Origin: Parcubacteria group bacterium
GTDB lineage: Bacteria > Patescibacteriota > Minisyncoccia > Phycocordibacterales > Phycocordibacteraceae
NCBI GenBank assembly: GCA_028286605.1
Contig: JAQBRE010000007.1
Coordinates: 44,537-108,536, forward strand
Direction of reading: 5' to 3'
DNA: 64,000 nt
The stretch's first letter is position 1; the number at the start of each line of letters is the position of its first letter. This document shows positions 1 to 64,000 of this stretch, one piece after another. The notes beneath the pieces are model-generated. The model had not been told where the DNA came from. It did not search any database and worked only from the letters and a program-made list of their open reading frames with translations. The translations under genes and the position numbers were made by a program.

Positions 1-3000
1 TCTGACTACACGGGATACGCATACATCGGCGGAACGACCACACGCATCACGAACATACAGAATTACTTCAGCACCACCGGCGGTGTAACGAAGCAGATGC
101 TTGATGAGTCGATCGATGCAGCGACGCTGAGCTTGAGCGGAAACAGCAGTGGAGGCGGCGGCACGACGGTAATCACGGGCGGAGGAGGATTCAGTGGCGG
201 CGCGCTAAGCGCAACGACCGGCGACTTTTCGAGCGACGTGAACGTAGACGGAAACTTCACACTTGCAGGAACGCTCGCGAGCGCGGGTGAGATCAGTGCG
301 CCATTCTTTACTGCCACATCGCTCGCTGCGACGTCGACACTTCCGAACATCATTTCGAATTCATTCAGTATCGGCGGTGACACGATTACGGATTTCACCG
401 GAACGGGCCTTGCAGTCGTGAATGGAAAACTTACTGCGACAGCAACGACATCGAATGCATTCCAGCAGGGGGGAAATATCTTCGGCACGACTGCGACCCT
501 CGGTACGCAGGATGCGAACCCACTCGCATTCATCACGAACAACATCGCACGCATGACGATTGATGCAGCAGGCAACGTTACGGTCGGCACGACGACATCT
601 GCATCACTGCTTACGATCGGCGGTGATACGCGCGGCGATACGTTCACGGCAGTCGGCACAGGCACCTCGACGCTTCCGCGTCTTGCAACGAGCGCGCTCG
701 CGCTCGGCAACGATTACGTGACGGGCTTCACCGGCAACGGTCTTGCGGTCGTCGGCGGCGTGCTCGGCCTCGCCGGCAGCAACAATTATTTCTCGACGAC
801 CTCGTCTGACTTCTGGCTGGGTACGAAGAGCACGAGCGATCTTGCGGAGGGTTCCAAGCTGTACTTCACGAATGCGCGCGCAGACGCGCGCATCAATGCG
901 ACCACTACCATCGGTACGCTCACTTCCGCGCCTAACCTCGGTACGCTTTCAACGACGCTCACGGGCATCGTGAAGGCAACGAGCGGTGTGCTCTCGAGTG
1001 CGGTTGCCGGAACAGATTACGAGAACCCGCTTGCATTCGTGTATCCATTGCAGCGAACGCTTAATAGCATCAGTCTTGCATTCGGTACTACCACCGCAAA
1101 CTCATGGAGCCAGCTGCAATCCTTCGGCAACATAACTGCAGCGAACGCAACCACTACGACGCTCGATGCTACTACGCTTGGCCTCGGCAATTCATACTTC
1201 ACCTCGCTCCTTGGTAGCGGCCTGCAGAATGTTGGTGGCGTACTCACGCTTGATCGCACGGGTGACTGGACCGGCACATTCGGCGGCCAGATCCCTAGCT
1301 ATTATCTAGATAGTGCGAATCAGACTGGCGTTCTTGCGCAGGCAAACGGCGGCACGGGCATCGGCAGCTTTAATCCAGGCGATATCCTGTATGCCGATAA
1401 CATGGGTACGCTGACGACGCTTCCTGTCGGTTCAACAGGCCAGGTGCTCAAGATACAGGCTGGATTGCCGCAATGGGGCGTTGACGCGACGGTCGGTGCC
1501 GGCGGTTCAGACGGAATCTTCGCGACATCTTCTGGCCTAGTCTATCCACTCGATACAAGCAATACCTTGCTTGTCGGCACGAACGCAACCTCGACGACAA
1601 ACAGTATCTTCGAAGTGCATGGTCAGAGCTACTTCTCATCGAAGCTCAGCATTGCGACTACCACCGCGCCGGTAGCGCTCTCTGTAGGTGGTTCAGGCTA
1701 CTTCACAGGCGGCCTCGGTGTTGGCATTCTTAATACGGTTGCTGGTACATTGCGCACCTCGGGCGCTGCGGACATCGGAGGTAACCTTATCGTGACGGGC
1801 GCAACCACGCTTGCTTCTGCAACCTCCTCTTCGTTCTTCACTTCGAACTTCGGTATCGGCAGCACGTATTTCAGCTCGCTTACCGGCGCAGGACTCCTTG
1901 ATACCGCAGGCGTGTTGACGCTCGACACGACAGGCAACTGGGCGGGTACATTCAATGGCCACGCCAGCTCGTTCTATCTTGATGCGACGAACTTGAATAA
2001 TTTTGGAACGCCGTTCTACACGTTCCTTCACGCAACAACTACCGACGCGCTCGCAGAAGGTGTTTCGCATCTGTACTTCACGGATGCGCGCGCAGATGCG
2101 CGCATAAACGCGACCTCGACCATCGGCACGCTCACTTCCGCGCCGAACCTCGGAACAGTATCGACGTCGTTGAACGGTTTGCTTAAGGCAACGAGCGGCG
2201 TGCTCTCTGTTGCTTCTGCGGGGACAGACTTCCAGGCGCCGATAACTGCAAGCTACCCGGTACTCTTCTCTGGAAATAATGTTTCGCTCGCATTCAGTAC
2301 GACCACTACGAATAGCTGGTCATCGCTTCAGACATTCGGCGCAGGCTTCGTTTCGCAGGCTTCCTCGACGGTTGCTGGTCCGCTTACGGTCTCGGGTGCC
2401 TTCACGATTCCAAGTGTCACGAATGCATTGCTTTCATCGAATGGAAGCGGAGTCGTAGGGGCAACGACGATCGGAAACGGCCTTGCGTTCAGTGCAAATA
2501 CGCTTTCCGTCTCAACATCGTCGCTTGCGTCCGGTTTCTTCAAGCAGAGCGGAAATGCATTCGGCACTACGGCAGTACTCGGTACTACCGATAGTAATGC
2601 GCTTACGTTCATAACCAGCAACACAGAGCGCGCACGATTCGATACCTCCGGTAATTTCGGCATCGGCACCAGCTCGCCCTCGCAGCTTCTTTCGGTGCAG
2701 GGAAGCGGGTTGTTCTCTGGAAACATTTCTGCCGCGAATGTAACGGCAACGGGCTCGCTCGCTGTTGTAGGAGTAACTAACACCGGCAATGAGCAGATCA
2801 CGGGCGGCCTCGGTGTCGGTGTCGTAAACACGACGGCCGGTACGATCGTTACAACCGGCGCGATCACTACCGGCTCTCAGTTCATCGGTCTTGCGAGCGA
2901 TGGCGTCTCCGCACCATCCTTCACCTGGGCTACCGACATCACGACCGGTATCTATCATGCTGCCGGCAACACCATCGGCTTCACTACTGCTGGTGTCGGA

Positions 3001-6000
3001 CGTGCGGTCATCGACGGCAACGGTAATCTCGGCATCGGCAGCACTTCGCCTGCAGCGAAGCTTTCCGTTGAAGGAAACGCGCTCATTCACGGCACGGCAA
3101 CCATCGACGGCTTGGGAAGCGGCCTCGTGAAATCTACGAATGGCTTGCTTGGGCTCGCGGTTGCGGGTACTGATTACGCGGCACCCTTCACCGCAACGTA
3201 TCCGATCCTGTTCTCCGCGAATAATCTTTCGCTCGCATTCGGCACGACCACCGCGAACTCATGGAGCCAGCTCCAGCAGTTCAATGGAGCTGCGTCGTCG
3301 ACGCAGCTCACTGTTACGGGCAACACTTATCTTGCGACGAACGCAGGCAGCGTTGGTATCGGAACTTCCTCGCCGTTCACGACACTTGGTGTTGCGGGCA
3401 CGGTCTTCGCAAGTGGAAACATAACGACGACAGGAACGCTCACTGCGACTGCGCTTGGTACGCATTTCGCCGTTGCTTCGAATAACGGCACGCTTACGGC
3501 GCCGAATGCGTTCGTCGACACGTTCCTTAATGATGTCTCTCAACAATCTGTCGTGACAGGATTTTTTGGAATAAACACAAGTACGGGAGGATTTTATCGA
3601 ACGCTTACCGGCACTGCCGGTCAGATAACGGTTGCGAATGGTAGCGGGGCGGGAGGAAATCCAACATTCTCGCTTCCAACGGCAATTACAGGGGTGAACA
3701 GCATCACCGCAGCAGCAAGCACGAACCTTACCCTCGCGTCGGGAGGTTCGAGTGCTACGAGCGTACTTCTTACTCCTAACGGGGGTGGGGTCGGTATCGG
3801 TACCACCTCGCCCTCGCAGCTTCTTTCGGTGCAGGGCAACGGCCTTTTCTCCGGAAACATCGCCGTTGCAAATATCACGGCGACAGGAACTCTTGCTACG
3901 GCTGGTATCACTGATTCTGGAAACGCGCAGATAACCGGAGGGCTCGGTGTCGGAACAGTAAATACTACGGCCGGTACGATCGTTACAACCGGCGCCATCA
4001 CCACCGGCTCTCAGTTCATCGGTCTCGCCTCAGACGCTGTAAATACGCCATCCTTTACCTGGGCTGGCGACCTTACGACCGGCATCTACCACGCTGCGGG
4101 CAACACCATCGGCTTCACCACTTCAGGCGTTGAGCGCGCACGCATCGATGGCAACGGATTCCTCGGCCTTGGTTCGACCACGCCATCCACACGCCTTTCC
4201 GTGGAGGGCAACGCGCTCATTCACGGCACGGTTACGGTTGATGGGCTCGGTTCAGGATTGGTTAAGTCTACGAATGGAACGCTTGGGCTCGCGGTCGCGG
4301 GTACTGACTATGAAAATCCGTTGACATTCAATGCACCGCTTTCACGTACTGTGAATGCAATATCGATATCACAGGCAACTGTATCTACGAACGGATATCT
4401 TGCCTCTGCAGATTTCAATCTCTTTAATAATAAAGTTTCTTCCACTTCACTTTCGGGTGCTTCGGTAATCTCCTATACCTCGGGTACAGGGGTCATAACC
4501 ACTACGGGCGGTACATTCGGAGGTGGGAATTATGTTTTCCCTGCGAACACTTCGGTTGCGGGTAATCTTATAGCAAATACCATTCAACGTGTATTAAATA
4601 CAAGCACACAGAATATTGGCACCACCTCAACGGTAGTATTAGGTGCAGGAGGCACAACGAATATCGTCGGAGGTAATGCTTCGTTTTCAGGTGCAGGCGG
4701 CAACGTAACGCTTACGGGAGGCACCGGAATTGCTGCAGGAGGAAATATTGTTATCAATGCGGGGACTGGCGCATCAACTGGCAGCATCCTTCTTGGAAGC
4801 ACGGCTGGGTTCGTGGGTATCGCCACCTCCACGCCTGGTTCGCTTCTTTCCATCGGAGGCGTCGCAAACTTCACCGCAGCGACCTCGACCTTATATGGTA
4901 GCGGGGGAATCAATCTGAGCGCGGGTTGTTTCGCGATCAACGGCGCATGCGTCGGCGGTAATACGCTTTCGTTCTCCTACCCGCTTACGCTTAGCGGCAC
5001 GAATGTGTCGCTCGCATTCGGCACTACCACGGCGAACACTTGGAGCGCACTCCAGACATTCAACGGCGGCGTGAGCGCATCAACGATCATTACTTCGGGC
5101 GCAATCACCACCGGCTCTCAGTTCATCGGCCTCGCTTCAGACGGCGCCTCTGCACCATCCTTCACCTGGGCCGGTGATCTCACGACGGGTATCTATCATG
5201 CCGCCGGTAATACTATCGGCTTCACGACGAGCGGCGTTGAGCGCGCACGCATCGATGGCAACGGATTCCTCGGCCTTGGTTCCACCACGCCATCCACACG
5301 CCTTTCCGTTGAAGGGAATGCGCTCATTCACGGCACGGCAACCATCGACGGCTTGGGAAGCGGCCTCGTGAAATCTACGAATGGCTTGCTTGGGCTCGCG
5401 GTTGCCGGTACCGATTACCTTGCTCCTGGTTCACTTTCTGCAACGTATCCAATTCTTTATTCGGGAAATAACTTCTCACTTGCATTCGGCACGACCACCG
5501 CGAACTCATGGAGCGCACTTCAGACATTCAACGGCGGTGCTTCAACGACGCAGCTCACTTCAACCGGCAGTACCTATCTTGCAACGACGGGTGGCAATGT
5601 AGGTGTCGGAACGGCAGCGCCAGCTTTCAAACTTGATGTTGCAGGACCGATAAATACGGATATATTCTCGGGTTACTACCAGGGTGGTAAGTTGTTGGCT
5701 TACGCGTCTTCTACGAACGACGATACGATCTTCGGTCTTGGTTCAGGCGGACAAAATGCCACCACAAGCGCAGCGATCAAATCGCTAACGGCATTCGGCT
5801 TCAATGCGTTGGCGGCTAATACCACAGGTAACGTTAACAACGCGTTCGGAGCAAATGCTCTCGCGGCAAACACGACAGGCGGAGGGAACAACGCGTTCGG
5901 AGCAAATACGCTCACGGTGAATATCTCAGGCAGCCTCAACGACGCGTTCGGAAACGGTGTCCTTATCCGTAACACAACAGGTTCTGGTAACAATGCTATT

Positions 6001-9000
6001 GGCAGCGGCGTTCTCTCCAACAACACGACTGGTTCTAATAATAATGCCATCGGCAGTCTTACTCTCGTAGGTAATACCACTGGTTCTAATAATAATGCCA
6101 TCGGCAATCTGGCCCTCAACGGCAACACCGGCAACAGCAACAGCGCTCTTGGCGATCAAGCAGGGTCTGTTACTACCGCCGGCAGCCAGAACCTCTTCCT
6201 CGGCGCACAGTCGAACACGATAGGAGCTGGATATATCAGCACCGGCTCCAACAACATCGGCATCGGCTACAACACGCTCTTCCCGAGCGCAACAGCAAGC
6301 AACCAGCTGAACATAGGTAACTTCATATACGGTACGATTGCCGCGACTTCGAGCGCAAGCACTTTCAGCGCGCCGGGTACCGGCCTCCTCGGTATCGGTT
6401 CCTCGACGCCAGGCTCGCTCCTTTCTATCGGCAACACGAACGGCATCAACTTCTCGACAGCGACTTCAACGTTCTCTTCAACGGGAGGTATCAACCTCAC
6501 GAACGGTTGTTACGCAGTAAACGGTGTCTGTGTCGGAACGAACGCAGGAACTGTAACTTCCGTTGACGCATCCGGCGGCACCACCGGCCTCACGTTCAGC
6601 GGCGGCCCTGTTACTACAAGCGGAACACTCGCGCTCGCAGGAACGCTCGTTGTTGCGAACGGTGGTACAGGAAGCACGACCCTTTCAGGTCTCTTGAAAG
6701 GAAACGGAACAGGATCACTCCTTACTGCGATTGCAGGGACCGATTACCTTGCTCCTGGTTCACTTTCTGCAACGTATCCAATTCTTTATTCGGGAAATAA
6801 CTTCTCACTTGCATTCGGTACCACGACTGCAAACTCATGGAGCCAGCTTCAGACGTTCACCTCAGGGTTTGTTTCTCAGGCATCGTCGACAATAACAGGT
6901 GTCCTTAACCTGGGTAACAATGTGAACTTTAACGAAGCAGGTACCACGACGCTTAAGACGCCTGATCAATCGAGCGGCAATATAGGATCGATCTTAATCT
7001 CAACAGGCGCGGTTAGTGGTGTTGCAAACCCGGGGAATATCACGATTATGCCAGGAAACTCGCCTGGCTCTGGGGGTAATGTCCTTATTAAGGGCGGTTC
7101 CGCAGGATTCGGGACGCCTGGAAACGTAACAATACAGCCAGGGATAGGTATTTCGGCTGGATACGCATTACTGGCATCTAACGGAGGCTTAGTAGGTATT
7201 GGTGCAACCACAACTCCTTCGCAGCTTCTTTCGGTGCAGGGCAATGGCCTCTTCTCCGGAAACATCAGTGCGGCGAACCTTACCGCAACAGGTACCGTTA
7301 CAACGGCAAACCTTACACTCGCAGCGCTTAACGGTCCGCTACAAGCGATCAACGGTGTCGTCTCTGCAACGACTTCTATTGGCGTTGTGTATGGCGGTAC
7401 GGGCTCAACGACGCTCACCGGCCTACTGAAGGGAAATGGCACAGGATCACTGCTCTCTGCTGTTGCCGGCACCGACTATCAGGCACCTCTTACGTTCGTG
7501 TACCCGCTTCTCAATAGTGCGAATACTATTAGCCTTGATTTTGGTACAACGACAGCGAATACATGGAGCGGCCTTCAGACCTTCGGTGCCGGTTTCGTTT
7601 CGCAAGCATCATCGACTGTTGCTGGCAACTTCACGGCTACTGGCTTTATCAGTACAAGTGGTACGACTGGCGGCTATCAGATTGACAATCAGCTCTTTGC
7701 GTACGGATCGACGACGAGCGGCGCGGTCGTCCTTGGGTTTGGCGCGGGAGGAGACGCCCTCACCACAGGTACTAGCCCGAACGTTGCTATAGGAAATAAT
7801 GCGCTGCATATCAATAGCGGAGGCACCTCGAACGTCGCCATCGGCTATCAGGCTATGCTTGTTAATCAGACAGGTTCAAGCAATACCGCTATCGGTTCGC
7901 AGGCACTGATCTTTAACCAGACAGGTTCAAGCAATACTGCTATCGGTCAGCAGGCGCTCAACTCTAATACGGTAGGCAGCAACAACGTCGGCATAGGAGC
8001 AAATGCTCTTCAAAACAATACGACAGCTACGAATACGGTCGCGATCGGCGTGTTCGCAGCTGGAGGTTCGGCAGCCTATACAAACCAAGGCGGAACGTAT
8101 GTTGGTTATTCGTCCGGATTCAGCGCGCATAGTTCCTCGGACTACAATTCGTTCTTCGGATATCAGTCTGGCGCGCAGGACACTACCGGAAACGACAACA
8201 TTTTCATTGGCGCACAGCCTAACTTCAGCGGCGCTGGGTATGTGACCACGGGCGCGAACGATATCGGCCTCGGTTTCAATACGCGCTTCCCAAGTGCAAC
8301 GGCAAGCAACCAGCTGAACATCGGTAACTTTATCTATGGAACACTGCCTGCCACCACGACGGCAAGCACCTTCAGCGTACCGACGGCAGGGCATCTCGGT
8401 ATCGGTTCCTCCTCTCCGTATGCAAAGCTTTCGGTCCATGCAAATAATGGGTCGACTGACACGACGCTCTTCTCGATCGGATCTTCCACCGCAAGCTTGA
8501 CGACGACACTCTTGAGCGTTAGCAACACCGGTGTCATCACGTCGAATGCTGCCGCAACCTCGACGTTCACGAACGGTATCGCTCTCACGGGTGGTTGCGT
8601 GAGCGTGAATGGCGCATGTATCGGTGTTGGTTCGGCCGGTACGGTAACCAGCGTTGACGCAGTTGGCGGCACCACCGGCCTCACGTTCAGTGGCGGCCCC
8701 ATTACTTCAAGCGGCGTTCTCACGCTTGCCGGCACCCTTGGTGTTGCGAACGGCGGCACAGGCGCAGTTACACTCACCGGCCTCGTGAAGGGAAACGGTA
8801 CCGGCGCATTCACCGCAGCAGTTGCCGGTACGGACTACCAGGCACCGCTCGCGTTCACGTATCCACTCGTGAATACGGCGAATACGATCTCGCTCGCATT
8901 CGGTACCACGACTGCGAACACGTGGAGCCAGTTGCAGCAGTTCAACGGCGGTGCTTCAACGACGCAGCTCACTGTTACGGGCAGCACCTATCTTGCAACG

Positions 9001-12000
9001 ACTGGAGGGAACGTCGGTGTCGGAACGGCAGCACCAGCATTCAAGCTCGATGTTGCAGGACCAATCAATACGAATATATTCTCGGGTTACTATCAGGGCG
9101 GCCAGCTGCTTGCCTATGCGTCTTCCACGAACGGTGCTACGATCTTCGGCCTTCAGGCAGGCGGACAGAACGCCACCACAAGCGCATCGGCCATCAGCTT
9201 AACGGCAATTGGATTCAAGGCATTGTCCGCAAACACCACCGGTTTCGCCAACACTGGAGTAGGTTTCTCCTCCCTCATTTCTAACACCACCGGTTTCGAC
9301 AACACCGCTTTCGGTATCAGCGCACTCGGCGGCACCACTATTGGCAGCAACAACGTGGCGGTTGGTGCCAGCGCACTCTTTGGAAACGTTTCAGGTACCA
9401 ACAACGTTGCTGTTGGTATTAATGCACTTGGTGCGGATATTTCAGCAACTACCACCGTAGCTGTGGGATCCGGCGCTGGGTGGGGATCGGGTAACTACTC
9501 GAATCAGGGCGGTACGTACCTTGGATATCAAGCAGGAACATTCCTTGCAAACGGCTCAGATTACAACACGCTGCTCGGATATCAGTCTGGTTCGCAGGTT
9601 ACTTCCGGATACGGAAACATCTTGGTGGGACCATCGGTTTCTAGTAACAACCTCACGACAGGTTCAGGCAACATAGGTATCGGATATAACCTTTCTTTCC
9701 CTGCAGCTTCTACGAATAATTATCTCAACATCGGCAGCCTGATCTTCGGCACGCTACCAGCGACGACCACCTCACTGACGGCACCAGTTTCAGGTCTGCT
9801 CGGCATCGGTACCACTTCGCCGTACGCGAAACTCAGCGTCCAAAGCAATAACGGCGACACCGCAACAACGCTCTTCGCGATCGGTTCATCCACCGCATCG
9901 CTTAACAGCACACTGTTCAGTGTCAGCAACACCGGTGTGATCACGTCGAATGCTGCAGCAACGTCAACGTTCACGAACGGTATCGCTCTCACGGGCGGCT
10001 GCGTAAGCGTGAACGGTACCTGTCTTGGTACTGGCAGTGGGGGCGTTACTTCCGTAAACGCAGTCGGCGGCACCACCGGCCTCACGTTCAGTGGCGGGCC
10101 GATTACAAGCTCGGGCACACTCACTCTTGCCGGCACGCTCGGCGTTGCGAATGGCGGCACGGGTTCAACCACGCTCACCGGCCTACTGAAGGGAAATGGC
10201 ACAGGATCACTCCTCACTGCCGTTGCCGGTACGGATTATCTCGCGCCAGGCTCGCTCTCTGCGACGTATCCGATTCTCTACAGTGCTAATAATTTCTCAT
10301 TGGCCTTCGGTACGACGACCGCTAATACATGGTCTTCGCTTCAAACGTTCACTTCAGGACTTATCTCGCAGGCATCCTCAACATTCAGCGGTTCATTGAA
10401 TGTTACGGGCTCTTCGTACTTCGGCGCGAATGTAGGTATCGGTACCACGACTGCAGCACAGCTGCTTACGCTTTCAGCTGCTGATACAAGTACATCGCTG
10501 ATTACGGCAGCACTTGCTTCTGAATCGATCATCAATAGCGATACTACGAACAACAATACTGCGGACCTCGTTTTCAAGACTGCTGATACCGCTGGCGCTA
10601 CCGTTGTTGGTACGAAACTTGCAACAGTCTTCACGTCGCACACGCCGAGCGGCGTCTCAGCTGATCTTGCATTCATAACCCGAAACGCAGGCACGCTCTC
10701 TGAGAAGCTGCGTCTCACGGCTGCCGGTAATCTCGGTGTCGGCACTACCACGCCTTCACAGGCACTCTCTGTTCAGGGTAATGGTCTCTTCTCTGGAAAC
10801 ATAAGTTCAGCGAACGTTACCGCTACCGGTACTATCACGACACCTAATCTCACGATCGCAGCGCTTAATGGTCCGCTACAGGCAAACAACGGTGTTGTAT
10901 CCGCAACGACTTCAATTGGAGTGCAGTACGGCGGTACGGGAGCAATCACCCTCACCGGTCTTATAAAGGGAAATGGTACGAGTGCGTTCACCGCAGCAGT
11001 AGCAGGAACGGACTACCAGGCCCCGCTCGCGTTCACGTATCCATTGGTTAATACCACCAACACCATTTCGCTTGCGTTCGGCACGACGACGGCGAACTCA
11101 TGGAACAGTCTCCAGCAATTCAATGGCGGACTGACTGCTTCAACGATCACGACGACAGGCAGTGTCGGTATCGGCACAAGTACTCCTGGTTCACTCCTTT
11201 CTATAGGTACTACGAATGGCATTAACTTCAGTACGGCAACATCAACCTTCAGTTCGACGGGCGGCATCAACCTTACGAATGGATGCTACGCAGTGAACGG
11301 CGTGTGTCTTTCAACGGGCGGCGGTACATTCACCAATACGCTTGCGAATGGCGGTACTGCAACAACTACCTTCTACGCAGGCGGTTTGGTATTTAGCGAC
11401 GGCACGAAGCTTACGCAGGCTTCGGGCTCTGGAGCAAGCATTCTTAGCTGGAACAACACGAACGGATTCCTTGGCATCGGCTCAAGCAGCCCTTCGTATG
11501 CGCTTTCCGTTCAGGGTACCAGCGGCATACGTGTGAAGACCACAACGAACACTGCCGCTGCGCTGGGTATCGAAAACTCACAAGGCACGACAACCCTCCA
11601 GGCCGACACTCTTGATTCAAGCGATTCGATCTTCTCTGTCGCAACCTCTACGGGTAACACGTACTTCTACGTGGGAGCTGGCGGAAACGTAGGTGTCGGC
11701 ACGACCACGCCGCTTTCCGCGCTTGCTATCGGCGGCGCAGGAGGTCTTTCCGTGGGAGCAGACTACAACATCGCAGCGCCAACGAACGGTGCGATCATCG
11801 AAGGCGGGTTAGGTGTCGGCACCACTTCTGTCATGAATAACGACGCGCTTGATGTAAGCGGCGCAGTGTACATCAACGGCACAGGCACCAACCCACTTGC
11901 TCTTTCGGTAGGCGCTACCGCCGCCGCAACCCCGAGCTTCAGCGTAGATCAAAGCGCTGGTATCGGTACGGGTCTCTCCGTAGTAACGAATCTCGTGGGA

Positions 12001-14175
12001 TCAGGAGTTACGCTGCAGGGTCTTTCTAGTGCTGCAAACGAGAACTTTAATATACTCTCGAAGGGAGGCGGTAACATCAAGCTGTTCTCTAACGGAGGTT
12101 CGATTCAGGTTTCAACCGCATTCGGAAGCCAATATACGTTTGCTGCGACTGCTCTTACTATCACCGGCTTCACCGCTGCCGCGAGCGGCAACCACTTCTC
12201 CGTCGTAGGGGGTATCGACACCGCCATCACCGCTGCTACAGAATCGTCTGATGTGTATTTCAACCTTGGTCAGACGCGCACCAACTTATCCAATACTGCT
12301 GTTTCAACTTTCCGAGATTTCCGTATAACGGGCTCGACGCACGCATTCGCTACTGCTGGCGGCGTGATAAACAATGCCGCAGGATTCTCGGTTGACTTGC
12401 CAGATAGCGCCGGCACTAACGCAACGATAAGCACCTCATCAGCTATCTATGTTCCTGGAGGTGCAGTCACGGGTACGGTATCAACAAGTACTGCCGCAAA
12501 CCTTCTTGCCTCGACAGGAGCAACGAATAACTTCGCGCTTACGACGAACGGTCGAGTAGTCCACAGCAGCCTCACTGCCGGTGCTGGCGCAGGATCCGTC
12601 TGTATGAGCGCTACCGGTGAATTGCTCTTCGACAGCGGGGCGAACTGTATCGTGTCCACACCGCTCGCGAAGCACAATATTCATGGCATCTCAGATGCGC
12701 AGGCAGATGAAGTGCTAAGTCTCGACGCTATCCAGTACGACTACAACGACGGAAGCGGTACTCGTTACGGTTTCAATGCATTGCAGGCCGCGAGCATCGA
12801 TCCAACACTCGTGGTTTATGCAGCGTCTGACATACAGGTAGTTGGTGCTGATGGAAATCCTGTAACCGTAGCGAAGGGCCAGCCATATACCTTCGACTAT
12901 GGTCGCTACACGGGCCTTCTTACTGCTGAAGTACAGAAGCAGCAGAAGCAGATAAGCCTGCTTGCAAGCACGACGCTTGCAGCGGCGGCATCCGCAGGCG
13001 CTCCTGCGCCCGTTGCAGCAACCACTCTTTCTGCGAATTCAATCTACACGCAGAGCCTCACTATTAAGGGCAATGCATTCGCGACATCGTTCGTCGCACC
13101 GGCAACGCCGATTACGTTCACGATCGGTTCTACAACGGGCACGCTGCCAAATGAAGTGCTTGCATCAGATGGCAGTGGCGTAGACCTCTATAAGGCAGCG
13201 ACGTATGCAATCACCGGCGTGCAAGCGCTCCAGGCGCAGACGGGCGTGCTCGCGAGCCGTCTTGATGCGGTCGAACTGCGCGTGACGATGCTCGAAGCTG
13301 AAGCGTCGAGTACGCAAGCAGTAGGCAGCGGCACGCTCTCGCTCGCCGGCTTCGAGGATCTGCTCGGCCAGATCGGCGTTATCGTGAAGGACGGCATCGC
13401 GCACTTCACATCGCTCGCCTTCACGAACCTGATATCAGCACCAGCCGCAGACGGTACGTCGGCAGTAGCAACGAGCACGATAGCGATGGGTGATACGCAG
13501 GCAGTAGTGGTAAACAATCTCGCGCATCCGACTTCGGAAATCTTCGTTACCATCACCTCTCCGCTTAATGGAAGCTGGTACATCAGCCAGAAGGGCGAGG
13601 GAAGCTTCACGATCAATCTTTCGAGTCCGCAGACCGCAGACGTGACCTTCGACTACTTCATCGTGCAGACGGAAAAGGGGGCAACGCAGGTCGCGAGCGT
13701 AGCGAGCGCCCCGGTGCAGACGCCTGCGCAGTATCCTGATCAGACACCAGTTGATCCGAGTGCATCAACGACACCTGCAGCATCTACGAATGCACCGACC
13801 ATAACGCTTACCGGCAGTGCCGCAATTGATATCGCGCAGGGTGCTCCATGGACTGACCCGGGTGCAATCGCGCAGGACGCAGCAGGGAAAGATCTTACCG
13901 CGCAGATCGCGGTAACAGGCAGCGTTGATACGAATACTGCAGGCCTGTACACGCTTAACTACTCGGTTGTTGATTCTGCCGGAGCGAGCGCAGGCGTATC
14001 ACGTATCGTGCATGTTTCGGCACCGGTAGTATCAAGCCCACCTGCTGAAACCGCGCCGCCCGCAGACACCTCTGCTCCGGTGCAGACACCTGCATCTGAT
14101 CCAGCTACTCCCGCAGCGTCTGCGCCAAGCCCGGTAACAGCTGACGCGGGCGCTACTCCGTCCACAGGCGGCTAA
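1..14175 (+). CDS. Giant repetitive surface/fibre protein (5' end outside window; >4,700 aa) with C-terminal peptidase-S74-like intramolecular chaperone domain, Ig-like (DUF5011-type) domain and Pro/Ala/Ser-rich tail
   Basis: The reading frame of the ORF at 97..14175 is open back to nt 1. The upstream translation SDYTGYAYIGGTTTRITNIQNYFSTTGGVTKQ has the same G/T/S/A-rich composition, so the gene starts upstream of the window. About 11 recurrences of the motif AGTDY.AP..F.YP.....ISLAFGTTTAN(S/T)WS.LQ(T/Q)F. Five C..NG.C loops. Near the C-terminus, STPLAKHNIHGISDAQADEVLSLDAIQYDYNDGSGTRYGFNALQ...GQPYTFDYGRYTGLL fits the S-x4-K / Y.Y.DGS signature of tail-fibre intramolecular chaperones. This is followed by ITLTGSAAIDIAQGAPWTDPGAIAQDAAGKDLTAQIAVTGSVDTNTAGLYTLNYSVVDSAG (DUF5011-like Ig fold). 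Confidence 0.8.
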   Translation, partial: SDYTGYAYIGGTTTRITNIQNYFSTTGGVTKQMLDESIDAATLSLSGNSSGGGGTTVITGGGGFSGGALSATTGDFSSDVNVDGNFTLAGTLASAGEISAPFFTATSLAATSTLPNIISNSFSIGGDTITDFTGTGLAVVNGKLTATATTSNAFQQGGNIFGTTATLGTQDANPLAFITNNIARMTIDAAGNVTVGTTTSASLLTIGGDTRGDTFTAVGTGTSTLPRLATSALALGNDYVTGFTGNGLAVVGGVLGLAGSNNYFSTTSSDFWLGTKSTSDLAEGSKLYFTNARADARINATTTIGTLTSAPNLGTLSTTLTGIVKATSGVLSSAVAGTDYENPLAFVYPLQRTLNSISLAFGTTTANSWSQLQSFGNITAANATTTTLDATTLGLGNSYFTSLLGSGLQNVGGVLTLDRTGDWTGTFGGQIPSYYLDSANQTGVLAQANGGTGIGSFNPGDILYADNMGTLTTLPVGSTGQVLKIQAGLPQWGVDATVGAGGSDGIFATSSGLVYPLDTSNTLLVGTNATSTTNSIFEVHGQSYFSSKLSIATTTAPVALSVGGSGYFTGGLGVGILNTVAGTLRTSGAADIGGNLIVTGATTLASATSSSFFTSNFGIGSTYFSSLTGAGLLDTAGVLTLDTTGNWAGTFNGHASSFYLDATNLNNFGTPFYTFLHATTTDALAEGVSHLYFTDARADARINATSTIGTLTSAPNLGTVSTSLNGLLKATSGVLSVASAGTDFQAPITASYPVLFSGNNVSLAFSTTTTNSWSSLQTFGAGFVSQASSTVAGPLTVSGAFTIPSVTNALLSSNGSGVVGATTIGNGLAFSANTLSVSTSSLASGFFKQSGNAFGTTAVLGTTDSNALTFITSNTERARFDTSGNFGIGTSSPSQLLSVQGSGLFSGNISAANVTATGSLAVVGVTNTGNEQITGGLGVGVVNTTAGTIVTTGAITTGSQFIGLASDGVSAPSFTWATDITTGIYHAAGNTIGFTTAGVGRAVIDGNGNLGIGSTSPAAKLSVEGNALIHGTATIDGLGSGLVKSTNGLLGLAVAGTDYAAPFTATYPILFSANNLSLAFGTTTANSWSQLQQFNGAASSTQLTVTGNTYLATNAGSVGIGTSSPFTTLGVAGTVFASGNITTTGTLTATALGTHFAVASNNGTLTAPNAFVDTFLNDVSQQSVVTGFFGINTSTGGFYRTLTGTAGQITVANGSGAGGNPTFSLPTAITGVNSITAAASTNLTLASGGSSATSVLLTPNGGGVGIGTTSPSQLLSVQGNGLFSGNIAVANITATGTLATAGITDSGNAQITGGLGVGTVNTTAGTIVTTGAITTGSQFIGLASDAVNTPSFTWAGDLTTGIYHAAGNTIGFTTSGVERARIDGNGFLGLGSTTPSTRLSVEGNALIHGTVTVDGLGSGLVKSTNGTLGLAVAGTDYENPLTFNAPLSRTVNAISISQATVSTNGYLASADFNLFNNKVSSTSLSGASVISYTSGTGVITTTGGTFGGGNYVFPANTSVAGNLIANTIQRVLNTSTQNIGTTSTVVLGAGGTTNIVGGNASFSGAGGNVTLTGGTGIAAGGNIVINAGTGASTGSILLGSTAGFVGIATSTPGSLLSIGGVANFTAATSTLYGSGGINLSAGCFAINGACVGGNTLSFSYPLTLSGTNVSLAFGTTTANTWSALQTFNGGVSASTIITSGAITTGSQFIGLASDGASAPSFTWAGDLTTGIYHAAGNTIGFTTSGVERARIDGNGFLGLGSTTPSTRLSVEGNALIHGTATIDGLGSGLVKSTNGLLGLAVAGTDYLAPGSLSATYPILYSGNNFSLAFGTTTANSWSALQTFNGGASTTQLTSTGSTYLATTGGNVGVGTAAPAFKLDVAGPINTDIFSGYYQGGKLLAYASSTNDDTIFGLGSGGQNATTSAAIKSLTAFGFNALAANTTGNVNNAFGANALAANTTGGGNNAFGANTLTVNISGSLNDAFGNGVLIRNTTGSGNNAIGSGVLSNNTTGSNNNAIGSLTLVGNTTGSNNNAIGNLALNGNTGNSNSALGDQAGSVTTAGSQNLFLGAQSNTIGAGYISTGSNNIGIGYNTLFPSATASNQLNIGNFIYGTIAATSSASTFSAPGTGLLGIGSSTPGSLLSIGNTNGINFSTATSTFSSTGGINLTNGCYAVNGVCVGTNAGTVTSVDASGGTTGLTFSGGPVTTSGTLALAGTLVVANGGTGSTTLSGLLKGNGTGSLLTAIAGTDYLAPGSLSATYPILYSGNNFSLAFGTTTANSWSQLQTFTSGFVSQASSTITGVLNLGNNVNFNEAGTTTLKTPDQSSGNIGSILISTGAVSGVANPGNITIMPGNSPGSGGNVLIKGGSAGFGTPGNVTIQPGIGISAGYALLASNGGLVGIGATTTPSQLLSVQGNGLFSGNISAANLTATGTVTTANLTLAALNGPLQAINGVVSATTSIGVVYGGTGSTTLTGLLKGNGTGSLLSAVAGTDYQAPLTFVYPLLNSANTISLDFGTTTANTWSGLQTFGAGFVSQASSTVAGNFTATGFISTSGTTGGYQIDNQLFAYGSTTSGAVVLGFGAGGDALTTGTSPNVAIGNNALHINSGGTSNVAIGYQAMLVNQTGSSNTAIGSQALIFNQTGSSNTAIGQQALNSNTVGSNNVGIGANALQNNTTATNTVAIGVFAAGGSAAYTNQGGTYVGYSSGFSAHSSSDYNSFFGYQSGAQDTTGNDNIFIGAQPNFSGAGYVTTGANDIGLGFNTRFPSATASNQLNIGNFIYGTLPATTTASTFSVPTAGHLGIGSSSPYAKLSVHANNGSTDTTLFSIGSSTASLTTTLLSVSNTGVITSNAAATSTFTNGIALTGGCVSVNGACIGVGSAGTVTSVDAVGGTTGLTFSGGPITSSGVLTLAGTLGVANGGTGAVTLTGLVKGNGTGAFTAAVAGTDYQAPLAFTYPLVNTANTISLAFGTTTANTWSQLQQFNGGASTTQLTVTGSTYLATTGGNVGVGTAAPAFKLDVAGPINTNIFSGYYQGGQLLAYASSTNGATIFGLQAGGQNATTSASAISLTAIGFKALSANTTGFANTGVGFSSLISNTTGFDNTAFGISALGGTTIGSNNVAVGASALFGNVSGTNNVAVGINALGADISATTTVAVGSGAGWGSGNYSNQGGTYLGYQAGTFLANGSDYNTLLGYQSGSQVTSGYGNILVGPSVSSNNLTTGSGNIGIGYNLSFPAASTNNYLNIGSLIFGTLPATTTSLTAPVSGLLGIGTTSPYAKLSVQSNNGDTATTLFAIGSSTASLNSTLFSVSNTGVITSNAAATSTFTNGIALTGGCVSVNGTCLGTGSGGVTSVNAVGGTTGLTFSGGPITSSGTLTLAGTLGVANGGTGSTTLTGLLKGNGTGSLLTAVAGTDYLAPGSLSATYPILYSANNFSLAFGTTTANTWSSLQTFTSGLISQASSTFSGSLNVTGSSYFGANVGIGTTTAAQLLTLSAADTSTSLITAALASESIINSDTTNNNTADLVFKTADTAGATVVGTKLATVFTSHTPSGVSADLAFITRNAGTLSEKLRLTAAGNLGVGTTTPSQALSVQGNGLFSGNISSANVTATGTITTPNLTIAALNGPLQANNGVVSATTSIGVQYGGTGAITLTGLIKGNGTSAFTAAVAGTDYQAPLAFTYPLVNTTNTISLAFGTTTANSWNSLQQFNGGLTASTITTTGSVGIGTSTPGSLLSIGTTNGINFSTATSTFSSTGGINLTNGCYAVNGVCLSTGGGTFTNTLANGGTATTTFYAGGLVFSDGTKLTQASGSGASILSWNNTNGFLGIGSSSPSYALSVQGTSGIRVKTTTNTAAALGIENSQGTTTLQADTLDSSDSIFSVATSTGNTYFYVGAGGNVGVGTTTPLSALAIGGAGGLSVGADYNIAAPTNGAIIEGGLGVGTTSVMNNDALDVSGAVYINGTGTNPLALSVGATAAATPSFSVDQSAGIGTGLSVVTNLVGSGVTLQGLSSAANENFNILSKGGGNIKLFSNGGSIQVSTAFGSQYTFAATALTITGFTAAASGNHFSVVGGIDTAITAATESSDVYFNLGQTRTNLSNTAVSTFRDFRITGSTHAFATAGGVINNAAGFSVDLPDSAGTNATISTSSAIYVPGGAVTGTVSTSTAANLLASTGATNNFALTTNGRVVHSSLTAGAGAGSVCMSATGELLFDSGANCIVSTPLAKHNIHGISDAQADEVLSLDAIQYDYNDGSGTRYGFNALQAASIDPTLVVYAASDIQVVGADGNPVTVAKGQPYTFDYGRYTGLLTAEVQKQQKQISLLASTTLAAAASAGAPAPVAATTLSANSIYTQSLTIKGNAFATSFVAPATPITFTIGSTTGTLPNEVLASDGSGVDLYKAATYAITGVQALQAQTGVLASRLDAVELRVTMLEAEASSTQAVGSGTLSLAGFEDLLGQIGVIVKDGIAHFTSLAFTNLISAPAADGTSAVATSTIAMGDTQAVVVNNLAHPTSEIFVTITSPLNGSWYISQKGEGSFTINLSSPQTADVTFDYFIVQTEKGATQVASVASAPVQTPAQYPDQTPVDPSASTTPAASTNAPTITLTGSAAIDIAQGAPWTDPGAIAQDAAGKDLTAQIAVTGSVDTNTAGLYTLNYSVVDSAGASAGVSRIVHVSAPVVSSPPAETAPPADTSAPVQTPASDPATPAASAPSPVTADAGATPSTGG
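5411..6843 (+). repeat. Intragenic near-identical nucleotide repeats in the giant gene. Example: 5411..5514 and 6740..6843 are about 94% identical. Other families recur at about 2840-3110, 3970-4240 and 5090-5360, and at 8560-8790 and 9950-10180
   Basis: Direct comparison of sequence lines. The coding text ccgattaccttgctcctggttcactttctgcaacgtatccaattctttattcgggaaataacttctcacttgcattcgg occurs twice. Confidence 0.8.
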
Positions 14176-14195
14176 TACTTATAAGGTATATACTT

Positions 14196-15290
14196 ATGCA
14201 TATGAAATTCAGTCCTGTTAAAACATTTCTATTTCCACTAGCGATTTTCGTCTTTTCGTTCTCTTTGGCGCCGCACGCATTCGCGAGCCAGATATTCCTT
14301 ACGGCTAATCCGGGTACGGGTAACCAAACGTTTACAGTTCCTGCAGACTACAGAGCGGCAGGTTCAACCATTCAATGTATTGGTTCTGGGGGTACTGGTG
14401 GCACGAGCACAGCAAACACCACGAGTGCAGGAGGCGGTAGTGGCGGTGCATATGCAAAGATATTCAATCTGTCACTCACTCCTGGCGCGACCGTAACGTA
14501 TGCTGTTGGTGGCTCTGCAACGACCACCGGCGGCACTATAGCGAACGAAACATACTTCAATGGAACCGCTTCTTCGACGGCTTCGCTTTCATGCGCATTC
14601 GGGAAAGCTGCAGCAGGAGTTAGTGCAGGAACAGCTACTCTGTCTGCCAATTCTAAAGGAACGATTATTTTTAATGGAAATAGTGGCGGCGCAGGAACAA
14701 GCGGGGCGGTAGGCGGTGGCGGTGGCGGTGGCGGTTCTGCAGGCCCCCATGGTCTTGGAAGAGTTGCTCTTATTAGTACCGCTACTCGCGGAGGTAGCGG
14801 CGGTGGCGGTTCGGATGGTTTGCAAGCAACTAACGGCGCTCAACCAGCAACCGGCCAAGGTGGTTCGGGAGGAAACGGCTATTCTGGTACCTTAGGCGGT
14901 GCTGGCGGCTTTGCCACGGGTGCTGCTGCAGCAGGTACAAATGGTGCTGGCGGTGGCGGTGGCCAGGCTTTTACAGGTACGAATGGCGGTACCGGTGGTG
15001 CCGGAGGAAATGATACGGCGTTCGATGCGACACATGGTGCTGGCGGTGGCGGTGGCGGTGGCGGTGATGCAACCATAAGTGATCCTGGAGGCGCAGGCGG
15101 AACGTATGGCGGTGGCGGTGGCGGTGGCGGTAACAGTGCATCTACTAATGGCGTCGGCGGCGTCGGCGGTCAGGGCATTATCGTTATTACGTACACGCCC
15201 GCTCAAACGTTAACAAACTTAGTATCTTCAATGCTCCATGTGCTTGGCGGGAAAGTGCGTATCATGGGTGGAAAAGTTATCGTCCAGTAA
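14196..15290 (+). CDS. Secreted glycine-rich protein (Sec signal peptide; poly-Gly runs; C-terminal GQGIIVITYTP)
   Basis: N-terminus MHMKFSPVKTFLFPLAIFVFSFSLAPHAFA-SQ is a signal peptide with an AxA site. The body is more than 40% Gly, with GGGGGGGG runs encoded by (GGC GGT)4 tracts at 14712..14737, 15042..15065 and 15120..15143. It lies 21 nt downstream of the giant gene. Confidence 0.65.
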   Translation: MHMKFSPVKTFLFPLAIFVFSFSLAPHAFASQIFLTANPGTGNQTFTVPADYRAAGSTIQCIGSGGTGGTSTANTTSAGGGSGGAYAKIFNLSLTPGATVTYAVGGSATTTGGTIANETYFNGTASSTASLSCAFGKAAAGVSAGTATLSANSKGTIIFNGNSGGAGTSGAVGGGGGGGGSAGPHGLGRVALISTATRGGSGGGGSDGLQATNGAQPATGQGGSGGNGYSGTLGGAGGFATGAAAAGTNGAGGGGGQAFTGTNGGTGGAGGNDTAFDATHGAGGGGGGGGDATISDPGGAGGTYGGGGGGGGNSASTNGVGGVGGQGIIVITYTPAQTLTNLVSSMLHVLGGKVRIMGGKVIVQ

Positions 15291-15302
15291 TATATTTTAA
15301 AT

Positions 15303-16316
15303 ATGAAAAAAGTACGTGTTGCTATTAATGGATTCGGCCGCATCGGCCGCGCATTCGTTCGCCAAAGCTTTGATCGTGAGGAAATCGAATTAGTTGCGGT
15401 GAACGATCTCGGTTCGCTCGAGAATCTTGCGTATTTGCTTAAGTACGACACGGTATACAAGCGCGCACCGTTTCCGGTTGAAGCGAAAGACGGGAAACTC
15501 ATGATCAATGGGAAGGAGGTTGCATTCTGCTCAGAGAAAGATCCGGCGATGTTGCCATGGAAGGCGCTCGAGGTCGACGTCGTCATCGAGTCGACCGGCT
15601 TCTTCACGGATTATGAAAAGGCGAATGCGCATATTACCGCAGGCGCACGTCGCGTGGTTATTTCTGCGCCGGTGAAAGATGAGAACCCGCTCGGCGCGAC
15701 GGTGCTTATGGGTCTTGATGAAAGCAAGTTCGGCAGCGTTGCGATAACAAGTAACGCATCATGCACCACGAACTCCGCGTCACCGGTGATCGCAATCCTG
15801 GACGAAGCCATCGGTATCGAGAAGGCGGTCCTTTCTACGACGCACGCATACACGGCGAGCCAGAGCATCGTTGATGGTCCAGCGAAGAAAGATATGAAGG
15901 AGGGCCGCGCAGCGGCCCAGAACATCGTGCCTACTTCCACCGGCGCTGCCATTGCGGTTACTAAGGCGTACACATCGCTTGAAGGGAAGTTCGACGGCAT
16001 CTCGCTCCGCGTTCCTGTTCCTGCAGGTTCAATCGCAGACATCACCTTCATCGCAAAACGCGCAACAACTACGGACGAAGTGAATGACATCCTGCGCAAG
16101 GCCGCAACGCTTCCGCGCTGGGCTGGCATCTTCAGTGCAACTGACGAAGACCTCGTTTCAAGCGATATCATCGGCGAGCGGTTCGCGAGCATCGCAGACC
16201 TCGGCAGTACGCGCGTCGTAGATGGCAACCTCGTTAAGGTGCTCGCCTGGTATGATAACGAGGCAGGCTACACGCACACGCTCGTAGAGCACGCTATCAA
16301 GGCAGGTAACGCATAG
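15303..16316 (+). CDS. gap: Glyceraldehyde-3-phosphate dehydrogenase
   Basis: VAINGFGRIGR NAD-binding motif and SNASCTTNS catalytic Cys motif. Length 337 aa. Confidence 0.95.
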   Translation: MKKVRVAINGFGRIGRAFVRQSFDREEIELVAVNDLGSLENLAYLLKYDTVYKRAPFPVEAKDGKLMINGKEVAFCSEKDPAMLPWKALEVDVVIESTGFFTDYEKANAHITAGARRVVISAPVKDENPLGATVLMGLDESKFGSVAITSNASCTTNSASPVIAILDEAIGIEKAVLSTTHAYTASQSIVDGPAKKDMKEGRAAAQNIVPTSTGAAIAVTKAYTSLEGKFDGISLRVPVPAGSIADITFIAKRATTTDEVNDILRKAATLPRWAGIFSATDEDLVSSDIIGERFASIADLGSTRVVDGNLVKVLAWYDNEAGYTHTLVEHAIKAGNA

Positions 16317-16320
16317 CGCT

Positions 16321-16803
16321 ATGAAAATATTCATCGCTGGCGATCATGCAGGATTCCGTTTGAAATCCATGCTGCTTGAGCAGCTTCCGTTGTTCGGCCA
16401 TGAACTGGAAGATATGGGTCCGTTCGAGCTCGACCCTGAAGATGATTATCCTGATTTTGTTACGCCGCTCGCGAAAGCGGTAGCAGAGAATCCTGATTCT
16501 TTCGGTATCATCTGCGCACGCAGCGGGCAGGGCGAAGCGATGTGTGCGAACCGGGTGCCGGGCGTACGCGCTGCGGTCTTCTATGGAAAGATGGTCGTTA
16601 CGGATGCGCTCACGAGCGAGGGTTCGCATACGGATGACGGTCTCGATTCAGTACGATTGCCTCGTAAGCACAATAACGCGAATGTGCTTTCCATCGGTGC
16701 AGGATTCGTCTCGCACACAGATGCGGAAGAAGCGGTACAGACATTCCTTTCGACAGAATTCTCCGGTGATGCACGACATGTACGCAGGCTCGCGAAATTC
16801 TAG
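16321..16803 (+). CDS. rpiB: Ribose-5-phosphate isomerase B (RpiB/LacAB family)
   Basis: MKIFIAGDHAGFRLK ... CARSGQGEAMCANRVPGVRAA matches the RpiB family pattern. Length 160 aa. Confidence 0.85.
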   Translation: MKIFIAGDHAGFRLKSMLLEQLPLFGHELEDMGPFELDPEDDYPDFVTPLAKAVAENPDSFGIICARSGQGEAMCANRVPGVRAAVFYGKMVVTDALTSEGSHTDDGLDSVRLPRKHNNANVLSIGAGFVSHTDAEEAVQTFLSTEFSGDARHVRRLAKF

Positions 16804-16818
16804 AGTATACTTTTACGC

Positions 16819-17535
16819 ATGGGCGTCATCGTACCTGCCATTCTCCCCACATCACGCAACGACTTAGACGAAAAACTCCTTCGTCTGCATGGTCTTGTCG
16901 ACACTGTACAGGTAGATGTCGTAGACGGCCGTTTCGTTACACCAGCATCCTGGCCCTATAAAGATGCGAACGCTGACGTACGGGAACCGAGTGGCGACAC
17001 CTTTCCGTATCTGGGGCAGCTCTCATTCGAAGTGGATCTCATGGTTGAGGAACCAGAGCACGTTATTCGTCACTGGATCGAAGCAGGAGCAACGCGCATC
17101 ATCATTCATGCCGAGACGACGCGCATGCTGCCGAAACTCATGAACGATCTCTCGACGACGTACGGCCACGATAAGGATTTCACGCCGGAACTGCTTTCAT
17201 TCGGACTTGCTATAAACGTAAGCACGGAACTTTCGCTTATCGAACCCTTCCTGCATCAGTGTGATTTCGTACAGTTCATGGGTATCGCGAAGATAGGGAA
17301 GCAGGGAGAACCGTTTGATAAGAGCGTGCTGCCGAAGATATCGGCGTTCCGTAAGAAATATCCCGCAATGCCGCTGCAAGTGGATGGCGGCGTCTCGCTT
17401 GCCACTGCCCCCGGCCTGCTGCAGGCCGGCGTTACGCGCCTCGTCGTCGGCTCCGACCTCTGGAACGCGCCCGACCTCACCGCAGAACTCAAGAAACTTC
17501 AAGGACTCGTGCAAACATACGGCCTCTACGCATAG
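16819..17535 (+). CDS. rpe: Ribulose-phosphate 3-epimerase-like
   Basis: DVVDGRFV, EVDLMVEEPE, IIIHAE and QVDGGVS line up with the Rpe motifs DVMDNHYVPN, DVHLMV, ITFHPE and EVDGGV. Confidence 0.7.
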   Translation: MGVIVPAILPTSRNDLDEKLLRLHGLVDTVQVDVVDGRFVTPASWPYKDANADVREPSGDTFPYLGQLSFEVDLMVEEPEHVIRHWIEAGATRIIIHAETTRMLPKLMNDLSTTYGHDKDFTPELLSFGLAINVSTELSLIEPFLHQCDFVQFMGIAKIGKQGEPFDKSVLPKISAFRKKYPAMPLQVDGGVSLATAPGLLQAGVTRLVVGSDLWNAPDLTAELKKLQGLVQTYGLYA

Positions 17536-17626
17536 TAATCAGCGCAAGCAAGAAAAACTGAAGAAAAGATAAAATATTCCTGAAGACCCTGCTAGGTGCT
17601 TCGAAGTCGAGTGATATAATGAACGT

Positions 17627-17986
17627 ATGTTGGATCCTGAGCTCAAGCAAGAATTCGCAAAAATTCACACTCGTCTCGATGAAGAGGTGAAAACAGAATT
17701 TGCTAGGGTTCATAAAGAATTCGCAAAAATAAACAACCGTCTTGATACGGAGTTTGCGGAAATCCATAGTGAATTTGTGAATGTGCATGGCGAAATAGAA
17801 AGCCTTGCAGGGCATATGGCTAATGGGTTTACAGAAATCGATGAGCGCTTTGAACAAGTGGATAATCGCTTCGATAGACTTGAAACTAAGTTTCAGAATC
17901 AGATTGATTCAATTGCAGATCGAAAAGTGGAACGTTCAGAATTTGCACCGATCAAGGCACAAGTACTCAACCTACAAAAACACTAA
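17627..17986 (+). CDS. Small low-GC 11-residue-repeat (EFA.IH..LD) coiled-coil protein, hypothetical
   Basis: EFAKIHTRLDE / EVKTEFARVHK / EFAKINNRLDT / EFAEIHSEFVN repeats. GC is about 40% against about 58% in the flanks. The stop overlaps the tkt start (TAATG). Confidence 0.5.
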   Translation: MLDPELKQEFAKIHTRLDEEVKTEFARVHKEFAKINNRLDTEFAEIHSEFVNVHGEIESLAGHMANGFTEIDERFEQVDNRFDRLETKFQNQIDSIADRKVERSEFAPIKAQVLNLQKH

Positions 17987-18870
17987 TGGCTATCACTGAC
18001 GCACAGATCAAGATCCTTGAAAAAGACGCGGAGCAGATTCGCGAGACTATTATAGAGATGCTCGTCGCTGCCGGTTCAGGGCATACTGCTGGACCACTCG
18101 ACATGGCAGATATTTTTACCGCCTTCTATTTTCATATCCTCAAGCACGACCCAAAGAATCCTGAGTGGGAGGAACGCGATCGTCTCATACTTTCGAACGG
18201 CCACATCGTTCCGGTGCGCTACGCGACCATGGCTCATGTAGGCTATTTCCCCGTGAAGGAGTGCCTGACACTTCGCAAATTCGGTACACGCCTGCAGGGC
18301 CATCCAGAACGTCTGAAGCTTCCCGGTATGGAAACGACATCTGGCCCGCTGGGCGAAGGACTCTCACAAGGCGGCGGCATGGCCTATGCGCTCCGCATGG
18401 ATGGCAAAACTAAGTCTAATGGCGCAAGCGCCGTTGCGCCGCATATATATGTATTGATGGGCGACGGGGAACTGAATGAAGGGAACGTGTGGGAGGCAGC
18501 GATGTGGGTAGCGAAGAACAAGCTTTCGAATATCACTGCAGTCATAGACCGAAACAACATTCAGATCGACGGCCTCACCGAAGACGTGATGCCGCTGGAG
18601 AATCTTCGCGCGAAGTGGGAAGCGTTCGGCTGGCACGTGCTTGAAGTGGATGGGCATAATATTCGTCAGTTCATCGAAGCGGTAGACGAAGCGAAGGCGA
18701 TCGTCGAGAAGCCGACGGTTATCATCGCACACACAATCGCAGGAAAAGGCGTGCCGGATATCGAATACGATTATCATTGGCATGGGAAACCGCCTACACC
18801 AGAAGAAGGAAAGAAATTCCTGAAAGAGCTTCGTTCAATGAAGGGAAAGCTTCCGCACGAATACGCATAA
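17986..18870 (+). CDS. tkt: Transketolase, N-terminal (TPP-binding) subunit of split enzyme
   Basis: GSGHTAGPLDMADIFTAFYFHILKHDPKNPEWEERDRLILSNGH matches the transketolase N-terminal section. Confidence 0.9.
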   Translation: MAITDAQIKILEKDAEQIRETIIEMLVAAGSGHTAGPLDMADIFTAFYFHILKHDPKNPEWEERDRLILSNGHIVPVRYATMAHVGYFPVKECLTLRKFGTRLQGHPERLKLPGMETTSGPLGEGLSQGGGMAYALRMDGKTKSNGASAVAPHIYVLMGDGELNEGNVWEAAMWVAKNKLSNITAVIDRNNIQIDGLTEDVMPLENLRAKWEAFGWHVLEVDGHNIRQFIEAVDEAKAIVEKPTVIIAHTIAGKGVPDIEYDYHWHGKPPTPEEGKKFLKELRSMKGKLPHEYA

Positions 18871-18871
18871 C

Positions 18872-19873
18872 ATGATCAACCCGAACGCAAAATTAGTCGC
18901 TGACGTATTCGCGAAAGATATCGTGATGAAGCCGACCCGTGACGGATTCGGTACAGGCACGATCGAAGCAGGGCATGCAGACGTAAACGTCGTCGTGCTC
19001 TGCGCGGATCTTTCCGAAAGCACGCGTGCAGAGTGGTTCCAGAAAGAGTTTCCTGATCGCTTCATCGAAGTTGGAATCGGCGAACAGAATATGGCAGGGC
19101 TTGGTGCAGGCTTTGCTGCGGCAGATAAGGTTCCATTCATCGCCTCGTACGCAGCATTCAATCCAGGTCGCAATTACGAGCAGATCCGCACAACCATCGC
19201 CCTCAATGAGCGGCATGTCATCATCTGCGGCATGCATGCAGGAGTTTCTGTGGGGCCAGACGGCGCAACGCACCAGATGCTCGAAGACATCGGCCTCATG
19301 CGCATGCTTCCGCATATGACGGTTATAAATCCGGGCGATGCAGAAGAAGCACGCAAAGCCGTCGTCGCTGCCGCAAAAGCGAAGACACCTATATATATAC
19401 GGTTCGGCCGTGCGAATGTCGCGACGTTTACGACGCCAGAAACGCCGTTCGTTATCGGTAAGGCACTCACGGTGTGGGAAGGCGAGAAGCCGAAAGTCGC
19501 ATTGCTTTCAACCGGCGCGATGACCTATCAGGCACTGCAGGCTGCACGTGCGCTGGCTGCAGACGGAATCGAATCGATCGTATTGCATGTCCCGACTATT
19601 AAGCCGCTCGATGTCGAAGCAGTCATTGCTGCAGCGAAGCGTACCGGCTGCGTGATCACGATAGAAGAGCATCAAGTAGCGGGTGGTTTCGGAAGTGCGA
19701 TTGCGGAGTGCCTCTCAGAACACTATCCCGTTCCGGTAACGCGCATCGGCATACAGGACGTCTTCGGACAATCGGGTACGCCGGAAGAATTACTGGAGCA
19801 TTACGGCCTTTCTGCATCGAATATCGTGGAGGTTGCACGTGCGCAGGCGGGCGCGAAGCGCCCGCTCAAGTAG
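18872..19873 (+). CDS. tkt: Transketolase, C-terminal (pyrimidine-binding) subunit
   Basis: EVGIGEQNMAGLGAGFAAA motif. It is adjacent to and co-oriented with the N-terminal subunit. Confidence 0.9.
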   Translation: MINPNAKLVADVFAKDIVMKPTRDGFGTGTIEAGHADVNVVVLCADLSESTRAEWFQKEFPDRFIEVGIGEQNMAGLGAGFAAADKVPFIASYAAFNPGRNYEQIRTTIALNERHVIICGMHAGVSVGPDGATHQMLEDIGLMRMLPHMTVINPGDAEEARKAVVAAAKAKTPIYIRFGRANVATFTTPETPFVIGKALTVWEGEKPKVALLSTGAMTYQALQAARALAADGIESIVLHVPTIKPLDVEAVIAAAKRTGCVITIEEHQVAGGFGSAIAECLSEHYPVPVTRIGIQDVFGQSGTPEELLEHYGLSASNIVEVARAQAGAKRPLK

Positions 19874-19888
19874 GGCTATACTTTATAT

Positions 19889-20035
19889 ATGAAAATCCGC
19901 CGCGTCGACAGTATCTTCGGAGCTATTTTTATACTCATCGCTGGCGGCGCAGCGACATGGTTCATCGTGCATACGATAAACAATATTCCTCCGGTCTATC
20001 TTTCAGATCAGAACCTGCAGGCAGATGGCCTTTAA
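19889..20035 (+). CDS. Candidate 48-aa single-TM small protein (not in the ORF track because it is under 60 aa)
   Basis: ATG at 19889; MKIRRVDSIFGAIFILIAGGAATWFIVHTINNIPPVYLSDQNLQADGL*. It exactly fills the gap between the tkt stop and the pfkB 3' end. Confidence 0.25.
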   Translation: MKIRRVDSIFGAIFILIAGGAATWFIVHTINNIPPVYLSDQNLQADGL

Positions 20036-21031
20036 TTAGAGGTCGCGTACCACGTACGAGCTCGGTGCCTTGTTCAGGAACTCAAGCAGTTCATTGCGCG
20101 TAAGGAGACCGGTCTGCGCGCCCACTTGCTGTACGACGCTCATAGAATTTATAGGGCCCCACAGCAATGCTTTCTCCAGCGGCTCGCCAAGCGCGAGCGC
20201 TGATGCGACCGTTGACGTGAAGGCATCGCCTGCGCCGGTGCGTTCGTAGGGGCCGCGCGTGTCGGGATACATCGGTACATACATCATGCGTGAGCCGTCG
20301 AAGGCATAGGCACCCTTTGTGCCGTCCGTTATCACAACTATCTTGGGACCGAGCTTAGCGAGGCCAACGAGCAAGCCGCGGATATCATCCAGGCGGTCTA
20401 TTCCAAGAATACGTCCGGCTTCTTCCTTATTGCAGCTGAAGAAATTAGTTCGCGCATACAGCGATGCGAGTGACTTCGTGCCGAGCGACATCTGGAACGT
20501 TCCTGGATTGAATGCGAGCTGTATTTCGGGATGCGCCTCGAGCATCTTCGCGAGCTCAAGATGATAGGGCAGCGTGTGGTCGGCAAGGGAAGAGAGGTAG
20601 ACCCACTTCGGCACATTCGGAAGTTCAGGAATCGTATACGAAAACTCCTCATGCTTCACCAAGATCGTGCGTTCGCTCTCGTACCACAGCACGTAGTGAT
20701 GGTTGGTTTTCTTCCCAGGCTCCGTAACCATATACGAGGTATCGATTTTCTCCTGCGTAAGACGTTCCATGCACTGCGCACCTTCGCTGTCTTCGCCAAC
20801 ATAGGCGCGCAGCGCCGAATTGAGTCCCAAGCGCGCGGCCGAGACGGCCGCATTCGCTGCATTTCCTACAGCCGGCATGAATACCGCATAGTCGTACGGA
20901 ATCTTATCGCCCCAGCTCATGCAGATCTGGCATTTGCTCGCGCCCTTGTCGCAATGCACTTCGGCTTCCTTCAGTCGGATGAACGGTTCGCACACGATGT
21001 CGCCGATGGCGAGGAAGTCGAGTTGATTCAT
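20036..21031 (-). CDS. PfkB-family carbohydrate kinase (ribokinase/phosphofructokinase-B superfamily)
   Basis: GAGDAFTSTVASALALG matches PfkB signature 2, and the N-terminus has a GD-type nucleotide/sugar-binding region. Length 331 aa. Confidence 0.8.
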   Translation of the reverse strand: MNQLDFLAIGDIVCEPFIRLKEAEVHCDKGASKCQICMSWGDKIPYDYAVFMPAVGNAANAAVSAARLGLNSALRAYVGEDSEGAQCMERLTQEKIDTSYMVTEPGKKTNHHYVLWYESERTILVKHEEFSYTIPELPNVPKWVYLSSLADHTLPYHLELAKMLEAHPEIQLAFNPGTFQMSLGTKSLASLYARTNFFSCNKEEAGRILGIDRLDDIRGLLVGLAKLGPKIVVITDGTKGAYAFDGSRMMYVPMYPDTRGPYERTGAGDAFTSTVASALALGEPLEKALLWGPINSMSVVQQVGAQTGLLTRNELLEFLNKAPSSYVVRDL

Positions 21032-21079
21032 GATGAAAGTATAGCAAGCGCATGCAGGGGTACGCTATACTGAACGCAC

Positions 21080-22078
21080 ATGCTTGACCTTACTGATATC
21101 GCGCAGTCGCTCGTCGCGCACGGAAAAGGAATCCTTGCCGCGGACGAAAGCGGTGACACCGCAGATAACAAACGACTGAAGCCCCATGGCATCGAGCCAT
21201 CAGAAGAGAATCGCCGAAAGTTCCGCGACCTCCTGCTCGCGACGCCAGGCGTAGAACAATATCTCACCGGCGTAATCCTGTACGACGAGACGTTGCATCA
21301 GAGCGACGATGCTGGCACGCCATTCGCGAAATCACTTTCGAATAAGGGAATCATCCCCGGTATCAAAGTGGATGAAGGTCTCGAGCCGTTCCCGGAAAGT
21401 CCTGACGAAACGATAACGAAAGGCTTGCTCGGCCTTCCTGAACGCCTCGCTGAATATAAGAAGACCTACGACACCGGCTTCACGAAGTGGCGCGCGGCGA
21501 TAAAGATAGATGGCACGCGCTTGCCCACCGCTCAGGCGATCCATGAGAATGCGAAGCGCCTCGCGATGTACGCGCTCGAAGTGCAGAAAGCCGGCATGGT
21601 ACCGATGGTGGAACCGGAAATGCTTCTCGACGGCAACCACAGCCGCATGCGCGCGAAGGAGGTCCTTACGGACGTGATAGGCATGCTGATGCAGGTGATG
21701 GAAGAACAAGCAGTAGACATGAGCGCGATCATTCTGAAAACGTCGATGGTTCTTTCGGGAAAAGACAGCGGACATACCGATACCCCTGAAGAAGTCGCTG
21801 CAGACACGATGAGCGTACTTATGGATACCGTACCTATAGAGGTGCCGGGCATAGTCTTCCTTTCAGGAGGTCAGTCTCCGGATCAGGCAACGACGAACCT
21901 CGCGGCTATCGCGAAGCTCGCGAAAGAGATGAATGCGCCATGGCCGCTTACGTTCTCCTATGCGCGCGCGCTGCAGGAAGATGCGCTCGCTACGTGGGCA
22001 GGAAAGGATGAGAATATCCCCGCAGCCCGCGAAGTATTCCTTGAACGTCTTAAGAAGGTGTCCGCAGCGCTAACCTAA
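21080..22078 (+). CDS. fba: Fructose-bisphosphate aldolase, class I
   Basis: ILAADESGDTADNKRLKPHGIEPSEENRRKFRDLLL and IVFLSGGQS are class-I FBA hallmarks. Confidence 0.9.
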   Translation: MLDLTDIAQSLVAHGKGILAADESGDTADNKRLKPHGIEPSEENRRKFRDLLLATPGVEQYLTGVILYDETLHQSDDAGTPFAKSLSNKGIIPGIKVDEGLEPFPESPDETITKGLLGLPERLAEYKKTYDTGFTKWRAAIKIDGTRLPTAQAIHENAKRLAMYALEVQKAGMVPMVEPEMLLDGNHSRMRAKEVLTDVIGMLMQVMEEQAVDMSAIILKTSMVLSGKDSGHTDTPEEVAADTMSVLMDTVPIEVPGIVFLSGGQSPDQATTNLAAIAKLAKEMNAPWPLTFSYARALQEDALATWAGKDENIPAAREVFLERLKKVSAALT

Positions 22079-22083
22079 ATTCT

Positions 22084-22650
22084 ATGAAACGCGGATTCAC
22101 TCTTATCGAGCTTCTCGTCGTGATCGCGATTATCGGTACGCTCTCGTCAATCGTTCTTGCTTCGCTTAATTCTGCACGAGTGAAGGCGCGCGACGCGCAG
22201 CGGTTATCTGATGTTCATCAAATAACGAATGCGATTGAACTGTACGCAAATGATCATAATCCTGCGTACCCTTCAGTCGGCGGTTCATTGGTAGGTACGG
22301 CATGCTTAGGTCTCTCTGCGGGGTCTTGCTGGGGCGGTTTGGTGCTTGGAAACTCCTTCATTGCGGCCGATTTTCAGCCATTCATCCAAATGCCTGTAGA
22401 TCCGCTTCCCGCCCGAGGATTCGGAGATAGATATGTGTATGTGTTCGGACAAGTCTATAAGAACTGTGTCTTTGCGACGCCTTCTGCGCTAGGACATTTC
22501 ATCCTGTATGTTCCCGATGGCGGACTCGCTTCCACCACGTCTACCTGTGCGGTGGGAATCAATGCATGCTGTTTCAGTACTCCCCTCTGTAGTGTTGGCT
22601 CTCTGGGAACAATATCGCCGAATTTTTGCGCCGTAGCGCTTCCTGACTAG
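22084..22650 (+). CDS. Type IV pilin/pseudopilin with Cys-rich C-terminal domain
   Basis: MKRGFTLIELLVVIAIIGTLSSIVLASL has the prepilin G/FTLIE N-methylation motif and a hydrophobic helix. The C-terminal part has about 9 Cys. Confidence 0.8.
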   Translation: MKRGFTLIELLVVIAIIGTLSSIVLASLNSARVKARDAQRLSDVHQITNAIELYANDHNPAYPSVGGSLVGTACLGLSAGSCWGGLVLGNSFIAADFQPFIQMPVDPLPARGFGDRYVYVFGQVYKNCVFATPSALGHFILYVPDGGLASTTSTCAVGINACCFSTPLCSVGSLGTISPNFCAVALPD

Positions 22651-22697
22651 GCCGTTTCTTGCATTTCAGTGCGCATTCAGGCATACTAGGGCCTACT

Positions 22698-23354
22698 ATG
22701 AACACGCTCGCAGCAGAACCCCGCAGCATTACCGGCAAGGCCGTGAAGGAGCTCCTTACTAAGGATCAGATGCCTGCAGTCGTCTATGGACCTAAGCAGG
22801 AAGCGATGCCGATCTCGATCGGTCTCCTTGCATTCAAGCGCATGATCCGTGAGAACGGAGAGTCTTCGGTTATCGACCTCACCGGCCTCGGCACGCCGCT
22901 TCAGGTTCTTATTCACGAAGTGGATCGTGACCCCGTTACTAGCAGCCCGCGCCACGCAGATTTCTATGCGATCGAGAAGGGTGCGAAAGTCGAAGTCGCT
23001 ATTCCGCTTACCTTCATCGGCGAGTCCGCTGCAGTTAAGGGAGGTGCAAGCATGGTCAAGGTCATGCACGAGCTCGAAGTGTCTGCAGATGCGTCGAAGC
23101 TTCCTCATGAACTGGAAGTCGATATCAGCACGCTCGAGAACATCGGTGATCAGATCCACGTTAAGGACATCAAGCTTCCCGCAGGCGTTACGACTCCAGT
23201 AGATGGCGAAGAGGTCATCGTGCTCATCCAGGAAGTAGAAGTAGAGCCAGAAACGACCGAAGGTCCTGACATGGACGCTATCGAGGTTGAGCAGAAGGGC
23301 AAGGGTGAAGATGGTGACGCCGCTTCTACAGAAGACGCAGCTGCTGAAGGATAA
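22698..23354 (+). CDS. rplY: 50S ribosomal protein L25 / general stress protein Ctc
   Basis: MNTLAAEPRSITGKAVKELLTKDQMPAVVYGPKQEAMPISI matches the L25 N-terminal beta-barrel domain. It has an acidic C-terminal tail. Start chosen at the internal ATG 22698. Confidence 0.8.
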   Translation: MNTLAAEPRSITGKAVKELLTKDQMPAVVYGPKQEAMPISIGLLAFKRMIRENGESSVIDLTGLGTPLQVLIHEVDRDPVTSSPRHADFYAIEKGAKVEVAIPLTFIGESAAVKGGASMVKVMHELEVSADASKLPHELEVDISTLENIGDQIHVKDIKLPAGVTTPVDGEEVIVLIQEVEVEPETTEGPDMDAIEVEQKGKGEDGDAASTEDAAAEG

Positions 23355-23393
23355 TAGTTTTAGATCTGAAGAAGAAAGAGACGCGCCTGTGGC

Positions 23394-23425
23394 GAGGATC
23401 GGCATCTTTTCGCCGATCCTCTTTC
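23394..23425 (+). terminator. Rho-independent terminator after rplY
   Basis: gaggatcggc-atcttttc-gccgatcctc followed by tttc. Confidence 0.6.
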
Positions 23426-23456
23426 AATATATGCATCGTGGTACACTGTTCCAGTT

Positions 23457-24881
23457 ATGTTCCTAAGGCAAAATCGGTTTGTTTTCGGTACAGGTGTACT
23501 TCTTTTCGTACTCCTCACGTGTACGCTTGTGCCTCAGATTACCCGTGCCCAAACAGCCACAGCGCCTGCAACAGACGATGTCGCTGCCAGGCGTGCCGCG
23601 CTTCAGTCCCAACTCGACCAGGTCGAAGCGCAGATTACCCAGACCCAAGGGACGCTCACCACGCTCCACGGCCAGCACTCTTCGCTTCAGAACGATATAA
23701 ATATTCTCGACACCGGAATAAAGAAAGCTCAGCTTCAGGTACAGGCAACGCAGATCCAGATTCAGGCATTGAATGAAAACATTACCGTGCATGCCAGCAC
23801 GATCGGCCAGCTCAGCGGAAAGCTTTCTGACGAACAGGCATCGCTCGCACAGATCGTACGTGAGACGCGCGAAGTTGATGACGAGTCGCTCGTAGAACTC
23901 GTTTTCTCTGCACAGGATGTTTCAGGCTTCTTTAACGATCTTGATTCCTTCGCGACGCTCAAGCAGCAGCTCGGCGCATCTTCGCAGCAGCTTACGCAAA
24001 CAAAGTCTGCTACGGAGACCGAGAAGCAGTCGCTCGAAGACCAGAAGACGCAGCAGACGCAGCTTGAAGCAGTGCAGGCCGCGGCGAAGCAAAGTATTGT
24101 AGACCAGCAGAATCAGAAGAAGACGCTGCTTGCGCAGACGACAACAAAGGAAACCACCTATCAGAGCATCTTCAATGCGCAGCAGCAGACCGCGACACAG
24201 ATTCGTGCTGAGCTCTTCGCCCTTGCCGGCGGCAATGGCACCATCACGCTGCCTATAGCTATCACGCTCGCCACGCAGGCAGGCGCTGCTACCGGCGTGC
24301 GTCCCGCGCTTATCCTTGGCATCTTGAAGCAGGAGACTAACCTCGGACAGAATCTTGGCAATGGCGTATGGACGGTAGACATGAGTCCGACGCGCGATCA
24401 GCCGGTCTTCAAAGTGATCATGGCGAATCTCGGTCTTGATCCAAATTCAGTGAAAGTCTCCAAAGCACAAGCTGGCGGCTGGGGCGGGGCGATGGGCCCG
24501 AGCCAGTTCATCCCTTCAACCTGGGCATGCTATGCCGGCTATATAAATACGACGACCGGTTCCTGCGGAAAGGGAACTGATGGCACCTATGCCGGCCCGT
24601 GGACATACGACGCATCGAAAGATCGCCTTGCGAAGGATGCAGGCCACCCAAGCACGCCTTCCAATCCGTATAACAATCTTGACGCATTCACTGCAACCGC
24701 GCTTCTGCTGGCAGATAATGGTGCATCGGCAAAGACTCCCGCTGCCGAGCGACTTTCAGCACTTCGCTACTACGCAGGATGGGGAGGTGCGACGAATCCT
24801 GCGTATTCCTTCTACGGCGACGGCGTAATGAATTACGCGACGCAGTTCCAGAGCGATATCGACACGCTTTCCGGCTCGTAG
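23457..24881 (+). CDS. Secreted coiled-coil protein with C-terminal lytic transglycosylase (MltB/SLT_2-like) domain
   Basis: N-terminal signal/TM, then about 250 aa of Q/L-rich heptads. C-terminus GGWGGAMGPSQFIPSTWACYAGY matches the G.MQFmPsTW motif of lytic transglycosylases. Confidence 0.65.
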   Translation: MFLRQNRFVFGTGVLLFVLLTCTLVPQITRAQTATAPATDDVAARRAALQSQLDQVEAQITQTQGTLTTLHGQHSSLQNDINILDTGIKKAQLQVQATQIQIQALNENITVHASTIGQLSGKLSDEQASLAQIVRETREVDDESLVELVFSAQDVSGFFNDLDSFATLKQQLGASSQQLTQTKSATETEKQSLEDQKTQQTQLEAVQAAAKQSIVDQQNQKKTLLAQTTTKETTYQSIFNAQQQTATQIRAELFALAGGNGTITLPIAITLATQAGAATGVRPALILGILKQETNLGQNLGNGVWTVDMSPTRDQPVFKVIMANLGLDPNSVKVSKAQAGGWGGAMGPSQFIPSTWACYAGYINTTTGSCGKGTDGTYAGPWTYDASKDRLAKDAGHPSTPSNPYNNLDAFTATALLLADNGASAKTPAAERLSALRYYAGWGGATNPAYSFYGDGVMNYATQFQSDIDTLSGS

Positions 24882-24912
24882 TTGTTCACAAAGCAACACT
24901 AGCGCGCTTGGC

Positions 24913-25962
24913 TTGTGCGGTATCATATATCTAATGCCACCGACACAACCCGCAGCGTCAATGCCAGCTGATCAGAGCACTGTTAGCCCACCTTCCTATC
25001 AGCTTCCTCCTGTTCCTCCGGCACCTCCTCATAGAGGTCGAACCATTACCCTAATCGTTGTAGGCGCCCTAATCGTATTGCTTGCCATTGTTGCCGGCCT
25101 CTATTACTTCACGCCGCTCGGCACTCAGCTGATGACTATGTTTGTGCCGACCTCGATTCCTACGGAATTGAAGAGCGCATCATTCCTTTCAGATACGCCG
25201 ACAGGGAACACGATCGTGTATCAGGGTACTGATTCAATAAAGACGCCTAAGGACGCAGGCACCGTTATAGTATCCGCGGTTGAAAATGCCAGCGGCGGTG
25301 CACGCATCACACGTTCGGCTGACGGCACGTTCAAAGTACTCCTCGACAATACTGTAGTGATTCAGGATACGAAACAGCGCATCGGTATCGATCGATCTCC
25401 TGACGGAAAGAGTGTCGTATTCGCGCAAGCAAGCAGTACAATCCCATTCATTCCTCCTGCTATCTCACCAACGTTGCATATAGACCGTAAGGGTTGGAAC
25501 GTATTGGTATATGTGCCGGCTTCGCACACTACCATCAATCTGGGTACAGGCGTGTCGCCATTCTTCATCGATACGACACATGTTGCGTGGCTCGCGCCTG
25601 CCGGTCTTGCGGTGGCAGACCTCTCGACAGGGCAATCCAAGATTCTCGTACCGGACACGACGGGACGTGCATCAGCCGCTACTCTTGTGTCTCCTGATCA
25701 CAGCGTGTTCGCTTGGTATCAGGGAGCAACGAAGACAATGATGCCGTACAAGGTTACTGCGACTGCGGCTATGGCATTGCCTAAGACGTTGATACCAGAT
25801 TCATTGCGCTGGGTAGCGCTCGGCAACGACTCGTTCTACGAGTTGCAGCCAGTCGCATCAGAAACGGAAATTCTCAAGCAGCCATTCGGTGCAAGCGCAA
25901 CGGTAGTTGGGCGTCTCCCGCTGTCGGCTGCCATAACTCGTCTGTGGCTCGGTTCAATTTAA
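24913..25962 (+). CDS. Membrane-anchored protein with Pro-rich N-terminus and PD40/TolB-like beta-propeller repeats, hypothetical
   Basis: N-terminal PP..PPAPP segment, a TM helix (ITLIVVGALIVLLAIVAGLYYF), and recurring SPDGKSVVF / SPDHSVFAW motifs. Confidence 0.45.
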   Translation: MCGIIYLMPPTQPAASMPADQSTVSPPSYQLPPVPPAPPHRGRTITLIVVGALIVLLAIVAGLYYFTPLGTQLMTMFVPTSIPTELKSASFLSDTPTGNTIVYQGTDSIKTPKDAGTVIVSAVENASGGARITRSADGTFKVLLDNTVVIQDTKQRIGIDRSPDGKSVVFAQASSTIPFIPPAISPTLHIDRKGWNVLVYVPASHTTINLGTGVSPFFIDTTHVAWLAPAGLAVADLSTGQSKILVPDTTGRASAATLVSPDHSVFAWYQGATKTMMPYKVTATAAMALPKTLIPDSLRWVALGNDSFYELQPVASETEILKQPFGASATVVGRLPLSAAITRLWLGSI

Positions 25963-26933
25963 CTTCTATGCATATGCCTCGAATTTCATCGTCCCTCATT
26001 ACCAAGTCTCTCGTTACTCTTGTGGTGCTTATCGCAGGCGTGATCGTTTTCGCAAACCATACCCACACGGCACTTGCCGCTGGCGGTACCTATGCATTCA
26101 CCTCACAGTATCTTAGTTACGATGATACATGGATTCCTTGTACAAGCTTTAGCACCCCTACGGCCTTTAGCTGTAATGCGAGTACGGTAGGTAATAGCTT
26201 CGTCGCTAACGTGTGTCGCGGCCCCGGTTGGGATGTGACCGAGTACACGTGTACCTATACGCCGCCACCCGCAAGCGTGTGCACCGTGGATACGAGTTGT
26301 GCAGCAAACACCTGTACGACGAGCACCTGTACAGCAACGAACGCGGATTGTAGTACCAGTACGATTGCCGGTACCAAGAACTGTTCGGTTGCCTGCTCTG
26401 TAAGTAACACATGCGGTACGCTTACGAATACTGGAGTATTAATAGGTAGCGTGTGCAGTGCGCCGCCTCCTTCCGAAGCAACCTGTACTGCGCCACCTCC
26501 TAGCTGTGTTCCTAATGGAGCATGTACGGCAGCCAATACGTGTTCCGGCTCAACCTGTGTTGATAATTGCGGTACTACGTTTAATGGAACTATGACGGGT
26601 GGATCGTGTGTCGTTATTCCTCCTGGGCCCACTGTTTGTTCTAGTCCGACGGTTACCGTAACGGCATCACCGACGCGCGTGAAATCGGGAAGCACGACGG
26701 TCCTTACGATTACCGGAACAGGTCTTACCAGCAGCTGTACGCTTACCGGAACTGGCTCTGGCGCAACGGTGAATCAGGTGCTCACACCGACCTCGTGTAC
26801 GCTGAGCCCGAATCCAACGACCGTCACGACACCACCGATTACGACTCAATCTACCTTTACGGTTACGTGTGCTGATATCGCGGTACCCACTAAGATCATA
26901 GTGAATCTGAACCCAACATTCACCGCGTTCTAG
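25944..26933 (+). CDS. Secreted Cys/Thr-rich protein, hypothetical
   Basis: N-terminal TM/signal, then about 30 Cys in CT..C / TC contexts and a T/S-rich C-terminal half. Confidence 0.45.
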   Translation: MARFNLTSMHMPRISSSLITKSLVTLVVLIAGVIVFANHTHTALAAGGTYAFTSQYLSYDDTWIPCTSFSTPTAFSCNASTVGNSFVANVCRGPGWDVTEYTCTYTPPPASVCTVDTSCAANTCTTSTCTATNADCSTSTIAGTKNCSVACSVSNTCGTLTNTGVLIGSVCSAPPPSEATCTAPPPSCVPNGACTAANTCSGSTCVDNCGTTFNGTMTGGSCVVIPPGPTVCSSPTVTVTASPTRVKSGSTTVLTITGTGLTSSCTLTGTGSGATVNQVLTPTSCTLSPNPTTVTTPPITTQSTFTVTCADIAVPTKIIVNLNPTFTAF

Positions 26934-26945
26934 CGATAGTAAGGA

Positions 26946-26984
26946 GGACGCCCGTCAGGCATTGCCTGACGGGCGTCCTTTTGG
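26946..26984 (+). terminator. Rho-independent terminator
   Basis: ggacgcccgtcagg-cattg-cctgacgggcgtcc followed by ttttgg. Confidence 0.7.
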
Positions 26985-26999
26985 TATAGTCATTCCACT

Positions 27000-27254
27000 A
27001 TGAAGAAAGACATCCACCCAGCCGATTACCGCACTGTGATGTTCGAGGACATGTCCTCGGGCGCGGTGTTCCTTATCGGTTCGACCATCCACACGAAAGA
27101 AACCGGCACACATGAGGGAAAGGAGTACCCGAAGGTTGTCGTTGAAATCTCCAGCAAGTCTCACCCGTTCTACACCGGTGAAGACCGTACGCTCGACAAG
27201 ACAGGACGTGTTGAGAAGTTCAAGCAGCGTGTCGCTGCAGCGAAGAATAAGTAA
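27000..27254 (+). CDS. rpmE: 50S ribosomal protein L31 (non-zinc type)
   Basis: [17 protein letters not shown] ... [24 protein letters not shown] matches the L31 family. Confidence 0.9.
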
Positions 27255-27256
27255 GG

Positions 27257-27342
27257 CAAAAGGCTGGGAATAGCTTCTCTCGCGTCCTCGCCTCGGGCCC
27301 TGCACGGCTCCGGGCGCTGCGAGAACTATTCCCAGCCTTTTG
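27257..27342 (+). promoter_or_regulatory. Long imperfect hairpin element A, 3 nt after the rpmE stop (outer stem 17 bp perfect; conserved core ..CTGCACGG.TCCG.GCGCTGCG.GAA)
   Basis: The 5' arm caaaaggctgggaatag (27257-27273) pairs perfectly with ctattcccagccttttg (27326-27342). Its core is shared with element B at 29095-29179. Confidence 0.55.
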
Positions 27343-27367
27343 TGTTGATATACTTCGAGCAACAACC

Positions 27368-28324
27368 ATGATTGAGTACTCATCTGATTTTAAGGCGAAT
27401 CACAAAACCGCGTACTTGGCGGAGGAGTTTGAGCGTCTGGAGGCAGAACGAAGTAGCGGAAGAGAAGCGGCAGGGGAGGACGCGGTGCTGCGTGAGATGG
27501 CTGCAGAAGATGAGGACCGTATTGATGCGCGGCAGAAGGAGATTCTCGGAACCATCGAGGATATTTTGAATAAGGATAAGGAGGAAGAAAGCTTGCCGAA
27601 GGCCGTGGTGTTGGAATTCCGTGCTGGCGCTGGCGGCGATGAAGCGACGTTGTTCGCTCAAGAGCTGAAGGAGATGTACCAGAAGTACGCAGAAGCGAAG
27701 GGTTGGCCAGTACGCGTTATAGATGAGCTCACGATCGAAGTGAGCGGAACGAAAGCGTATGAGGCGCTTCGGTACGAAACTGGCGTGCATCGCGTGCAGC
27801 GCGTTCCACAAACGGAAAAATCCGGACGTATACACACTTCAACTGCATCGGTCGCTTCGCTCCCTATTCGCACGAAGCCGAAGTTCGAGATCAACCCTAC
27901 GGATATCGAGATGGAATTCTCGCGCTCCGGCGGCGCAGGCGGCCAGAACGTGAACAAGGTGGAGTCTGCGGTGCGTCTCATTCACAAGCCGACGGGTATA
28001 GATGTTCGCTCAACGAGCGAACGCTCGCAGCTGAACAACCGCCTTAAGGCTATGGAAATCCTTTCCGCGAAGCTCGAAGCTATCTATGAGGAAGAAGAGG
28101 CAAAGAAGCACGCGGATATGCGCTCAGGCCAGATCGGTACGGGCGACCGCTCCGAGAAGATCCGCACCTATAACTTTCTGCAGGATCGCATCACGGATCA
28201 CCGCTTGAAAGAGTCCTGGCATAACCTGCCTAAAATCATGCTCGGAAACCTCGATCCTATCGTTGAGGCCCTTCAGGCTGCCGCAGCGAACGGGGGAGTG
28301 GGCGCTGCTGAGGATGCTGAGTAA
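27368..28324 (+). CDS. prfA: Peptide chain release factor 1
   Basis: GGQ motif ([25 protein letters not shown]) and the RF1-type PQT tripeptide ([13 protein letters not shown]). Confidence 0.9.
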
Positions 28325-28387
28325 GTGTTTCGCGACGGTCTGTAAGGCCGTATTGCGCCCCTATATGGCGTGTGGTATCTTCTGTCT

Positions 28388-29089
28388 ATGACTACCGATA
28401 CATCGGCTGGGCCTGGCGTTGACGCTCTCTTTGCAGCGGGCGCTCACTTTGCCCAGGTGAAAAGCCGTCGCCACCCAACTATGAAGCCGTTCGTCCTTGG
28501 CTCTAAGAGCAAGGTTGAGATCTTCGATCTCGTTAAGACCGATGCACAGCTTGCAGCGGCTAAGACCGCTATCGCGGCGCTCGCACGCGACGGCAAGACC
28601 ATCCTCTTCGTCGGCGGCAAGCGCGAAGTATCCGATCAGGTTCGTGAAGCAGCGAAGCGCATCGGACAGCCGTATGTTGCTGGTCGCTGGCTCGGCGGCA
28701 CTATCTCTAACTTCGTAGAGATCAAGAAGCGTATCGACCGCCTTGCAGACCTCACCGAGAAGCGCTCTACTGGCGAACTCAGCAAGCTCTACACGAAGCT
28801 CGAGCGCGTCTACATCGACCGCGAAATCGACCGTCTCACTGAGCGCCTCGACGGTATCCGCAACCTCGCGAAGCGTCCTGACGCTATGGTTATCGTAGAC
28901 ACGAAGGCTGAGGCACACGCTTCTAAGGAAGCGAAGGATGCAGGCATTCCTGTTATCGGCATCATGAGCTCGGATTGCGATATCCACGATGCTGCATTCC
29001 CTATAGTCACTAATGACGCTTCACGCGCAACGGTGACTCTCGTTCTTCAGGAACTCACGAACGCGTTCGAAGTCGGTCAGAAGGGATAG
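28388..29089 (+). CDS. rpsB: 30S ribosomal protein S2
   Basis: AGAHFAQVKSRRHPTMKPFVLGSKSKVEIFDL ... LFVGGKRE ... RWLGGTISNF matches the S2 family. Confidence 0.95.
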   Translation: MTTDTSAGPGVDALFAAGAHFAQVKSRRHPTMKPFVLGSKSKVEIFDLVKTDAQLAAAKTAIAALARDGKTILFVGGKREVSDQVREAAKRIGQPYVAGRWLGGTISNFVEIKKRIDRLADLTEKRSTGELSKLYTKLERVYIDREIDRLTERLDGIRNLAKRPDAMVIVDTKAEAHASKEAKDAGIPVIGIMSSDCDIHDAAFPIVTNDASRATVTLVLQELTNAFEVGQKG

Positions 29090-29094
29090 ATAGC

Positions 29095-29179
29095 AGGAAG
29101 CTCTGAGTAGCTTCCCTCGCGTGCTCACCTCGAGTACCTGCACGGTTCCGCGCGCTGCGGGAACTACTCAGAGCTTCCT
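29095..29179 (+). promoter_or_regulatory. Long imperfect hairpin element B, 6 nt after the rpsB stop, homologous to element A with compensatory stem changes
   Basis: The 5' arm aggaagctctgagtag (29095-29110) pairs perfectly with ctactcagagcttcct (29164-29179). The inner core cctcgcgtgctcacctcgagtacctgcacggttccgcgcgctgcgggaa is about 85% identical to A. Confidence 0.55.
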
Positions 29180-29218
29180 TACGTTCGATATCTTTTGTAC
29201 AATAAACGAAACACAAAT

Positions 29219-29800
29219 ATGGAAATCACTACCGAAATGCTCAAAACTCTCCGTGACAAAACGGGAGTATCAGTAATGCAGTGCAAGAAAGCTTTGGAAG
29301 AGGCAGAGGGAGATATTGATAAGGCTGAGGTTATCCTGCGCAAGCGCTCGAGCTCTGCCGCAGAGAAGAAGGGAGATCGCGAGCTCGGTGCAGGTGCTAT
29401 CGGTTCCTACGTACACGGCGGCGAGATCGGCGCTATGGTGCTTCTTTCCTGCGAGACGGACTTCGTTGCACGTAACCCAGAATTCCCTGCGCTCGCTCGC
29501 GAAATCGCGATGCAGATCGCCGCTTCTGATCCGAAGTACCTGAACGAGGCAGACATCGCTCCTGAGGCTGTAACAGCCGCTAAGGCGGTCTTTACTGCAG
29601 AGGTGCAGGACAAGCCCGCAGACATGCAGGAGAAGATCCTCGAGGGCAAGATGGCTTCGTATTTCAAGGACATGGTCCTCATGAATCAGACATACATCAA
29701 GGATGATTCTAAGAGCGTGAAGGACCTCATCACGGAGGCTTCACAGAAGTTCGGCGAGCGCGTCGAGATCACGAAGTACGCGCGCTTCAGCGCGCGCTAG
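29219..29800 (+). CDS. tsf: Elongation factor Ts (short form)
   Basis: EITTEMLKTLRDKTGVSVMQCKKALEEAEGDIDKAEVILRK matches the UBA-like N-terminal domain of EF-Ts. Confidence 0.9.
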   Translation: MEITTEMLKTLRDKTGVSVMQCKKALEEAEGDIDKAEVILRKRSSSAAEKKGDRELGAGAIGSYVHGGEIGAMVLLSCETDFVARNPEFPALAREIAMQIAASDPKYLNEADIAPEAVTAAKAVFTAEVQDKPADMQEKILEGKMASYFKDMVLMNQTYIKDDSKSVKDLITEASQKFGERVEITKYARFSAR

Positions 29801-29830
29801 GGTTCGTCCGCGAGCTCCGCTTGCATCACT

Positions 29831-30286
29831 ATGCTGTATTTCATCTTTCTTCCGATAACGTTCGCTCTTCTCGTGCTGTTTTTGCTGCTCACGTTCGTGG
29901 AAGCGAAAAGCGGCATGCGCATGTTCAGCGGCACACGCGACAAGTTCGATGCGCGCATCGGACGCGCATCATTCGTGCTTCGTCATGTGGATTGGGGAGC
30001 ATTCGTGAATGATGTTACGCGCACGTTCTTCGAACGCGCGCTTCATGACATCGCGCACGGCACGCTCATGGTGGTTCGCTTCGTCGAGCGCGTGCTGACA
30101 CGCATCGTGCGCTCTCTGCGCATGCGCCGCGAACGCATCCTGCCACAGGCAAGTTTCGAGCCGAAAACGTCTCGCATTTCAGAGACGATGACGTATCTGA
30201 AGAGTACGCTTCGCCGCACGCGCCGTGCTCCGAAGAACCTGCCAGGCCAGGGTGCGCAGGAGGTGCAGGATGTGGTAGAACTATAA
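29831..30286 (+). CDS. Hypothetical membrane protein
   Basis: N-terminal TM helix (MLYFIFLPITFALLVLFLLLTFV) and an Arg-rich remainder. No recognisable family. Confidence 0.35.
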   Translation: MLYFIFLPITFALLVLFLLLTFVEAKSGMRMFSGTRDKFDARIGRASFVLRHVDWGAFVNDVTRTFFERALHDIAHGTLMVVRFVERVLTRIVRSLRMRRERILPQASFEPKTSRISETMTYLKSTLRRTRRAPKNLPGQGAQEVQDVVEL

Positions 30287-30303
30287 AGACGCAAAACATA
30301 CGT

Positions 30304-30379
30304 GCCGCCTTAGCTCAGTTGGTAGAGCAACACTTTTGTAAAGTGAAGGTCCCCAGTTCAAGCCTGGGAGGCGGCTCCA
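30304..30379 (+). tRNA. tRNA-Thr (anticodon UGU)
   Basis: Manual cloverleaf fold. Acceptor gccgcct/aggcggc has 7/7 pairs. D arm gctc-agttggta-gagc. Anticodon loop ttTGTaa. Variable aggtc. T arm cccag-ttcaagc-ctggg. Discriminator t and encoded CCA. Confidence 0.9.
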
Positions 30380-30384
30380 AAAGA

Positions 30385-30416
30385 AAAAGCCCGCTCCAAA
30401 AGGAGCGGGCTTTTTC
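30385..30416. terminator. Bidirectional rho-independent terminator
   Basis: aaaaagcccgctcc-aaaa-ggagcgggcttttt lies between the + strand tRNA and the end of the - strand gene. Confidence 0.8.
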
Positions 30417-30430
30417 TATCATCCGTTACC

Positions 30431-31147
30431 TTACTTCTTCGTGGTTGTAGCGGTGGTGCTGGTCGCTGTGCTGGTGGCGAAGAAGTCCTTAGGGAAGGAA
30501 GTTTCAAAATCAGCGATAGTCGTGAAGCCATAGGTGTGCGTTCCGTCTATCACGAAGGCAGGAAACTTCGGCTGTACTTTCTCCACGGCGATGAGCGTCT
30601 TAAGCGCGCCGAGGTCGAGATTGTAATCGAAGGAATACACGCGCAGATTCGGGTTTGCCTGGTGGAGGTAGGAAAGCGCGTAGCTGGCCCGATCGCAATC
30701 CGTACAGGAACCGGGAACGTTCGAATAGAAATAGAGCGCAACGGTCGGCTTCGTGTGGCAGGTCGTCTCAAGCTGCTTCACGAGCAGGTAGTCACGAATC
30801 TCAAGGAGCGTGTACTGATCCTTCAGCTGGATAACCTGTGCGTCATTCGCGCCCAAGCGGCTCTCTGCGGTAGATAGCTGGCCGCCGAGCGTCGATACTT
30901 CCTGTGAAAGAGTGTCGGTATCAGAGATGTCATCGCAAGGCGCAGACTCCAGAAGCGCGAGCTGCGTCTCTACGGAAAGGGTATCGGTAGCGAGCTGGTT
31001 CTGCAGGGCCGAAAGTTGCGCGACGCGTTGCTGATCCAGATAATTCACTGCATAGATAACGCTGCCGATAATGAACAGGGTTATCAGGAGGGCGAGTATG
31101 GAATTGCGGAAGGCGAGCGAGCGGACCGGAGATTTCGAGGGAGGCAT
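30431..31147 (-). CDS. Membrane-anchored coiled-coil protein with C-terminal thioredoxin-like CxxC (SCTDC) domain
   Basis: TM helix, Q/L-rich coiled coil, then VALYFYSNVPGSCTDCDRAS ... FPAFVIDG, which resembles a thioredoxin fold. Start set at the internal Met 31147 to avoid overlap with the upstream gene. Confidence 0.45.
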   Translation of the reverse strand: MPPSKSPVRSLAFRNSILALLITLFIIGSVIYAVNYLDQQRVAQLSALQNQLATDTLSVETQLALLESAPCDDISDTDTLSQEVSTLGGQLSTAESRLGANDAQVIQLKDQYTLLEIRDYLLVKQLETTCHTKPTVALYFYSNVPGSCTDCDRASYALSYLHQANPNLRVYSFDYNLDLGALKTLIAVEKVQPKFPAFVIDGTHTYGFTTIADFETSFPKDFFATSTATSTTATTTKK

Positions 31148-31166
31148 AAGGGCAGTATAAACCAAA

Positions 31167-32405
31167 CTAACGCCATTTGCGCTTGGTGCCGGTAATGAGG
31201 TCGGAAAGCGAACGCATGAGCCAGAACGGCGCGATGAAGCCCAGTACGAGCGCATAGCCTATGATTCCGATCGTAAGATTGTGCGGCGTGTTGGAAACGC
31301 GCTTGCCGATGATGATGAATGCAACCGATGCAATTGCGGTGATGAACGAAAGGATCGTGACAAAGCTCAACGATAGATACAGACCCTCCAAAGAGAAGTG
31401 CGGCGCCAGCGTGTATGAAAGAGGAACGCCCTGTGTGATGAAATACGTCTTGAGCACATCATGCGCGACCACTACGATTGCCAATACGAACAGGATGACG
31501 CCGCCGATGACGGCGACGAAACCGAGCGGCAGCACCAAGAGGCCCAGCACGCCGTACTTCGGATTGCCAACGAGGTCCCGGTACTCGATCGTTACGTTGC
31601 GCAGGAAGCCGGTAGTCCAGCGCGTGCGCTGCTTCACGAGCTTCGGAATAGTGAGCGGTACTTTCGTATATACGCGTGCGCGCGGCGCGTTCTCGATCTC
31701 ATAACCGGCGCGCTGCATGCGCAGCGCCATCTCCATGTCTTCAGCCTGATGCGCATGACGGAATCCGCCTATCTCGCGGATGACAGACATGCGGTAGAAG
31801 GAGAAAGGACCAGGTGTCACATAGATGCCATTTACGGCCGAAAGCACGTGCCGTGCGGCGATACCGAAGATGTATTCGGCGTGCTGCATGCGTTCAAGGA
31901 AGGTGTGCGGTTCGAACACGCTCATTGCCGGCGTCGCTGCTGCAACGTGCGGATCCTCGAAGCAGGAGACTATCTCGCGAAGCGCGTCAGGCGCAACGAA
32001 CGAGTCCGCATCAAGACAGCCGACGAACTCTGCGTCGTGCGCGATTTCGATGCCTGCATTTATCGCCGTATGCTTACCGCCATTCTCTTTGTGCAGTACG
32101 GTGATCTGCGGATTGCCGATATATGAATCCATCACCATCTGCGTGTTGTCCGTAGAGCCGTCATTCACGAGGACTATCTGCAGCTTGTCTTTCGGATAAT
32201 CAAGCGCGAGGAGCGACTTCACCGTGCCGTCTATCGTGTCCTGTTCATTCCAGCAGGGAACGATAATCGCGACCTTGGGGGTGACGATAGATGCCGGGCG
32301 CTCGCGACGCTCACGCGTGGGCGTGGAAAGGAAGGTAACGAGCAGGAAGACCTGGAAATACAGGCCGAGAAAGAGGAACGGATAGGCGAGGAGAGTTAGA
32401 TCCAT
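31167..32405 (-). CDS. Family-2 glycosyltransferase, processive polysaccharide-synthase type (QxxRW)
   Basis: IVPCWNEQDTIDGTVKSLLALDYPKDKLQIVLVNDGSTDNT (GT2 DxD region), a KQRTRWTTGF QxxRW motif, and N- and C-terminal TM segments. Confidence 0.85.
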   Translation of the reverse strand: MDLTLLAYPFLFLGLYFQVFLLVTFLSTPTRERRERPASIVTPKVAIIVPCWNEQDTIDGTVKSLLALDYPKDKLQIVLVNDGSTDNTQMVMDSYIGNPQITVLHKENGGKHTAINAGIEIAHDAEFVGCLDADSFVAPDALREIVSCFEDPHVAAATPAMSVFEPHTFLERMQHAEYIFGIAARHVLSAVNGIYVTPGPFSFYRMSVIREIGGFRHAHQAEDMEMALRMQRAGYEIENAPRARVYTKVPLTIPKLVKQRTRWTTGFLRNVTIEYRDLVGNPKYGVLGLLVLPLGFVAVIGGVILFVLAIVVVAHDVLKTYFITQGVPLSYTLAPHFSLEGLYLSLSFVTILSFITAIASVAFIIIGKRVSNTPHNLTIGIIGYALVLGFIAPFWLMRSLSDLITGTKRKWR

Positions 32406-32478
32406 AGAGGCCTGCGGTAGAAGCAGTCTAGCAAAAAAGCCCTATTTTTTCTATGTAGCAGAGGGTATACTCGAACCT

Positions 32479-33213
32479 ATGACAGACGGGCATCTTCACC
32501 CAATAAGCGTGGCCGTACGCGAAATCGCGGATATATTCGGCCGTATGGGATTCTCGGTAGCGGCTGGCCCAGAGCTCGAGGAAGAGCACTACAATTTCAA
32601 TATGCTCAACATTCCGCCGGATCATCCTGCGCGCGATATGCAGGACACGTTCTGGACGAATGAAGAGCCGCGGCGCGTGCCGCGCACGCAGACGAGCCCG
32701 ATGCAGATCCGCTACATGGAAGCGAAGATGCAGGGCGGCATCCTGCCGCCCTATCGCGTGATTGTTCCGGGAAAAGTATTCCGCAATGAAGCGACGGATG
32801 CGACGCATGAAGCGCAGTTCTATCAGAACGAAGGGCTGTGCATCGGCGAGAATATTTCGCTCGCGCACCTGAAAGGCACGCTCGATCAGTTCTTCAAGGA
32901 ATATCTCGGCGTAGAAGCGAAGGTGCGATTTCGTCCGAGCTTCTTCCCATTCACTGAGCCTTCGGTTGAAGTGGATGTGTGGTATCAGCCGGAAGGGAAA
33001 GAAGGTCGCTGGCTCGAAGTGATGGGTGGCGGCATGGTGCATCCTACGGTGCTCGAGAACGCCGGCGTCGATTCGAAAAAGTATCAGGGCTTCGCCTTCG
33101 GCGGCGGCATCGAGCGATTGGTGATGGTGAAGCACGGCGTACCGGATGTGCGCGCCTTCCATGCCGGCGACATTCGCTTCGTCTACGGATTCGACGAGAC
33201 TATCCAGAATTAA
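32479..33213 (+). CDS. pheS: Phenylalanine--tRNA ligase alpha subunit (N-terminally short form)
   Basis: FNMLNIPPDHPARDMQDTFW, RTQTSPMQIRYM and FRPSFFPFTEPSVEVDV are class II motifs 1-3 of PheS. Confidence 0.9.
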   Translation: MTDGHLHPISVAVREIADIFGRMGFSVAAGPELEEEHYNFNMLNIPPDHPARDMQDTFWTNEEPRRVPRTQTSPMQIRYMEAKMQGGILPPYRVIVPGKVFRNEATDATHEAQFYQNEGLCIGENISLAHLKGTLDQFFKEYLGVEAKVRFRPSFFPFTEPSVEVDVWYQPEGKEGRWLEVMGGGMVHPTVLENAGVDSKKYQGFAFGGGIERLVMVKHGVPDVRAFHAGDIRFVYGFDETIQN

Positions 33214-33216
33214 TAT

Positions 33217-35112
33217 ATGAAGACTTCACGCGCCTGGCTTCAGACCTATTTCGAAAAACCGCTTCCCACTGCGGAGGAACTCGGCGATGCGCTAACCTTC
33301 CATTCGTTCGAGATAGAGGAAGCAGAAGGCGATTTGCTTGAGGTGAAGGTATTGCCTGATCGTGCTGCAGATTGCCTGAGTCATCGCGGCGTCGCGCATG
33401 AGATAGCTGCCGTACTCGACATGCCGATGAAGAGTGATTCGCTTCGCGAATCACTGCCTGAATTCCCGCATACGGATTCGCTTACCGTTTCAATACAGAA
33501 TCCCGAGAAGTGCCCGCGCTATATGGGTGCACTGATACGCGGCGTGAAAGTCGGCCCGTCGCCGGAATGGCTGAAAGCCTCCATCGAAGCAGTGGGACAG
33601 CGTTCTATCAACAACGTCGTGGATGCGACGAACTACGTGATGCTCAACATCGGCCAGCCGCTGCATGCCTTCGATGCAGCGAAGCTGGGAAATAAGGACG
33701 GCGTCTACGCCATTGCCGTACGCGATTCACGTGCCGGTGAAAAGATCACGACGCTCACCGGCGAAGAGTATGCACTTCCTGAAGGCACGATGCTTATTAC
33801 GGATGCGTCGAGCGATTCGCCTGCAGGTATTGCTGGCGTGAAAGGCGGAAAAGCTGCGGAAGTGAACGCAAGCACGACCGATATCATCATCGAGTCTGCG
33901 AATTTCGATGGTACGAGCGTACGGCGCACCGCAGGTGCGCTGAAGCTATGGACCGATGCGTCGCAGCGGTATCAAAATAAGATTTCGCCTGCACTTGCGG
34001 CATACGGCATGCGCGATGTGCTCGCGCTCATTCAGCAGGTTGCGGGCGGGGAAGTGGCGGGCGTCGTTGATATTAATCATTACACGCAGGAACACGCAGA
34101 CGTTTCTGTTTCGCTCGCGAAGATAAACAGCTTGCTCGGCGCATCGTTCACTACCGTCGACGTCGCGAGCGCGTTCGATCGTCTCGGTTTTTCATACACG
34201 CAGGAAGGAGATGGCAAAGAGGTATTCACCGTCACGCCGCCATTCGAGCGCCGCGACATCACGCTACCCGAAAATCTCGTTGAAGAAGCTGGCCGCATCC
34301 TTGGCTACGACCGCATCGCGGCGCAGCCGCTTCCGAACGAAGCCGTAGAAGCAGATCAGATCCGCTATCGCGGTGTCGAGCACATAAAAGATTTCATGGC
34401 CGAACATGGCTATACGGAAATCAGCACGCAGACGTTTGCTGTGGAAGGCGATATCACGCTCGCGAATCCGCTTGATAAGACGAAGCCTGCGCTGCGCACG
34501 ACCCTCACAGAAAACATGAAGGTATCGCTCGCGCATGCTGCGACCGTTGCGCCGCGCGTGCTCGGTCCTGAGACATTCGTAAAGCTATTCGAGATAGGCA
34601 CCGTGTTCACGAAAGACGGCGAGCATCTTTCGCTCTGTTTCGGCTATCAGCAGATGAGTGGAAAGAAGTATGCGATGCTCCTCGCTGAGATGGCTGCTGC
34701 GCTTGCCGATGAATTCGGCATGCACACGTCGATCGTTGCGGAGAACATCGCGGAAGTGGATTTGAATAATGTTTCATTCACGCCATTCGGCACGGACTAT
34801 ACGCCGAAGAAAATCGCCCTCGGCGCGTATCGCACCTATTCCGTATATCCGTCTGCCATTCGCGATATCGCGGTATGGACTCCTGAAGGCACGCAGGAAT
34901 CGGAAGTTTCTATATTCATCGAACAACAGGCGGGCGAGCTGCTCGCCCGTATCGACCGCTTCGACCGTTTCGAAAAGGATGGACGCACCTCATTCGCATT
35001 CCGTCTTGTCTTCCAGTCATTCGAGCGCACGCTCGCCGATACGGACCTCGATCCTACAATGGAAAAAGTCACTTCAGCACTGAACGCAAAAGACGGCTAC
35101 GAAGTCCGTTAG
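33217..35112 (+). CDS. pheT: Phenylalanine--tRNA ligase beta subunit (short, 631 aa)
   Basis: B3/B4-type N-terminus MKTSRAWLQTYFEKPLPTAEELGDALTFHSFEIEE. It sits immediately after pheS. Confidence 0.85.
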   Translation: MKTSRAWLQTYFEKPLPTAEELGDALTFHSFEIEEAEGDLLEVKVLPDRAADCLSHRGVAHEIAAVLDMPMKSDSLRESLPEFPHTDSLTVSIQNPEKCPRYMGALIRGVKVGPSPEWLKASIEAVGQRSINNVVDATNYVMLNIGQPLHAFDAAKLGNKDGVYAIAVRDSRAGEKITTLTGEEYALPEGTMLITDASSDSPAGIAGVKGGKAAEVNASTTDIIIESANFDGTSVRRTAGALKLWTDASQRYQNKISPALAAYGMRDVLALIQQVAGGEVAGVVDINHYTQEHADVSVSLAKINSLLGASFTTVDVASAFDRLGFSYTQEGDGKEVFTVTPPFERRDITLPENLVEEAGRILGYDRIAAQPLPNEAVEADQIRYRGVEHIKDFMAEHGYTEISTQTFAVEGDITLANPLDKTKPALRTTLTENMKVSLAHAATVAPRVLGPETFVKLFEIGTVFTKDGEHLSLCFGYQQMSGKKYAMLLAEMAAALADEFGMHTSIVAENIAEVDLNNVSFTPFGTDYTPKKIALGAYRTYSVYPSAIRDIAVWTPEGTQESEVSIFIEQQAGELLARIDRFDRFEKDGRTSFAFRLVFQSFERTLADTDLDPTMEKVTSALNAKDGYEVR

Positions 35113-35113
35113 C

Positions 35114-35461
35114 ATGGATTTCCTACATATAGACGACCTGCTCGTCTCGGCAACGCACGGCCATTATGAACCAGAGTGGAGCCGCGAACAGCGTTTCCTT
35201 ATTTCACTGCGTGTCGGTTTTGATTCACGTCCCGCAGGGAACACCGACACGCTTGCAGATACGATCGATTACGACGCGCTCAAGAAAGCAGTGAATGATA
35301 TTCTCGCCGCAGACCGTCGCTATCTTATTGAAAAATTGGCGAATGACATTGCCGAGCAGATTCTTACGGATGGCCGCGCGCTCGAGGTAACGGTCACTAT
35401 CAAGAAGCTCGACGTCTGGGAGAATGGCGTTCCTGGGGTGACCATAACCCGCACCAGATAG
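35114..35461 (+). CDS. folB: Dihydroneopterin aldolase
   Basis: MDFLHIDDLLVSATHGHYEPEWSREQRFLISLRV matches the FolB family pattern. Length 115 aa. Confidence 0.8.
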   Translation: MDFLHIDDLLVSATHGHYEPEWSREQRFLISLRVGFDSRPAGNTDTLADTIDYDALKKAVNDILAADRRYLIEKLANDIAEQILTDGRALEVTVTIKKLDVWENGVPGVTITRTR

Positions 35462-35504
35462 GCACGTTCCGGGCTGTTTCGTGCTATACTGAAAGTAAGA
35501 AATT

Positions 35505-37592
35505 ATGGCTAAGGAAGGCGCTAAAACGACTAAAAAAGTCGCTGCTAAGAGCAGCGACTATGACGCGTCCTCTATCAGCGTGCTCGAGGGTCTCGACCCG
35601 GTCCGCAAGCGCCCGGGCATGTACATCGGTACTACGGGCCCTGATGGTCTCCACCACCTTATCTGGGAAATCTTCGATAACTCGCGCGACGAAGCCATGG
35701 GCGGTTTCGCGAACGATATCGAGATCGCGCTGCTTCCGGGCGGCTATGTTCGCGTCGTCGATAACGGCCGCGGCATTCCGGTAGGCATCCATCCGAAGAC
35801 GAAAGTATCAGCGCTCGAGACTATCATGACGACGCTGCATGCAGGCGGCAAGTTCGGCGGCGAGGATTCCGGATACAAGGTATCCGGCGGTCTTCATGGC
35901 GTGGGTGCATCCGTGGTGAACGCGCTCTCGGAGCACGCGAAGGTGATTGTGCACAAGGACGGCCTCACGCACATGCAGGAATACAAGATCGGCAAGCAGA
36001 TGGCGAAAGTGAAGCAGATCGGAAAGACCAAGCACAACGGTACCGTCACGTTCTTCAAGCCGGATGTCACTATCTTCAAGGACGGCATCAGCTGGAACTG
36101 GGACAAGATCGTGAGCCATGTGCGCCAGCAGGCGTACTTGGTGAAGGGAACACGCATCTGCGTGATTGATGCCCGCGAAGCGGGCATGGTGGATTCTGAA
36201 GATGTTGCGTATGTTCGCGAGCTGAACCTTGAAGTTCCTTCGATGACCTTCTTCTTCGAAGGCGGTCTTCGTTCGCTCATCGCGTTCTATAACAAGCACC
36301 AGACGCCAGCGCACAAGAATATCTTTTACGTCGATGCAACCGATAACGAAGTAATGGTGGAAGTCGCGTTCCAGTATACGGATGACATCTCGCCGCGCCT
36401 TCTTGCCTTTGCGAATAATATTTATAATCCAGAGCTTGGCACACACGTAACCGGTTTCAAGACTGCGCTTACGCGTACGCTCAATACCTACGCACGCACT
36501 TCAGGAATCCTGAAAGAAAGCGAAGAGAATTTCACGGGTGACGACGTGCTCGAAGGTATCACTGCCGTGGTTTCCGTTAAGATGCCCGAGATTCAGTTCG
36601 AAGGACAGACGAAAGGAAAGCTGGGTTCCGTTGAGGCGCAGGGCGCCGTAGCGACCGTGTTCGGCGGCGCACTCACCACCTTCCTCGAAGAGAATCCAGA
36701 AGACGGTCGCGCTATCGTGAACAAAGTATTGCTCGCGCTCAAGGCTCGCAAAGCGGCAAAAGCGGCGAAGGACTCCGTCCTTCGCAAGGGCGCCCTCGAG
36801 GGCATGACCCTTCCGGGCAAGCTCGCAGACTGTCAGACAAAAGACCCTGCAGAGTCAGAGATTTTCATCGTAGAGGGAGATTCGGCAGGAGGTTCGGCAA
36901 AGACCGGCCGTGACCGTCGCACCCAGGCAATTCTGCCACTTCGCGGCAAGATTCTGAACATCGAGCGCGCACGTCTCGATAAGATGCTCGCGTCCGAGCA
37001 GATCAAGAACCTCGTCGTCGCTATGGGAACCGCTATCGGCGATATCTTCGACCTTTCCAAGCTCCGCTACCACAAGATCATCATCGCGACTGACGCTGAC
37101 GTGGACGGCGCACACATTCGTACGCTCCTGCTTACGCTCTTCTATCGCCACTTCCGCCCGATCATCGATGGCGGCTTCATATACATCGCCCAGCCACCGC
37201 TCTACAAGATCAAGCGCGGAAAGGAAGTCATGTACGCCTATTCAGACCAGGAGAAATTCCAGCTGCTCGGCCCTGATGCAGATATGGCCGTAGACGCCGG
37301 CGAAGAAGAGCAGGGAACCGATGAAGACCCGGAAGGCGAGACTCCCGAGCAGGAGGTTACGACCAAGAAGGGCGCCAAGGTTTCTATTCAGCGATACAAG
37401 GGTCTCGGTGAGATGAACCCGGACGAGCTTTGGGAGACCACCATGAACCCTGCGAACCGCGTCCTTAAGCGCGTAACCGTTGAAGACGCTACCGATGCAG
37501 ATCGCATCTTCGACATCCTCATGGGTTCCGATGTGCCTTCTCGCAAGTCCTTCATCCAGAGCAACGCGAAGCTCGCGAACCTCGACGTCTAA
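35505..37592 (+). CDS. gyrB: DNA gyrase subunit B
   Basis: ISVLEGLDPVRKRPGMYIGTTGPDGLHHLIWEIFDNSRDEAMGG (GHKL ATPase N-terminus), a TOPRIM EGDSAGGS motif, and a C-terminal QRYKGLGEMNP. Confidence 0.95.
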   Translation: MAKEGAKTTKKVAAKSSDYDASSISVLEGLDPVRKRPGMYIGTTGPDGLHHLIWEIFDNSRDEAMGGFANDIEIALLPGGYVRVVDNGRGIPVGIHPKTKVSALETIMTTLHAGGKFGGEDSGYKVSGGLHGVGASVVNALSEHAKVIVHKDGLTHMQEYKIGKQMAKVKQIGKTKHNGTVTFFKPDVTIFKDGISWNWDKIVSHVRQQAYLVKGTRICVIDAREAGMVDSEDVAYVRELNLEVPSMTFFFEGGLRSLIAFYNKHQTPAHKNIFYVDATDNEVMVEVAFQYTDDISPRLLAFANNIYNPELGTHVTGFKTALTRTLNTYARTSGILKESEENFTGDDVLEGITAVVSVKMPEIQFEGQTKGKLGSVEAQGAVATVFGGALTTFLEENPEDGRAIVNKVLLALKARKAAKAAKDSVLRKGALEGMTLPGKLADCQTKDPAESEIFIVEGDSAGGSAKTGRDRRTQAILPLRGKILNIERARLDKMLASEQIKNLVVAMGTAIGDIFDLSKLRYHKIIIATDADVDGAHIRTLLLTLFYRHFRPIIDGGFIYIAQPPLYKIKRGKEVMYAYSDQEKFQLLGPDADMAVDAGEEEQGTDEDPEGETPEQEVTTKKGAKVSIQRYKGLGEMNPDELWETTMNPANRVLKRVTVEDATDADRIFDILMGSDVPSRKSFIQSNAKLANLDV

Positions 37593-37599
37593 GAGATAA

Positions 37600-37636
37600 A
37601 AAGAAACCGCCCTCCTAGGAGGGCGGTTTCTTTTTA
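37600..37636. terminator. Bidirectional rho-independent terminator
   Basis: aaagaaaccgccctcc-tagga-gggcggtttcttttt lies between convergent gyrB and the - strand gene. Confidence 0.8.
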
Positions 37637-37640
37637 TCTC

Positions 37641-38429
37641 TTACTGAATCGTGATGCTTGAAGCGGCGCTGTTGTTCGCTTCGCTCGATTCGCTTACGAG
37701 ATTGTTCGGGTCAACCGTAACGGTAAGAGTGCGATTACCGGTCTGTGCCTGATTGAAGCCGAGCGTGTATTCGATGTGCTCGCCCGGGCGCAGCGACTGC
37801 TGAGGATTCGAATTGTACGTGAAGGTATTCGAAGTAGGGAGGGTGGCTTTGAAAGTCCACGTGCCGCTGATGTTCGTACCGACGTTCGTAACACTGAACT
37901 TCACTGCTGCATTGTCACCGCGAGGAACCGAAGTGCCTGCAACGAAATCATCCGTCGAGTTTCCTGTAAGGAATCCCGTCTGAGTAATCGTAACGGCGAG
38001 GTCGGGCTGGCCATAGAGGGGTGCGGTAGACGCACCGCCTGCATTGATGGTCGTGGTCGTCTTAGGACCTGCGTTCGTTGCTACCGGTGTACCGGTGTTT
38101 CCTAGAAGAGGAGAGGTGACCGTCGTACTCGTTGCGTTCGCAAGAGTGGTAGAAGCCGTCGTGGTCGCCGCAAAAGAGACCGTCTGAGGAACGACCGTGA
38201 GGTCGGTCTTCTTCGCCGGTTCGAATACCTGTGAAAGGTACACGGCTGCAGATCCGACGCGGCTGACAGCTGCAGGGACAAAACGCGCTGAATAAATAGC
38301 GAGCATGATACCGAGCAGGATAAGCGTGATAAAGCCCACGACCGCGAGGCCGTGCACTGCCGCCATCCGACGCGGGTTGCGAGTGATCGTTGTCTTTGTC
38401 GTCATTTCCATATGCCTAGTATGTACCAC
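37641..38429 (-). CDS. N-terminally membrane-anchored CARDB-like domain protein
   Basis: TM helix LAVVGFITLILLGIMLAIYSA, a Thr-rich linker, and a C-terminal PDLAVTITQ...VTNVG...LRPGEH...VTVDPNNLVSESSEANN that matches the CARDB-type adhesion-domain pattern. Confidence 0.55.
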   Translation of the reverse strand: MVHTRHMEMTTKTTITRNPRRMAAVHGLAVVGFITLILLGIMLAIYSARFVPAAVSRVGSAAVYLSQVFEPAKKTDLTVVPQTVSFAATTTASTTLANATSTTVTSPLLGNTGTPVATNAGPKTTTTINAGGASTAPLYGQPDLAVTITQTGFLTGNSTDDFVAGTSVPRGDNAAVKFSVTNVGTNISGTWTFKATLPTSNTFTYNSNPQQSLRPGEHIEYTLGFNQAQTGNRTLTVTVDPNNLVSESSEANNSAASSITIQ

Positions 38430-38480
38430 AAGGTATTTATAGTGTCAAGTATTTCAAGTGTCGATACATGCCCACAAGAG

Positions 38481-38509
38481 CTTGACATTGCAGCTATTAT
38501 GGTGTAAAT
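38481..38509 (+). promoter_or_regulatory. Candidate sigma-70-like promoter for the sortase gene
   Basis: TTGACA at 38481-38486, a 17-nt spacer, then TAAATA at 38504-38509, in an AT-rich divergent intergenic region. Confidence 0.35.
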
Positions 38510-38523
38510 ATGTACAAGACGAT

Positions 38524-39195
38524 ATGGCAAACAACGGACCAGCAACCATAGCTGCCGTACGGGGAATCCGTGCAGGGCAGAAGGCACTGACCAAGAAGTG
38601 GAGCTTCATGGCAGTTTTTGCGTTGGTATTCCTTAGCTCGTTCGGCAGCCTCGCGGCGCTGGACCTGCTTCCGGATGCTTCCAAGGCAGAGGCTGCAAAG
38701 CCCGCAACTACTACTCTTACGGCTTCAGCCGTAGAGGCAGCGCCGACTCCTGAACTCCCGACTAAGATCGAGATTCCTGCTATCAAGCTTTCCGTTACCG
38801 TATCGAACCCAACGTCCACTGATGCGCAGGTACTGGATAATGCGCTCCTCACCGGAGCCGTCCGTTACCCGTCTTCATCAGAACTTGGGGAACAAGGGAA
38901 TGTAATCATATTTGGCCACTCGAGCTACCTGCCAATCGTGAACAACCCCGCCTACAAAACCTTCGATGGCATCCAGAACCTGAAGACCGGCGACCGCATC
39001 ACGGTTACCGGTTCCGGTCATACCTATGTATATTCTGTGCAGTCGGTACAGAAGGAGAACACAGCGACCGGCGCAATTCCTCTTACGGTTTCAGGCAGCG
39101 TACTTACGCTCGCTACCTGTAACTCGTTCGAGACTACGTCAGACCGTTTCGTCGTTACGGCGAATCTTGTCGAGAGCGACCCGCTCGGAGCGTAA
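38524..39195 (+). CDS. Sortase-family transpeptidase
   Basis: N-terminal TM anchor, then VIIFGHSSYLP ... GDRITVTGSGHTYVYSV ... LTLATCNSF...DRFVV. This gives the His, TLxTC catalytic Cys and Arg triad pattern. Confidence 0.8.
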   Translation: MANNGPATIAAVRGIRAGQKALTKKWSFMAVFALVFLSSFGSLAALDLLPDASKAEAAKPATTTLTASAVEAAPTPELPTKIEIPAIKLSVTVSNPTSTDAQVLDNALLTGAVRYPSSSELGEQGNVIIFGHSSYLPIVNNPAYKTFDGIQNLKTGDRITVTGSGHTYVYSVQSVQKENTATGAIPLTVSGSVLTLATCNSFETTSDRFVVTANLVESDPLGA

Positions 39196-39284
39196 GCTCT
39201 TATCGGATCGCTCGCGGTAAGCAATTACTTCGAGCCTCGCCCGCAAGGGATGGAGCAACCCAGAACCTTAATAGGAGAATCGCG

Positions 39285-40490
39285 ATGAAAATCGCCCTAC
39301 TCGCGGCGTTGCTCCTCATCGGCGCGACGGCCGCAACGGCCCAAACCATCCCGCAACCCATCATCCACAAGGAAGCTACGGCTACGGCCACGACCAAGAC
39401 GCCTGATGGGAAGGTGATCACGCAGACGAGCAAGGTTGCTACGGACACTCCGGTGGCTGTACCCCCTGCGAAACCTGCGCCGCCGGCTCCGAAGGCGCAA
39501 TCTGCGCCCCCGAAGCCTGCGGCTACGCCGACTACTGCTCATAGGGTTCATCCCTACGAACAAGTGGTGGTCGGCATGAAGAATAACCAGGACCTCGCCA
39601 ATCACATTGACGCGAGCCTGGCCATCGATCCGACTGGTAATCGTCCGGTTAACTTGGCCATGTGCCAACCGAATGGCTATTCATGCGGGACGCCAAACAT
39701 TCTACTGAGACTTGCTCTTAGGTCGGATCCCGACCGAAAGGGCAGGCTGACGCTGCAGAATCTTTCGGCCTTCGTGCGGATTCTCGTCCTCGCCAAAGAC
39801 TCTGATCCTCCGGGATCGCAGCGCTGGATGGGATGCATCCTCCGTAACACGAAACAGGAAAAATGGGACTGCATGACGCGGCCCTATGACCCGGGTGAGA
39901 AGGTCTACGTCGATCCCGAGAACATGAAGCCGGTGATACCGCTTAACTGCGTCAACTTCATCGGGGACATTGTTCCCGAAAATGGTTGCGCGTACATCTA
40001 CTTCAGTCTGCACGAGACTGACGAGGTGCACGTTGGTCCTGAGCAGGACAATCTCAAGTATTCTGAAGACGACGTCTGCCGGCCTGCAATTCAGGAGCCG
40101 AACGACAACGAATTCAGAAGTGCATTGATCTTCGATCAGTGCCCTCGAGTTGTCTGCAATAACCTCGGAAAGTGGTTCAGCTTCAAAGCGCCGGTTTCTG
40201 GAATCTACATCCTCCGGCTGCCCAAGAGCGTCGCCTATTCCGATGTCGTACTCGACTTCTGTGATCTGTTTGCGGACGGTACTCAAACCGTTCCGAGCCA
40301 GATCTCGAAGACGGCCTACACTCGGCGCTGGCGTGCCTATCTCGACTTCCCAGACAAAGAGATGTCGAAGGCGTCGCGCGCAGAAATCAGCTGGGTCGGC
40401 ACGGTGCGTACCTGGGAGCTGTCTGACAAGCGGGCCTTCAAAGGCATGCGCCCCGCACCGGATCAACCAGTCGGGACACCGCCGAAGTAG
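39285..40490 (+). CDS. Secreted hypothetical protein (signal peptide, Pro/Ala-rich linker, Cys-containing globular part)
   Basis: MKIALLAALLLIGATAATAQT signal peptide and a PPAKPAPPAPKAQSAPPKPAATP linker. No recognisable family. Confidence 0.5.
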   Translation: MKIALLAALLLIGATAATAQTIPQPIIHKEATATATTKTPDGKVITQTSKVATDTPVAVPPAKPAPPAPKAQSAPPKPAATPTTAHRVHPYEQVVVGMKNNQDLANHIDASLAIDPTGNRPVNLAMCQPNGYSCGTPNILLRLALRSDPDRKGRLTLQNLSAFVRILVLAKDSDPPGSQRWMGCILRNTKQEKWDCMTRPYDPGEKVYVDPENMKPVIPLNCVNFIGDIVPENGCAYIYFSLHETDEVHVGPEQDNLKYSEDDVCRPAIQEPNDNEFRSALIFDQCPRVVCNNLGKWFSFKAPVSGIYILRLPKSVAYSDVVLDFCDLFADGTQTVPSQISKTAYTRRWRAYLDFPDKEMSKASRAEISWVGTVRTWELSDKRAFKGMRPAPDQPVGTPPK

Positions 40491-40627
40491 GAAGGTAGTG
40501 GTGAGCGCTTCGGTGCTCACCACACCTCTCCTTTTTTATACGCCGCACTGCGGCAGGGAATTATTTCACAAATTACTAGCGTGCGACGAAAACACCTATG
40601 ACAACAACACAAACCAACAAAAAGAAT

Positions 40628-42667
40628 ATGAAGCTCCAGCCGATCCTGTCGGGTGTATTCGCCGTTCTGCTCGTTCTTGCTGCAGGTACTGCTGCTGGAT
40701 ATGCATCTGGCTTCGGCTCTCCGGCTGAAGCGTATGCACAGGCATTCGTCGAACCAATCACTATTGTTGCGCCGGTGATTGTCCCTGTTATTGCACCGGC
40801 CCCGGTAATCATTCCTGTCGTGGTCCCTGTCATTCCTATTGTTGTGCCCACAACGGTGGCACAGAGTACTCCATCTACAGCTTCAAACCCTACCGTTTCT
40901 GAAGCCACCGTTACTTCTGCAGGAAGTGGCGGTGATGACACGATTACCGGTACGCCAGGTAGTGATGTGGTAACTACTGCTGCTACTGTTTCTGAACTTA
41001 CTGTCGCGGGTGCGACCGCCAGCGGCGATACCGATTCTCACGGCAAACATCCTTGTTGCCAGACTCAAACTTCTGGCTCAGGCTCAACCGTTTCTACTCT
41101 TACTATTGATGCACCATCATCAGTTGATACCGATTCTCACGGTACCCATCCTTGTTGCCAGGTTGATGTGACGACTCCATCGACGGTGGTTACTACGCCT
41201 GTCGTTACGACTCCGGTAGGAACGACACCTGTCGTAGTTACACCACCCACCACGACGCCACCCGGCGGCTGTACGAGCAACTGTACTCCGCCCCCCACTG
41301 GCGCTGCGTGTATTTCACTTACGGCAACGCCGACAACGATTAATTCTGGTGATGCGGTCACGCTTACGTGGCAGACCAGTAATGCGACCTCTATAACTAT
41401 TGATAATGGCGGAGGCACATTCACTACAGCGACGGGCACTACGATCGTGCACCCGACTACTAACACGACATACACCGCGACTGTTTCCAATGGAACGCAG
41501 AGCGTGCAGTGTAAGGCTACGGTAACTATTGCAGCAACAACGACGCCACCCGGCGGCGGTTGTACCACTGACTGCGGCACCTCAACTACGACACCCCCAG
41601 GCGGAGGTTGTACTACCGACTGTGGCACTTCAACTACGACGCCACCCGGCGGAGGCGGAGGCTGCGTCACTAATTGTGGTGGCGGTGGAGGAGGGGGCGG
41701 TGGAGGCGGCCCGAGCATCTTGCTCGCGTCTTCCCAGCCGCTTGCATCCGTCTATCTTTCGCAGATTCCGTATACGGGTCTCGATCTCGGGCCTGTCGGT
41801 ACGGCCATCTATTGGCTGACACTTATCATCTGGAGTCTTGCTGCTGCGTATCTGATTCTGTTCGCCGGCGTACCGTTCGCGCTTCGCCGTGCAAAGAGTT
41901 TTGGCGGCAGCGTACAGACTGCGCTTAATGCGCAGCCAGCTGCACCGGCGCCCATGCCAGCGTATGAAGCTCCGACTTCTGCACCAATGCCGGTAGCGTC
42001 GATTCCTACGTATGTGCCACCAGCACCAGCTGCTCACATTGCTCCGATCGAAGTGTATGCAGCGTCAGTTGCAACACCTTCGCACAGCGTGCTTTCTCGC
42101 GACGGCTTCAAGTCCTTCGCGACCGGTGACGCGCTCACTATCGACGACATCGTAAAGGGACTTTCCCGCGAGTCCGGCATGGTATTCTCGCAGCACCTCG
42201 AAGAGGAAGCTCCGGCACCTATGCCCGCGTACGAAGCGCCAGTAGCAATGCCGAAGGAAGAGGCAAAGCTTGAGCGCGTTGCTCCTGCGTTCACGCTTTC
42301 TCAGGAAGCGTCTGCAAATATTGCACCTGCGATCGTGTACTCGGATGATGTCTCTGGATTCCTTAGCGCACTCCTTTCAGGAGATCGCGACACTGTCTTC
42401 GGTACGCTTCGCAATGTGAATCGTGCGGGTGGCGATACGCAGGACTTCCTTGCGCACGCTGTCTGTGCCCTCGACGATGCCTATCGTGCGCGTATCGACG
42501 GTACCTCGGTTCATCCTGAAATCGCACGCATCACCTCTGATTGCGCGACGAACTTCCTTGAGCGCCTCGTCTCTTCGCTCGCAACGGCTATCGATGCAAG
42601 CTACTCAGCTGGCCTCACCGGTTCGAAGCTTGCGATCACTCGCGCGCTTGCTGTGGTGAACGGATAA
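40628..42667 (+). CDS. Repeat-containing single-pass membrane/surface protein with internal LPxTG-like (IPYTG) sorting-signal-like segment
   Basis: Signal-like N-terminus. Duplicated DTDSHG(K/T)HPCCQ motif. Three copies of a TTPPGGGCTTDCGTSTT unit (tandem 51-nt repeats at about 41540-41710). A poly-Gly run. QIPYTG followed by a 22-residue hydrophobic segment and RRAK. A cytoplasmic tail with duplicated APAPMPAYEAP. Confidence 0.6.
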   Translation: MKLQPILSGVFAVLLVLAAGTAAGYASGFGSPAEAYAQAFVEPITIVAPVIVPVIAPAPVIIPVVVPVIPIVVPTTVAQSTPSTASNPTVSEATVTSAGSGGDDTITGTPGSDVVTTAATVSELTVAGATASGDTDSHGKHPCCQTQTSGSGSTVSTLTIDAPSSVDTDSHGTHPCCQVDVTTPSTVVTTPVVTTPVGTTPVVVTPPTTTPPGGCTSNCTPPPTGAACISLTATPTTINSGDAVTLTWQTSNATSITIDNGGGTFTTATGTTIVHPTTNTTYTATVSNGTQSVQCKATVTIAATTTPPGGGCTTDCGTSTTTPPGGGCTTDCGTSTTTPPGGGGGCVTNCGGGGGGGGGGGPSILLASSQPLASVYLSQIPYTGLDLGPVGTAIYWLTLIIWSLAAAYLILFAGVPFALRRAKSFGGSVQTALNAQPAAPAPMPAYEAPTSAPMPVASIPTYVPPAPAAHIAPIEVYAASVATPSHSVLSRDGFKSFATGDALTIDDIVKGLSRESGMVFSQHLEEEAPAPMPAYEAPVAMPKEEAKLERVAPAFTLSQEASANIAPAIVYSDDVSGFLSALLSGDRDTVFGTLRNVNRAGGDTQDFLAHAVCALDDAYRARIDGTSVHPEIARITSDCATNFLERLVSSLATAIDASYSAGLTGSKLAITRALAVVNG

Positions 42668-42685
42668 GAGAATTAACATAAAGTA

Positions 42686-42724
42686 AAAGGAAAGAGCCCG
42701 CTTCGCGGGCTCTTTCCTTTTTAT
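42686..42724 (+). terminator. Rho-independent terminator
   Basis: aaaggaaagagcccgc-ttc-gcgggctctttccttttt. Confidence 0.8.
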
Positions 42725-42777
42725 ATATCTAGGGTATAATTAAACGGAAGTTCACACGAGTTCATTGGGAGGGAATA

Positions 42778-43032
42778 ATGCGAACCGATAGAGGTAAAGT
42801 CGTCGACATCCGCGGATATCGCGCACCGAGGCTGATACACGGGTACGATCTCGTCTCAGTACTCGCCTTTATTTTAGTTGGAGGCTGGCTGCTGTATGCG
42901 CTAATCGCGAGCATCTCGCTGGGTTCGCCCAAGCATGTGCCGCGTGAAGCAATGCCAACCGCGTCCGACACCATACGCGGCCTGGACTCGACGCTGATCA
43001 ACCAGTACCAATCGCCGCCGCGCTACCGCTAG
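42778..43032 (+). CDS. Small (84 aa) membrane protein, hypothetical
   Basis: A strong SD (gggagggaataATG) and one TM helix (LVSVLAFILVGGWLLYALIASISL). A terminator follows. Confidence 0.45.
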   Translation: MRTDRGKVVDIRGYRAPRLIHGYDLVSVLAFILVGGWLLYALIASISLGSPKHVPREAMPTASDTIRGLDSTLINQYQSPPRYR

Positions 43033-43050
43033 CGCATGCACGTTGCATAC

Positions 43051-43086
43051 GAAAAACGCCGAGCCCTTAGGCTCGGCGTTTTCTCT
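43051..43086. terminator. Bidirectional rho-independent terminator
   Basis: gaaaaacgccgagcc-ctta-ggctcggcgttttctc lies between convergent genes. Confidence 0.8.
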
Positions 43087-43103
43087 TGCGTTACGTTCGT
43101 GTC

Positions 43104-44846
43104 TTACGCGCGGTTCGCGATCTCTTTCTTTACTCGTTCTACGAAATCTCCCACAGGCACCGCATCGAGTTTTCCTTCGTCACGGCTCTCGACGGTAACG
43201 GTCTTCGCCTCAGACTCTGCATCACCGATAACGAGGACGTACGGAATCTTCAAGCCCTTCGCGTTACGAATGCGCTTGCCAAGGGAATCACCATCATCCA
43301 TTTCTGCACGAATACCCGCAGTACGTAGCTGCGCAAGAACTTCTTCGCCATACTCCGTATGCTTTTCTGAAACCGGAAGGACACGCACCTGTATCGGCGC
43401 AAGCCAGGTAGGGAAGGCACCAGCCGTATGTTCGATGTATACGCCCATGAAGCGGTCGATCGTACCGAGCAGCGCCTTGTGAATCATGACCGGAGTCTTC
43501 TTTGTTCCATCTGAATCAGTATATTCAAGGCTGAAGCGCTGTGGTTGCACGAAGTCGAGTTGCTCTGTCGCGCACTGCCACTCACGGCCGAGCGCATCAA
43601 CCACCATGATGTCGATCTTCGGACCATAGAACGCAGCTTCGCCAGGCGCGACTTCGTAGTTCAGTTCGAGTTTCTTCGCCACTTCAAGAATAGTCGCCTC
43701 TGCTTCTTTCCAGAGCTGCGGGTCACCAAGATATTTCTCCGGCTTCGCAGAATCACTGAAGGAAAGGCGCGCGCGGAATTCCATGCCGAGGGTGCCGTAC
43801 ATCTTCTTGATCATGTTCATGATCGCTTCGAATTCTCCCTGGATCTGGTCAGGACGGCAGAAGATGTGTGCGTCATCTTGCGTAAGGGAACGGACACGGG
43901 TAAGGCCAGAAAGTTCGCCGGTCTTCTCATCGCGATAACAGGTCGTGGTTTCCATATAGCGAACAGGGAGGTCGCGGTAGCTACGCGGCTTTGCAGCGTA
44001 GATCTGCGTGTGGTGCGGGCAGTTCATCGGCTTGAGCGCGAACTCGTCTGAAGACTCTTGGCTCTTAACGAGGAAGAGCTCGTCACCGAACTTATCCCAA
44101 TGGCCGGACGTCTTATACAGGTCGATCTTCGTGATGTGCGGAATCCATACTTTCTGGAATCCATGAGCGCGCTGCAATTCTTCTGAGAACTTCGCGAGTT
44201 CTTCGCGGATGATCGTGCCGTTCGGCGTATAGAGAGGGAGGCCGGAACCAACAAGCGGAGAGAAGGTGAAGAGATCGAGCTCAACGCCCAGCTTGCGGTG
44301 GTCGCGCTTCTTCGCGTCTTCTATTTTCTCGTGATACGCAGCAAGGTCTTCCTTCGTGTCGAAGGCGAGGCCGTATATGCGCGTGAGCATCGGATTCTTC
44401 TCGTCACCGCGCCAGTATGCGCCCGCGATACGGTCGAGCGTGAATGAATCTGCTTTGATGTCTTTCGACGGGTGCTCGCTATGGCCGCCACGGCAGAGGT
44501 CGGTAAAATCTCCGGCAGTGTAGAGCGTTATCTTTTCGCCGGACTGCACGATGCCGTTGATGAGTTCGAGCTTGAAGGGATTTCCTTCGAACCGAGCGCG
44601 AGCATCTGCTTCGGATACTTCAGTGCCCGTCATATCGCTCCACGAGGGAAGCATCTCGCGCATCGAATTCTCAAGCTCAGCTAAATCAGCTTCACCAGGC
44701 ATGTCGCCACCAGTGAAATCGAAGTCATAATAAAAGCCATTTTCGACAGCCGGGCCGATGGTTGGCTTAGCATGTGGGTACCGCTCCGCTACGGCTGCAG
44801 CCAATAAATGAGCCAATGTGTGGCGCTTTTCTTCGAGGGAAGTCAT
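43104..44846 (-). CDS. thrS: Threonine--tRNA ligase (lacks N-terminal TGS domain)
   Basis: KPMNCPHHTQIY and RVRSLTQDDAHIF are class II ThrRS motifs. The HTLAHLL N2-domain start aligns with E. coli HSCAHLL. Start taken at the internal Met (MTSLEE). Confidence 0.95.
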   Translation of the reverse strand: MTSLEEKRHTLAHLLAAAVAERYPHAKPTIGPAVENGFYYDFDFTGGDMPGEADLAELENSMREMLPSWSDMTGTEVSEADARARFEGNPFKLELINGIVQSGEKITLYTAGDFTDLCRGGHSEHPSKDIKADSFTLDRIAGAYWRGDEKNPMLTRIYGLAFDTKEDLAAYHEKIEDAKKRDHRKLGVELDLFTFSPLVGSGLPLYTPNGTIIREELAKFSEELQRAHGFQKVWIPHITKIDLYKTSGHWDKFGDELFLVKSQESSDEFALKPMNCPHHTQIYAAKPRSYRDLPVRYMETTTCYRDEKTGELSGLTRVRSLTQDDAHIFCRPDQIQGEFEAIMNMIKKMYGTLGMEFRARLSFSDSAKPEKYLGDPQLWKEAEATILEVAKKLELNYEVAPGEAAFYGPKIDIMVVDALGREWQCATEQLDFVQPQRFSLEYTDSDGTKKTPVMIHKALLGTIDRFMGVYIEHTAGAFPTWLAPIQVRVLPVSEKHTEYGEEVLAQLRTAGIRAEMDDGDSLGKRIRNAKGLKIPYVLVIGDAESEAKTVTVESRDEGKLDAVPVGDFVERVKKEIANRA

Positions 44847-44921
44847 AGGTATGAGAATACCATAATAGATAAAATATAAGAGAAAGGGCGGCCCTCGGAA
44901 GGGCCGCCACTGGCTGAGCAA

Positions 44922-45161
44922 TTAGCTCGTTGATTTTCCGCAGGCCGCTTCGGCCTGGCGCAGCTGGGATCGGAATCCTGCGATGATCGAGCGCACGTTA
45001 GCAGGAATCGGAATCTCATTCATCCTCGCCTTAGCGATCGCGTTGCTCATTTGATCCAGATCTGTTTCAAGATGAGCAAGCGTATATCCGATCAGCTGAT
45101 TTCCCTCTAGAGGGTTTTGTTGGATTTCCAAGATCTGATCGTGCAGACCGACTTTTAGCAT
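44922..45161 (-). CDS. Small hypothetical protein (79 aa) between dnaE and thrS
   Basis: ORF in the dnaE-thrS co-directional gap. No recognisable motif. Confidence 0.4.
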   Translation of the reverse strand: MLKVGLHDQILEIQQNPLEGNQLIGYTLAHLETDLDQMSNAIAKARMNEIPIPANVRSIIAGFRSQLRQAEAACGKSTS

Positions 45162-45228
45162 CGTTACATTTCCTCAAGCTGTTGATGTGCTGTTCAGTAC
45201 TATATATAACACGAATTGTGATTAATGT

Positions 45229-48200
45229 CTATTCGCTCGTAAGAAGCTTCATGTTTTCTATGGAAAGAGAGGTTTCGCCATTGCGACCGGAAACGGTCGC
45301 CTTGATAAGCAGACAATTACCGACGACGATCGATCCAACATGATCCTTGTAGATCTTTGGGAAGACGACTCCTTCGATAGAGTCAGTCTTGTCTTCGAAT
45401 TTAACGAACGCCATCTTGTCGCCCTTCTTGGTGAGCACGGTGCGAACTTCGGTAACGAGTACAGGAAGAATGACGGGGCGGCCAGCTTGCGCTTCGGCAC
45501 GAAGCGATGCAATGGTGGCATTTGCCTTTGCCATCGAAGCTTCATGCGCGTCGAGCGGGTGACCCGAGATATAGATGCCAAGCAGATCTTTCTCCCAAAT
45601 GAGCTGTTCGGTGAGCGACGTCGTTTCCGTTGAAGGAGGAAGCGAAAGTATCGGTGCAGCCATCATGCCACCGAAGAGGGAATCTTGTGGCGCCTCGCTT
45701 GTCGCGTCGCGATGGAAGGCGAGCAATGTTTCGATATGCACGAGCAGGTGACGACGTGCGCTGAAGCGGTCGAGCGCGCCGCACTTTATAAGTGACTCCA
45801 GTGATTTCCTGTTGAGGCTCTTGTTTGCGACGCGCGAAAGGAAATCGGCGAGCGAAACGAACGTGCCGCGCGCATTGCGTTCGGAAAGGATCGCTTCGCT
45901 GATGCCTTCGCCGAAGTTCTTGATAGTGGTGAGACCGAAACGGATGCCGTCTATCGGACCGCCTTCCGTTGTCGCAACCACCGTGAAATCTGTGCCACTC
46001 TCGTTTACGTCCGGCGGAAGGACAGGGATGCCGAGGCGCTCGCACTCTGCGACGAAGGTCGCGATGGATTCGGTGTCGCCCGCATCGGCCGTAAGAACGG
46101 CCGCCATGTACTCCACCGGATAATTCGCTTTCATGTACGCGGTCTGATATGCGACCTTTCCGTAGCAGGCAGCATGCGCCTTATTGAAACCGTACGCAGC
46201 GAACGGCTCGATAAGCTTCCAGATGCGCTCGGACTTTTCCTGCGAAAGCTTTCCGAAATCCTTGAACCCGTCGAGCAGCTTCTGCTTCTGTGCCTCCATT
46301 TCCGCCGGAATCTTCTTTCCCATTGCCTTACGAAGCGTGTCTGCCTCAAGCCAGGAATAGCCGCCGAGGTTGATGGCGGTGAGGAGCACGTCATCCTGAT
46401 ATACGAGCAGGCCGTACGAGAAATCAAGATAATCTTTCATGCGCTCATCCATGTAGCTGATGAGCTTCGGATTATGCTTGCGTTCGATGTATTGCGGAAT
46501 CGTTTCCATCGGACCCGGACGATACAAGGCAACCATGGCGTTGATGTCATGAATAGTGGAAGGACGGAGCTCCTTCAGGTAGCGCGTCATGCCGGAACCG
46601 TTCAGCTGGAAGAGGCCTTCGGTGTCGCCGCGTGCGAGCATGGCGAATGTCTTCTCATCATCGATAGGCACGGTCTCGATATCGATATACATGCCGCGCG
46701 TTTCGCGCACGCGATCGATAGCGTCGGAAAGGATGGCGAGGTTCTTGATGCCGAGGAAGTCGAATTTAAGAAGGCCAGCGTCTTCCACGGCATGCATGTC
46801 GTACTGCGTAATAAGCTTGCCGGTTTTTTGGTCAACCTGCAGCGGTGTCCAGTCAGTAAGCGGCGTCGGAGCGATAACCACGCCGGCAGCGTGCACGCCC
46901 GTGTGTCGCGCACAGCCCTCGATCCGCTGCGCGAGATCTATGATTTCCTTCACATCATCATCTTCGGCATATAGCTCTTTCAGTTCAGGTTCCAGTTCGA
47001 GCGCGCGCTTGATGGTCATTGGGAAACCCTGCGAGCCCATAGGGATGAGCTTCGCGATACGGTCGCCGGTGCCATACGCATGACCGAGTGCGCGACTGAC
47101 GTCGCGCACTGCAGCGCGCGCCATCATCGTTCCGAACGTGCCGATCTGCGCGACGTGATCTTCGCCATACTTCCGTTTCGCATACGCGATCATCTCGTCG
47201 CGGCGATTATCGGCGAAGTCCATGTCGATATCCGGTGCCTTCGGACGTTCAGGGTTCAGGAAGCGTTCGAAGGGAAGCTTGTATAAAAGAGGATCCACGT
47301 TCGTGATGCCAGTAAGGTACGAAACAAGCGAGCCGGCGGCCGAACCGCGCGTAGTAGTGAGGATGCCGCTGTTCTTCGCAAAGGTAAGAAGATCCGACAC
47401 GCACAGGAAGTACGGCGCGAAGCCTTTGCCAATGATGATATCCAGCTCGTAATCCATGCGCTTCTGCACTTCTTCCGTAAGCTCCAGGCCGCGCATCGAA
47501 AGGCCATCCATCGTCTTCTTGCGCAGCTCTGATTCATGAGTCGCCCCTTCCGGCACCTCGATGTTAGGGAAGTTCCAGCTGCCGAGTTCCAGCGTTACGT
47601 TGCAGCGCTCCGCGATTTCACCCGAACGCTCAACCGCCCCTGGCACACCCCTGAACCACTCGAGCATCTGCTTTTCCGTAACGAAAGAGAAGTCCTCTTC
47701 ATCGTTCGCGGTGCGGCCGCCGTACGCGATACGTCGCATCACTTCTGTCGCCTCGCGATCGTCCGATTTCAGATAATACACATCATGCTGCGCCACTACC
47801 GGCACGCCCGCTTTTTCGCCGAGCGCGATTATTTTCTTCATGCGCTCTTCGTGTCCTGCCGCTTTCGGGTGGTGCGTGATTTCAAGGAACAAGTTTCCTT
47901 TGCCGAATATGCTTTGATATTCGGCGAGTGCCGCAGCGGCGCCATTCGCATCGCCCGCCGCAAACAAACGTGATACATCTCCGGCGAAAGAAGGAATGAT
48001 CGCGATGATTCCTTCGCTATGCGCACGTAGTAATTCGCGATCCATGCGCGGCTTCTCGAAGAACCCCTCGGTGTACGCAAGGCTCACGAGTTTCAATAGA
48101 TTCTTATACCCCGCATTATTTTCTGCGAGCAGTACGATGCGCGTACGCTTCGCATCCTGCTGCGGGTCTTTATCGAACCTGCTGCGTGGCGCGAGATACG

Positions 48201-48402
48201 CATCCACGCCAAGTACGGGATTCAGTCCTTTCTTTTTCGCGATCTGATAGAAGTCCACGGCGCCATGCATGTTGCCGGCATCCGTTAATGCGAGCGCTGG
48301 CATGTCGGCATCCTTCGCCGCTTTCACGAGTTCTGGTATCTTCGGGAGCGCCTCCAAGAAGGAATAGTGCGAGTGTGTATGGAGGTGTACGAAACGGCTC
48401 AT
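45229..48402 (-). CDS. dnaE: DNA polymerase III alpha subunit
   Basis: PHP-domain N-terminus MSRFVHLHTHSHYSFLEALPKIPELVKAAKDADMPALALTDAGNMHGA. Length 1057 aa. Confidence 0.95.
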   Translation of the reverse strand: MSRFVHLHTHSHYSFLEALPKIPELVKAAKDADMPALALTDAGNMHGAVDFYQIAKKKGLNPVLGVDAYLAPRSRFDKDPQQDAKRTRIVLLAENNAGYKNLLKLVSLAYTEGFFEKPRMDRELLRAHSEGIIAIIPSFAGDVSRLFAAGDANGAAAALAEYQSIFGKGNLFLEITHHPKAAGHEERMKKIIALGEKAGVPVVAQHDVYYLKSDDREATEVMRRIAYGGRTANDEEDFSFVTEKQMLEWFRGVPGAVERSGEIAERCNVTLELGSWNFPNIEVPEGATHESELRKKTMDGLSMRGLELTEEVQKRMDYELDIIIGKGFAPYFLCVSDLLTFAKNSGILTTTRGSAAGSLVSYLTGITNVDPLLYKLPFERFLNPERPKAPDIDMDFADNRRDEMIAYAKRKYGEDHVAQIGTFGTMMARAAVRDVSRALGHAYGTGDRIAKLIPMGSQGFPMTIKRALELEPELKELYAEDDDVKEIIDLAQRIEGCARHTGVHAAGVVIAPTPLTDWTPLQVDQKTGKLITQYDMHAVEDAGLLKFDFLGIKNLAILSDAIDRVRETRGMYIDIETVPIDDEKTFAMLARGDTEGLFQLNGSGMTRYLKELRPSTIHDINAMVALYRPGPMETIPQYIERKHNPKLISYMDERMKDYLDFSYGLLVYQDDVLLTAINLGGYSWLEADTLRKAMGKKIPAEMEAQKQKLLDGFKDFGKLSQEKSERIWKLIEPFAAYGFNKAHAACYGKVAYQTAYMKANYPVEYMAAVLTADAGDTESIATFVAECERLGIPVLPPDVNESGTDFTVVATTEGGPIDGIRFGLTTIKNFGEGISEAILSERNARGTFVSLADFLSRVANKSLNRKSLESLIKCGALDRFSARRHLLVHIETLLAFHRDATSEAPQDSLFGGMMAAPILSLPPSTETTSLTEQLIWEKDLLGIYISGHPLDAHEASMAKANATIASLRAEAQAGRPVILPVLVTEVRTVLTKKGDKMAFVKFEDKTDSIEGVVFPKIYKDHVGSIVVGNCLLIKATVSGRNGETSLSIENMKLLTSE

Positions 48403-48449
48403 TACCCTAAGGATACCAAATTACAGGTTGCCTGTTATCCTCATAACAA

Positions 48450-49040
48450 ATGGCCTATATAGTAGGAATCGACGAAGCAGGACGCGGCCCGCTGGCAGGG
48501 CCGGTAAGCGTCGGCGTGGTGAAAGTCGCTGAAGGATACGACCTGCTCGAAGTCTTCCCAGGCCTCAACGATTCGAAGAAACTATCGGAGAAGAAACGCG
48601 AAGCGATTTTCATAAAGCTCCAGGAAGAAATAAAGAAAGGGAACGTGCAGGCGATCGTCTGCCTTTCAAGCGAGAAGATAATAGATGAGAAGGGAATCGC
48701 GTTCGCCGTGCGAAGCGCGCTCGCACGTGGCGTGCGTAAACTCATGCCGAATCCGGAAGAAGGAAAAGTCTTTCTTGATGGTTCCCTGAAAGCTCCGCCG
48801 GAATATATTCAGGAGACCATCATCGGCGGCGACGCTATTATTCCAGCCATCATGCTCGCCTCCGTCGCAGCGAAAGTGACGCGCGACCGACTCATGAAAA
48901 AGCTCGCGCTCGAGCATCCGCTCTACGGATTCGAGGTTCACAAAGGATACGGAACTCTCGCTCATATGAATGCACTCCGTACCCACGGCCTCTGCGCTAT
49001 CCACCGTGCGACCTTTATTCATCTTGACCGTACCAAGTAA
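48450..49040 (+). CDS. rnhB: Ribonuclease HII
   Basis: MAYIVGIDEAGRGPLAGPVSVGVV matches the RNase HII N-terminal catalytic motif. Confidence 0.9.
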   Translation: MAYIVGIDEAGRGPLAGPVSVGVVKVAEGYDLLEVFPGLNDSKKLSEKKREAIFIKLQEEIKKGNVQAIVCLSSEKIIDEKGIAFAVRSALARGVRKLMPNPEEGKVFLDGSLKAPPEYIQETIIGGDAIIPAIMLASVAAKVTRDRLMKKLALEHPLYGFEVHKGYGTLAHMNALRTHGLCAIHRATFIHLDRTK

Positions 49041-49842
49041 CGGAGCTACGCTACGAGCTTGTTCATTGGGAGAGAAAATCGTGGGTATGCTCGTAGAAGC
49101 AAAAGCAAAATCAGAGCAAGTCGCAGTCCTTCATTGCGGCAAGTGCAAGAGCGGTAATGGAGGTAGTTGCAGGAATGGAAGCAGTATCGAGGTTTTCTGT
49201 ACTGTTTCTCAGGAAGTGCTTGGTTTCTTATGGCTGCCGATAGTCTACGCTCGGGACTGCAGCGGTCCCACGTTCATGCGTGAACGTTTAATGCGCATCG
49301 TCCTTCAGGATGGTCGTACCGAAACGACACCGCCCGACTCTTAGTCGCGGCGGTGTTTCTACATATACAAACTGGAAAGGCCGCCACGCTAGCGCGCGTG
49401 GCGGCCTTTCGTGTGCCGTAAGAACGACACACGGGGAGGAACCTACAAGGACAGGGGATGTCCGAGGTTCGGGGAACATGTTCCCGGAATGCGACACCTA
49501 TACGGGAATGCCCACGCAGGGTGTCGCATCAAGCGAAACTAGCCAGGGTCGTAGTGCGGGTCGTGATAGTCATCGTTGTTCCGTTTGGATCGATTCGTCT
49601 CCTTCAGGCAGGAGTTTGACGCAGCACGGCAGTTGTACTTCTTCATAGGACACATCCTATTAAAGACCCCAATGTATTAAAGTGCTCTCCAGAATGAGGC
49701 GCTAGCGCCACCCCAGCCAGGTACCGAGTCATCGAGAAACTCTCGTCGGTAATTCCTTTCTACCACCTATATATGGCCTAGGGAAGAGGCGCCTCAGGGA
49801 CAGTACTTCCTCTTTTTAAGGCCCTGTGGTACGGTATCTTCT

Positions 49843-50193
49843 ATGTCAGTACGAATGCGCCACACCAGTTCCCACACCAAGAATCGCCGCAGCCACCACG
49901 CGCTTGCAGCGACGAACCTCGTTACCGATAAGGAGTCCGGCGCGTTGCGCCTTCCTCATCGCCTCGACGAGTCCACCGGCATGTACCGTGGCAAGCAGAT
50001 CGTCTCTCCTAAGGTAATGAAGCAGGAAGCGAAGCACGAGAAGAAAGTAGAGAAGCACAACAAGGAGCACATTCATGCAGAAGGCGCGAAGGAGCCGATT
50101 CACTCAGACAAGGAAGACAAGAAGACGGGTCTCATGGGTCGCATGACTCTCGGAAAAGCGAAGAGCCGTTCTGGTTTCGGAGGCGGGGTTTAG
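49843..50193 (+). CDS. rpmF: 50S ribosomal protein L32 with long Lys/His-rich C-terminal extension
   Basis: [54 protein letters not shown] matches the L32 family. An extra tail of about 60 aa follows. Confidence 0.8.
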
Positions 50194-50215
50194 TTAGAGA
50201 AGAGCACAGCAAAAA

Positions 50216-50270
50216 AATAAAAGAGGGTAAGACTTGGCCGAGCGGCCCGGAGCGCCCTCTTTTATTTTTG
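50216..50270 (+). terminator. Terminator hairpin after rpmF
   Basis: aaaagagggtaagacttggccgagcggcccggagcgccctctttt followed by atttttg. Confidence 0.6.
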
Positions 50271-50289
50271 TTGCAAGCGAAAGTTATGC

Positions 50290-50324
50290 ACAACGCCGCG
50301 CCATTGCGCGGCGTTGTTGTTTGC
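50290..50324 (+). terminator. Second perfect hairpin plus U-tract, 30 nt upstream of the nusB start (possible attenuator)
   Basis: acaacgccgcgc-cat-tgcgcggcgttgt followed by tgtttg. Confidence 0.55.
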
Positions 50325-50352
50325 CGTAGTCTACATACATAGCTCTTTCCAT

Positions 50353-51285
50353 ATGGCCAACCGCCACTTAGCCCGTTCCGTCGTACTGCAGTCACTCTTC
50401 GAGTGGGATACTTCTCATGCGGAAGAATCAGCAGTGCCGGAGATGCTCGCACGTAACGTCGAAGAATTCGGCGGCGAGGATACGGATAAGGTTTTTATGG
50501 AAAGCCTCCTCACCGGCGTACTCGCGAAACGCGCAGACCTAGATCTCGTTATAGGGAAAGCCGCGCCTGATTGGCCCATCGACAAGATTGCACCCGTAGA
50601 CCGAAACATCCTTCGCATAGGGCTTTTCGAGCTTCTGTTCGCAGACCGTACGCAGGTTCCGGCAAAAGTGGCTATCAACGAAGCGATTGAGCTCGCAAAG
50701 GTATTCGGCGGTGAATCATCGGGCCGTTTCGTGAACGGCGTGCTCGGTGCCGTGTACAAGGAAATGGGCGAGCCAGGCAAAGACGAAGTGGGGAAGAAGG
50801 AAAAGGTGCGTCGCGAAGATCTGCCGCTTCAGCGCCTCGGTGGCGCCATCGTATATGCGAAGCACGAAGGACAATATTTCCTTGCGCTCGTGCATGACGT
50901 CTTCGGACACTGGACTCTTTCCAAAGGAAAGATTGGTGATGCGCCTGAGATCGCAGAAGAGACGGCAGAGGAAGGGACTATTCGCGAGATCAAAGAAGAG
51001 CTCGGTCTCGACATTGTCATAAAGGCGAAGATCGGCGAGAACGAATATATCGCTTCGCATCCTGAAAAAGGAAAGATGCGTAAGCGCGTCACGTATTTCC
51101 TTGCAGAATCTCCATATGAAGAGCTGTTGCTTGAAAAGAAGGGAGGCCTCGATGATGCGCGCTGGTTCCGCCTGCAGGATATCCTCGATCTTAATTTTTA
51201 TGACGACATGCTGCCGATAGTAACGGCTGCCGTGCAGCAACTCCTTGATCGCTCGGCTACGGAGAAAGAAAAGATTCACGCATAG
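50353..51285 (+). CDS. nusB: NusB antitermination factor fused to a C-terminal NUDIX hydrolase domain
   Basis: N-terminal half HLARSVVLQSLFEWD ... RNILRIGLFELLF ... GESSGRFVNGVLGAV (NusB). C-terminal half GKIGDAPEIAEETAEEGTIREIKEELGL (Nudix box G.5E.7REUxEExGU). Confidence 0.8.
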   Translation: MANRHLARSVVLQSLFEWDTSHAEESAVPEMLARNVEEFGGEDTDKVFMESLLTGVLAKRADLDLVIGKAAPDWPIDKIAPVDRNILRIGLFELLFADRTQVPAKVAINEAIELAKVFGGESSGRFVNGVLGAVYKEMGEPGKDEVGKKEKVRREDLPLQRLGGAIVYAKHEGQYFLALVHDVFGHWTLSKGKIGDAPEIAEETAEEGTIREIKEELGLDIVIKAKIGENEYIASHPEKGKMRKRVTYFLAESPYEELLLEKKGGLDDARWFRLQDILDLNFYDDMLPIVTAAVQQLLDRSATEKEKIHA

Positions 51286-51290
51286 ATAAA

Positions 51291-51318
51291 AGAAAAACGA
51301 CCTTTCGGCCGTTTTTCT
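51291..51318. terminator. Bidirectional terminator-like hairpin
   Basis: aaaaacgacc-tttc-ggccgttttt. Confidence 0.55.
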
Positions 51319-51405
51319 CGATCCCTCCGCTCTATAGAGCGAGTGCATCCCTCATCGCTTACGATTATATTCCCCTCACCTTATCGCGTCAACACACCAT
51401 AGGTT

Positions 51406-51478
51406 GTGCCGGTGGAGGGACTTGAACCCTCAGAGGGATCTTGATGAGGGACGCCTCCGCAACCTGCCACCGACTGGG
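51406..51478 (-). other. tRNA-like T-arm plus acceptor element (non-canonical tRNA, tRNA remnant or tRNA-like ncRNA)
   Basis: The minus-strand RNA reads gtcggtg...gaggg-ttcaagt-ccctc-caccggc-a. There is a perfect T-stem with a T-loop-like TTCAAGT and a 7-bp acceptor pairing (one G-U). The span is only about 68 nt and I could not fold a D arm or anticodon arm. Confidence 0.3.
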
Positions 51479-51574
51479 GAAGGTTAGCAAAAAGGTGTTC
51501 AAGGAGTCTTAAACAAAAGATACAGAAATCCTGAACTCTGGTAATTATTCGATTTTTATATAGGCTACAGGTAT

Positions 51575-52264
51575 ATGGCTGACTTCGTCACCGCGCAGGC
51601 CCATCTGGGGCTTACCTTCAAGAACCTCGATCTCCTCGAGGAGGCTTTGACGCACCGTTCGTACCTGAACGAACACAAGACCTCCAAGGCGCACAACGAG
51701 CGCCTTGAGTTCCTTGGTGATGCGGTTCTTGAGCTCGCCACCACGCACTTCCTTTTCACTCGATTCCCCGGCAAGCCGGAAGGAGACCTCACTGCATATC
51801 GCGCGGCGCTCGTGAACACGTTCTCGCTGGCGGACACTGCCGAACTCATCGGCCTGAACGACCTCCTCCTTCTTTCGAAAGGCGAGAGCAAAGATACCGG
51901 CCGTGCGCGTCAGATAATCCTTGCGAATGCATTCGAAGCCGTGCTCGGCGCAATCTATATGGATCAGGGATACGAAGCCGCAGAAGCATTCGTCGCGAAG
52001 CATCTGTACGGAAAGATCGATGATGTGCTTGCGAACCGCACGTGGCAGGACGCGAAGAGTCGCTTCCAGGAAGCTGCTCAGGAAAAGAAAAGCGTGACAC
52101 CTCTGTATAAGACGCTCAATGAGACCGGTCCGGATCACGATAAGAAGTTCACGGTCGGCGTGTTTCTTGGAACGAAGGATGAAGTCGCGCAGGGCGAAGG
52201 GAAGAGCAAGCAGGAAGCAGAACAGGACGCAGCGCAGAACGCGCTCGCGAAAACCGGTTGGTAG
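51575..52264 (+). CDS. rnc: Ribonuclease III
   Basis: HRSYLNEHKTSKAHNERLEFLGDAVLELATT (RNase III signature ERLEFLGDA) and a C-terminal dsRBD. Confidence 0.9.
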   Translation: MADFVTAQAHLGLTFKNLDLLEEALTHRSYLNEHKTSKAHNERLEFLGDAVLELATTHFLFTRFPGKPEGDLTAYRAALVNTFSLADTAELIGLNDLLLLSKGESKDTGRARQIILANAFEAVLGAIYMDQGYEAAEAFVAKHLYGKIDDVLANRTWQDAKSRFQEAAQEKKSVTPLYKTLNETGPDHDKKFTVGVFLGTKDEVAQGEGKSKQEAEQDAAQNALAKTGW

Positions 52265-52336
52265 ACAATTTCTATTTTTCGGGCATAGTGTTTCAGGACT
52301 GACACCAACCGCTCGCACGCGAGCAGGAGGATTTCA

Positions 52337-52642
52337 ATGGAACACCTTACGCCGCTGCTTGAGTTCGTAAAGAAGCAATGGTTCCTGCGTCTCACCATAA
52401 TTTTCCTGATCGCGCTTACCGCAGGGCTCATTTACGAGCTTGCCCTGCAGGCACTGTTTGCTCTTGGATGGGTCACGCAGATCGGCAGTATCCTGCTGGT
52501 CATCAAGATTCTCCAGATTCTCATGGCAACGATGCTGGGCGTGATCGCTGCAATCGCGATGCTGCGCCGTAACGAGTACTTGTGCGCGATGGTGCCGCTT
52601 GTGATTGCGTTTCCTGTGATCACGCTTGCATGGATCGTCTGA
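52337..52642 (+). CDS. Small hydrophobic membrane protein (101 aa), hypothetical
   Basis: Three predicted TM segments. A terminator lies at 52655-52690. Confidence 0.45.
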   Translation: MEHLTPLLEFVKKQWFLRLTIIFLIALTAGLIYELALQALFALGWVTQIGSILLVIKILQILMATMLGVIAAIAMLRRNEYLCAMVPLVIAFPVITLAWIV

Positions 52643-52654
52643 ACAAACGGAATA

Positions 52655-52690
52655 GCCCCTCCCTTAAGAAAGGAGGGGCATCGTTTTATC
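52655..52690 (+). terminator. Rho-independent terminator
   Basis: gcccctcc-cttaagaaa-ggaggggc followed by atcgtttta. Confidence 0.6.
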
Positions 52691-52711
52691 CGTACGGTAT
52701 ACTAGGTACAA

Positions 52712-54928
52712 ATGTTGAAGCGGCTTGAAATCGCGGGTTTTAAATCCTTTGCGCGGAAGACCGTGCTCGATTTCTCGAACCAGACCACGGCTATCGTCGG
52801 TCCGAACGGTTCGGGAAAATCGAACGTTGCAGAAGCCTTCCGCTTCGCGCTGGGCGAGCAGTCCATGAAGAGCATGCGTGGCAAGCGCAGCGAGGATCTG
52901 ATATTCAGCGGTACGCACATGAGCGCGCGTGCGAATCGTGCCGCCGTTGCGATTGTCTTTGATAACACGAAGCGCATCTTCCCGAAGATCGATTTCGATG
53001 AGGTGACGATAGAGCGGGCCGTCTTCCGTGATGGCTCGAGCGAGTATTCGCTGAATGGTTCGAAAGTTCGTTTGCGCGATATTCAGGAACTGCTCGCAAG
53101 CGCGAACATCGGCGAGACTGGTCATCATATTATTTCGCAGGGAGAGGCGGACAGAATCCTTTTGGCAAATCCGCGTGAACGTCGCGCGATGCTTGAGGAT
53201 GCGCTCGGATTGAAAGCATTCGAATTCCGAAAGCAGGAAGCAGAGCGAAAGCTGGAGAAGACAGATGCGAACGTAAAAGAGGTCGAGGCATTGCGTCGTG
53301 AGATCGCGCCGCACATTCGTTTCCTTAAGAAGCAGGTTGAACGGCTAGAGCGCGCAGAGGAACTTGCTCGCGAACTCGCGACCGCGTGCCAGCAGTATTT
53401 TGCTATCGAGGAATTATATTTGGATACGGAGAAGACGCGCGTGATACGCGAGCGTGCGGTGGCGGGTGAGAAACTGGCGGTTGCCGAAGCAGAATTGAAA
53501 GCATTCGAAGACCGCACGACACATGATTCCGAAGGAATGAAGCACGTAGAGAAAGTGCGTGTGGCGGAGCGTGCTCTTGATGCCGTAACGCAGGAACGCG
53601 CGCAGCTGGCGCGAGAGATGGGTCGCGTGGAGGGTGCTCTGGATTCGGCGAAGCGCCGCAGCCACGCGGTGGCAGAAGAACCGTACGTGAAAGTGCCGCG
53701 TCACGACTTGGCGCAGCTGCAGAGCTCTATCGAGCGTGCAGGTGATTTGGCACACGATAGCGATCAGGCGGCGCTTCGCGCCGCCCTGGATGCGATACGC
53801 GGCGCCATAGGCGCCTTCCTCCTTCGCTTCACCGCGCCCAAAGACGAATACCTCGCCGACGAAGAGAACCAGGTCTATACGCTCGAGAATGAGCGCCAGC
53901 AGCTCGCGATGAAAGACGAAGATCTCGCTAACCGCATCGCGGATGCTCGCGCCGCGCTTGAACGCGCACGCCAAGATCGCACCGCATACGACGAGACCGG
54001 TCGCGAGCAGCAGCATCGGCTCCTTTCAGTCGCCGACTCGCGTGCAACCGAAGAAGCGAATGTGGCACGTCTTGAAGCACGACTCAATGAGCTTTCATAC
54101 CTTGCTGAAGAGTTCGAACGCGAACGCCATGAGGTGCTTGCACTCGCAGGCAGCTCGGCGCTTTCATACGAAAAACTAACCGAGCTTCCGCACGAAGATC
54201 GTCGTACGCAGGAAGAACGCAAGCGCGGCGTCGAGCGTCTTAAGATCCGCGTCGAAGAGGCAGGTGGCGGTACTGAAGAAGTGAAGAAGGAATACGAAGA
54301 TGCCGTTACGCGCGAGGAATTCCTCACACGCGAGCTTACTGATCTCGCAAAATCCGCCGAAGGTTTACGCGCACTCATTACGGACCTTGATACCGAACTG
54401 CATAAGACCTTCAGCGAAGGCCTTGTGAAGGTGAACGCATCATTCGGCGAATTCTTCAGCCTCATGTTCAACGGCGGCGGCGCGAAGCTCGTGCTTGAAG
54501 AATTCGCAACGATAGAGGAGGAAGATGACGAAGAGGAGACGAATGATGAGGAAGTCACCAACAAAGTCCGTAAGCAGGGAATCGAGATCTCCGTAAACCT
54601 TCCGAAGAAGCGCGTACAGTCCCTCATGCAGCTTTCCGGCGGTGAGCGTGCGCTCACGTCTATCGCGCTCATCTTTGCCATGAGTCAGGTGAATCCGCCA
54701 CCGTTCCTCATTCTTGATGAAACGGATGCCGCCCTCGACGAAGCGAACAGCCGTCGCTATGGCGACATGATCGACAATCTCGCAAAGAAGTCTCAGCTTA
54801 TCGTCATCTCCCACAATCGCGAGACTATGAGCCGCGCCGGCATTTTGTACGGCGTTACGATGGGCGCTGATGGCATCTCAAAACTTCTTTCCGTACGATT
54901 CGAAGACGCGGTCACGGTCGCGAAATAA
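52712..54928 (+). CDS. smc: Chromosome segregation protein SMC, short (738 aa) form
   Basis: N-terminal MLKRLEIAGFKSFARKTVLDFSNQTTAIVGPNGSGKSNVAEAF (Walker A). Central coiled coil. C-terminal LSGGERALTSIALIFAMSQVNPPPFLILDETDAALD (signature plus Walker B). Confidence 0.8.
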   Translation: MLKRLEIAGFKSFARKTVLDFSNQTTAIVGPNGSGKSNVAEAFRFALGEQSMKSMRGKRSEDLIFSGTHMSARANRAAVAIVFDNTKRIFPKIDFDEVTIERAVFRDGSSEYSLNGSKVRLRDIQELLASANIGETGHHIISQGEADRILLANPRERRAMLEDALGLKAFEFRKQEAERKLEKTDANVKEVEALRREIAPHIRFLKKQVERLERAEELARELATACQQYFAIEELYLDTEKTRVIRERAVAGEKLAVAEAELKAFEDRTTHDSEGMKHVEKVRVAERALDAVTQERAQLAREMGRVEGALDSAKRRSHAVAEEPYVKVPRHDLAQLQSSIERAGDLAHDSDQAALRAALDAIRGAIGAFLLRFTAPKDEYLADEENQVYTLENERQQLAMKDEDLANRIADARAALERARQDRTAYDETGREQQHRLLSVADSRATEEANVARLEARLNELSYLAEEFERERHEVLALAGSSALSYEKLTELPHEDRRTQEERKRGVERLKIRVEEAGGGTEEVKKEYEDAVTREEFLTRELTDLAKSAEGLRALITDLDTELHKTFSEGLVKVNASFGEFFSLMFNGGGAKLVLEEFATIEEEDDEEETNDEEVTNKVRKQGIEISVNLPKKRVQSLMQLSGGERALTSIALIFAMSQVNPPPFLILDETDAALDEANSRRYGDMIDNLAKKSQLIVISHNRETMSRAGILYGVTMGADGISKLLSVRFEDAVTVAK

Positions 54929-54955
54929 GTAACTTCAATCATATATACTTATTTT

Positions 54956-55684
54956 ATGAATAAAAAACGAGTCCTTGTTTCAGGACTAATCGTACTAATC
55001 ATAATTTTACTGGTAACGCTTTATTACAATATGGGATTCTTCTCAAAACTTAACTTCGTTTCAAAGACTCCAGATGTTAAAACGCAGATTGCTGACCTGA
55101 CTAATCTTGGCTGGTTTGATCTCACTCCTTCCACGTATAAAGAAGACGCAGAAAAGAATTTGCAAGGAACTCTAGAATCAAAATTCGTCGGCTCTGGGAT
55201 GGAAGAGAATGATCCTCATGAAAAAGAATTGATATCAAAGGGCTTTGACGGCTTGATGCCAAGCCCAGATCTTAAGATATTCAGTGATGATCCAGAAAAT
55301 TTGAGTGAGGGAAGCATCTGCAAACTTCTCAATAATATACAGGTCACCTTTGCTCTAAGAGGAGAATCTCTCGTCACGAGCTGTACTGACCATATAACTG
55401 TTTCTGAAAAGCCATCGTATTCCGTAACAGTGAATGGAAAAGACTACGAAGTGTATGATAATCCGCAACCATATAACTGGTTTTATGCTGTTGATGCCGT
55501 AGTGAAAATTACTGACGCACTACTTGAAAAGCAGGGAAATAAGAATCGCATGTATTTTTCAGCCAGTGGAGACAATAGCATTGATTTCTTATTGCTTACG
55601 CCGGAGCAATATAATTATTTGCACGAACATAGGATTGGCGGAGGATTTGGTCCCATAGTGAAAACATCAGCAGAGATGAAATAA
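54956..55684 (+). CDS. Low-GC hypothetical membrane-anchored protein (ORFan-like)
   Basis: N-terminal TM helix LVSGLIVLIIILLVTLYYNMGFF. GC is about 38-40% against about 58% in the neighbours. Confidence 0.5.
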   Translation: MNKKRVLVSGLIVLIIILLVTLYYNMGFFSKLNFVSKTPDVKTQIADLTNLGWFDLTPSTYKEDAEKNLQGTLESKFVGSGMEENDPHEKELISKGFDGLMPSPDLKIFSDDPENLSEGSICKLLNNIQVTFALRGESLVTSCTDHITVSEKPSYSVTVNGKDYEVYDNPQPYNWFYAVDAVVKITDALLEKQGNKNRMYFSASGDNSIDFLLLTPEQYNYLHEHRIGGGFGPIVKTSAEMK

Positions 55685-55715
55685 GAAAAGGCCCGCTACG
55701 CGGGCCTTTTCTTAT
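55684..55715. terminator. Bidirectional rho-independent terminator (overlaps the rnr stop)
   Basis: aagaaaaggcccgc-tacg-cgggccttttctt. Confidence 0.8.
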
Positions 55716-57715
55716 TTCGCGTCAGCGAGCGCGAAGTCGAGCTCCTTGTCCTGGATGCGTGCCGCGACGAGCTTCACTTTGATGGGATCTCCGAGCGCGT
55801 ATTCCTTTTTCGTGCGGCGGCCGACGAGGCGGTAGCGCTTCTCGTCATGATCGAAGTAATCATCCCCGAGGTTGCGGACGCTGATGAGTCCTTCAGCTCG
55901 CGTCTCTTTTATTTCAACGTAGAGGCCGCGATCGGAAACGCCGGAGATAACTGCATCGAATTCCTGTCCGACTTTGTCGCTCATGAATTCAACGAGCTTC
56001 ATCTTCACCGAGTCGCGCTCGGCTTCTGAGGCAGAAACCTCGCGCTCGCTGGAATGGCGGGCGAGCTCCTCGAGCTCTGCTATTTCCGCCTTGGTGATCT
56101 TCTCGCGTTCTGCATAGTGCTTCACCATGCGATGCGTAAGGAGGTCCGGATAGCGGCGGATAGGGGAGGTGAAGTGCGAATAGAACTCGAAGCCGAGGCC
56201 GAAGTGGCCGATGTTCTTCGTGGTGTAGACCGCTTTCGCCATAGAGCGAAGCGCTGCGACCTTAATCAGATACTCTTCCGGCTTTCCTTCGACCTGCGCG
56301 AGCAGGGCATTGATAGCCGCTCCCTTCACATGGCCGTTCTGCGAATCGAGATGATAGCCGAGGACTTTCAGGAACTGCGTAAGGTTCTCGATACGGTCTG
56401 CATCCGGTACATCATGAACGCGGTATACGACGCTGCCCTCGAGGCCTGCGGCCTCGCCTTTCTTCGAAAGGTATTCAGAAACATGCTCATTCGCGAGAAG
56501 CATGAAGTCCTCGATAAGGAGGTTCGTTGCCTTGCGTTCCTTAAGCACGACTTGCGTCGGCTTTCCGGTTTCGTCGAGCAAGACTTTGATTTCAGGGGTA
56601 TCGAATGCAATAGCACCGTTCGCAACACGGCGCGCACGGATCTTATCTGCGAGCGTACGGAGCGAAACGAGTTCTTCAAGAAATTCACCTGAGTTATTGT
56701 CTAAAATCTCCTGCGCATTCTCGTACGTGAAGCGCTTATCAGAGTGGATGACGGTTTCGCCGAACCACTGGTCTACGATCTCTGCATTCTTATTGAGGGT
56801 GAATACCGCAGAAACAGCGAGACGATCCTCATTCGGATTGAGCGAACAGAGTCCGTTGGAAAGAATCTCCGGAAGCATCGGGATGGTGCGGTCCACGAGA
56901 TATACGGATGTCGCACGTTCGCGCGCTTCGGCATCGATAGCGGTGCCGGGGCGAACATAGAAGGAAACGTCAGCGATGTGTACGCCCACTTCCGTGTTTC
57001 CATCAGGAAGCTGCTTTACGGAAAGCGCATCATCGAAGTCCTTCGCATCGAACGGGTCGATGGTGAAGGTCGTGGTGGTACGGAAATCCTTGCGAGCGCC
57101 GGAAGCGATCGCTTCAATGACTTCTTTCGTGAGCGCCTCTTTACCGGTCTCTTCGAGACCGGCCGCTTCTTTCTCTACGCCAGGAGGGAAGTTGGAATGG
57201 AAGCCTTGTGAAAGCGCGAGTGCGCGCATTTCTGTTTCGTGTACGCCGGCAGGGCCGATTATTTCCTCGAGCGTCGCGAGCGGGCGAAGCTGTCCTTTCT
57301 CCCATCCCTGGAAACGTGCGACCACCTTCATGCCAAGTGGCAGGGAATCGCCATGCATCAAAAACGGCGTGTACATCTTCTTCAGATCCGGAATGAGGAA
57401 GAACTGGCCCGGAAGCCCGAACTCAGTCGCAGGATCCGAAGGGACGATCTTTCCCACGAATGATTCACGAGCACGCTTCACGATACCTATAACGTTGCCG
57501 GTCGAGCGCGTCTGGCCGCTCTTCGGGTCCGTGTTCGTTCCGGAAACCTGGATCTTCACGATGTCATTCGGGAATGCGGTGCCAAGATTCTCGCCGGGCA
57601 CGAATAGTTCCTCGTCTTCTGAATCAGGAATCTTGAAAAATCCTTTGCCGGACTTGATAACGCTGATCGGTCCTTCGTAAATCGCTCCTTGTGGAATTGC
57701 CATATATGAATGCAC
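55712..57715 (-). CDS. rnr: Ribonuclease R / RNB-family 3'-5' exoribonuclease
   Basis: RNB catalytic region RERATSVYLVDRTIPMLPEILSNGLCSLNPNEDRLAVSAVF and a C-terminal S1-like domain (KVKLVAARIQDKELDFAL). Confidence 0.9.
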   Translation of the reverse strand: MHSYMAIPQGAIYEGPISVIKSGKGFFKIPDSEDEELFVPGENLGTAFPNDIVKIQVSGTNTDPKSGQTRSTGNVIGIVKRARESFVGKIVPSDPATEFGLPGQFFLIPDLKKMYTPFLMHGDSLPLGMKVVARFQGWEKGQLRPLATLEEIIGPAGVHETEMRALALSQGFHSNFPPGVEKEAAGLEETGKEALTKEVIEAIASGARKDFRTTTTFTIDPFDAKDFDDALSVKQLPDGNTEVGVHIADVSFYVRPGTAIDAEARERATSVYLVDRTIPMLPEILSNGLCSLNPNEDRLAVSAVFTLNKNAEIVDQWFGETVIHSDKRFTYENAQEILDNNSGEFLEELVSLRTLADKIRARRVANGAIAFDTPEIKVLLDETGKPTQVVLKERKATNLLIEDFMLLANEHVSEYLSKKGEAAGLEGSVVYRVHDVPDADRIENLTQFLKVLGYHLDSQNGHVKGAAINALLAQVEGKPEEYLIKVAALRSMAKAVYTTKNIGHFGLGFEFYSHFTSPIRRYPDLLTHRMVKHYAEREKITKAEIAELEELARHSSEREVSASEAERDSVKMKLVEFMSDKVGQEFDAVISGVSDRGLYVEIKETRAEGLISVRNLGDDYFDHDEKRYRLVGRRTKKEYALGDPIKVKLVAARIQDKELDFALADAK

Positions 57716-57843
57716 TCTACCAGATTGTTCTTCATTTTACATTTCGATTCGTTTGCTACTCTATACGTGCAGTCCTGTGAACTTGGCTCTCGAAGCTCCC
57801 CCGCTGATGAAGCCAAGCCCCACCACAGCTCTGTGCAACTTTA

Positions 57844-57890
57844 AGGGGCGGCCTAAGACGCACAGGCCGCCCCTCTTTTTATTTGTTGAA
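57844..57890 (+). terminator. Orphan + strand intrinsic-terminator-like hairpin with no + strand gene upstream
   Basis: aggggcggcct-aagacgcac-aggccgcccct followed by ctttttatttg. It is preceded by a second hairpin, cttggct...agccaag, at about 57783-57822. Confidence 0.45.
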
Positions 57891-57968
57891 CGCTTCAGCA
57901 AAGTAGCTTTTTATAAAATTCGTGGTATATTAAAAACGGATCAACAATCAACTAGGGAAGGATTCGCC

Positions 57969-58448
57969 ATGAGCGAAACGATGAAGGAACAAGTTACCCG
58001 CATGCCGACGTGGGCGAAGCAGTACGCGTTCTGGCAGTGCGTTAGTTTCTGCCGGCGCATCCTCCTCGCTTATTTTGTTGCGGCCTGCACGTTCTATGCG
58101 ATCGTGCATCAGGTCGCCCTGCTTAGCATGCTGATGCAGGAAAACATGCTGCCGTACCTGCTCGTACCGTTCGGTCTTTTCATGTGTCTCATATGCGCCG
58201 TCAACTGGCTCTCGTATCCGGACCACGTCGAGCAAGCCGAACGGGAAGGACAGGAAGAATCAGAGCGCAGCGTTCGGGCGGATCGTTTCACGCTCATGCT
58301 TTCGCCGATTATCGCCTTAGGTGCGCTTCTTCTGCCTATCGTAGGAGCCTACAGATTATCCTGGATGATCAGTGTCGGGGTCTTTCTGGTTATGTTTTGG
58401 TCGATCGTGACGTTCATCAATGGACGAAAAGAGACCTTTGGTCTCTAG
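57969..58448 (+). CDS. Hypothetical 4-TM membrane protein
   Basis: Start at the internal MSETMKEQ. Hydrophobic segments LLAYFVAACTFYAIV, LLVPFGLFMCLICAV, LSPIIALGALLLPIVGA and MISVGVFLVMFWSIV. Confidence 0.45.
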   Translation: MSETMKEQVTRMPTWAKQYAFWQCVSFCRRILLAYFVAACTFYAIVHQVALLSMLMQENMLPYLLVPFGLFMCLICAVNWLSYPDHVEQAEREGQEESERSVRADRFTLMLSPIIALGALLLPIVGAYRLSWMISVGVFLVMFWSIVTFINGRKETFGL

Positions 58449-58538
58449 CATCGCACCGGCCTCCGAACCCCTCCCGCATACACGGGCGGGGTTCTTCTTT
58501 TGACCTTTTGACCCCTATCTGGTATCGTTGGCTCCACT

Positions 58539-59015
58539 ATGTTGATGATCCGTTTCCAGCGCATCGGCCGCAAGAATGATCCTGCGTTCCGTATGCTCGT
58601 GCTCGAGAAAGCGTCCGGCCCTAAGGCGGGCAAGTATGTCGACCTCGTCGGCACCTATAACCCTAAGACTAAGGCCGTAACGCTCCAGCCAGAGCGCATC
58701 AAGGACTGGGTCGCGAAGGGTGCACAGGTTTCACCTTCACTCATGAACCTCCTTATCTCAAAGGGCGTATTCGAAGGAAAGAAGAAGAACGTCCTTCCCA
58801 TGAAGACCTATCCCGTTCCAGCTCCTGTCGTTGAGGAAGCACCTGCAGCACCAGCACCCGTTGCTGAGGCACCAGTAGAAACTGCTGCTGAAGAAGCGCC
58901 AGTTGAAGTAACTCCTGAAGAAGTCGCGACCGTTGAGGAAGCTCCGGTTGAAGAAGCCGCTGTCGAAGAGGCGCCAGCTGAAGAGGCTGCACCTGCAGAA
59001 GAAGTCGCTGCGTAA
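58539..59015 (+). CDS. rpsP: 30S ribosomal protein S16 with Ala/Glu/Pro-rich C-terminal tail
   Basis: MLMIRFQRIGRKNDPAFRMLVLEKASGPKAGKYVDLVGTYNPKT matches the S16 family. Confidence 0.9.
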   Translation: MLMIRFQRIGRKNDPAFRMLVLEKASGPKAGKYVDLVGTYNPKTKAVTLQPERIKDWVAKGAQVSPSLMNLLISKGVFEGKKKNVLPMKTYPVPAPVVEEAPAAPAPVAEAPVETAAEEAPVEVTPEEVATVEEAPVEEAAVEEAPAEEAAPAEEVAA

Positions 59016-59092
59016 GCAGCTGCTCTTCATGCATTTTTCGTTCTTCTATTGTCATCCTGTACCGATACCCTGTAACACTCTGAAAACCTTTT

Positions 59093-59398
59093 ATGGATAT
59101 AGACCAGCAATTTCTCGAATACGTAGTCAAAGCGCTTGTAGATAATCAGGACGCCGTCGTTGTTGCACGCACCGTAGACGAAATGGGCGTACTCCTTACG
59201 CTCACCGTTTCTCCGGACGATATGGGTAAGATCATCGGTCGTGATGGAAACATCGCGAAAGCGCTCCGTACGCTCCTGCGCGTCGTCGGCATGAAGCACA
59301 ACGCCCGCGTGAACATGAAGATCAACGAGCCAGCCGGCGGCAAGCGTTTCGGCGAAGAGCGTTCTCTTGAAGACGTCATCGGTGACATAAACCAGTAG
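59093..59398 (+). CDS. KH-domain RNA-binding protein (UPF0109/YlqC-like)
   Basis: VVARTVDEMGVLLTLTVSPDDMGKIIGRDGNIAKALRTLL carries the KH GxxG-type motif IIGRDG. It sits in the conserved rpsP-KH-trmD context. Confidence 0.8.
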   Translation: MDIDQQFLEYVVKALVDNQDAVVVARTVDEMGVLLTLTVSPDDMGKIIGRDGNIAKALRTLLRVVGMKHNARVNMKINEPAGGKRFGEERSLEDVIGDINQ

Positions 59399-59419
59399 CG
59401 CCAACTGCGCAGCACACTT

Positions 59420-60115
59420 ATGCTTCGCTTCCATCTCATAACGCTATTTCCTGAGGCGTGCGATGCGTATCTGAATGCATCGATACTCGGGCGCGCTCGC
59501 ATGAATAAGAAGATCAAGGTGGATTATCAGAGTCCGCGTGATTTCGTTACGAACAAGTGGGGAAAAGTCGATGAGCGCCCGTATGGCGGCGGCCCCGGCA
59601 TGGTCATGACCGCGCTGCCGGTGGTGAAGGCGGTGAAGAAGTCGCTTACGCGACGCACCGGAAAGATTGCCATCGTGTGGTTCGTTCCTGGTGCGAAACC
59701 TTTCAATAATAAAGAAGCTGATGCGCTCGCGAAGTTTGATGACGTTGTGCTGGTCTGCGGACGCTACGAAGGCATTGATGATCGCGCGCAGAAGATGATC
59801 AAGACGATGGGAACGCTCAAGACCTATTCCGTTGGCGAAGCGACGCTCACGGGCGGGGAGGTTCCTGCGATGGCGATCGTGGATGCGGTAACCCGCCGCC
59901 TGCCTGGCGTGCTCGGCAAAGACGAATCGGTTGAAGAACGCCGCGTTGCCTCGCGCGCCGTGTATACCCGTCCTGAGGTAATCGAGTGGGAAGGGAAGAA
60001 GTATCCAACCCCAAAGATCCTCCTTACAGGCCATGCAGCTTTGATTGAAGAATGGCGCGGCGGAACGCTGGAAACCACGAGTGCCAAGAAAGCCATAAAG
60101 AAGGCTTCAAAATAG
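59420..60115 (+). CDS. trmD: tRNA (guanine37-N1)-methyltransferase
   Basis: MLRFHLITLFPEACDAYLNASILGRA ... DERPYGGGPGMVM matches the TrmD SPOUT motifs. Confidence 0.9.
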   Translation: MLRFHLITLFPEACDAYLNASILGRARMNKKIKVDYQSPRDFVTNKWGKVDERPYGGGPGMVMTALPVVKAVKKSLTRRTGKIAIVWFVPGAKPFNNKEADALAKFDDVVLVCGRYEGIDDRAQKMIKTMGTLKTYSVGEATLTGGEVPAMAIVDAVTRRLPGVLGKDESVEERRVASRAVYTRPEVIEWEGKKYPTPKILLTGHAALIEEWRGGTLETTSAKKAIKKASK

Positions 60116-60214
60116 GACATATTTGCAGGCTATTGACAAATACGCTTAAAAGGCGTATATTAGTAGGGAACCACTGACCTTTCCATTCACACCACATTCT
60201 GTTGGGAGAACCAC

Positions 60215-60553
60215 ATGATCAACTTGATCTTCGTTCCGATTGTCATTGCGATCATCGCAGCGATTCTGACCCTGATCCTCGGTGGATTTCGGTCCTTCAC
60301 GAACCTGGCCTTTCTGGTTCCGGTCGTGATTACTGGTCTCATCACCTTCGCCTACGGCCATCCGTACAACTACTTTGCCGACAAAGCGGAATTCGATTAT
60401 GACCGCATCGGTCTCGGCATCATCTGCGCCATCTCCGGCATGGTGATCGGCTGCCTGCTGCGCCGAGGATTCGATTTGAGTCGTCAGGACGAACCTGTCG
60501 TACTCAATCGCCCTGGCCACATGCCTGGTTGCAAGGTCAACCGCTTGGTTTGA
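60215..60553 (+). CDS. Small hypothetical membrane protein (112 aa)
   Basis: Two or three TM helices (MINLIFVPIVIAIIAAILTLILGG, LAFLVPVVITGLITFAYG, IGLGIICAISGMVIGCLL). Confidence 0.4.
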   Translation: MINLIFVPIVIAIIAAILTLILGGFRSFTNLAFLVPVVITGLITFAYGHPYNYFADKAEFDYDRIGLGIICAISGMVIGCLLRRGFDLSRQDEPVVLNRPGHMPGCKVNRLV

Positions 60554-60582
60554 CACGAACATGGTGGGGAATCAAAAATACG

Positions 60583-60618
60583 AAGGCGGGCACCAATTCT
60601 GGTGACCCGCCTTTTTCT
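60583..60618 (+). terminator. Rho-independent terminator
   Basis: aaggcgggcacca-attc-tggtgacccgcctttttct. Confidence 0.75.
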
Positions 60619-60650
60619 ATACCTATTCACATAATATTCACGGCCCTCCC

Positions 60651-60679
60651 TTGACCCGATATGGTAGGGAGGCTATACT
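60651..60679 (+). promoter_or_regulatory. Candidate sigma-70 promoter for rpoB
   Basis: TTGACC at 60651-60656, a 17-nt spacer, then TATACT at 60674-60679. A 160-nt leader with two hairpins follows (about 60756-60780 and 60780-60801). Confidence 0.45.
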
Positions 60680-60842
60680 GGTTTTAACCAGAACGGATTG
60701 AGTGGCGGCAGGCACTCTGGCGGGCACACCGGGCTCCAACGAAATAAAATACACGATTTACAAGCGTCTCGGAAACGAGAGACGCGGCTCATGGTACACA
60801 TGAGCCCATTTGGCGTTTCCGGGCTTCACTTTTACCTACTCT

Positions 60843-63800
60843 ATGCCGAAGGCAAAAACGCTCGTGCAGAAGACGTTCGGGGCATACCGCGCACCTCGCG
60901 TGGATTTCCCAGATTTGGTAGGACACCAGCGCGAATCTTTCAACTGGTTCCTCCGCGACGGACTCAAGGAGCTCTTCAACGAGTTCTCTCCGATTGGCGA
61001 CTATTCCAGCAAGAAGTTCGAGCTTCGTTTTGACGGGTTCGAAATCGGCGAGCCGAAGGGAGATGAGGAATCAGCGCGTGAGAACATGCGCACGTACGAG
61101 GCGCCTCTGAAGGCGACCGTCACGCTCCTCAACAAGACATTCGGTTCAGAAAAGACGCAGGACATCTTCCTCGCGGATATTCCTATGATGACCCCTCATG
61201 GGTCTTTTATCGTATCCGGCGTTGAGCGCGCTATCGTGCCGCAGCTCGCACGTTCGTTCGGCGCATTCTTCGCTTCAGAGGAAACGAAGGGCAAGACGTA
61301 CTTCGGCGCGAAGATCCTTCCTGCGCGTGGCGTATGGATCGAGATCGAAACCGATGTAGACGGTGCGATCTTCGTTAAGATCGACCGCAAGCGCCGCTTC
61401 CCTATGAGCAACCTCCTCACCATCTTCGGTGCAGGAACGAAGGAAGACGTTATGGGACTCTTCGCGAAGGATCCAATCGCGCTCGCAGCTATGAACGCGA
61501 CTATCGCGCACGACACGGCTAAGACCGTTGACGACGCATACGTTGAGATTCACCGCCGCATGCGCGACGGCGACCTCGCGACGCCAGATAACGCGAAGCA
61601 GTACGTGAACACCCTGTTCGCTCCTGAGCGCTACGACCTTTCTAAGGTCGGACGTCATCGCCTTAACGCGCGCTTCGGCCTCCCTACGGACAAGAAGTCC
61701 CTTGAGCAGCGCGCGCTTACGCTCGACGACCTCACTCGCATCACCGCAGAGATTGCACGCCTTAACGTAACGCCAGACGCGCAGCCGGATGATATCGATC
61801 ACCTCGGATTCCGCCGTGTCCGTTTCGTGGGTGAGCTTCTTCAGGCCCGCATGCGCGTGGGTATGAGCCGCATGAAGCGCAACATCCAGGACCGCATGAG
61901 CACCATCGAGTCGGAGACGACGCTTCCGATGGCATTCGTGAATCCTCGTCCGCTTCAGGCTTCGGTCCGTGAATTCTTCACGGCCAACCAGCTTTCGCAG
62001 TTCATGGACCAGCAGAACATTCTTGCTGAGCTCGAGAACATGCGTACGCTTTCCGCGCTCGGTCCGGGCGGCCTCACTCGTGAGCGCGCCGGCTTCGAAG
62101 TTCGCGACGTGCACCCTTCGCACTACGGACGCCTCTGCCCGATTCACACGCCGGAAGGTCAGAACATCGGACTCATCCTTCGCCTCGCGCTTCATGCGCG
62201 TACGAACGAGTTCGGCGTTATCGAGACTCCGTACGTAAAGGTTAAGAACGGCATGGTCTCTGAAGACGTCGTATACCTCAACGCGCTCGAAGAAGAAACC
62301 GTAACCATCGCTCATGCCGCTACTCCGGTAGATGACAAGGGACGTATCGTTCCTGATTCCATCGAGGCACGTAAGAACGGCGAGCCGGCTATCGTTGAGC
62401 GCAACGAGATCGAGCTCATCGACGCTTCCACCTACCAGATGTTCAGCGCCGCAACGGCAATGATCCCGTTCGTGGACCACGACGATGCGAACCGCGCACT
62501 GATGGGTTCGAACATGCAGAAGCAGGCGACTCCGGTCCTCATCCCTGAGGCACCTATCGTCGCGACTGGCATCGAAGGACACGCAGCACGCAACACGGGA
62601 CGCCTCGTCCTCGCTGAAGAAGCGGGCGACGTTACCTTCGTTGATGCGCGCCACGTAACCATCACGAACAAGGAAGGAAAGAAGAAGGAGTACAAGCTCC
62701 AGGGCCTCACGCAGACGAACCAGAACTCGGCATTCAGCCAGCGCCCTTCCGTGATGATGGGCGACAAGGTGAAGAAGGGTGATGTGCTCGCAGATGCTTC
62801 AAGTTCGGACCAGGGCCAGATGGCTCTCGGCCAGAACGTACGCGTCGCCTTCATGAGCTGGAACGGCGCAAACTACGAAGACGCGATCATCGTGTCTGAG
62901 CGCCTCGTGCAGGACTCGAAATTTACTACCGTGCACATCGAAGAATTCGAAGCAGCCGTCCGCGACACCAAGCTTGGTCCGGAAGTCACCACGCACGACA
63001 TTCCTAACGTCGGCGAGATGCGCCTTAAGAACCTCGACGAGGAAGGCGTTATCCGCATCGGCGCGGAAGTACGTCCTGGCGACATTCTTGTAGGTAAGGT
63101 AACGCCAAAGGGCGAGACGCAGCTTACTCCTGAAGAGCGTCTCCTTCGTTCGATCTTCGGCGACAAGGCCAAGGACGTGAAGGACACCTCGCTCCGTATG
63201 GAAGGAGGCAAGCGTGGTCGTGTCATCGGCGTGAAGGTCTTCAGCCGCGAACGCGGCGACCAGCTCGAGAGCGGCATCATCAAGAAGATCGTCGTTACCG
63301 TCGCGCAGGTCCGTAACGTATCCGTGGGTGACAAGCTCGCAGGACGTCACGGCAACAAGGGAGTCATCTCGCGCGTGCTTCCGGTGGAAGACATGCCGTA
63401 TGACGAGAACGGAAATCCTGTCGATGTGATCCTCACACCGCTCGGCGTTCCTTCCCGTATGAACCTCGGACAGATCCTCGAGCTTCACCTCGGCCTCGCA
63501 GCCAACACGCTCGGCTATCAGGCAATCGTGCCGCCATTCGCCGGCGCCTCCGCTGAAGAGATTCGCGAAGAGCTCGTGAAGGCAGGCTTCGACAAGACCG
63601 GAAAGCTCCAGCTCTTCGACGGCCACTCAGGCGAAGCATTCGCACAGCCCGTATCAGTCGGCTACATGTACATCCTGAAACTCCACCACATGGTGGAAGA
63701 CAAGATCCACATGCGTTCGATCGGTCCGTACAGCCTCATCACCCAGCAGCCGCTCGGAGGAAAGGCGCAGAACGGCGGTCAGCGTTTCGGAGAAATGGAA

Positions 63801-64000
63801 GTGTGGGCGCTCCTCGGCTACGGTTCGGCATACACGCTTCGCGAGATGCTCACCATCAAGTCGGACGACATCACGGGCCGCTCCGCGACCTTCGATGCGA
63901 TCGTGAAGGGCGAACCCGTTTCGCACTCCGGAACACCGGCATCATTCGCCGTACTTACTAACCAGATCCGCGGCCTCGCGCTCGACATCGAGCCGATGGA
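60843..64000 (+). CDS. rpoB: DNA-directed RNA polymerase beta subunit (3' end beyond window)
   Basis: Manual translation from ATG 60843 gives MPKAKTLVQKTFGAYRAPRVDFPDLVGHQRESFNWFLRDGLKELF... Internal GPGGLTRERAGFEVRDVHPSHYGRLCPIHTPEGQNIGLI. The frame is open to nt 64000 (…LTNQIRGLALDIEPM). It is absent from the ORF track only because no stop occurs in the window. Confidence 0.95.
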   Translation, partial: MPKAKTLVQKTFGAYRAPRVDFPDLVGHQRESFNWFLRDGLKELFNEFSPIGDYSSKKFELRFDGFEIGEPKGDEESARENMRTYEAPLKATVTLLNKTFGSEKTQDIFLADIPMMTPHGSFIVSGVERAIVPQLARSFGAFFASEETKGKTYFGAKILPARGVWIEIETDVDGAIFVKIDRKRRFPMSNLLTIFGAGTKEDVMGLFAKDPIALAAMNATIAHDTAKTVDDAYVEIHRRMRDGDLATPDNAKQYVNTLFAPERYDLSKVGRHRLNARFGLPTDKKSLEQRALTLDDLTRITAEIARLNVTPDAQPDDIDHLGFRRVRFVGELLQARMRVGMSRMKRNIQDRMSTIESETTLPMAFVNPRPLQASVREFFTANQLSQFMDQQNILAELENMRTLSALGPGGLTRERAGFEVRDVHPSHYGRLCPIHTPEGQNIGLILRLALHARTNEFGVIETPYVKVKNGMVSEDVVYLNALEEETVTIAHAATPVDDKGRIVPDSIEARKNGEPAIVERNEIELIDASTYQMFSAATAMIPFVDHDDANRALMGSNMQKQATPVLIPEAPIVATGIEGHAARNTGRLVLAEEAGDVTFVDARHVTITNKEGKKKEYKLQGLTQTNQNSAFSQRPSVMMGDKVKKGDVLADASSSDQGQMALGQNVRVAFMSWNGANYEDAIIVSERLVQDSKFTTVHIEEFEAAVRDTKLGPEVTTHDIPNVGEMRLKNLDEEGVIRIGAEVRPGDILVGKVTPKGETQLTPEERLLRSIFGDKAKDVKDTSLRMEGGKRGRVIGVKVFSRERGDQLESGIIKKIVVTVAQVRNVSVGDKLAGRHGNKGVISRVLPVEDMPYDENGNPVDVILTPLGVPSRMNLGQILELHLGLAANTLGYQAIVPPFAGASAEEIREELVKAGFDKTGKLQLFDGHSGEAFAQPVSVGYMYILKLHHMVEDKIHMRSIGPYSLITQQPLGGKAQNGGQRFGEMEVWALLGYGSAYTLREMLTIKSDDITGRSATFDAIVKGEPVSHSGTPASFAVLTNQIRGLALDIEPM

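Follow-up and report, generated by a model that had tools for sequence, protein, structure and literature searches.

A 5,216-residue Parcubacterial protein best read as a giant S74-type trimeric adhesive fibre with a phage-type tip

The gene described here fills the first 14.2 kb of the analysed stretch of DNA (64,000 nucleotides, hereafter the window) and its product is most readily understood as a giant version, in Patescibacteria, of the S74-type trimeric adhesive fibres. The 5,216-aa product is probably a chromosomally encoded cell-surface fibre of a CPR bacterium, composed of a membrane anchor, a trimeric stalk, a phage-type tip, an S74 chaperone domain and a tail with an Ig-like domain and a Pro/Thr-rich end. 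We infer that the fibre is cleaved, trimeric and able to bind a host, and a role in the grabbing of host cells is plausible. An example of such fibres is the S74 subgroup of the mosaic adhesive trimeric (MAT) fibres of Bdellovibrio bacteriovorus, e.g., Bd3182, which are located on the surface of the predator (Caulton et al. 2024, PMC10769870). Cellular S74 fibres have therefore been in print since 2024, and the preliminary description of this DNA, which called such proteins poorly described, is outdated in this respect. No literature linking Patescibacteria, CPR or Parcubacteria with S74, the intramolecular chaperone or tail fibres was found.

Nucleotides 1-14175 of the window (forward strand, frame 1) constitute one open frame of 4,724 sense codons with the stop codon at 14173-14175. 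The frame is open from nt 1, so the gene extends upstream of the window, as had been proposed. The translation is an exact substring, residues 493-5216, of the NCBI entry MDB5266126.1 (P0006, 5,216 aa), recorded as 'hypothetical protein JWM39_839 [Parcubacteria group bacterium]' and derived from a Parcubacteria metagenome-assembled genome (MAG); the full-length ORF measures 15.6 kb. The composition of the window-encoded part (T 15.6, G 15.0, A 12.0, S 11.4 and N 7.6 %) agrees with the earlier description of a Gly/Thr/Ser/Ala-rich protein, and K, R, E and H each account for 1 % or less. All 12 cysteines are paired by position, in five loops and the pair 4201/4216. The NCBIfam search of these 4,724 residues (493-5216) gave no family match. 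The features are listed below; residue numbers are those of the window translation unless given as full-length.

1..14175 (+): 3′ part (14.2 kb) of the giant fibre gene, coding for residues 493-5216 of MDB5266126.1 (5,216 aa), with no in-frame stop before 14173
1..11817 (+): mosaic stalk, aa 1-3939 (~3,950 aa), from motif counts, tile-versus-self BLAST and DNA repeat identity
2593..3114 (+): stalk unit of the MAT beta-helix type, given as an example, aa 865-1038, overlapping the first ITTGSQ...LSVEGNALIHGT module
2863..3096 (+): ITTGSQFIGLASD...LSVEGNALIHGT module, copy 1; copies 2 and 3 at nt 3997-4230 and 5104-5337
4927..4950 (+): C-x3-NG-x-C loop, copy 1 (CFAINGAC); others at 6508-6531, 8596-8619, 10000-10023 and 11284-11307
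6037..6160 (+): beta-roll-like block with a 17-aa period (N-N-x-A-[IFV]-G); further blocks at ~nt 7828-8050 and ~9298-9470
11818..12654 (+): tip domain, aa 3940-4218 (~280 aa), core FRITGSTHAFATAGG...DSAGTNATI, Cys pair 4201/4216
12655..12990 (+): predicted S74-type intramolecular chaperone/autoprotease domain (ICD), aa 4219-4330, from a sub-threshold Pfam match, homologues, AF2 and Foldseek
12655-12657 (+): predicted nucleophile Ser4219 (full-length Ser4711)
12670-12672 (+): predicted general base Lys4224 (full-length Lys4716)
12991..13800 (+): orphan region, aa 4331-4600, comprising an Ala/Pro linker, a brief heptad-like section and a beta-rich segment
13801..14016 (+): Ig-like domain of the bacterial surface type, aa 4601-4672; PF16403 scores 74-76 bits (cutoff 27)
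14017..14172 (+): Pro/Thr/Ala/Ser-rich tail of 52 aa, read directly from the translation

The stalk is a mosaic of diverged Gly/Thr/Ser/Ala/Asn-rich modules. The motifs AGTD[YF] and SLAFGTTTAN[ST]W-type occur in 10 copies each, and about 11 AGTDY...LAFGTTTANxW junctions can be counted, nine with the full combined motif and two with half of it. This count matches the approximately 11 modules described before; their supposed uniform length of 300-400 aa does not hold, as the junctions are unevenly spaced at 244-467 aa. A further motif, [VILF]G[IVLT]G[TSA]xxPxxxL ('GIGTxxPxxxL'), is present in 15 copies against 0.003 expected from shuffles, and the stalk contains five NGGTG..LKGNGT units. The repeats are limited to full-length aa ~480-4440 in tile-versus-self BLAST, and their DNA copies are short (300 nt or less) and 60-89 % identical. 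The five cysteine loops, at aa 1643, 2170, 2866, 3334 and 3762, were counted correctly in the preliminary description and written there with the wrong spacing (C..NG.C), the real motif being C-x3-N-G-x-C, which also occurs in a giant ORF of Saccharibacteria (L023). The three-copy module was likewise recovered, with regex matches of its two ends at aa 955/1021, 1333/1399 and 1702/1768, and corresponds to the DNA repeat family D1 of 74-80 % identity. The motif with the 17-aa period is found at aa 2013/2030/2046, 2610-2678 and 3100-3151. A head of the YadA/Hep_Hag type was considered and rejected, because none of the 1,000-aa pieces has a Hep_Hag or YadA_head Pfam match at E up to 1; the period in these blocks is 17 aa.

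By sequence, some of the stalk modules are homologues of the units that form the intertwined trimeric beta-helix in the Bdellovibrio MAT fibres. In the phmmer search of the PDB, aa 865-1038 matched 8ond_A, the protein Bd2133, at E 2.8e-9 and 8ojn_C (also 8onb/8onc) at E 5e-5. The depositors named 8ojn_C 'Cell wall surface anchor family protein', and we take it to be the MAT protein Bd3182. Such matches to a crystallised trimeric beta-helix support the proposal of a trimeric beta-helical fibre. Homology to phage virion and tail-spike proteins is present as well: within aa 2525-3165 the PHROG matches are a virion structural protein, phrog_6002, at 1e-28 and a tail spike, phrog_4636, at 2e-13. 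The PHROGs gave nothing in the window protein outside aa 2401-3600, and Pfam gave no match on 1,000-aa stalk pieces.

The stalk is followed by the tip domain, which is unique within the protein and has no internal repeats, according to tile-versus-self BLAST. At least 15 further proteins contain it, in most cases immediately before an ICD, and its nearest relatives are located in phage contigs (L033-L037). The cassette of tip and ICD is 40-49 % identical to proteins of such podophage-like contigs, and in two phage proteins the tip immediately precedes a C-terminal S74 ICD, which is the arrangement of a tail fibre. The idea of a co-opted phage tail fibre is thus supported at least for this cassette. 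In IMG/VR a core alignment matched two UViGs and the single-protein query matched none; tblastn of the last modules, tip and ICD against 50,697 GenBank phage records gave no match. The profile of the tip produced only chance antibody matches in the PDB, and the AF2 monomer model from a 19-sequence alignment was unusable (pLDDT 55.5).

The region of aa 4219-4330 is identified, from its homologues and a structural model, as an S74-type intramolecular chaperone. The direct match to PF13884, the check named in the preliminary description, where its failure was to count as a refutation, remained under the curated cutoff (17.5 bits, E 0.005, against 22 bits, aa 4224-4271), and S74 was absent from the whole-protein Pfam scan. 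The identity of the domain holds despite this score because the homologues pass the cutoff, the Ser and Lys are invariant and the AF2 model matches known ICD/ICA structures. Two close relatives that can be aligned with this stretch, P0001 and P0002, score 36.6 and 26.4 bits, and all 10 further top relatives reach 28.7-48.8 bits, so that 12 of the 12 scanned proteins pass. The profile of the chaperone region matches 22,767 proteins; of the 150 best relatives, 149 have S-x4-K, and the close homologues contain the same C-x14-C-x2-S-x4-K stretch. Residues C4201, C4216, S4219 and K4224 are invariant in the 3- and 19-sequence alignments, with the motif S4219-T-P-L-A-K4224. The domain model (pLDDT 83.5) was compared with the PDB by Foldseek, where ranks 1-11 consisted only of the ICA of myelin regulatory factor (MyRF, 7dc3), the endoNF ICD (3gw6) and the GA-1 ICD (3gud), at E 2e-4 to 2e-2; rank 12 had E 0.22, about 100-fold worse. 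At the sequence level, phmmer of the ICD region against the PDB gave no match, and the 3-sequence ICD profile gave only marginal matches to phage fibre ICDs (E 0.01-0.04; T5-type fibre 8hqz, E 0.01). The chaperone assignment made earlier therefore stands, with the exception of 'Y.Y.DGS', which the closest subfamily alone conserves and which is no general S74 signature.

The protein had been thought to end in this domain; approximately 400 residues come after aa 4330. Counted from the matched ICD stretch, 367 aa follow, compared with a median of 4 aa in the 150 best relatives, just 2 of which exceed 250 aa. The orphan region at the beginning of this part belongs to no Pfam or NCBIfam family, and the search of 5.8 billion clusters with the post-ICD region gave one match only, which is fragmentary and 89 % identical. 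The Ig-like domain matches in the PDB the Ig-like domains of BT_2262, chitinase 60 and bacillolysin, and the 52-aa tail, in its translation, lacks a sortase motif. A complete fibre ORF of Saccharibacteria (L012, 2,118 aa) ends in a PF16403 Ig-like domain and a low-complexity tail and has no ICD.

The search for the N-terminus and anchor upstream of the window, proposed with the first reading, led to an HTH_17 domain and a transmembrane (TM) helix within the 492 residues located outside it. The HTH_17 covers residues 9-58 of MDB5266126.1 (30.1 bits, cutoff 27). The sole hydrophobic window of the protein, at residues 110-128, is preceded by a K/R-rich sequence and followed by an Ala-rich unique region. 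Because this sole helix sits in the N-terminus, MDB5266126.1 is probably anchored in the membrane with the N-terminus inside. The same N-terminus is present in two orthologues (L002 and L003) and in many giant ORFs of Patescibacteria. The HTH, being of DNA-binding type at the cytoplasmic end, is a point against the fibre reading. Release of the HTH by ICD cleavage, as in MyRF, is ruled out by the predicted topology: about 4,600 residues separate the cytoplasmic HTH from the ICD on the outside, so the cleavage cannot free it.

The gene is surrounded by housekeeping genes. Downstream lie the genes of GAPDH, RpiB, Rpe, transketolase, FBA, RF, PheT, GyrB, DnaE, SMC and RNase R, and the upstream side of the orthologous locus contains SecA, Obg and GatB; no paralogue of S74 or the tip occurs elsewhere in the window. 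A prophage origin is ruled out by these glycolysis/pentose-phosphate and replication/translation flanks, with no virion genes nearby. Together with the Parcubacteria MAG as the source, such neighbours support the earlier view of a cellular CPR gene.

The mechanism proposed for the fibre begins at the membrane, where the helix would act as an N-in signal anchor, in accordance with the positive-inside rule, and the remainder of the chain would be exported and project from the cell. The chaperone domain may then register three chains at the C-terminal end and nucleate the folding of tip and stalk into a trimer. Subsequently, Ser4219, activated by Lys4224, would cut the chain and release the chaperone with the ~500-aa C-terminal piece, by which the tip would be exposed as the distal, ligand-binding end. 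A precedent for such cleavage and for an adhesive role is offered by Bd3182, which cuts itself at S782 and is no longer cut when it carries S782A (PMC10769870). The length of the fibre, scaled from Bd3182 (~0.7 Å per residue), could reach up to ~0.3 µm, roughly the diameter of a CPR cell, and such a reach would suit the capture of a host cell or attachment to it. The functional end product is uncertain, because the cleavage would discard the Ig-like domain, which is the normal C-terminus of the ICD-less Saccharibacteria relative.

The reality of the giant frame has to be considered together with its relatives. An assembly artefact, in which smaller fibre genes were collapsed or chimerically joined across the repeats, is suggested by the origin of the sequence from a MAG with many internal repeats and by the fact that the sole other assembly with the region is a 2.3-kb Logan contig over the 3′ end. 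This explanation is highly improbable: repeats of the identity and length given above are unlikely to be collapsed by assemblers and leave no collapse signature, which answers the doubt raised with the first reading, and the frame is unbroken for 15.6 kb. Independent MAGs, C7867-007 and C7867-008, contain ORFs of >2,242 and >4,154 aa that share the start of the gene and are 58 % identical over 1,257 aa, and other Patescibacteria have a complete 4,651-aa ORF and open >5,329-aa ORFs with shared modules. The two closest orthologues are collinear with the gene only over the first ~1,257 aa, beyond which the module order differs; the search with the N-terminal region returned no full-length orthologue, and none with the same C-terminus was recovered.

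Two further explanations concern the function of the parts. The S74 domain may serve as an internal trimerisation clamp, either uncleaved or cleaved and still attached, in which case the distal end would be formed by the Ig-like domain and the Pro/Thr tail and the tip would be one more stalk module. The internal position of the ICD, with its exceptionally long following part, the Saccharibacteria fibre with the same ending and no ICD, and the sub-threshold Pfam score all favour this possibility, which is nevertheless unlikely, given that Ser4219 and Lys4224 are invariant as in proven autoproteases (PMC10769870), the model matches catalytically competent ICDs, and the relatives have the tip immediately before a terminal ICD, an arrangement where the cleavage exposes the tip. 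Less probable still is a structural part of the envelope without adhesin function, e.g., a coat resembling a glycocalyx or S-layer, a spacer or a connector between cells, to which the phage-like modules would contribute only rigidity. In favour of it, many Patescibacteria have giant ORFs that share modules and the HTH-TM anchor and differ in their terminus, the protein has few charged residues and is Gly/Thr/Ser-rich, and the fibrous material of Vampirococcus not only faces the host but also lies between sibling cells (PMC8080830). Against it speak the tip shared with phage proteins, in two of which it directly precedes the terminal S74 ICD, and the divergence of module order past ~1,257 aa, which is expected for variation of the host-range type; moreover, the S74 fibres of known function are adhesins or depolymerases (PMC10769870).

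Within the preferred reading of an S74-armed adhesive fibre, a more specific model can be put forward tentatively. The CPR episymbiont could recognise its host by a receptor-binding tip shared with phages, in the form of a swappable cassette of tip and S74 domain on a giant HTH-TM stalk typical of the family, and the cleavage would be an arming step which sheds the ~500-aa Ig-like cap. If this is true, the host-recognition modules are common to phage and epibiont, which compete for them or exchange them, and the widespread HTH_17-TM giant fibres are general host-range determinants of Patescibacteria. To our knowledge, little is understood of how the ultrasmall CPR/Patescibacteria find and hold their hosts beyond type IV pili, and S74-armed cellular fibres have so far been shown in Bdellovibrio only. 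With the present gene the concept would reach another host-dependent lineage, unrelated to the first, and an exchange of modules among phages and epibionts is suggested. The HTH-TM signature offers a handle for finding the whole family in other Patescibacteria, and the tip domain is a possible probe for the host.

The MAT fibres are similar to MDB5266126.1 in several respects. Both are chromosomal and phage-tail-fibre-like, with a cell-surface location that is predicted for MDB5266126.1, mosaic stalks related by their beta-helix sequences, an S74 chaperone with Ser-x4-Lys behind the tip domain and an apparent swapping of tips or modules between relatives; the bearer of MAT lives on other bacteria, and so, presumably, does the CPR source. 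[quoted passage not shown] Unlike the MAT bearer, the CPR host of the gene is presumed to be monoderm, and the S74 domain, in contrast to MAT, is internal, with the Ig-like domain among the residues after it. The strict MAT capping-loop consensus V-G-G/N-small-x-x-P-x-x-x-L has 0 matches, and the related 15-copy motif is shifted by one residue. Additional module types are the AGTDY junctions, the C-x3-NG-x-C loops and the 17-aa beta-roll blocks.

Phage fibres and tailspikes with a C-terminal chaperone, such as the K1F endosialidase (3gw6), the GA-1 neck appendage (3gud) and the T5 L-shaped fibre pb1, have the same chaperone fold and Ser/Lys spacing. They differ from MDB5266126.1, which is encoded among housekeeping genes and not near virion genes, is predicted to be anchored in a membrane and not on a baseplate, does not end in its ICD and is about ten times longer than typical phage fibres. 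The best structural match of the chaperone domain is the MyRF ICA (E 2e-4, TM 0.5-0.6), and both proteins combine an internal ICA/ICD with a DNA-binding domain in a membrane protein. In MyRF these two domains are on the same side of the membrane and the cleavage frees a transcription factor, whereas in MDB5266126.1 they would be on opposite sides. Among CPR bacteria, Vampirococcus lugosii has giant membrane proteins of 1,392-4,163 aa, which were proposed to form fibrous host-contact material (PMC8080830). The likeness to MDB5266126.1 lies in the giant size and the membrane localisation; compared by description, the Vampirococcus proteins contain WD40, PKD, DUF11, integrin and fibronectin-type domains, with no S74 or tail-fibre architecture reported (PMC8080830). 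If a typical CPR genome size of ~1 Mb is assumed for the source, the 15.6 kb devoted to MDB5266126.1 alone take up more than 1 % of the genome.

The open frame at the start of the window belongs to a protein of 5,216 aa (P0006, NCBI MDB5266126.1), encoded on a 121.5-kb contig; an exhaustive HMMER search found its residues 493-5216 to be identical to the window translation. As the preliminary description had it, the frame (frame 1, + strand) is open from nt 1, and it runs for 4,724 codons to a stop at 14173-14175. The N-terminus and a putative anchor, which were to be sought upstream, are present in the 492 residues preceding the window, in the order HTH_17 domain, K/R-rich stretch and hydrophobic segment. 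Because the K/R-rich stretch precedes the hydrophobic segment, the latter is a putative N-in signal anchor by the positive-inside rule. The domains at both ends of the protein are as follows:

P0006 residues 9-58, upstream of the window: HTH_17 domain (30.1 bits, cutoff 27)
P0006 residues 110-128: the sole hydrophobic window of the whole protein, after the K/R-rich stretch
Window aa 3940-4218: distinct tip domain, the 280 residues preceding the chaperone domain (ICD)
Window aa 4219-~4330 (nt 12655-12990, + strand): S74-type intramolecular chaperone, accepted
Window aa 4331-4600: orphan region, its sole match fragmentary and 89 % identical
Window aa 4601-4672: PF16403 bacterial-surface Ig-like domain (74-76 bits)
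C-terminal 52 aa: Pro/Thr/Ala/Ser tail, by composition

The part between these ends is a repetitive stalk. The window protein has an extreme composition: none of K, R, E and H exceeds 1 %, against 15.6 % for T, 15.0 % for G, 12.0 % for A, 11.4 % for S and 7.6 % for N. The repeats are limited to window aa ~1-3950 by tile-versus-self BLAST, and the final ~775 residues are unique. The junction motif reported for the modules is present: AGTD[YF] and the SLAFGTTTAN[ST]W type each occur 10 times, combined in full at 9 junctions and as a half motif at 2. The junctions lie 244-467 aa apart, a wider range than the 300-400 aa given for the modules. The three ITTGSQFIGLASD...LSVEGNALIHGT modules were counted again, as were the five Cys loops, the real pattern of which is C-x3-NG-x-C rather than C..NG.C; a sixth pair, 4201/4216, completes the pairing of all 12 cysteines. 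The pattern [VILF]G[IVLT]G[TSA]xxPxxxL was observed 15 times, against 0.003 expected from shuffled sequences. Collapse of the repeats during assembly had been named as an alternative, and there is no hint of it, since the DNA-level copies share only 60-89 % identity and none is longer than 300 nt.

Part of the stalk is related to the mosaic adhesive trimeric (MAT) fibres of Bdellovibrio. In a phmmer search against PDB sequences, window aa 834-1060 match the fibre Bd2133 (8ond, E 2.8e-9). They also match 8ojn/8onb/8onc (E 5e-5), a 'Cell wall surface anchor family protein' by its deposited name, which we interpret as the tip of Bd3182. The alignment passes through the ...TERARFDTSGNFGIGTSSPSQLLSVQG... 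unit. Such crystallised MAT units form an intertwined trimeric beta-helix (PMC10769870). The strict published consensus of the MAT capping loop has no match in the window protein, the register being shifted by one residue. Three stalk blocks consist of N-N-x-A-[IFV]-G repeats with a period of 17 aa and coincide with PHROG matches to virion structural and tail-spike families. An identity of these blocks as YadA heads was rejected, as they contain no Pfam YadA or Hep_Hag domain.

The proposed Peptidase_S74 domain falls short of a direct Pfam match: PF13884 aligns to window aa 4224-4271 with 17.5 bits (E 0.005, cutoff 22) and is unlisted in the whole-protein Pfam scan. Taken alone, such a score would count against the domain, as the preliminary description itself proposed, but it is overturned by four independent lines. 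The nearest homologues, at 49 % identity, are P0001 and P0002; they align over a shared C-x14-C-x2-S-x4-K stretch and pass the cutoff with 36.6 and 26.4 bits, respectively. The three-sequence profile retrieved 22,767 proteins at E <=1e-3, and all 10 top matches scanned pass PF13884 (28.7-48.8 bits). In a 19-sequence alignment C4201, C4216, S4219 and K4224 are invariant, and 149 of the 150 best profile matches carry S-x4-K. The AlphaFold2 model of window aa 4190-4345 (mean pLDDT 83.5) matches in the PDB, at Foldseek ranks 1-11, only the MyRF ICA (7dc3; E 2e-4, TM 0.5-0.6), the endosialidase ICD (3gw6) and the GA-1 ICD (3gud), with rank 12 at E 0.22. On these grounds the domain is accepted, with a predicted catalytic dyad of Ser4219 and Lys4224 (full-length 4711 and 4716). 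Of the signature first quoted for it, S-x4-K is conserved, whereas 'Y.Y.DGS' is conserved in the nearest subfamily only.

The tip domain occurs in at least 15 other proteins, usually immediately before a terminal ICD, and its nearest relatives reside in phage-like contigs. P0001 adjoins an SU10-type adaptor, a collagen-like protein and an M23 peptidase, and P0002 lies in a similar module. A further homologue, P0004, is located immediately behind a P22-type portal, with a P22 coat protein and RusA close by. Two viral genomes in IMG/VR carry the tip domain. The match of the giant protein to these contigs is confined to the tip and the ICD. The monomer model of the tip is poor (AlphaFold2, pLDDT 55), which an intertwined trimer would lead one to expect. 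The phage-like contigs that carry the tip, with or without ICD, are the loci L033 (9506-11554), L034 (1975-3657), L035 (10001-11365), L036 and L037. Their GC content is 40-47 %, against 54.6 % in the window.

The chaperone was thought to end the protein; this was wrong, as about 400 residues follow aa 4330. The window protein extends 367 aa beyond the matched ICD stretch, while in the 150 best relatives this tail has a median of 4 residues and exceeds 250 in only 2. The LAEG..LYFTNARADARI...AGTDY module was found in 31 genome loci, mostly from Patescibacteria (Kaiserbacteria, Paceibacterota, Nomurabacteria, Saccharibacteria, Magasanikiibacteriota and Gracilibacteria), the others from Bdellovibrionota and a small number of further phyla. 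Among the Patescibacterial ORFs, many reach giant size (one of 4,651 aa is complete; those of >5,329, >4,189 and >3,472 aa are open-ended), and many begin with an HTH-like, basic and TM N-terminus; among 8 N-termini tested, HTH_17 was above cutoff in 4 and sub-threshold in 3 more. A complete Saccharibacterial ORF (L012, 8072-14425; 2,118 aa) has this N-terminus and ends in PF16403 (68 bits) and a low-complexity tail, without ICD/S74. The Ig-like end thus seems to be the usual terminus of the family, and the window protein resembles a typical member of the family in its anchor, stalk and C-terminus, with a cassette of phage-type tip and ICD set before the end. The HTH_17-like, basic and single-TM arrangement was noted at P0006 residues 1-130, L003 8525-8950, L005, L006, L009, L010, L012, L013, L018, L021 and L023. 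In L028 and L029 (Patescibacteria/Gracilibacteria), the matching ORFs appear to be just 24-30 aa under table 11, probably because UGA is a sense codon in these lineages.

Orthologues sharing the same start are present in the Parcubacteria MAGs C7867-007 (L002, >2,242 aa) and C7867-008 (L003, >4,154 aa), both ORFs running beyond the locus ends. They are collinear with P0006 over the first ~1,257 aa (58 % identity), past which their module order differs. This divergence points to fast reshuffling of modules in the distal part of the stalk.

The analysis shows how the domains are ordered, what they are homologous to and that the dyad is conserved; the path of assembly that follows is inferred. 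The signal anchor would insert the chain N-in, and the other ~5,090 residues would be exported. The ICD would register three chains and nucleate trimer folding from the C-terminal end. Ser4711 and Lys4716 would then cut the chain. The ICD, orphan region, Ig-like domain and tail would be shed as one fragment of ~506 aa, and the tip would be exposed as the distal end that binds. This cleavage is putative, and the functional end may be either the tip or the Ig-like C-terminus. Release of the HTH through ICD cleavage was ruled out, because the two domains sit on opposite sides of the membrane; the HTH is a DNA-binding-type fold at the cytoplasmic end of the fibre. Bd3182 (922 aa, ~550 Å; PMC10769870) gives a scale of about 0.7 Å per residue, by which the fibre is predicted to measure ~0.3 µm. 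The likeliest role is host-cell attachment or capture, by analogy with MAT fibres and with the CPR epibiont Vampirococcus, which has fibrous host-contact material and giant membrane proteins (PMC8080830).

That phage fibres and spikes carry S74 chaperones is long established. In cells, S74 fibres were demonstrated in 2024, in Bdellovibrio (PMC10769870). A full-text search found no literature joining Patescibacteria, CPR or Parcubacteria to S74, intramolecular chaperones or tail fibres, and an S74 fibre in this lineage is new. In contrast to a MAT fibre, the protein is five to six times larger and an HTH_17-TM anchor replaces the MAT N-domain. Two more features are new: the ICD lies inside the chain and is followed by an Ig-like extension, and the tip cassette is tied directly to phage contigs.

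The neighbours of the gene are the following:

Downstream in the window: Gly-rich secreted protein, GAPDH, RpiB, Rpe, split transketolase, class I aldolase, pilin-like protein, ribosomal protein L25, SLT-domain protein, peptide-chain release factor, tRNA-Thr, PheT, GyrB, DnaE, SMC and RNase R
Upstream of the orthologue: SecA, HI0933-like flavoprotein, Obg, GatB and a small HTH-TM protein

A prophage origin was rejected on account of these housekeeping neighbours on both sides, the upstream side being read in the orthologue's locus; the fibre gene is a core-chromosome gene. The 64,000-nt window holds no second fibre-, tip- or ICD-like ORF. Four ORFs of 329-689 aa (39285-40490, 40598-42667, 24913-25962 and 25944-26933, + strand) have no Pfam family at E <=0.001-0.01 and no relation to the fibre by BLAST or HMM. 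A 364-aa ORF (14196-15290, + strand) begins 21 nt past the fibre-gene stop and has a signal-peptide-like N-terminus followed by extremely Gly-rich (GGxGG) sequence, with no Pfam family. The same gene order is repeated on an independent 2.3-kb Logan contig, and the product could serve the fibre as a secreted partner or matrix protein. Immediately upstream of the orthologous giant gene, L003 6768-7769 (+ strand) encodes a 333-aa protein that matches HTH_17 weakly at its N-terminus, is acidic over a long middle part and has a TM helix at its C-terminus, a second HTH-membrane protein beside the fibre gene. The split transketolase, with N and C halves as separate genes, the class I fructose-bisphosphate aldolase and the pilin-like protein, with an N-terminal methylation motif, occupy 17986-19873, 21080-22078 and 22084-22650, respectively. 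Split transketolase genes are common in CPR genomes.

Follow-up and report, generated by a model that had tools for sequence, protein, structure and literature searches.

A conserved C-terminal module behind a predicted self-cleaving chaperone in a giant protein of a Parcubacteria bacterium and a large family of Patescibacteria relatives

Sequence comparison confirms that the C-terminal region of a giant protein of a Parcubacteria group bacterium contains a Peptidase_S74 self-cleaving chaperone with a predicted Ser4187/Lys4192 dyad, and this domain is followed, according to profile searches and structure models, by a vestigial second S74, a beta-sandwich knob, an Ig-like domain and a disordered tail. 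We put at roughly 50 % the probability that the region serves as the maturation cassette of a trimeric giant fibre, promoting trimerisation and assembly before being shed by a cut at Ser4187. The protein itself may well be a trimeric, phage-tail-fibre-like surface fibre of the tiny Parcubacteria (CPR) cell. The arrangement is the norm in a large family of Patescibacteria and no oddity of this gene, and the observation in the initial annotation that a large module lies behind the chaperone is borne out by the identities and order of the domains (Table 1).

Table 1. Features of the C-terminal region and of the ORF that encodes it (window positions; residues counted from the ATG at nt 97)
Feature	Residues	Position (nt)	Strand	Basis or remark
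Giant ORF	493-5216 of the 5216-aa Parcubacteria protein (full-protein numbering)	1..14175	+	5'-truncated at window edge
Final 20 residues of the fibre, 'SVCMSATGELLFDSGANCIV'	4167-4186	12595..12654	+	Alignment A1, direct reading
Peptidase_S74 intramolecular-chaperone autoprocessing domain	4187-4289	12655..12963	+	Profile matches, alignments
Ala/Thr/Pro-rich linker	4290-4313	12964..13035	+	Low pLDDT; length varies in alignment A1
Vestigial second S74	4314-4405	13036..13311	+	HMM match, explicit alignment, AlphaFold2 helix
Beta-sandwich knob	4406-4527	13312..13677	+	AlphaFold2 model, fold searches
Pro/Thr/Ser/Ala-rich linker	4528-4568	13678..13800	+	Low pLDDT; variable in alignment A1
Bacterial surface Ig-like domain PF16403 (formerly DUF5011)	4569-4640	13801..14016	+	Pfam, structure matches
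Pro/Ala/Ser/Thr low-complexity tail, end '...ATPSTGG'	4641-4692	14017..14172	+	Composition, disorder

Within the window (the whole 64,000-nucleotide stretch analysed), the gene is a single uninterrupted ORF in frame 1 that runs from nt 1 to a stop codon at 14173-14175, with no in-frame stop between the ATG at nt 97 and nt 1. Across its 4724 codons it is 100 % identical to residues 493-5216 of NCBI MDB5266126.1 (P0009 in the set of relatives); in the numbering used here the last residue is aa 4692. It is highly improbable that the extension is a neighbouring gene joined on through a frame or assembly error, or that the whole gene is a prophage tail fibre. The window does come from a metagenome-assembled genome, and the gene is repetitive with a phage-like domain content; however, the frame is continuous, assemblies made independently (NCBI, JGI, ENA and Logan) show the identical S74-module-Ig-tail order, the rest of the window has no further match to the S74, module or Ig profiles, and the neighbouring ORFs look housekeeping-like by eye. 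Moreover, 80 of 80 loci fetched from species-representative genomes belong to Patescibacteria, and the module found no match in IMG/VR or in 50,697 GenBank phage genomes. The recurrent domain order thus answers the initial concern about a mis-joined neighbouring gene.

At the junction, the fibre ends with a Cys pair (C4169/C4184) common to four of six close relatives in alignment A1, and the motif 'STPLAK' then spans the predicted nucleophile Ser4187 (nt 12655-12657) and the predicted general base Lys4192 (nt 12670-12672), a Ser-x4-Lys dyad with the same +5 spacing as endoNF S911/K916 and MYRF S587/K592. The initial annotation had recognized this Ser but placed it 10 nt off, at about nt 12665; its estimate of some 500 residues beyond agrees with the 506 counted from Ser4187 to the end of the protein. 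In MYRF, mutation of either the Ser or the Lys abolishes cleavage, and R590A merely lowers it (PMC8326128). The domain also carries a Y-D-Y motif, whose Tyr pair aligns with MYRF Y615/Y617, a G-F-x-A motif, a 17-aa insertion ('SDIQVVGADGNPVTVAK') that is also present in the relative P0004 (alignment A1), and a terminal helix ('LTAEVQKQQKQISLL', aa 4275-4289). The last of these had been taken for a separate Q/K-rich coiled coil, a view that does not survive, as the segment is a predicted helix and the matches to solved S74 chaperones extend through it. Positions 15-116 of the S74 family profile, i.e. the whole domain, match five solved chaperones: 8jov (E 6.6e-15), 6f45 (1.1e-10), MYRF (1.2e-8), T5 pb1 (3.4e-5) and GA-1 (2.1e-4). 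Two features of this S74 domain count against the maturation reading: PF13884 scores it alone at 18.2 bits, under the Pfam gathering cut-off of 22, and the residues after Ser are Thr-Pro-Leu-Ala, with a Pro two residues past Ser, where the commoner pattern is Asp-x-Arg-x. An inactive chaperone had been considered at the outset, but the dyad is kept in all six close relatives aligned and in 94 of the 97 S74 domains of the family, the other three being fragments, and hence in 94 of 94 informative members.

Behind the chaperone, a conserved module of about 215 aa (aa 4314-4527) precedes the Ig-like domain and consists of the vestigial S74 and the knob. The initial list of parts, while correct for the Ig-like domain and the tail, had missed this module, its biggest piece, in addition to miscalling the coiled coil. 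Two portions of the vestigial S74 remain: the strand ahead of the site ('GNAFATSFV') and the C-terminal half ('LPNEVLASDGSGVDLYKAATYAITGVQALQ...'), which includes a long coiled-coil helix (aa 4364-4405; pLDDT about 83 in AlphaFold2), so that each S74 unit has a predicted long helix. The catalytic half of this second S74 is missing, a loss of about 37 residues; Ala4336 stands at the Ser-equivalent position, and there is no Lys. An HMM built from the S74 domains of 39 relatives at this position, aligning from the dyad onward, matched the query over positions 83-131 (E 2.2e-14), with positions 35-82 absent. An S74 match occurs here in 41 relatives, of which about 39-41 have both Ser and Lys, and the catalytic half is lost in 83 members, including the query. 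The second S74 thus decays where it is redundant, which argues for selection for self-cleavage at the junction.

The knob begins with a short helix and a hairpin, followed by a sandwich (aa 4457-4523) modelled by AlphaFold2 at pLDDT 92-98; the structure models are of monomers, and that of the whole region is poor (pLDDT 46). No model in Pfam, PHROG or NCBIfam was found to cover the knob. In the PDB, its fold is best matched by the C-terminal beta-sandwiches of tailspikes and of a pyocin fibre (7eea, 6cl6, 2vbk, 9k4a and 7w1c), all of them weak matches (best 7eea, E 4.8e-3, TM about 0.25), and 20 matches at E<=1e-3 were obtained in BFVD (best 5.2e-6), several of them named 'K1 capsule-specific polysaccharide lyase C-terminal domain'. 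As modelled, the knob resembles the C-terminal domains of trimeric tailspikes and the pyocin fibre, i.e. trimer-type folds. The Ig-like domain had been assigned to the DUF5011 type, rightly so, as PF16403 scores it at 76.6 bits (cut-off 27; E 1.6e-21; pLDDT 84-90), and it matches those of chitinase 60 (4mb3) and BT_2262 (5fq3). Similarly, the low-complexity tail is as first described, with 13 A, 12 P, 8 S and 7 T among its 52 residues (40/52) and predicted disorder.

Across the family, the module profile found 1147 protein clusters (50 % identity clustering) at E<=1e-3, invariably with the module near the C-terminus (50-320 aa from the end) of proteins of up to 6467 aa. The label 'non-canonical' first given to the architecture does not fit this spread, and it also overlooks the internal ICA domain of MYRF (PMC8326128). 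The module stands behind a self-cleaving chaperone in 139 of 142 informative relatives, S74 in 122 and a Peptidase_G2-type domain instead in 17, with neither upstream in the remaining three; altogether, Peptidase_G2 lies directly upstream of the cassette in 25 relatives, including those 17 without S74 (on P0024, PF11962 reaches 31.7 bits, with a cut-off of 25). Because either S74 or the unrelated Peptidase_G2 is so placed in 139 of 142, self-cleavage at the junction appears to be under selection. Between one and three PF16403 copies follow the self-cleaving chaperone in 118 of 150 relatives, and comparable Pro-rich low-complexity tails terminate nearly all 150. A comparison with homologues past the chaperone, as initially suggested, shows that among close relatives the cassette is 70-90 % identical, as against 12-29 % for S74 and 19-34 % for the fibre, making it the most conserved portion of the protein and one that, judged from these identities, is under constraint. 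The post-S74 part is quite plausibly a generic module, independent of fibre type and reused across the family, rather than a random appendage.

At its N-terminus, outside the window, the full protein carries an HTH_17 domain (30 bits; cut-off 27) together with a hydrophobic helix (aa 110-130 in full-protein numbering; hydropathy scan only), an N-terminus of a type found in about 40 of 52 full-length relatives. The helix probably anchors the protein, and the shed piece would therefore be the outer end of a fibre still attached to the cell; the initial annotation's fragment may be released as it proposed, although 'secreted' is inapt for a protein probably held by its N-terminal transmembrane helix. 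On the maturation reading, the HTH_17 domain and the single transmembrane helix would anchor the protein N-in, and an ectodomain of roughly 5,000 residues would be exported unfolded. S74, the coiled-coil relic of the second S74 and the knob could align three chains in register, after which the S74 domain would serve as folding template for the upstream fibre. Following trimerisation, the Ser4187/Lys4192 dyad would cut the Val4186-Ser4187 bond, the fibre would remain on the cell, and a distal trimer of 506 residues per chain (S74, vestigial S74, knob, Ig-like domain and disordered tail) would probably be shed.

One would hardly expect the best-conserved part of a protein to be a piece that is discarded; this point counts against shedding and suits a retained functional tip or anchor equally well. 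The knob and Ig-like domain might thus form the functional tip of the fibre and recognise a conserved glycan of a host or partner cell, with S74 as a mere trimerisation and folding joint that is left uncut or stays non-covalently attached once cut. The high conservation, the knob's similarity to receptor-binding and C-terminal domains in tailspikes and in the R2 pyocin fibre, the presence of PF16403 domains in surface proteins that act on carbohydrates (chitinase 60, for example), and the distal position of the C-terminus if the N-terminus is a membrane anchor are consistent with such a tip. It is nevertheless unlikely. The dyad is strictly conserved and the substitute for S74 is another self-cleaving domain, not a plain trimerisation domain, which suggests that cutting itself is selected; also, the receptor-binding tips of fibres are usually their most variable part. 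In the characterized S74 proteins endoNF, T5 pb1 and MYRF, both products separate once cleaved. The N-terminal fragment of MYRF leaves the ER membrane after cleavage (PMC8326128).

Somewhat more doubtful still is a tether, in which the Ig-like domain and the Pro-rich tail would keep the C-termini, exported last, at the envelope (wall or S-layer) while the three chains come together, with S74 cleavage then freeing the distal end, as in MYRF, where trimerisation-coupled cleavage frees the product from a membrane tether (PMC8326128). The near-universal Pro-rich tails would suit it, as would P0004, which has the same S74 subtype as the query (68 % identity in the S74-region alignment) and ends in a short hydrophobic segment and 'DKRRKK' in place of the cassette; however, that segment has only about 12-14 residues and falls below the call of the hydropathy scan, and the query's C-terminal region has no transmembrane segment, known wall-sorting motif or, by family profile searches, recognised wall-binding domain.

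Among known systems, the phage S74 domains (PF13884: endoNF, T5 L-shaped fibre pb1, GA-1 neck appendage and S16 long tail fibre) are homologous over the full length, sharing the Ser-x4-Lys dyad, Y-x-Y, G-F/L-x-A, the terminal helix and a place directly behind a long fibre-like region. As the initial annotation held, they are C-terminal, with at most about 15 residues left in the chain after those of 8jov (335-435 of 439), 6f45 (89-190 of 204) and T5 pb1, whereas the query continues for about 400 residues; the query domain further differs in lying on a cellular CPR chromosome, in its sub-threshold Pfam score and in the insertion shared with P0004. MYRF is like the query in that its ICA domain is internal and its trimerisation-dependent Ser/Lys-dyad cleavage parts two functional halves (PMC8326128). 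However, the MYRF domain is cytoplasmic and lies upstream of a transmembrane domain, and its cleavage liberates a transcription factor, whereas the query's S74, which we infer to be extracellular, precedes soluble beta-rich domains without a transmembrane helix, and the query's HTH is some 4,600 residues away, at the extreme N-terminus and across the membrane anchor. Peptidase_G2 (IMC autoproteolytic domain, PF11962; phi29-type pre-neck appendage), which occupies the same pre-cassette position in relatives without S74, has by family description the same function, as a self-cleaving folding chaperone of trimeric spikes, but is unrelated in sequence and absent from the query. The C-terminal beta-sandwiches of the Pam1 tailspike (7eea), Sf6 (2vbk), Klebsiella K1 lyase (7w1c), K64-1 S2-4 (9k4a) and R2 pyocin fibre (6cl6) superpose on the predicted fold of aa 4457-4523 over about 70-90 columns (rmsd 1.4-3.4 A), and several viral matches extend over the helix preceding the sandwich; yet they have no detectable sequence similarity to the knob, and in phages the mature protein truly ends with the sandwich, while the knob lies downstream of the predicted cleavage site. 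Finally, the Ig-like domain is a clear member of PF16403 that does not differ in itself; the unusual point about it is its context, behind a self-cleaving chaperone.

The giant open reading frame on the + strand of the window appears to carry, at its 3' end, a phage-type self-cleaving chaperone (Peptidase_S74) that sits within a C-terminal cassette conserved across Patescibacteria. The reading frame is single and open from window nt 1 to its stop codon, and each of its 4724 codons matches residues 493-5216 of the full-length protein (P0009, NCBI MDB5266126.1), which is recorded as 'hypothetical protein JWM39_839 [Parcubacteria group bacterium]'; residues 1-492 of this 5216-aa protein therefore lie outside the window. 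No stop precedes the first ATG (window 1-96), the gene being cut by the window edge. Amino acid numbers count from the ATG at nt 97 unless stated otherwise, and the addition of 524 converts them to full-length numbering.

Features of the giant protein and its downstream neighbours (all on the + strand; residues counted from the ATG at nt 97 except where marked)
Feature	Residues (aa)	Window (nt)	Remarks
HTH_17	9-58 (full-length numbering)		DNA-binding-type domain; 30 bits vs Pfam cut-off 27
Hydrophobic helix	110-130 (full-length numbering)		Only one in the full protein (hydropathy scan)
Fibre region		97-12594	Recurring motifs
Cysteine-flanked stretch	4169-4186	12601-12654	C4169 and C4184
Ser4187	4187	12655-12657	Putative catalytic Ser
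Lys4192	4192	12670-12672	Putative catalytic Lys
Insertion SDIQVVGADGNPVTVAK	4253-4269	12853-12903	17 residues, inside S74
Block of ~215 aa	4314-4527		Second-S74 relic, then knob
Pro/Thr-rich linker			Between knob and Ig-like domain
PF16403 Ig-like (formerly DUF5011)	4569-4640		76.6 bits vs cut-off 27; model positions 1-71/71
Terminal tail			52 residues; A/P/S/T 40/52; predicted disordered
Stop codon		14173-14175	
Gly-rich protein gene		14196-15290	364 aa; signal peptide
Housekeeping-like ORFs		15303-19873	Identified by eye

The chaperone is recognized by its sequence 'STPLAKHNI', in which, at the domain's N-terminal edge, a Ser is followed five positions later by a Lys. From Ser4187 to the protein end there are 506 residues, where the initial annotation had estimated about 500 with coordinates that were right to within 10 nt, and 403 of them come after the S74 domain. 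Alone, the query falls short of the gathering cut-off of 22 for PF13884 Peptidase_S74 (18.2 bits, E 0.003). A profile of the S74 region (122 positions) was drawn from six sequences, namely the query and P0001-P0005, relatives from Parcubacteria and Paceibacterota obtained by protein search. Over positions 15-116, this profile matches the solved chaperones of a phage tail fibre (8jov, E 6.6e-15), the S16 long tail fibre (6f45, E 1.1e-10), MYRF (7dc3, E 1.2e-8), T5 pb1 (8hqz, E 3.4e-5) and the GA-1 neck appendage (3gud, E 2.1e-4). Profile alignments to 8jov, 6f45, MYRF and T5 equate Ser4187/Lys4192 with the known dyad, and the query's 'IQYDYND' and 'YGFNALQA' align with the MYRF columns 'hYrYk' and 'GviAqEv', so that the aromatic pair (Y615/Y617 in MYRF) and the G-[FL]-x-A-x-E/Q core of S74 domains are both present. 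The Ser and Lys are unchanged throughout two alignments of the query with its close relatives (A1 and A2), G, A, P and V likewise do not vary in A2, and loss of the dyad, which the initial annotation had named as a ground for doubting the chaperone, is seen in none of the 94 informative family domains (Ser and Lys in 94/94). Because the dyad, the motifs and the profile similarity across the whole domain are all found, the query chaperone belongs, on sequence grounds, to the S74/ICA family. It lacks the customary Asp and Arg, which is not disqualifying, since the T5 fibre domain reads 'SGIEYK' in the profile alignment, equally without them, and cleaves itself. Two local features accompany the domain. 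Two cysteines flank the residues just ahead of the cleavage Ser, in the pattern 'VC...', some 14 residues, 'C', then two residues before the Ser; the pair recurs in P0002, P0004 and P0005, is absent from P0001 and P0003, and may form a disulphide that staples the fibre tip. The insertion within the domain is shared, among the aligned relatives, by P0004 only, and canonical S74 domains are without it.

The observation made in the initial annotation stands and its interpretation is borne out in part; beyond the chaperone, its parts list needed correction. The Q/K-rich coiled coil previously taken for an element of its own was rejected: the helix with LTAEVQKQQKQISLL, predicted at residues 127-157 of a monomeric, low-pLDDT model of 551 aa, is the terminal helix of S74 itself, and the matches to solved chaperones extend across it. 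In S74 proteins such a C-terminal helix builds the trimeric coiled coil behind trimerisation, a role that the predicted helix may share. That AlphaFold2 model, covering the entire 551-aa region from six sequences, has a pLDDT of 46 and was read for secondary structure and disorder only. The chaperone, the DUF5011-like Ig domain and the low-complexity P/A/S/T tail of the initial annotation hold; what it omitted is the block of ~215 aa that follows an Ala/Thr-rich linker after the chaperone. The first third of this block is, as judged from homologous sequences, the relic of a second S74 domain. A match to the S74 profile overlaps the relic position in 41 relatives, 39 of which retain Ser and Lys ('VNTSTRxAKTDIS'), and an HMM built from 39 of those relatives' domains, the ones aligning from the dyad onward, matches TLPNEVLASDGSGVDLYKAATYAITGVQALQAQTGVLASRLDAVELRVT of the query (E 2.2e-14). 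The dyad and the N-terminal beta 'donut' half of an intact tandem S74 are gone from the query, about 37 residues being deleted in an explicit alignment that places Ala4336 where the Ser would be, and the C-terminal half alone is kept; this vestigial state is common to 83 of 150 relatives. Direct profile-profile comparison of the block with S74 gave a probability of 34% in the last helix only and was set aside as a route to homology, which is established because relatives with an intact second S74 bridge the gap.

The remainder of the block was modelled with AlphaFold2 from a 27-sequence alignment (mean pLDDT 75) as a long helix, a short helix with a hairpin and then a beta-sandwich of pLDDT 92-98, here called the knob. 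In a Foldseek comparison with solved structures, the sandwich comes closest to C-terminal domains from tailspikes, depolymerases and the R2 pyocin fibre, with Pam1 (7eea, E 4.8e-3) the best PDB match, alongside Sf6, K1 lyase and K64-1 S2-4. In BFVD, 20 predicted viral structures match at E<=1e-3, the best of them at 5.2e-6, and several bear the name 'K1 capsule-specific polysaccharide lyase C-terminal domain'. These alignments cover ~70 aa at an rmsd of 1.4-3.4 A, with low TM scores since the targets are large, and the modelled knob may be tailspike-like, at the level of fold only. The ~215-aa block has no match in PHROGs or NCBIfam and, in Pfam, only a sub-threshold coiled-coil match (DUF7310). 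By its Pfam match, the Ig-like domain is an ordinary PF16403 member, and a PDB sequence search with the whole C-terminus returned Ig-domain relatives only.

This arrangement is widespread. A search of 1.84 billion representative proteins with a profile of the block retrieved 1147 clusters (at 50% identity) with E<=1e-3, and 156 clusters reach E<=1e-30. Among the best 150 matches, which belong to proteins of up to 6467 aa, 50-320 residues separate the block from the C-terminus with the exception of one truncated fragment, one to three Ig-like domains follow it in 118/150, and a low-complexity tail ends almost all. No convincing C-terminal transmembrane segment was found among these 150. A scan of one genome per species gave 94 loci with the block; within the best 80 of the 94, every taxon-labelled locus is from Patescibacteria (Parcubacteria, Paceibacterota, Kaiserbacteria, Nomurabacteria, Wolfebacteria, Minisyncoccia and some Saccharibacteria), the remainder being labelled only 'bacterium'. 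It is highly improbable that the architecture is an assembly artefact, such as the mis-joined neighbouring gene that the initial annotation had considered, or an import from phage: the frame is uninterrupted, the order S74, block, Ig and low-complexity tail recurs in independent NCBI, JGI, ENA and Logan assemblies, and a phage origin was rejected as no relative of the block was found in IMG/VR (pattern and tblastn) or in 50,697 GenBank phage genomes (tblastn). There is no second copy or paralogue within the window. Beginning 21 nt after the stop codon of the giant gene is the gene of a protein with long Gly-rich runs, which was dismissed as a conserved downstream partner, with one weak tblastn match in 80 loci. 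Further downstream, ORFs resemble, by eye, glyceraldehyde-3-phosphate dehydrogenase, ribose-5-phosphate isomerase B, ribulose-phosphate 3-epimerase and a split transketolase; these would place the locus among cellular housekeeping genes and not in a phage setting.

What precedes the cassette in other proteins bears on the mechanism. Among 142 relatives with enough upstream sequence, an S74 domain was found within 400 residues upstream of the cassette in 122, a Peptidase_G2-type domain instead in 17, and neither in three. The latter type carries the signature 'ADYAEYF' or 'YDVAENY' (Peptidase_G2 in P0024, 31.7 bits vs a Pfam cut-off of 25) and, according to Pfam, is an 'IMC autoproteolytic cleavage domain' unrelated to S74. 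In total, a G2-like chaperone replaces or accompanies S74 directly upstream of the cassette in 25/150 relatives, including P0024, P0047, P0049, P0134 and P0152, and eight relatives apparently have both. The interchange of two non-homologous self-cutting chaperones at one junction and the decay of the redundant second S74 argue that selection acts on the cut itself. Several S74 domains ~1100 residues apart occur in P0065 (aa 1480-1584, 2645-2755, 3735-3846, 4922-5025 and 5062-5150), P0058 and P0079, where the query has one intact S74; such relatives may be self-cutting polyproteins giving several fibre segments.

Segment by segment, identity between the query and its closest relatives (P0010-P0013 and P0001) is 19-34% in the fibre and 12-29% in S74, but 71-87% in the S74 relic, 70-85% in the knob and 69-90% in the Ig domain. 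Conservation thus shifts sharply at the boundary between S74 and the cassette, a break that suggests recombination there; the cassette is therefore generic and independent of fibre type, and S74 travels with its fibre. The 836-aa relative P0004 is 68% identical in the S74-region alignment, yet without the cassette; it has an N-terminal signal peptide, and a short hydrophobic GFIALLMLYILY with 'DKRRKK' replaces the cassette at its end, which, by analogy with MYRF, may tether to the membrane the part that follows the cleavage site.

From the identities and order of the domains and the comparative pattern, we infer a mechanism to which a probability of roughly one-half is assigned. The C-terminal elements would bring three exported chains into register, S74 would template folding of the upstream fibre, the Ser4187/Lys4192 dyad would cut before Ser4187, and a cassette of 506 residues per chain would then leave the tip of a membrane-anchored fibre. 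The probable topology is N-in, C-out, with an N-terminal HTH_17 and a hydrophobic helix, an N-terminus common to ~40 of 52 full-length relatives, and under this arrangement the cassette would be distal and exported last. The main tension in the shedding of the cassette is that no other part of the protein is as well conserved as the piece supposedly discarded, and because of this two other readings stay alive. That the cassette is kept as an adhesive tip, with S74 merely a joint, is unlikely, although such conservation would be odd for a discarded piece. That it is an envelope tether let go on assembly, as in MYRF, is distinctly unlikely, although the hydrophobic end of P0004 hints at it. A broader proposal, tentative and on balance doubtful, is that the HTH_17-TM N-terminus and the C-terminal cassette define a Patescibacteria-specific giant-fibre system, in which the cassette does more than aid folding, being either a dedicated assembly or tether signal that keeps the last-exported end at the envelope until autoproteolysis frees it or a shed, trimeric, lectin-like product acting in host-cell contact; if so, P0065-like relatives, in which S74 domains occur internally four or five times, would each yield several fibres. 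The pairing of a cytoplasmic HTH domain with a giant surface fibre is odd. The fibre itself contains recurring motifs such as GNVGIGTTTPSQLLSVQG, 'CYAVNGVCVG' and 'AGTDYQAPLTFxYPL...ISLAFGTTTANSWSxLQTF', along with blocks of 'NTTGxxNxAxGxxAL' repeats, which suggest several types of repeated module.

The CPR (Patescibacteria) are bacteria of very small size, most of them not in culture, whose presumed way of life is attachment to other cells, and to our knowledge little has been established about the way their attachment structures are made. To fold trimeric fibres, the giant surface proteins considered here would draw on the means that phages use, a self-cleaving C-terminal chaperone, and extend it by a conserved cassette for which Pfam, PHROGs and NCBIfam contain no family model and which is preserved more faithfully than chaperone or fibre. 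The S74/G2 interchange is unusually direct comparative evidence for selection on the cut, and one Ser, one Lys and a predicted 506-aa product offer a testable handle on fibre maturation in unculturable organisms. A family of >1000 clusters could also enter domain databases, improving the annotation of 'hypothetical' giant genes.

In the searchable literature, which is itself incomplete, no description was found of S74 or G2 in CPR giant proteins or of the cassette, and searches on S74 with DUF5011, on giant proteins in Patescibacteria and on the giant-genes preprint likewise returned no description of the architecture. Experimental evidence on the dyad comes from MYRF, whose S587/K592 are the equivalents of endoNF S911/K916; mutation of S587 or K592 to alanine abolishes cleavage, whereas R590A only reduces it (PMC8326128). 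MYRF has a transmembrane helix downstream of its ICA domain, unlike the query, in which a hydropathy scan gave no transmembrane-like segment after aa 4187. The query also departs from the phage paradigm, in which S74 sits at the extreme C-terminus, and to that extent the architecture is non-canonical, as first proposed; the qualification comes from MYRF, which already provides a precedent for an internal ICA domain, such that the C-terminal position is not universal in the family (PMC8326128).

Follow-up and report, generated by a model that had tools for sequence, protein, structure and literature searches.

The DNA analysed here, called the window throughout, is a stretch of 64,000 nucleotides from a Parcubacteria group bacterium (contig JAQBRE010000007.1), and the homologs of its prfA gene place it in Parcubacteria/Paceibacterota, close to Parcubacteria bacterium C7867-007/-008. 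Two long hairpins, named elements A and B, stand directly behind the ribosomal-protein genes rpmE and rpsB, and each encloses a copy of the same segment, termed core A; these features, together with a third terminator with a large loop and two ribonuclease genes, are the following:

27000 to 27254, plus strand: rpmE (ribosomal protein L31; Pfam PF01197, E 1.8e-24)
27257 to 27273, plus strand: element A, 5' arm of the outer stem P1, CAAAAGGCTGGGAATAG, with an A-tract at its start; 100% complementary to 27326-27342
27274 to 27325, plus strand: core A, copy 1, 52 nt (RNAalifold consensus and pair counts, n = 5 distinct copies)
27326 to 27342, plus strand: element A, 3' arm of P1, CTATTCCCAGCCTTTTG, with UUUU near its end
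27338 to 27347, plus strand: U-rich tail of element A, UUUUGUGUUG, overlapping the stem in part (read from the sequence)
27346 to 27354, plus strand: TGATATACT, possible extended -10 promoter of prfA (picked out by eye)
27368 to 28324, plus strand: prfA (peptide chain release factor 1, RF1; homologs with PF03462 and PF00472)
28388 to 29089, plus strand: rpsB (ribosomal protein S2; Pfam PF00318, E 4.4e-59)
29095 to 29110, plus strand: element B, 5' arm of the outer stem, 16 nt, perfect
29111 to 29163, plus strand: core A, copy 2, 53 nt, 83% identical to copy 1 (covariance model R1, 90.2 bits)
29164 to 29179, plus strand: element B, 3' arm of the outer stem, with the weak U-rich tail CUUCCUUACGUUCG (from the sequence)
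29219 to 29800, plus strand: tsf (EF-Ts; Pfam PF00889), downstream of element B
50213 to 50269, plus strand: module D hairpin, the third loaded terminator, after rpmF (L32, 49843-50193), with a 15-bp perfect stem and a 27-nt core
51575 to 52264, plus strand: rnc (RNase III; Pfam PF14622, PF00636, PF00035), a candidate enzyme for long hairpins
55712 to 57715, minus strand: RNase R (3'-5' exoribonuclease; Pfam PF00773, E 1.3e-107)

Element A (27257-27342, 86 nt; outer stem CAAAAGGCTGGGAATATTCCCAGCCTTTTG) is made of 17-nt perfect arms around a 52-nt core and ends 25 nt ahead of the prfA start. The 17-bp perfect outer stem and the 52-nt interior quoted by an earlier reading of this DNA, made from its letters alone (the sequence-only reading), are exact; the spacing of 3 nt after rpmE given there shortens to 2 nt (gg) between stop codon and stem. 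Perfect 17-bp inverted repeats whose arms are no more than 100 nt apart are expected about 4e-4 times per 64 kb by chance. The second copy which that reading had announced behind rpsB, with a different and again self-complementary outer stem, is present as well: element B (29095-29179) begins 5 nt past the rpsB stop codon, upstream of tsf, its 16-bp perfect stem is built of arms unrelated to those of element A, and the two cores agree at 44 of 53 positions (83%). The core pattern proposed at the same time matches only these two elements in the window and finds nothing in 100 shuffles. The predicted minimum free energies are -58.9 kcal/mol for element A and -50.5 kcal/mol for element B (folding z = -7.6 and -5.1, respectively; 0/200 shuffles fold as well); both strands of the elements fold equally well, so that the energy gives no strand assignment and does not single out the sense RNA.

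Terminators of the window and its relatives

The orthologous regions of relatives, designated by locus numbers below, were fetched by exact-protein look-up, those numbered L018 to L031 coming from the assemblies of samples ERZ27310481, ERZ27274783, SRR32635010 and JGI 3300055517. The plain terminators of the window, at least nine in number, are perfect palindromes of 11-27 bp with loops of 0-9 nt, typically AAAAGG...CCTTTT followed by more T, and the stem of element A, CAAAAGG...CCTTTTG followed by TGTTG, has the same form. Three relatives (L012, L015 and L024) have simple canonical terminators only, in both the rpmE-prfA and the rpsB-tsf spacers; a plain terminator of the relatives reads, for example, ACGAGAGGTCCTGTCT-c-AGACAGGACCTCTCGT, followed by a T-rich stretch. 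The ortholog of element A in L028 carries U6 after its stem, which differs from the element A stem by two compensatory changes. A stable stem-loop directly downstream of the gene is found in element A (17 bp) as in element B (16 bp); the tail comprises, in A, the UUUU of the stem end followed by GUGUUG and, in B, the weakly U-rich CUUCCUUACGUUCG. Two statements of the sequence-only reading, namely that no strong U-tract follows and that the structure is not a standard intrinsic terminator, are to be revised accordingly: a U-rich tail is present at element A (27338-27347), the outer stem has the palindromic form of the plain terminators, and canonical terminators occupy the orthologous sites of relatives. 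Where a terminator would have a short loop of 3-8 nt, a structured core of 52-53 nt is found here, and it is because of this core that a consensus terminator scan misses both elements. Elements A and B appear, on comparison of the sequences, to be the intrinsic terminators of rpmE and rpsB, with the small loop replaced by a conserved module. The module D hairpin is the only other terminator of the window with a large loop, and the three terminators so loaded all follow ribosomal-protein genes, compared with 0/9 of the other genes' terminators (Fisher P = 0.005-0.014).

The perfection of the palindromes extends to the whole lineage: in the window (e.g. 37590-37643, 42685-42721 and 55678-55718) and in all related loci the terminators are almost always perfect palindromes, keeping perfect pairing over 11-27 bp and loops of 0-9 nt while their sequence turns over among species, a pattern suggestive of strong selection or, alternatively, of templated mutation from one arm to the other. 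A case of its own is the terminator 5' of rpmE (26945-26979), whose apex CAGGCAtTGCCTG is kept in the window, L012, L015, L019, L025 and L028, while its lower stem varies by compensatory substitutions and the palindrome is still perfect; since the rpmE promoter predicted there (TTGCCT-17-TATAGT with TG) overlaps it with its -35 region, the terminator could double as an operator. Extended -10 motifs of the TGnTAnnnT type (26982-26999 and 27346-27367) precede the starts of rpmE and prfA by only 10-13 nt, directly past the preceding terminator; the one ahead of rpmE (TG-TATAGT) was called by the promoter scan, and the prfA candidate is analogous to it. Because these motifs sit so close to the starts, their position implies very short or absent leaders for rpmE and prfA and, probably, one transcription unit per gene.

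Fold and conservation of core A

Five distinct copies of the core, from four related Parcubacteria genomes, were compared, namely those of elements A and B (winA and winB) and those of L018 (L018-B), L028 and L031. In the consensus, helix P2 (27275-27279 with 27321-27325; 5 bp, UUCUC/GAGAA) is followed by P3 (27281-27287 with 27312-27317 and 27319; 7 bp, GCGUSC/GSGCGC), which includes a U·G pair (U27285·G27314) invariant in all five copies; an asymmetric internal loop UC/UCC (27288-27289 / 27309-27311), equally invariant (5/5), separates P3 from P4 (27290-27292 with 27306-27308), a helix of 3 bp which occurs in four Watson-Crick forms (GCC/GGC, GAC/GUC, ACC/GGU and GGA/UCC). The apical loop (27293-27305, UCGGGCCCUGCAC) measures 13-14 nt across copies, and its CCUGCA tract is again the same in 5/5. 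A pseudoknot of this tract with the 3' end of rpmE was considered and rejected, the partner sequence being missing at rpsB.

Over the five copies 94.7% of cells are paired in the consensus structure and 11 of the 23 pairs have changed on both sides, while none of 500 shuffles reaches any of the five measures employed and slid controls are paired to 35-51%; eight of the covarying pairs fall in the P1-P3 helix and include terminator-stem pairs that any terminator would preserve. The covariance model built on these copies (R1) scores the core of element A at 94.7 bits. An alternative 5-bp apical helix, mutually exclusive with the P4 model, performs nearly as well (88% of cells paired). P1 and P2 together amount to a near-continuous duplex of 22-23 bp with one bulge, and core A is modelled as an irregular hairpin (P2-P3-P4) stacked coaxially on the terminator stem in a rod-like arrangement; resting on five distinct sequences from one narrow clade, the structure is a lead and not an established class.

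A duplex of this length recalls RNase III processing sites such as the R sites of phage T7 or the NEMIS hairpins, and cleavage could in principle tune the rpmE/prfA and rpsB/tsf messages. The near-continuous P1+P2 helix, with its conserved bulges and internal loop, reaches the length of at least about 22 bp asked of such a site, and RNase III is encoded in the window as in all relatives examined, where its gene lies beside nusB. The sequence-only reading was right in placing RNase III in this DNA, although its "nearby" does not hold, rnc being 22-24 kb off and not adjacent to the elements. Yet the plain perfect terminators of 17-27 bp in the same genome would be equal or better substrates, which leaves the core superfluous, and the conservation of the loop sequence exceeds what RNase III is known to require. 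We regard a dedicated processing site as improbable, even though RNase III has been proposed to act on the RNAs of NEMIS hairpins (PMC2229807).

In the 290-nt nusB-rnc spacer (51286-51574) a tRNA-like fold was noticed on the minus strand (51408-51474), with the acceptor stem GUCGGUGG/CCACCGGC and the T arm GAGGG-UUCAAGU-CCCUC; neither ARAGORN nor the Rfam tRNA model calls it, and its only match is a sub-threshold one (23 bits) to the tRNA-like mascRNA model; it may represent an unusual tRNA or a degenerate one.

The two mutually exclusive apical helices, each with some support, bring to mind a domain sensing a ligand or a protein, which would act in the manner of the HMP-PP (thiS) element or as a mimic used in ribosomal-protein autoregulation and would switch the read-through towards prfA and tsf. 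The nesting of a conserved core within a terminator stem resembles the layout of a terminator-embedded aptamer (PMC6478431), and translation-factor genes follow immediately downstream. The genes at the rpmE locus nevertheless have apparent extended -10 promoters of their own just past the hairpin (found by scan for rpmE and by eye for prfA), the same site in relatives is empty or holds a different module, one core stands behind two different ribosomal-protein genes and so fits no single-protein mimic, and no Rfam family matches; a sensing domain is considered very improbable.

The hairpin, which the sequence-only reading took to be conserved and repeated, is indeed so: orthologous and related cores were found in relatives, with identities of 74-88% across copies, while at the four-fold degenerate sites of rpmE and prfA, the genes on either side, the carriers share only 24-68% identity. 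For the orthologous pair winA and L028, 45 of 52 positions match (binomial P = 1.6e-4 against the higher neutral estimate), and for winA and L031 the corresponding P is 5e-6. Nine alignment columns differ between winA and L028: six of them make up three compensatory pairs (in P1, P2 and P4), the remaining three are unpaired, and no pair is broken. Copies within one genome (83%) are no more alike than copies from different genomes (74-88%), which disfavours ongoing homogenisation; the non-orthologous winA and L018-B are 88% identical, the orthologous winB and L018-B 81%. To judge from these comparisons, core A appears to be under purifying selection in place, its sequence and structure being kept far beyond neutral expectation, with no sign of continuing homogenisation. 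Since all terminators of the lineage stay perfect palindromes, templated mutation could mimic compensatory change without selection.

Filled, empty and swapped sites

In relatives, core A was found after rpsB in L018-L023 and after rpmE in L028-L030 and in L031. The five full copies all lie in sense orientation, 0-5 nt past the stop codon of rpmE or rpsB, and the tie to ribosomal-protein genes perceived by the sequence-only reading is thereby borne out. The site after rpmE exists in three states, filled with core A (window, L028, L031), filled with an unrelated insert, module C (L018, L025), or empty (L012, L015, L024), and these states do not agree with the prfA tree. One and the same stem base, TAGAAAAGCC/GGCTTTTCTA, encloses core A in L031 and core C in L018; similarly, in L015 and L012 the stem ACGAGAGGTsCTGT holds no core, and in L025 it holds core C. 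The only same-stem pair of empty and filled sites (L015 and L025) concerns module C; for core A, the relatives examined supplied no empty site of matching outer stem. Since identical terminator stems are found empty, filled with core A or filled with module C, the cores are best read as exchangeable inserts, core A having apparently entered its terminator stem by insertion. Core A is not essential, as close relatives do without it and one site has module C in its place.

A TA dinucleotide is placed one base outside the core on the 3' side in all five full units and on the 5' side in four of five, the 5' dinucleotide of L018-B being TG; the flanks take the forms ATA-G/core/C-TAT, CATA-C/core/G-TATG and AGTA-G/core/C-TACT. 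They are such as a TA target duplication would leave and, TA being self-complementary, they equal those of plain stem pairing.

The rplY terminator of L025 (5822-5882) has a 20-bp perfect stem and a 21-nt loop which, read as its reverse complement, corresponds to the 3' half of core A (TTCTCGCAGCGCCCaGAGC); this loop looks like an internally deleted, inverted remnant of core A.

Other modules were observed in the clade. Module C (L018:9873-9976; L025:9878-9979) is an insert of 58-60 nt that forms a three-way junction within the rpmE terminator and has no match in Rfam; its copies are 90% identical, compared with about 50-60% at four-fold sites, and three compensatory changes fall in its two hairpins. 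The core of module D consists of a GGCC-GARC-GGCC hairpin and CGGAGCG inside an A/T-rich stem; it recurs in L032 (8583-8664), nested there in an additional 16-bp stem, while in L036 the hairpin is wholly missing and only the second, plain terminator (window 50290-50317) stays. A kinship of core A with cores C or D comes down to an 8-13 nt GC-rich quasi-palindromic motif and was rejected as unconvincing. Family E is a repeat of about 95 nt with a conserved hairpin, CGTACTatgAGTACG, at its centre and with outer stems that are A/T-rich and variable. One genome has four copies of it (L031:1022-1135; L038:2898-3008, 10362-10475 and 11510-11625), all in sense orientation, which stand behind rplY, rpmF, nusB and a gene without a name; the 12-bp stem enclosing one of these copies runs over the stop codon of nusB. 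As family E shares the layout and follows nusB and an unnamed gene too, nested hairpins are a wider habit of the clade and not strictly bound to ribosomal-protein genes. Behind the SMC gene of L038 (15127-15185), a 15-bp perfect stem carries a 29-nt loop with CGCCTGCAC, which recalls the apical CCUGCAC of core A and may be a coincidence.

Searches for further copies gave the following results. The covariance model from the five copies finds none in 229 kb (window and related loci), nor any beyond elements A and B in the 64-kb window with filters off. The genome-wide search for the core pattern that the sequence-only reading had called for returned only chance matches: for CTGCACGGNTCCGNGCGCTGCG there were 10 in 185,579 species genomes, all single, in GC-rich genomes and with the rest of the core absent, and two in the JGI metagenome contigs, a collection evidently devoid of the JGI contigs that bear the element. 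No viral contig matched any of four patterns drawn from cores A, C and E, the phage collection contained no match, and the plasmid collection yielded weak partial chance matches (E at least 0.2, at most 52% of the query). The six reading frames of the element, compared with the protein database for spurious ORFs over the element elsewhere, gave no match. In Rfam, only tRNA-Thr passes in the window, the best models for the element being miRNA-type hairpins at 25 bits against an 80-bit cutoff; on L025, L031, L032 and L038 nothing relevant appears at gathering or permissive thresholds. The core A module is absent from Rfam and from every collection scanned. A DNA-uptake sequence (the element is too long and too rare) and a small ORF (no start codon and no conserved frame) were discarded as candidates. 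Neither a transposase domain nor, in particular, a Y1 transposase (RAYT) was found with Pfam among the window ORFs scanned, 55 in number with the giant repeat ORF left out. The latter, at 97-14175, is a single ORF of 4,692 codons whose interior consists of numerous diverged direct repeats, in families of 35-300 nt; it probably encodes a giant surface protein.

Two of the candidates put forward by the sequence-only reading, an RNA-stability or processing element and a REP-like palindromic unit, are still the leading explanations. We favour, with a probability of roughly 0.45, the view that core A is an RNA module of the terminator apex which arrived by insertion and would now be kept for work in the 3' ends of ribosomal-protein mRNAs. 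The outer stem and the U-rich tail would be the terminator proper of rpmE and rpsB, and core A, in place of the usual small loop, would make the terminator hairpin longer and more stable. It would be retained through its action in RNA, as a 3'-end structure of ribosomal-protein mRNAs, its conserved unpaired bases being read by a trans-acting factor, such as an RNA-binding protein or a ribonuclease (e.g. RNase III), which might set the lifetime of the mRNA or the transcriptional read-through; RNase III and RNase R are the encoded enzymes that such a 3' structure would meet, the second of the kind blocked by a 3' hairpin.

The main rival explanation, which we consider a serious though lesser possibility, is that core A is selfish, non-autonomous DNA similar to MITEs or Correia elements, which inserts at the central TA of palindromic terminators without serving the host; the recognition needs of a transposase and recent spread would then account for the conservation of the core, and the outer stems would be the invaded terminators. 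Core A indeed occurs at non-homologous loci (rpmE, rpsB), in addition to the deleted reverse remnant in the rplY terminator of L025, but every full copy is sense-oriented behind a ribosomal-protein gene. The TA flanks are those of a target duplication (5/5 on the 3' side, 4/5 on the 5' side), but the self-complementarity of TA makes a duplication indistinguishable from stem pairing; stems and cores combine freely, and core A, core C and the empty state are patchily distributed at the orthologous rpmE site across the prfA tree, yet the same-outer-stem empty site is missing for core A. Other small nested-hairpin repeat families are present in relatives, family E with 4 copies in 34 kb; the copy number of core A is, however, very low (2 in 64 kb, none extra in 229 kb), which argues against a purely selfish repeat, and no transposase domain is found among the 55 ORFs mentioned above. 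Finally, in favour of this rival, the non-orthologous winA and L018-B are at least as similar as the orthologous winB and L018-B, but orthologous cores are 81-87% identical with compensatory changes where four-fold sites are near saturation, and their unpaired bases are conserved in place; inert inserts would decay. Against the favoured role in RNA there is, conversely, the reverse orientation of the core remnant in the rplY loop of L025, which suggests insertion at the DNA level regardless of transcription.

A broader proposal may also be formulated, doubtful as it is: modules A, C, D and perhaps E would be interchangeable, independently folding units that home to terminator apices, preferentially those of ribosomal-protein genes, and are then selected, forming a 3'-UTR regulon in which a shared factor that reads conserved loops such as CCUGCA would co-ordinate the stability or read-through of ribosomal-protein mRNAs. 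If true, homing to the terminator apex would be an insertion specificity not described before in miniature elements.

If core A acts in RNA, it would be a rare conserved bacterial element of the 3'-UTR or terminator-embedded kind, linked to ribosomal-protein genes, in the Candidate Phyla Radiation, whose minimal genomes have almost no known regulatory RNA. If it is mobile, the apex of a terminator palindrome would be a landing site that permits spread with minimal harm, and this would explain the elaborate terminator tips. On either reading, the filled, empty and swapped terminators of close relatives constitute a natural experiment on the decoration tolerated by an intrinsic terminator.

Comparison with known systems

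With intrinsic terminators, elements A and B share the position directly past a stop codon, the G+C-containing stem between an A-tract and a U-tract, and the plain terminators of relatives at the orthologous sites; they differ in the conserved 52-nt substructure that takes the place of a loop of 3-8 nt, and in the weakly U-rich tail of copy B.

IS1397 and ISKpn1 insert into the loops of palindromic units, and the landing place of group IIC introns lies past the terminator, not at its apex. Both are examples of mobile DNA landing on an intergenic hairpin or terminator and giving nested structures, as seems to be the case for core A, but they are kilobase-sized autonomous elements or ribozymes, and nothing of the sort is present here. 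Group IIC introns are known to home to terminators (PMC4748821).

Bacterial MITEs typically have TA termini, fold into long stem-loops and measure about 100-200 bp (PMC2229807). The Correia/NEMIS, RUP and ERIC repeats resemble core A in many respects: they are small, non-coding and repeated at unrelated intergenic sites, their transcripts form long stem-loops, TA stands at the ends of the units, filled and empty sites are found among relatives, and a link to RNase III and an effect on the expression of neighbouring genes have been proposed (PMC2229807). In MITEs, however, the conserved terminal inverted repeats lie outside and copies usually number tens to hundreds, whereas in core A the conserved part is inside and the variable outer arms belong to the terminator of the host. 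The ends of the core, (G)CTTCTC...GAGAA(C), do form imperfect inverted repeats, equal to P2/P3, and the outer arms vary from locus to locus. With a unit of 52-60 nt, a very low copy number and no partner transposase or insertion sequence seen, core A falls outside MITEs in size and in abundance.

REPs are 20-40 bp long, present in high copy and headed by GTAG or CGTC (PMC3733652). The REP/BIME units served by RAYT transposases are likewise imperfect palindromes that lie outside genes, at their 3' ends, and for which roles in termination and mRNA stabilisation have been proposed (PMC3733652, PMC3333891). A GTAG tag adjoins the palindrome in copy B (GAGTAG/C), but in the other copies of core A the tag is ATAG, ATAA, ATAC or TGAA, and a unit of 52-60 nt at low copy departs from REPs in size, tag and copy number alike; as for the REP-like unit proposed by the sequence-only reading, the behaviour is not that of a high-copy REP, there being two copies in the 64-kb window and no further one in the 229 kb searched.

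The HMP-PP (thiS) riboswitch offers the parallel of a conserved RNA core nested in the stem-loop of an intrinsic terminator, but it is a 5' leader in which ligand binding controls the downstream gene (PMC6478431), whereas the element with core A closes the gene ahead of it, relatives can do without the core, and Rfam has no match to it. The PeSL cassettes of T4-type phages are, similarly, intergenic units of terminator hairpin and promoter shuffled between genomes (PMC2839356), much as whole hairpin units vary among these close relatives around genes that keep their places; the PeSLs mediate the exchange of flanking genes in phages, while here the genes are syntenic and only the apex of the hairpin changes.

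Core A shares features with intrinsic terminators, with the palindromic repeats of the MITE and REP kinds and with terminator-embedded RNA domains, and it departs from REPs and MITEs in the properties that define them; the outer stem has the form of an ordinary terminator of the lineage, and what is new is the structured core at its apex.

Follow-up and report, generated by a model that had tools for sequence, protein, structure and literature searches.

Known families of intergenic palindromic repeats include REP/BIME, ERIC, Correia and other MITE-like elements. Among structured RNAs at the ribosomal protein gene rpsB, an S2-binding leader was reportedly described by Aseev et al. in 2008, and in E. 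coli an attenuator similar to that of Staphylococcus aureus is found between rpsB and tsf. In S. aureus itself, part of the transcription passes the rpsB-tsf terminator, and tsf has a promoter of its own as well (PMC4608709). Furthermore, perfect stems can be created and maintained by template switching during replication (PMC8794818). The window analyzed here, a 64-kb stretch of DNA from a Parcubacteria group bacterium, contains a comparable arrangement at two neighboring sites. According to Pfam and NCBIfam the gene order is rpmE (ribosomal protein L31, type B; 27000..27254), element A, prfA (release factor 1, 318 aa; 27368..28324), rpsB (ribosomal protein S2; 28370..29089), element B and tsf (EF-Ts; 29219..29800), all on the plus strand; the true start codon of rpsB may lie a few codons downstream of the called start, which is probably why an exact-protein look-up of S2 had no match. 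As in intrinsic terminators generally and the S. aureus rpsB-tsf spacer in particular, a stable hairpin directly follows the stop codon of rpsB (and of rpmE), and the predicted promoter of the next gene comes after the hairpin. On balance, A and B are probably two paralogous hairpins of the intrinsic-terminator or 3'-end kind, longer than usual and with an extended apical module in common.

Element B (29095..29179; covariance-model score 111 bits) is an irregular hairpin of 85 nt with the rpsB stop codon on one side and the tsf -10 hexamer on the other, and its sequence is exactly as quoted in the initial annotation, which had described it as the second copy of a hairpin motif. Its paralogue, element A (27258..27341; 105.8 bits), is flanked in like manner by the rpmE stop codon and the prfA -10 hexamer, on the same strand, and extends over 27256-27343 if two further terminal pairs are counted. 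The initial annotation had placed the start of both copies within 6 nt of a ribosomal-protein stop codon and ahead of a translation-factor gene, and both statements are accurate: B begins 5 nt after the rpsB TAG and precedes tsf, and A begins 1-3 nt after the rpmE TAA and precedes prfA. The outer stem of B, AGGAAGCTCTGAGTAG / CTACTCAGAGCTTCCT, is indeed perfect, with the P1 5' arm (29095..29110), which is variable between copies, forming 16 Watson-Crick pairs with the 3' arm (29164..29179); the latter is followed by TACGTTCG, only a weak T-tract. The interior (29112..29163) comprises P2 (29112-29116 with 29159-29163), P3 (29118-29124 with 29150-29155 and 29157), which includes an invariant U·G, P4 (29127-29129 with 29144-29146) and a 14-nt apical loop (29130-29143) with an invariant CCTGCA.

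Both hairpins are about 85 nt long with a GC-rich interior enclosed by a 16-bp perfect outer stem, and both are far more stable than dinucleotide-shuffled sequences, none of 200 of which folded as well (B: -49.8 kcal/mol, z = -7.2; A: -55.5 kcal/mol, z = -7.8). The two align nearly without gaps. Nine of the 33 predicted pairs are changed on both sides between A and B and remain Watson-Crick (six in the 16-bp outer stem and three in the interior), and only one pair differs on a single side, as expected from the earlier description of differing stem positions with preserved pairing. The outer stem columns are identical at 20 of 32 positions and the 42-nt core at 35 of 42 (83%), in agreement with the loop core having been called nearly identical. 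Within the 64-kb window the shared core was found at the A and B sites only, with an expected count of 0. The 5' arm of B can also fold on itself (GGAAGCU-CUGAGU-AGCUUCC, within 29096-29115), as can the 5' arms of other copies, e.g. GGGAG-CAU-CUCCC in the related lineage L018; in two other relatives (L019 and L022), of the 5'-arm hairpin and the long stem just the small 5'-arm hairpin remains. It is possible that this small hairpin competes kinetically with the long stem.

The position of both elements relative to promoters is informative. Hexamers matching TA[TC]A[ACG]T, in many cases with a TG ahead of them, precede 13 of the window's start codons by 1-15 nt (among them those at 14189, 16806, 21066, 26985, 27349, 29198, 32466, 35485 and 52698), where they read TATACT, TATAGT or TACAAT. 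These 13 of the 63 hexamers in the window fall in start-codon zones that cover 0.67% of the sequence, an enrichment of about 30-fold. Judging from the nucleotide sequence, most mRNAs of this genome look leaderless or very short-leadered, with terminators abutting the next promoter. An extended -10-like element, TGATATACT (27346..27354), is located 13 nt before the ATG of prfA, and another, TTGTACAAT (29195..29203), 15 nt before that of tsf. The tsf -10 motif TTTTGTAYAAT is kept in five relatives, with or without the hairpin element, and reads TTTTAGTACAAT in L022. The gap from hairpin end to extended -10 element is 4-15 nt, and to the -10 hexamer itself 6 nt for A (27349) and 18 nt for B (29198). 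Since the inferred -10 hexamers lie between element and ATG, both elements are situated upstream of the inferred promoter of the next gene and outside the primary leaders of prfA and tsf. The previous suggestion of a regulator of prfA and tsf is therefore not supported: the -10 hexamers are downstream of the element, a control terminator covaries alike, and the element is dispensable and often decayed in relatives. In having a structured, covarying RNA beside rpsB and rpmE, the locus resembles ribosomal-protein leaders (the S2-binding rpsB leader and the L31 leaders of Rfam) and riboswitch-type cis-regulators; unlike these, A and B are located 3' of the ribosomal-protein genes and upstream of the next promoters, have no Rfam match, and are not conserved with the genes.

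The same positions are those of a terminator, i.e. a start 1-5 nt past the stop codon with the next -10 hexamers directly beyond, at 27349 and 29198. Terminators in this clade are long perfect palindromes that stand a few bases past the stop codon and abut the -10 of the next short-leader gene, and A and B would be the 3'-end hairpins of the transcription units of rpmE and rpsB (intrinsic terminators, leaky attenuators or 3'-end protectors), either terminating transcription or stabilizing the RNA. A T-rich 3' flank is a further likeness, good in A and weak in B, as is a stem free to vary as long as it stays paired. Measured against a U-tract of about 7-9 nt directly after the stem, the 3' end of A (CCUUUUGUGUU) has four U inside the stem base and a U-rich sequence thereafter, its 3' arm ending in CCTTTT followed by GTGTT; the tract UUUUGUGUU would be usable. 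By the same measure the 3' end of B (CUUCCUUACGUU) has a weak U-tract, as do other copies at the rpsB site. A terminator consensus scan, which allows loops of 3-8 nt only, called neither element. By analogy with rpsB-tsf in S. aureus, B would probably be leaky and permit read-through into tsf.

Several features argue against the terminator reading. Canonical intrinsic terminators have a compact stem of 5-14 bp and a loop of 3-8 nt, whereas A and B are far larger, with about 85 nt, 31 pairs, three internal irregularities (internal loops) and a conserved apical loop of 14-15 nt, and a 42-nt interior is common to the two hairpins; termination at A and B is, moreover, a prediction from sequence. 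A terminator consensus scan, which allows loops of 3-8 nt only, called neither element. The copies at the rpsB site, B included, are without a good U-tract (TTCCTTACGTT). Finally, the core is conserved beyond the needs of stability, and the mismatch between core subtype and locus, described below, hints at exchange or mobility.

Six distinct full copies of this kind (termed type I) were aligned, namely A and B of the window, both copies of L018, and the copies of L049 and L014. A MAFFT-only alignment misaligned the outer arms, and an alignment guided by a covariance model built from A and B was used instead. Standard pairs occupied 93.5% of cells, compared with 36-51% when partners were slid by 1-3 columns, double changes were present in 18 of 31 pairs, and the covariation score was 0.497, values reached by none of 500 column shuffles, all for six sequences in an alignment fitted to a model that was itself derived from A and B. 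Changes extend into the interior, where pair 29:57 is C-G, G-C and A-U across copies, pair 33:52 is G-C and A-U, and the P4 helix of L018 is switched whole from GCC/GGC to GGA/UCC. The covarying pairs 29:57, 33:52, 34:51 and 35:50 favor a single extended hairpin. A three-way-junction model of the core, obtained from the minimum-free-energy fold of one copy, was rejected, as its two apical helices barely covary and one of its pairs is broken in five of six copies. Intact copies have 30 Watson-Crick pairs and one invariant U·G, and their outer stem is without any G·U.

An ordinary terminator, that of the gene preceding rpmE (26945..26979, plus strand), served as the control. It is a 17-bp perfect palindrome located 280 nt upstream of element A and followed by TTTTGG and the rpmE -10 TATAGT, so that its layout of stop codon, hairpin, TTTTGG, TATAGT and ATG is that of A and B. 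Across seven lineages (the window, L011, L014, L018, L019, L046 and L048) this terminator was 98.4% paired, with 12 of 18 pairs double-changed and a covariation score of 0.582. Its stem is a perfect palindrome of 17-20 bp that differs in every lineage, and its apex, CCAGGCATTGCCTGG, is kept in six of the seven, with L019 keeping just the central GGCATTGCC. A terminator after a tRNA gene behaved in the same way between the window and L011, and other terminators in the window, also unusually long, are perfect palindromes of 13-27 bp bordered by A- and T-tracts. At 50213-50269 a third nested hairpin of terminator-like form was observed, with a 15-bp A-tract/T-tract stem (AAAAATAAAAGAGGG / CCCTCTTTTATTTTT) enclosing a 27-nt GC-rich insert with a GGCC-GAGC-GGCC mini-hairpin, unrelated in sequence to A and B.

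Because a plain terminator covaries to the same degree or more strongly, covariation is generic for the terminators of this clade. The initial annotation had taken compensatory change as the signature of a selected structure; matched changes do keep the hairpin, and that part stands, but the pattern is not diagnostic. A conserved apex on a freely varying, perfectly paired stem is the normal appearance of a terminator in this clade and not the mark of a special regulator. If the terminator reading is true, the finding is ordinary biology, two terminators, and it carries a caution: perfect compensatory covariation with a conserved apex is normal for terminators here, so that calling a regulatory RNA takes more than covariation.

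How the stems remain complementary is a separate matter. Fourfold-degenerate sites of tsf are approximately 45-64% identical between these lineages, while the outer-stem columns are 41-78% identical; the outer stem drifts at about the neutral rate yet stays complementary. Complementarity could be kept by selection for a stable hairpin, or by template switching during replication, with one arm copied from the other. The near-absence of G·U fits arm-to-arm copying at least as well as stepwise compensatory selection, and the fact that such intermediates are nearly lacking speaks for template switching. Described template-switch hairpins (PMC8794818) likewise have long perfect stems with matched double substitutions and hardly any G·U intermediate, although selection for termination explains the same pattern in A and B. 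This clade, with its long perfect palindromes abutting short-leader promoters, represents a clean natural data set in which the question of selection versus template switching could be addressed.

The same observations bear on whether the element acts as DNA, either as a cruciform or hairpin palindrome recognized by a DNA-binding or recombination protein, or as a functionless by-product of palindrome-homogenizing replication errors. This reading is highly improbable. The stems are almost purely Watson-Crick, with no G·U in the variable outer stem despite many substitutions, the minus strand folds equally well or slightly better (-52.4 kcal/mol for B and -58.7 kcal/mol for A), and template switching is known to make stems of this sort (PMC8794818). 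Against this, the U·G kept in every one of the six copies would read as a mismatched C·A on the opposite strand, and the exact placement at gene 3' ends with A-/T-tracts fits transcription. No recombinase gene is associated with the elements. Covariance-model scores are also far higher on the plus strand (111 and 106 bits) than on the minus strand (39 and 37 bits), weak evidence given that the model was built on the plus strand.

The EF-Ts of the window is 100% identical to a protein of a metagenome-assembled genome of a Parcubacteria group bacterium, and relatives at 76-92% identity were numerous. The syntenic region was taken from ten further lineages. Intact type I hairpins are present at both rpmE-prfA and rpsB-tsf in the window and in L018, and at rpsB-tsf in L049, in which the other site is outside the contig. 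L014 (with L043) has a different long hairpin, termed type II, at rpmE-prfA and a type I core with a degraded outer stem at rpsB-tsf. Type II hairpins at the first site are likewise accompanied by type I remnants at the second in L019 and L022 (5' remnants) and in L046 (a 3' remnant). L050 has a plain terminator at rpmE-prfA and a core-less 24-bp perfect hairpin (2292-2343) at rpsB-tsf, and L011, L048 and L051 have a plain short terminator at the former and a short spacer with a weak hairpin at most at the latter. The rpmE-prfA site is therefore type I in two lineages, type II in four, and a plain terminator in L011, L048, L050 and L051, and the states found at one and the same site across relatives are intact, decayed, truncated, core-less, replaced by another long hairpin, and absent. 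In the L050 hairpin the type I inner stem CTCTCG/CGAGAG is kept and a 7-nt loop, TTCCCTG, replaces the 30-odd-nt core; the core was either cleanly deleted from within or never present there (an empty site). Type I hairpins occur only in a small number of closely related Parcubacteria lineages, and their relatives can do without them.

The type II hairpins (L014 7468-7569, L019 8080-8187, L022 291-392 and L046 7853-7954), which look unrelated to type I, consist of a 20-bp outer stem enclosing two inner hairpins with conserved loops UGCU and CGUC. Among the four sequences the inner hairpins are 100% paired with four double-changed pairs, and a compensatory series is evident from AATTTTC/GAAAATT through ATTTTCC/GGAAAAT to ATTTCCC/GGGAAAT. 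No Rfam match was obtained for type II. By eye, the 3' half of type II is approximately 68% identical to the 3' half of the type I core.

The presence/absence polymorphism at orthologous sites is shared with REP/BIME, ERIC, Correia and MITE-like families, as are an imperfect long palindrome in transcribed intergenic DNA and a closer resemblance between copies of the same genome than expected. Unlike those families, there are only two copies, 1.8 kb apart and at gene 3' ends, and no target-site duplications. The architecture is also the reverse of that of terminal-inverted-repeat elements, with variable arms and a conserved center in A and B, and the family is limited to few close Parcubacteria lineages. 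According to the initial annotation, copies in random contexts would have pointed to a selfish palindromic repeat; none were found beyond the two sites in the 64-kb window and approximately 170 kb of relatives' DNA. Profile and covariance-model searches of the window and eight related lineages (up to ~20 kb each) yielded no further type I or type II copies, giving two copies per 64 kb where REP-, MITE- or ERIC-like families have many dispersed ones. At A and B no conserved terminal inverted repeats and no flanking direct repeats or target-site duplications were seen, the terminal arms being the most variable part.

Searches of larger collections gave similar results. In GTDB genomes the pattern CTGCACGGNTCCGNGCGCTGCG had ten single matches, in high-GC genomes and with the pattern alone matched, indicating chance, and in metagenome contigs CCTGCANNNNTCCGNGCGCTGCGNGA had 14 matches, again confined to the pattern region, in a collection that evidently does not contain these Parcubacteria contigs. 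Six unrelated soil contigs (L024, L026, L028, L031, L032 and L034) carry an identical 30-nt pattern match with identical scores, presumably a conserved coding segment of an abundant high-GC soil organism unrelated to the element. Three pattern scans of viral contigs returned chance matches or none, and blastn against plasmids and phages returned one chance match in a traG gene and nothing else. At the Rfam gathering threshold tRNA alone passed in the window, and in E-value mode the best matches were generic hairpin models far below threshold; identity as a known ribozyme or riboswitch was rejected, with no support from Rfam.

The 42-nt core is a different matter from the stems. It is 71-95% identical between lineages and is conserved well above neutral sites, the CCTGCA loop included, which hairpin stability alone does not require. 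Outer stems follow the locus, with window A and the rpmE-site copy of L018 matching at 25 of 32 positions, while the closest core matches cross loci: window B with the rpmE-site copy of L018 (39/42), and window A with the rpsB-site copies of L049 and L014 (39/41). This hints at short-tract exchange between copies or strains, on the strength of 2-4 independent characters. Under the terminator reading, the common GC-rich apical module (P2-P4 and the 14-15-nt loop) could have been copied or converted from one site to the other, or inserted into the loop of a terminator.

A related explanation sees in the conserved core a small palindromic module, selfish or exchangeable (MITE/REP-like, or spread by short-tract gene conversion), that resides in the loops of host terminators. 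It would move between the two sites and between strains while the outer stems belong to the host, and it overlaps with the terminator reading, since the hairpin could still terminate transcription. As an account of the core this is unlikely, although a number of observations are consistent with it, namely the stems that follow the locus where the cores do not, the same long stem with a 7-nt loop at the core position in L050, an rpmE-prfA site that is type I, type II or a plain terminator by lineage, truncated or decayed copies in L019, L022 and L046, and the unrelated GC-rich nested insert in the third terminator at 50213-50269. The incongruence of core and locus amounts to 2-4 independent characters only, however, and just the two sites are ever occupied in the window and the ~170 kb of relatives' DNA, without target-site duplications or a transposase and with no copy in GTDB genomes, metagenome contigs, viral contigs, plasmids or phages. 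Furthermore, to judge from the remnants in L019, a distant relative, the core was ancestral at the rpsB site and lost later, so that L050 resembles a deletion and not an empty site.

Conservation of the core also bears on regulation in cis. With a protein or ligand bound at the core, the element would govern how much of the transcription of rpmE continues into prfA, and of rpsB into tsf, so that factor supply is coupled to ribosome synthesis. In a possible variant, the 5' arm would be covered by a ribosome that terminates 1-5 nt upstream, and the hairpin would be kept from forming. Such regulation seems quite improbable here. It is suggested by one core following two ribosomal-protein genes and preceding two translation-factor genes, by conservation far above neutral sites that includes the unpaired CCTGCA, and by the invariant U·G in P3, which fits a plus-strand RNA; the competing 5'-arm hairpin of B, read from the sequence and the nos_TCE alignment, offers an attenuator-like alternative pairing, and read-through at the rpsB site may be tunable, given its weak U-tracts. 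Nevertheless, the downstream genes have their own -10 hexamers past the element, a plain terminator covaries at least as well, no Rfam family matches and no candidate partner protein was identified. Co-conservation with prfA and tsf is also lacking in close relatives with the same gene order, the element being absent from L011, L048 and L051 and reduced to remnants in L019, L022 and L046.

With A and B read as terminator or 3'-end hairpins, the sole part that could prove to be new biology is the 42-nt core, with its strong conservation and a distribution that ignores the locus. The core (P3, P4 and the CCUGCA loop) could in principle be a functional module, either a candidate site for a protein (a ribosomal protein, RNase or termination factor) that tunes read-through to translational capacity in genome-reduced bacteria of the candidate phyla radiation, or a miniature element that passes among terminator loops and among strains separately from the stems around it; either role is very doubtful.

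Some further features of the window were observed. The L31 encoded by rpmE scores as the type B (zinc-independent) form. The RF1 encoded by prfA is short at 318 aa, with approximately 35 N-terminal model residues missing and a score below the NCBIfam equivalog cut-off. Positions 97-14175 are occupied by a single ORF of 4692 aa that is rich in diverged internal repeats, with direct-repeat families spaced at approximately 1.1-1.4 kb, and its product is probably a giant surface or adhesin-like protein.
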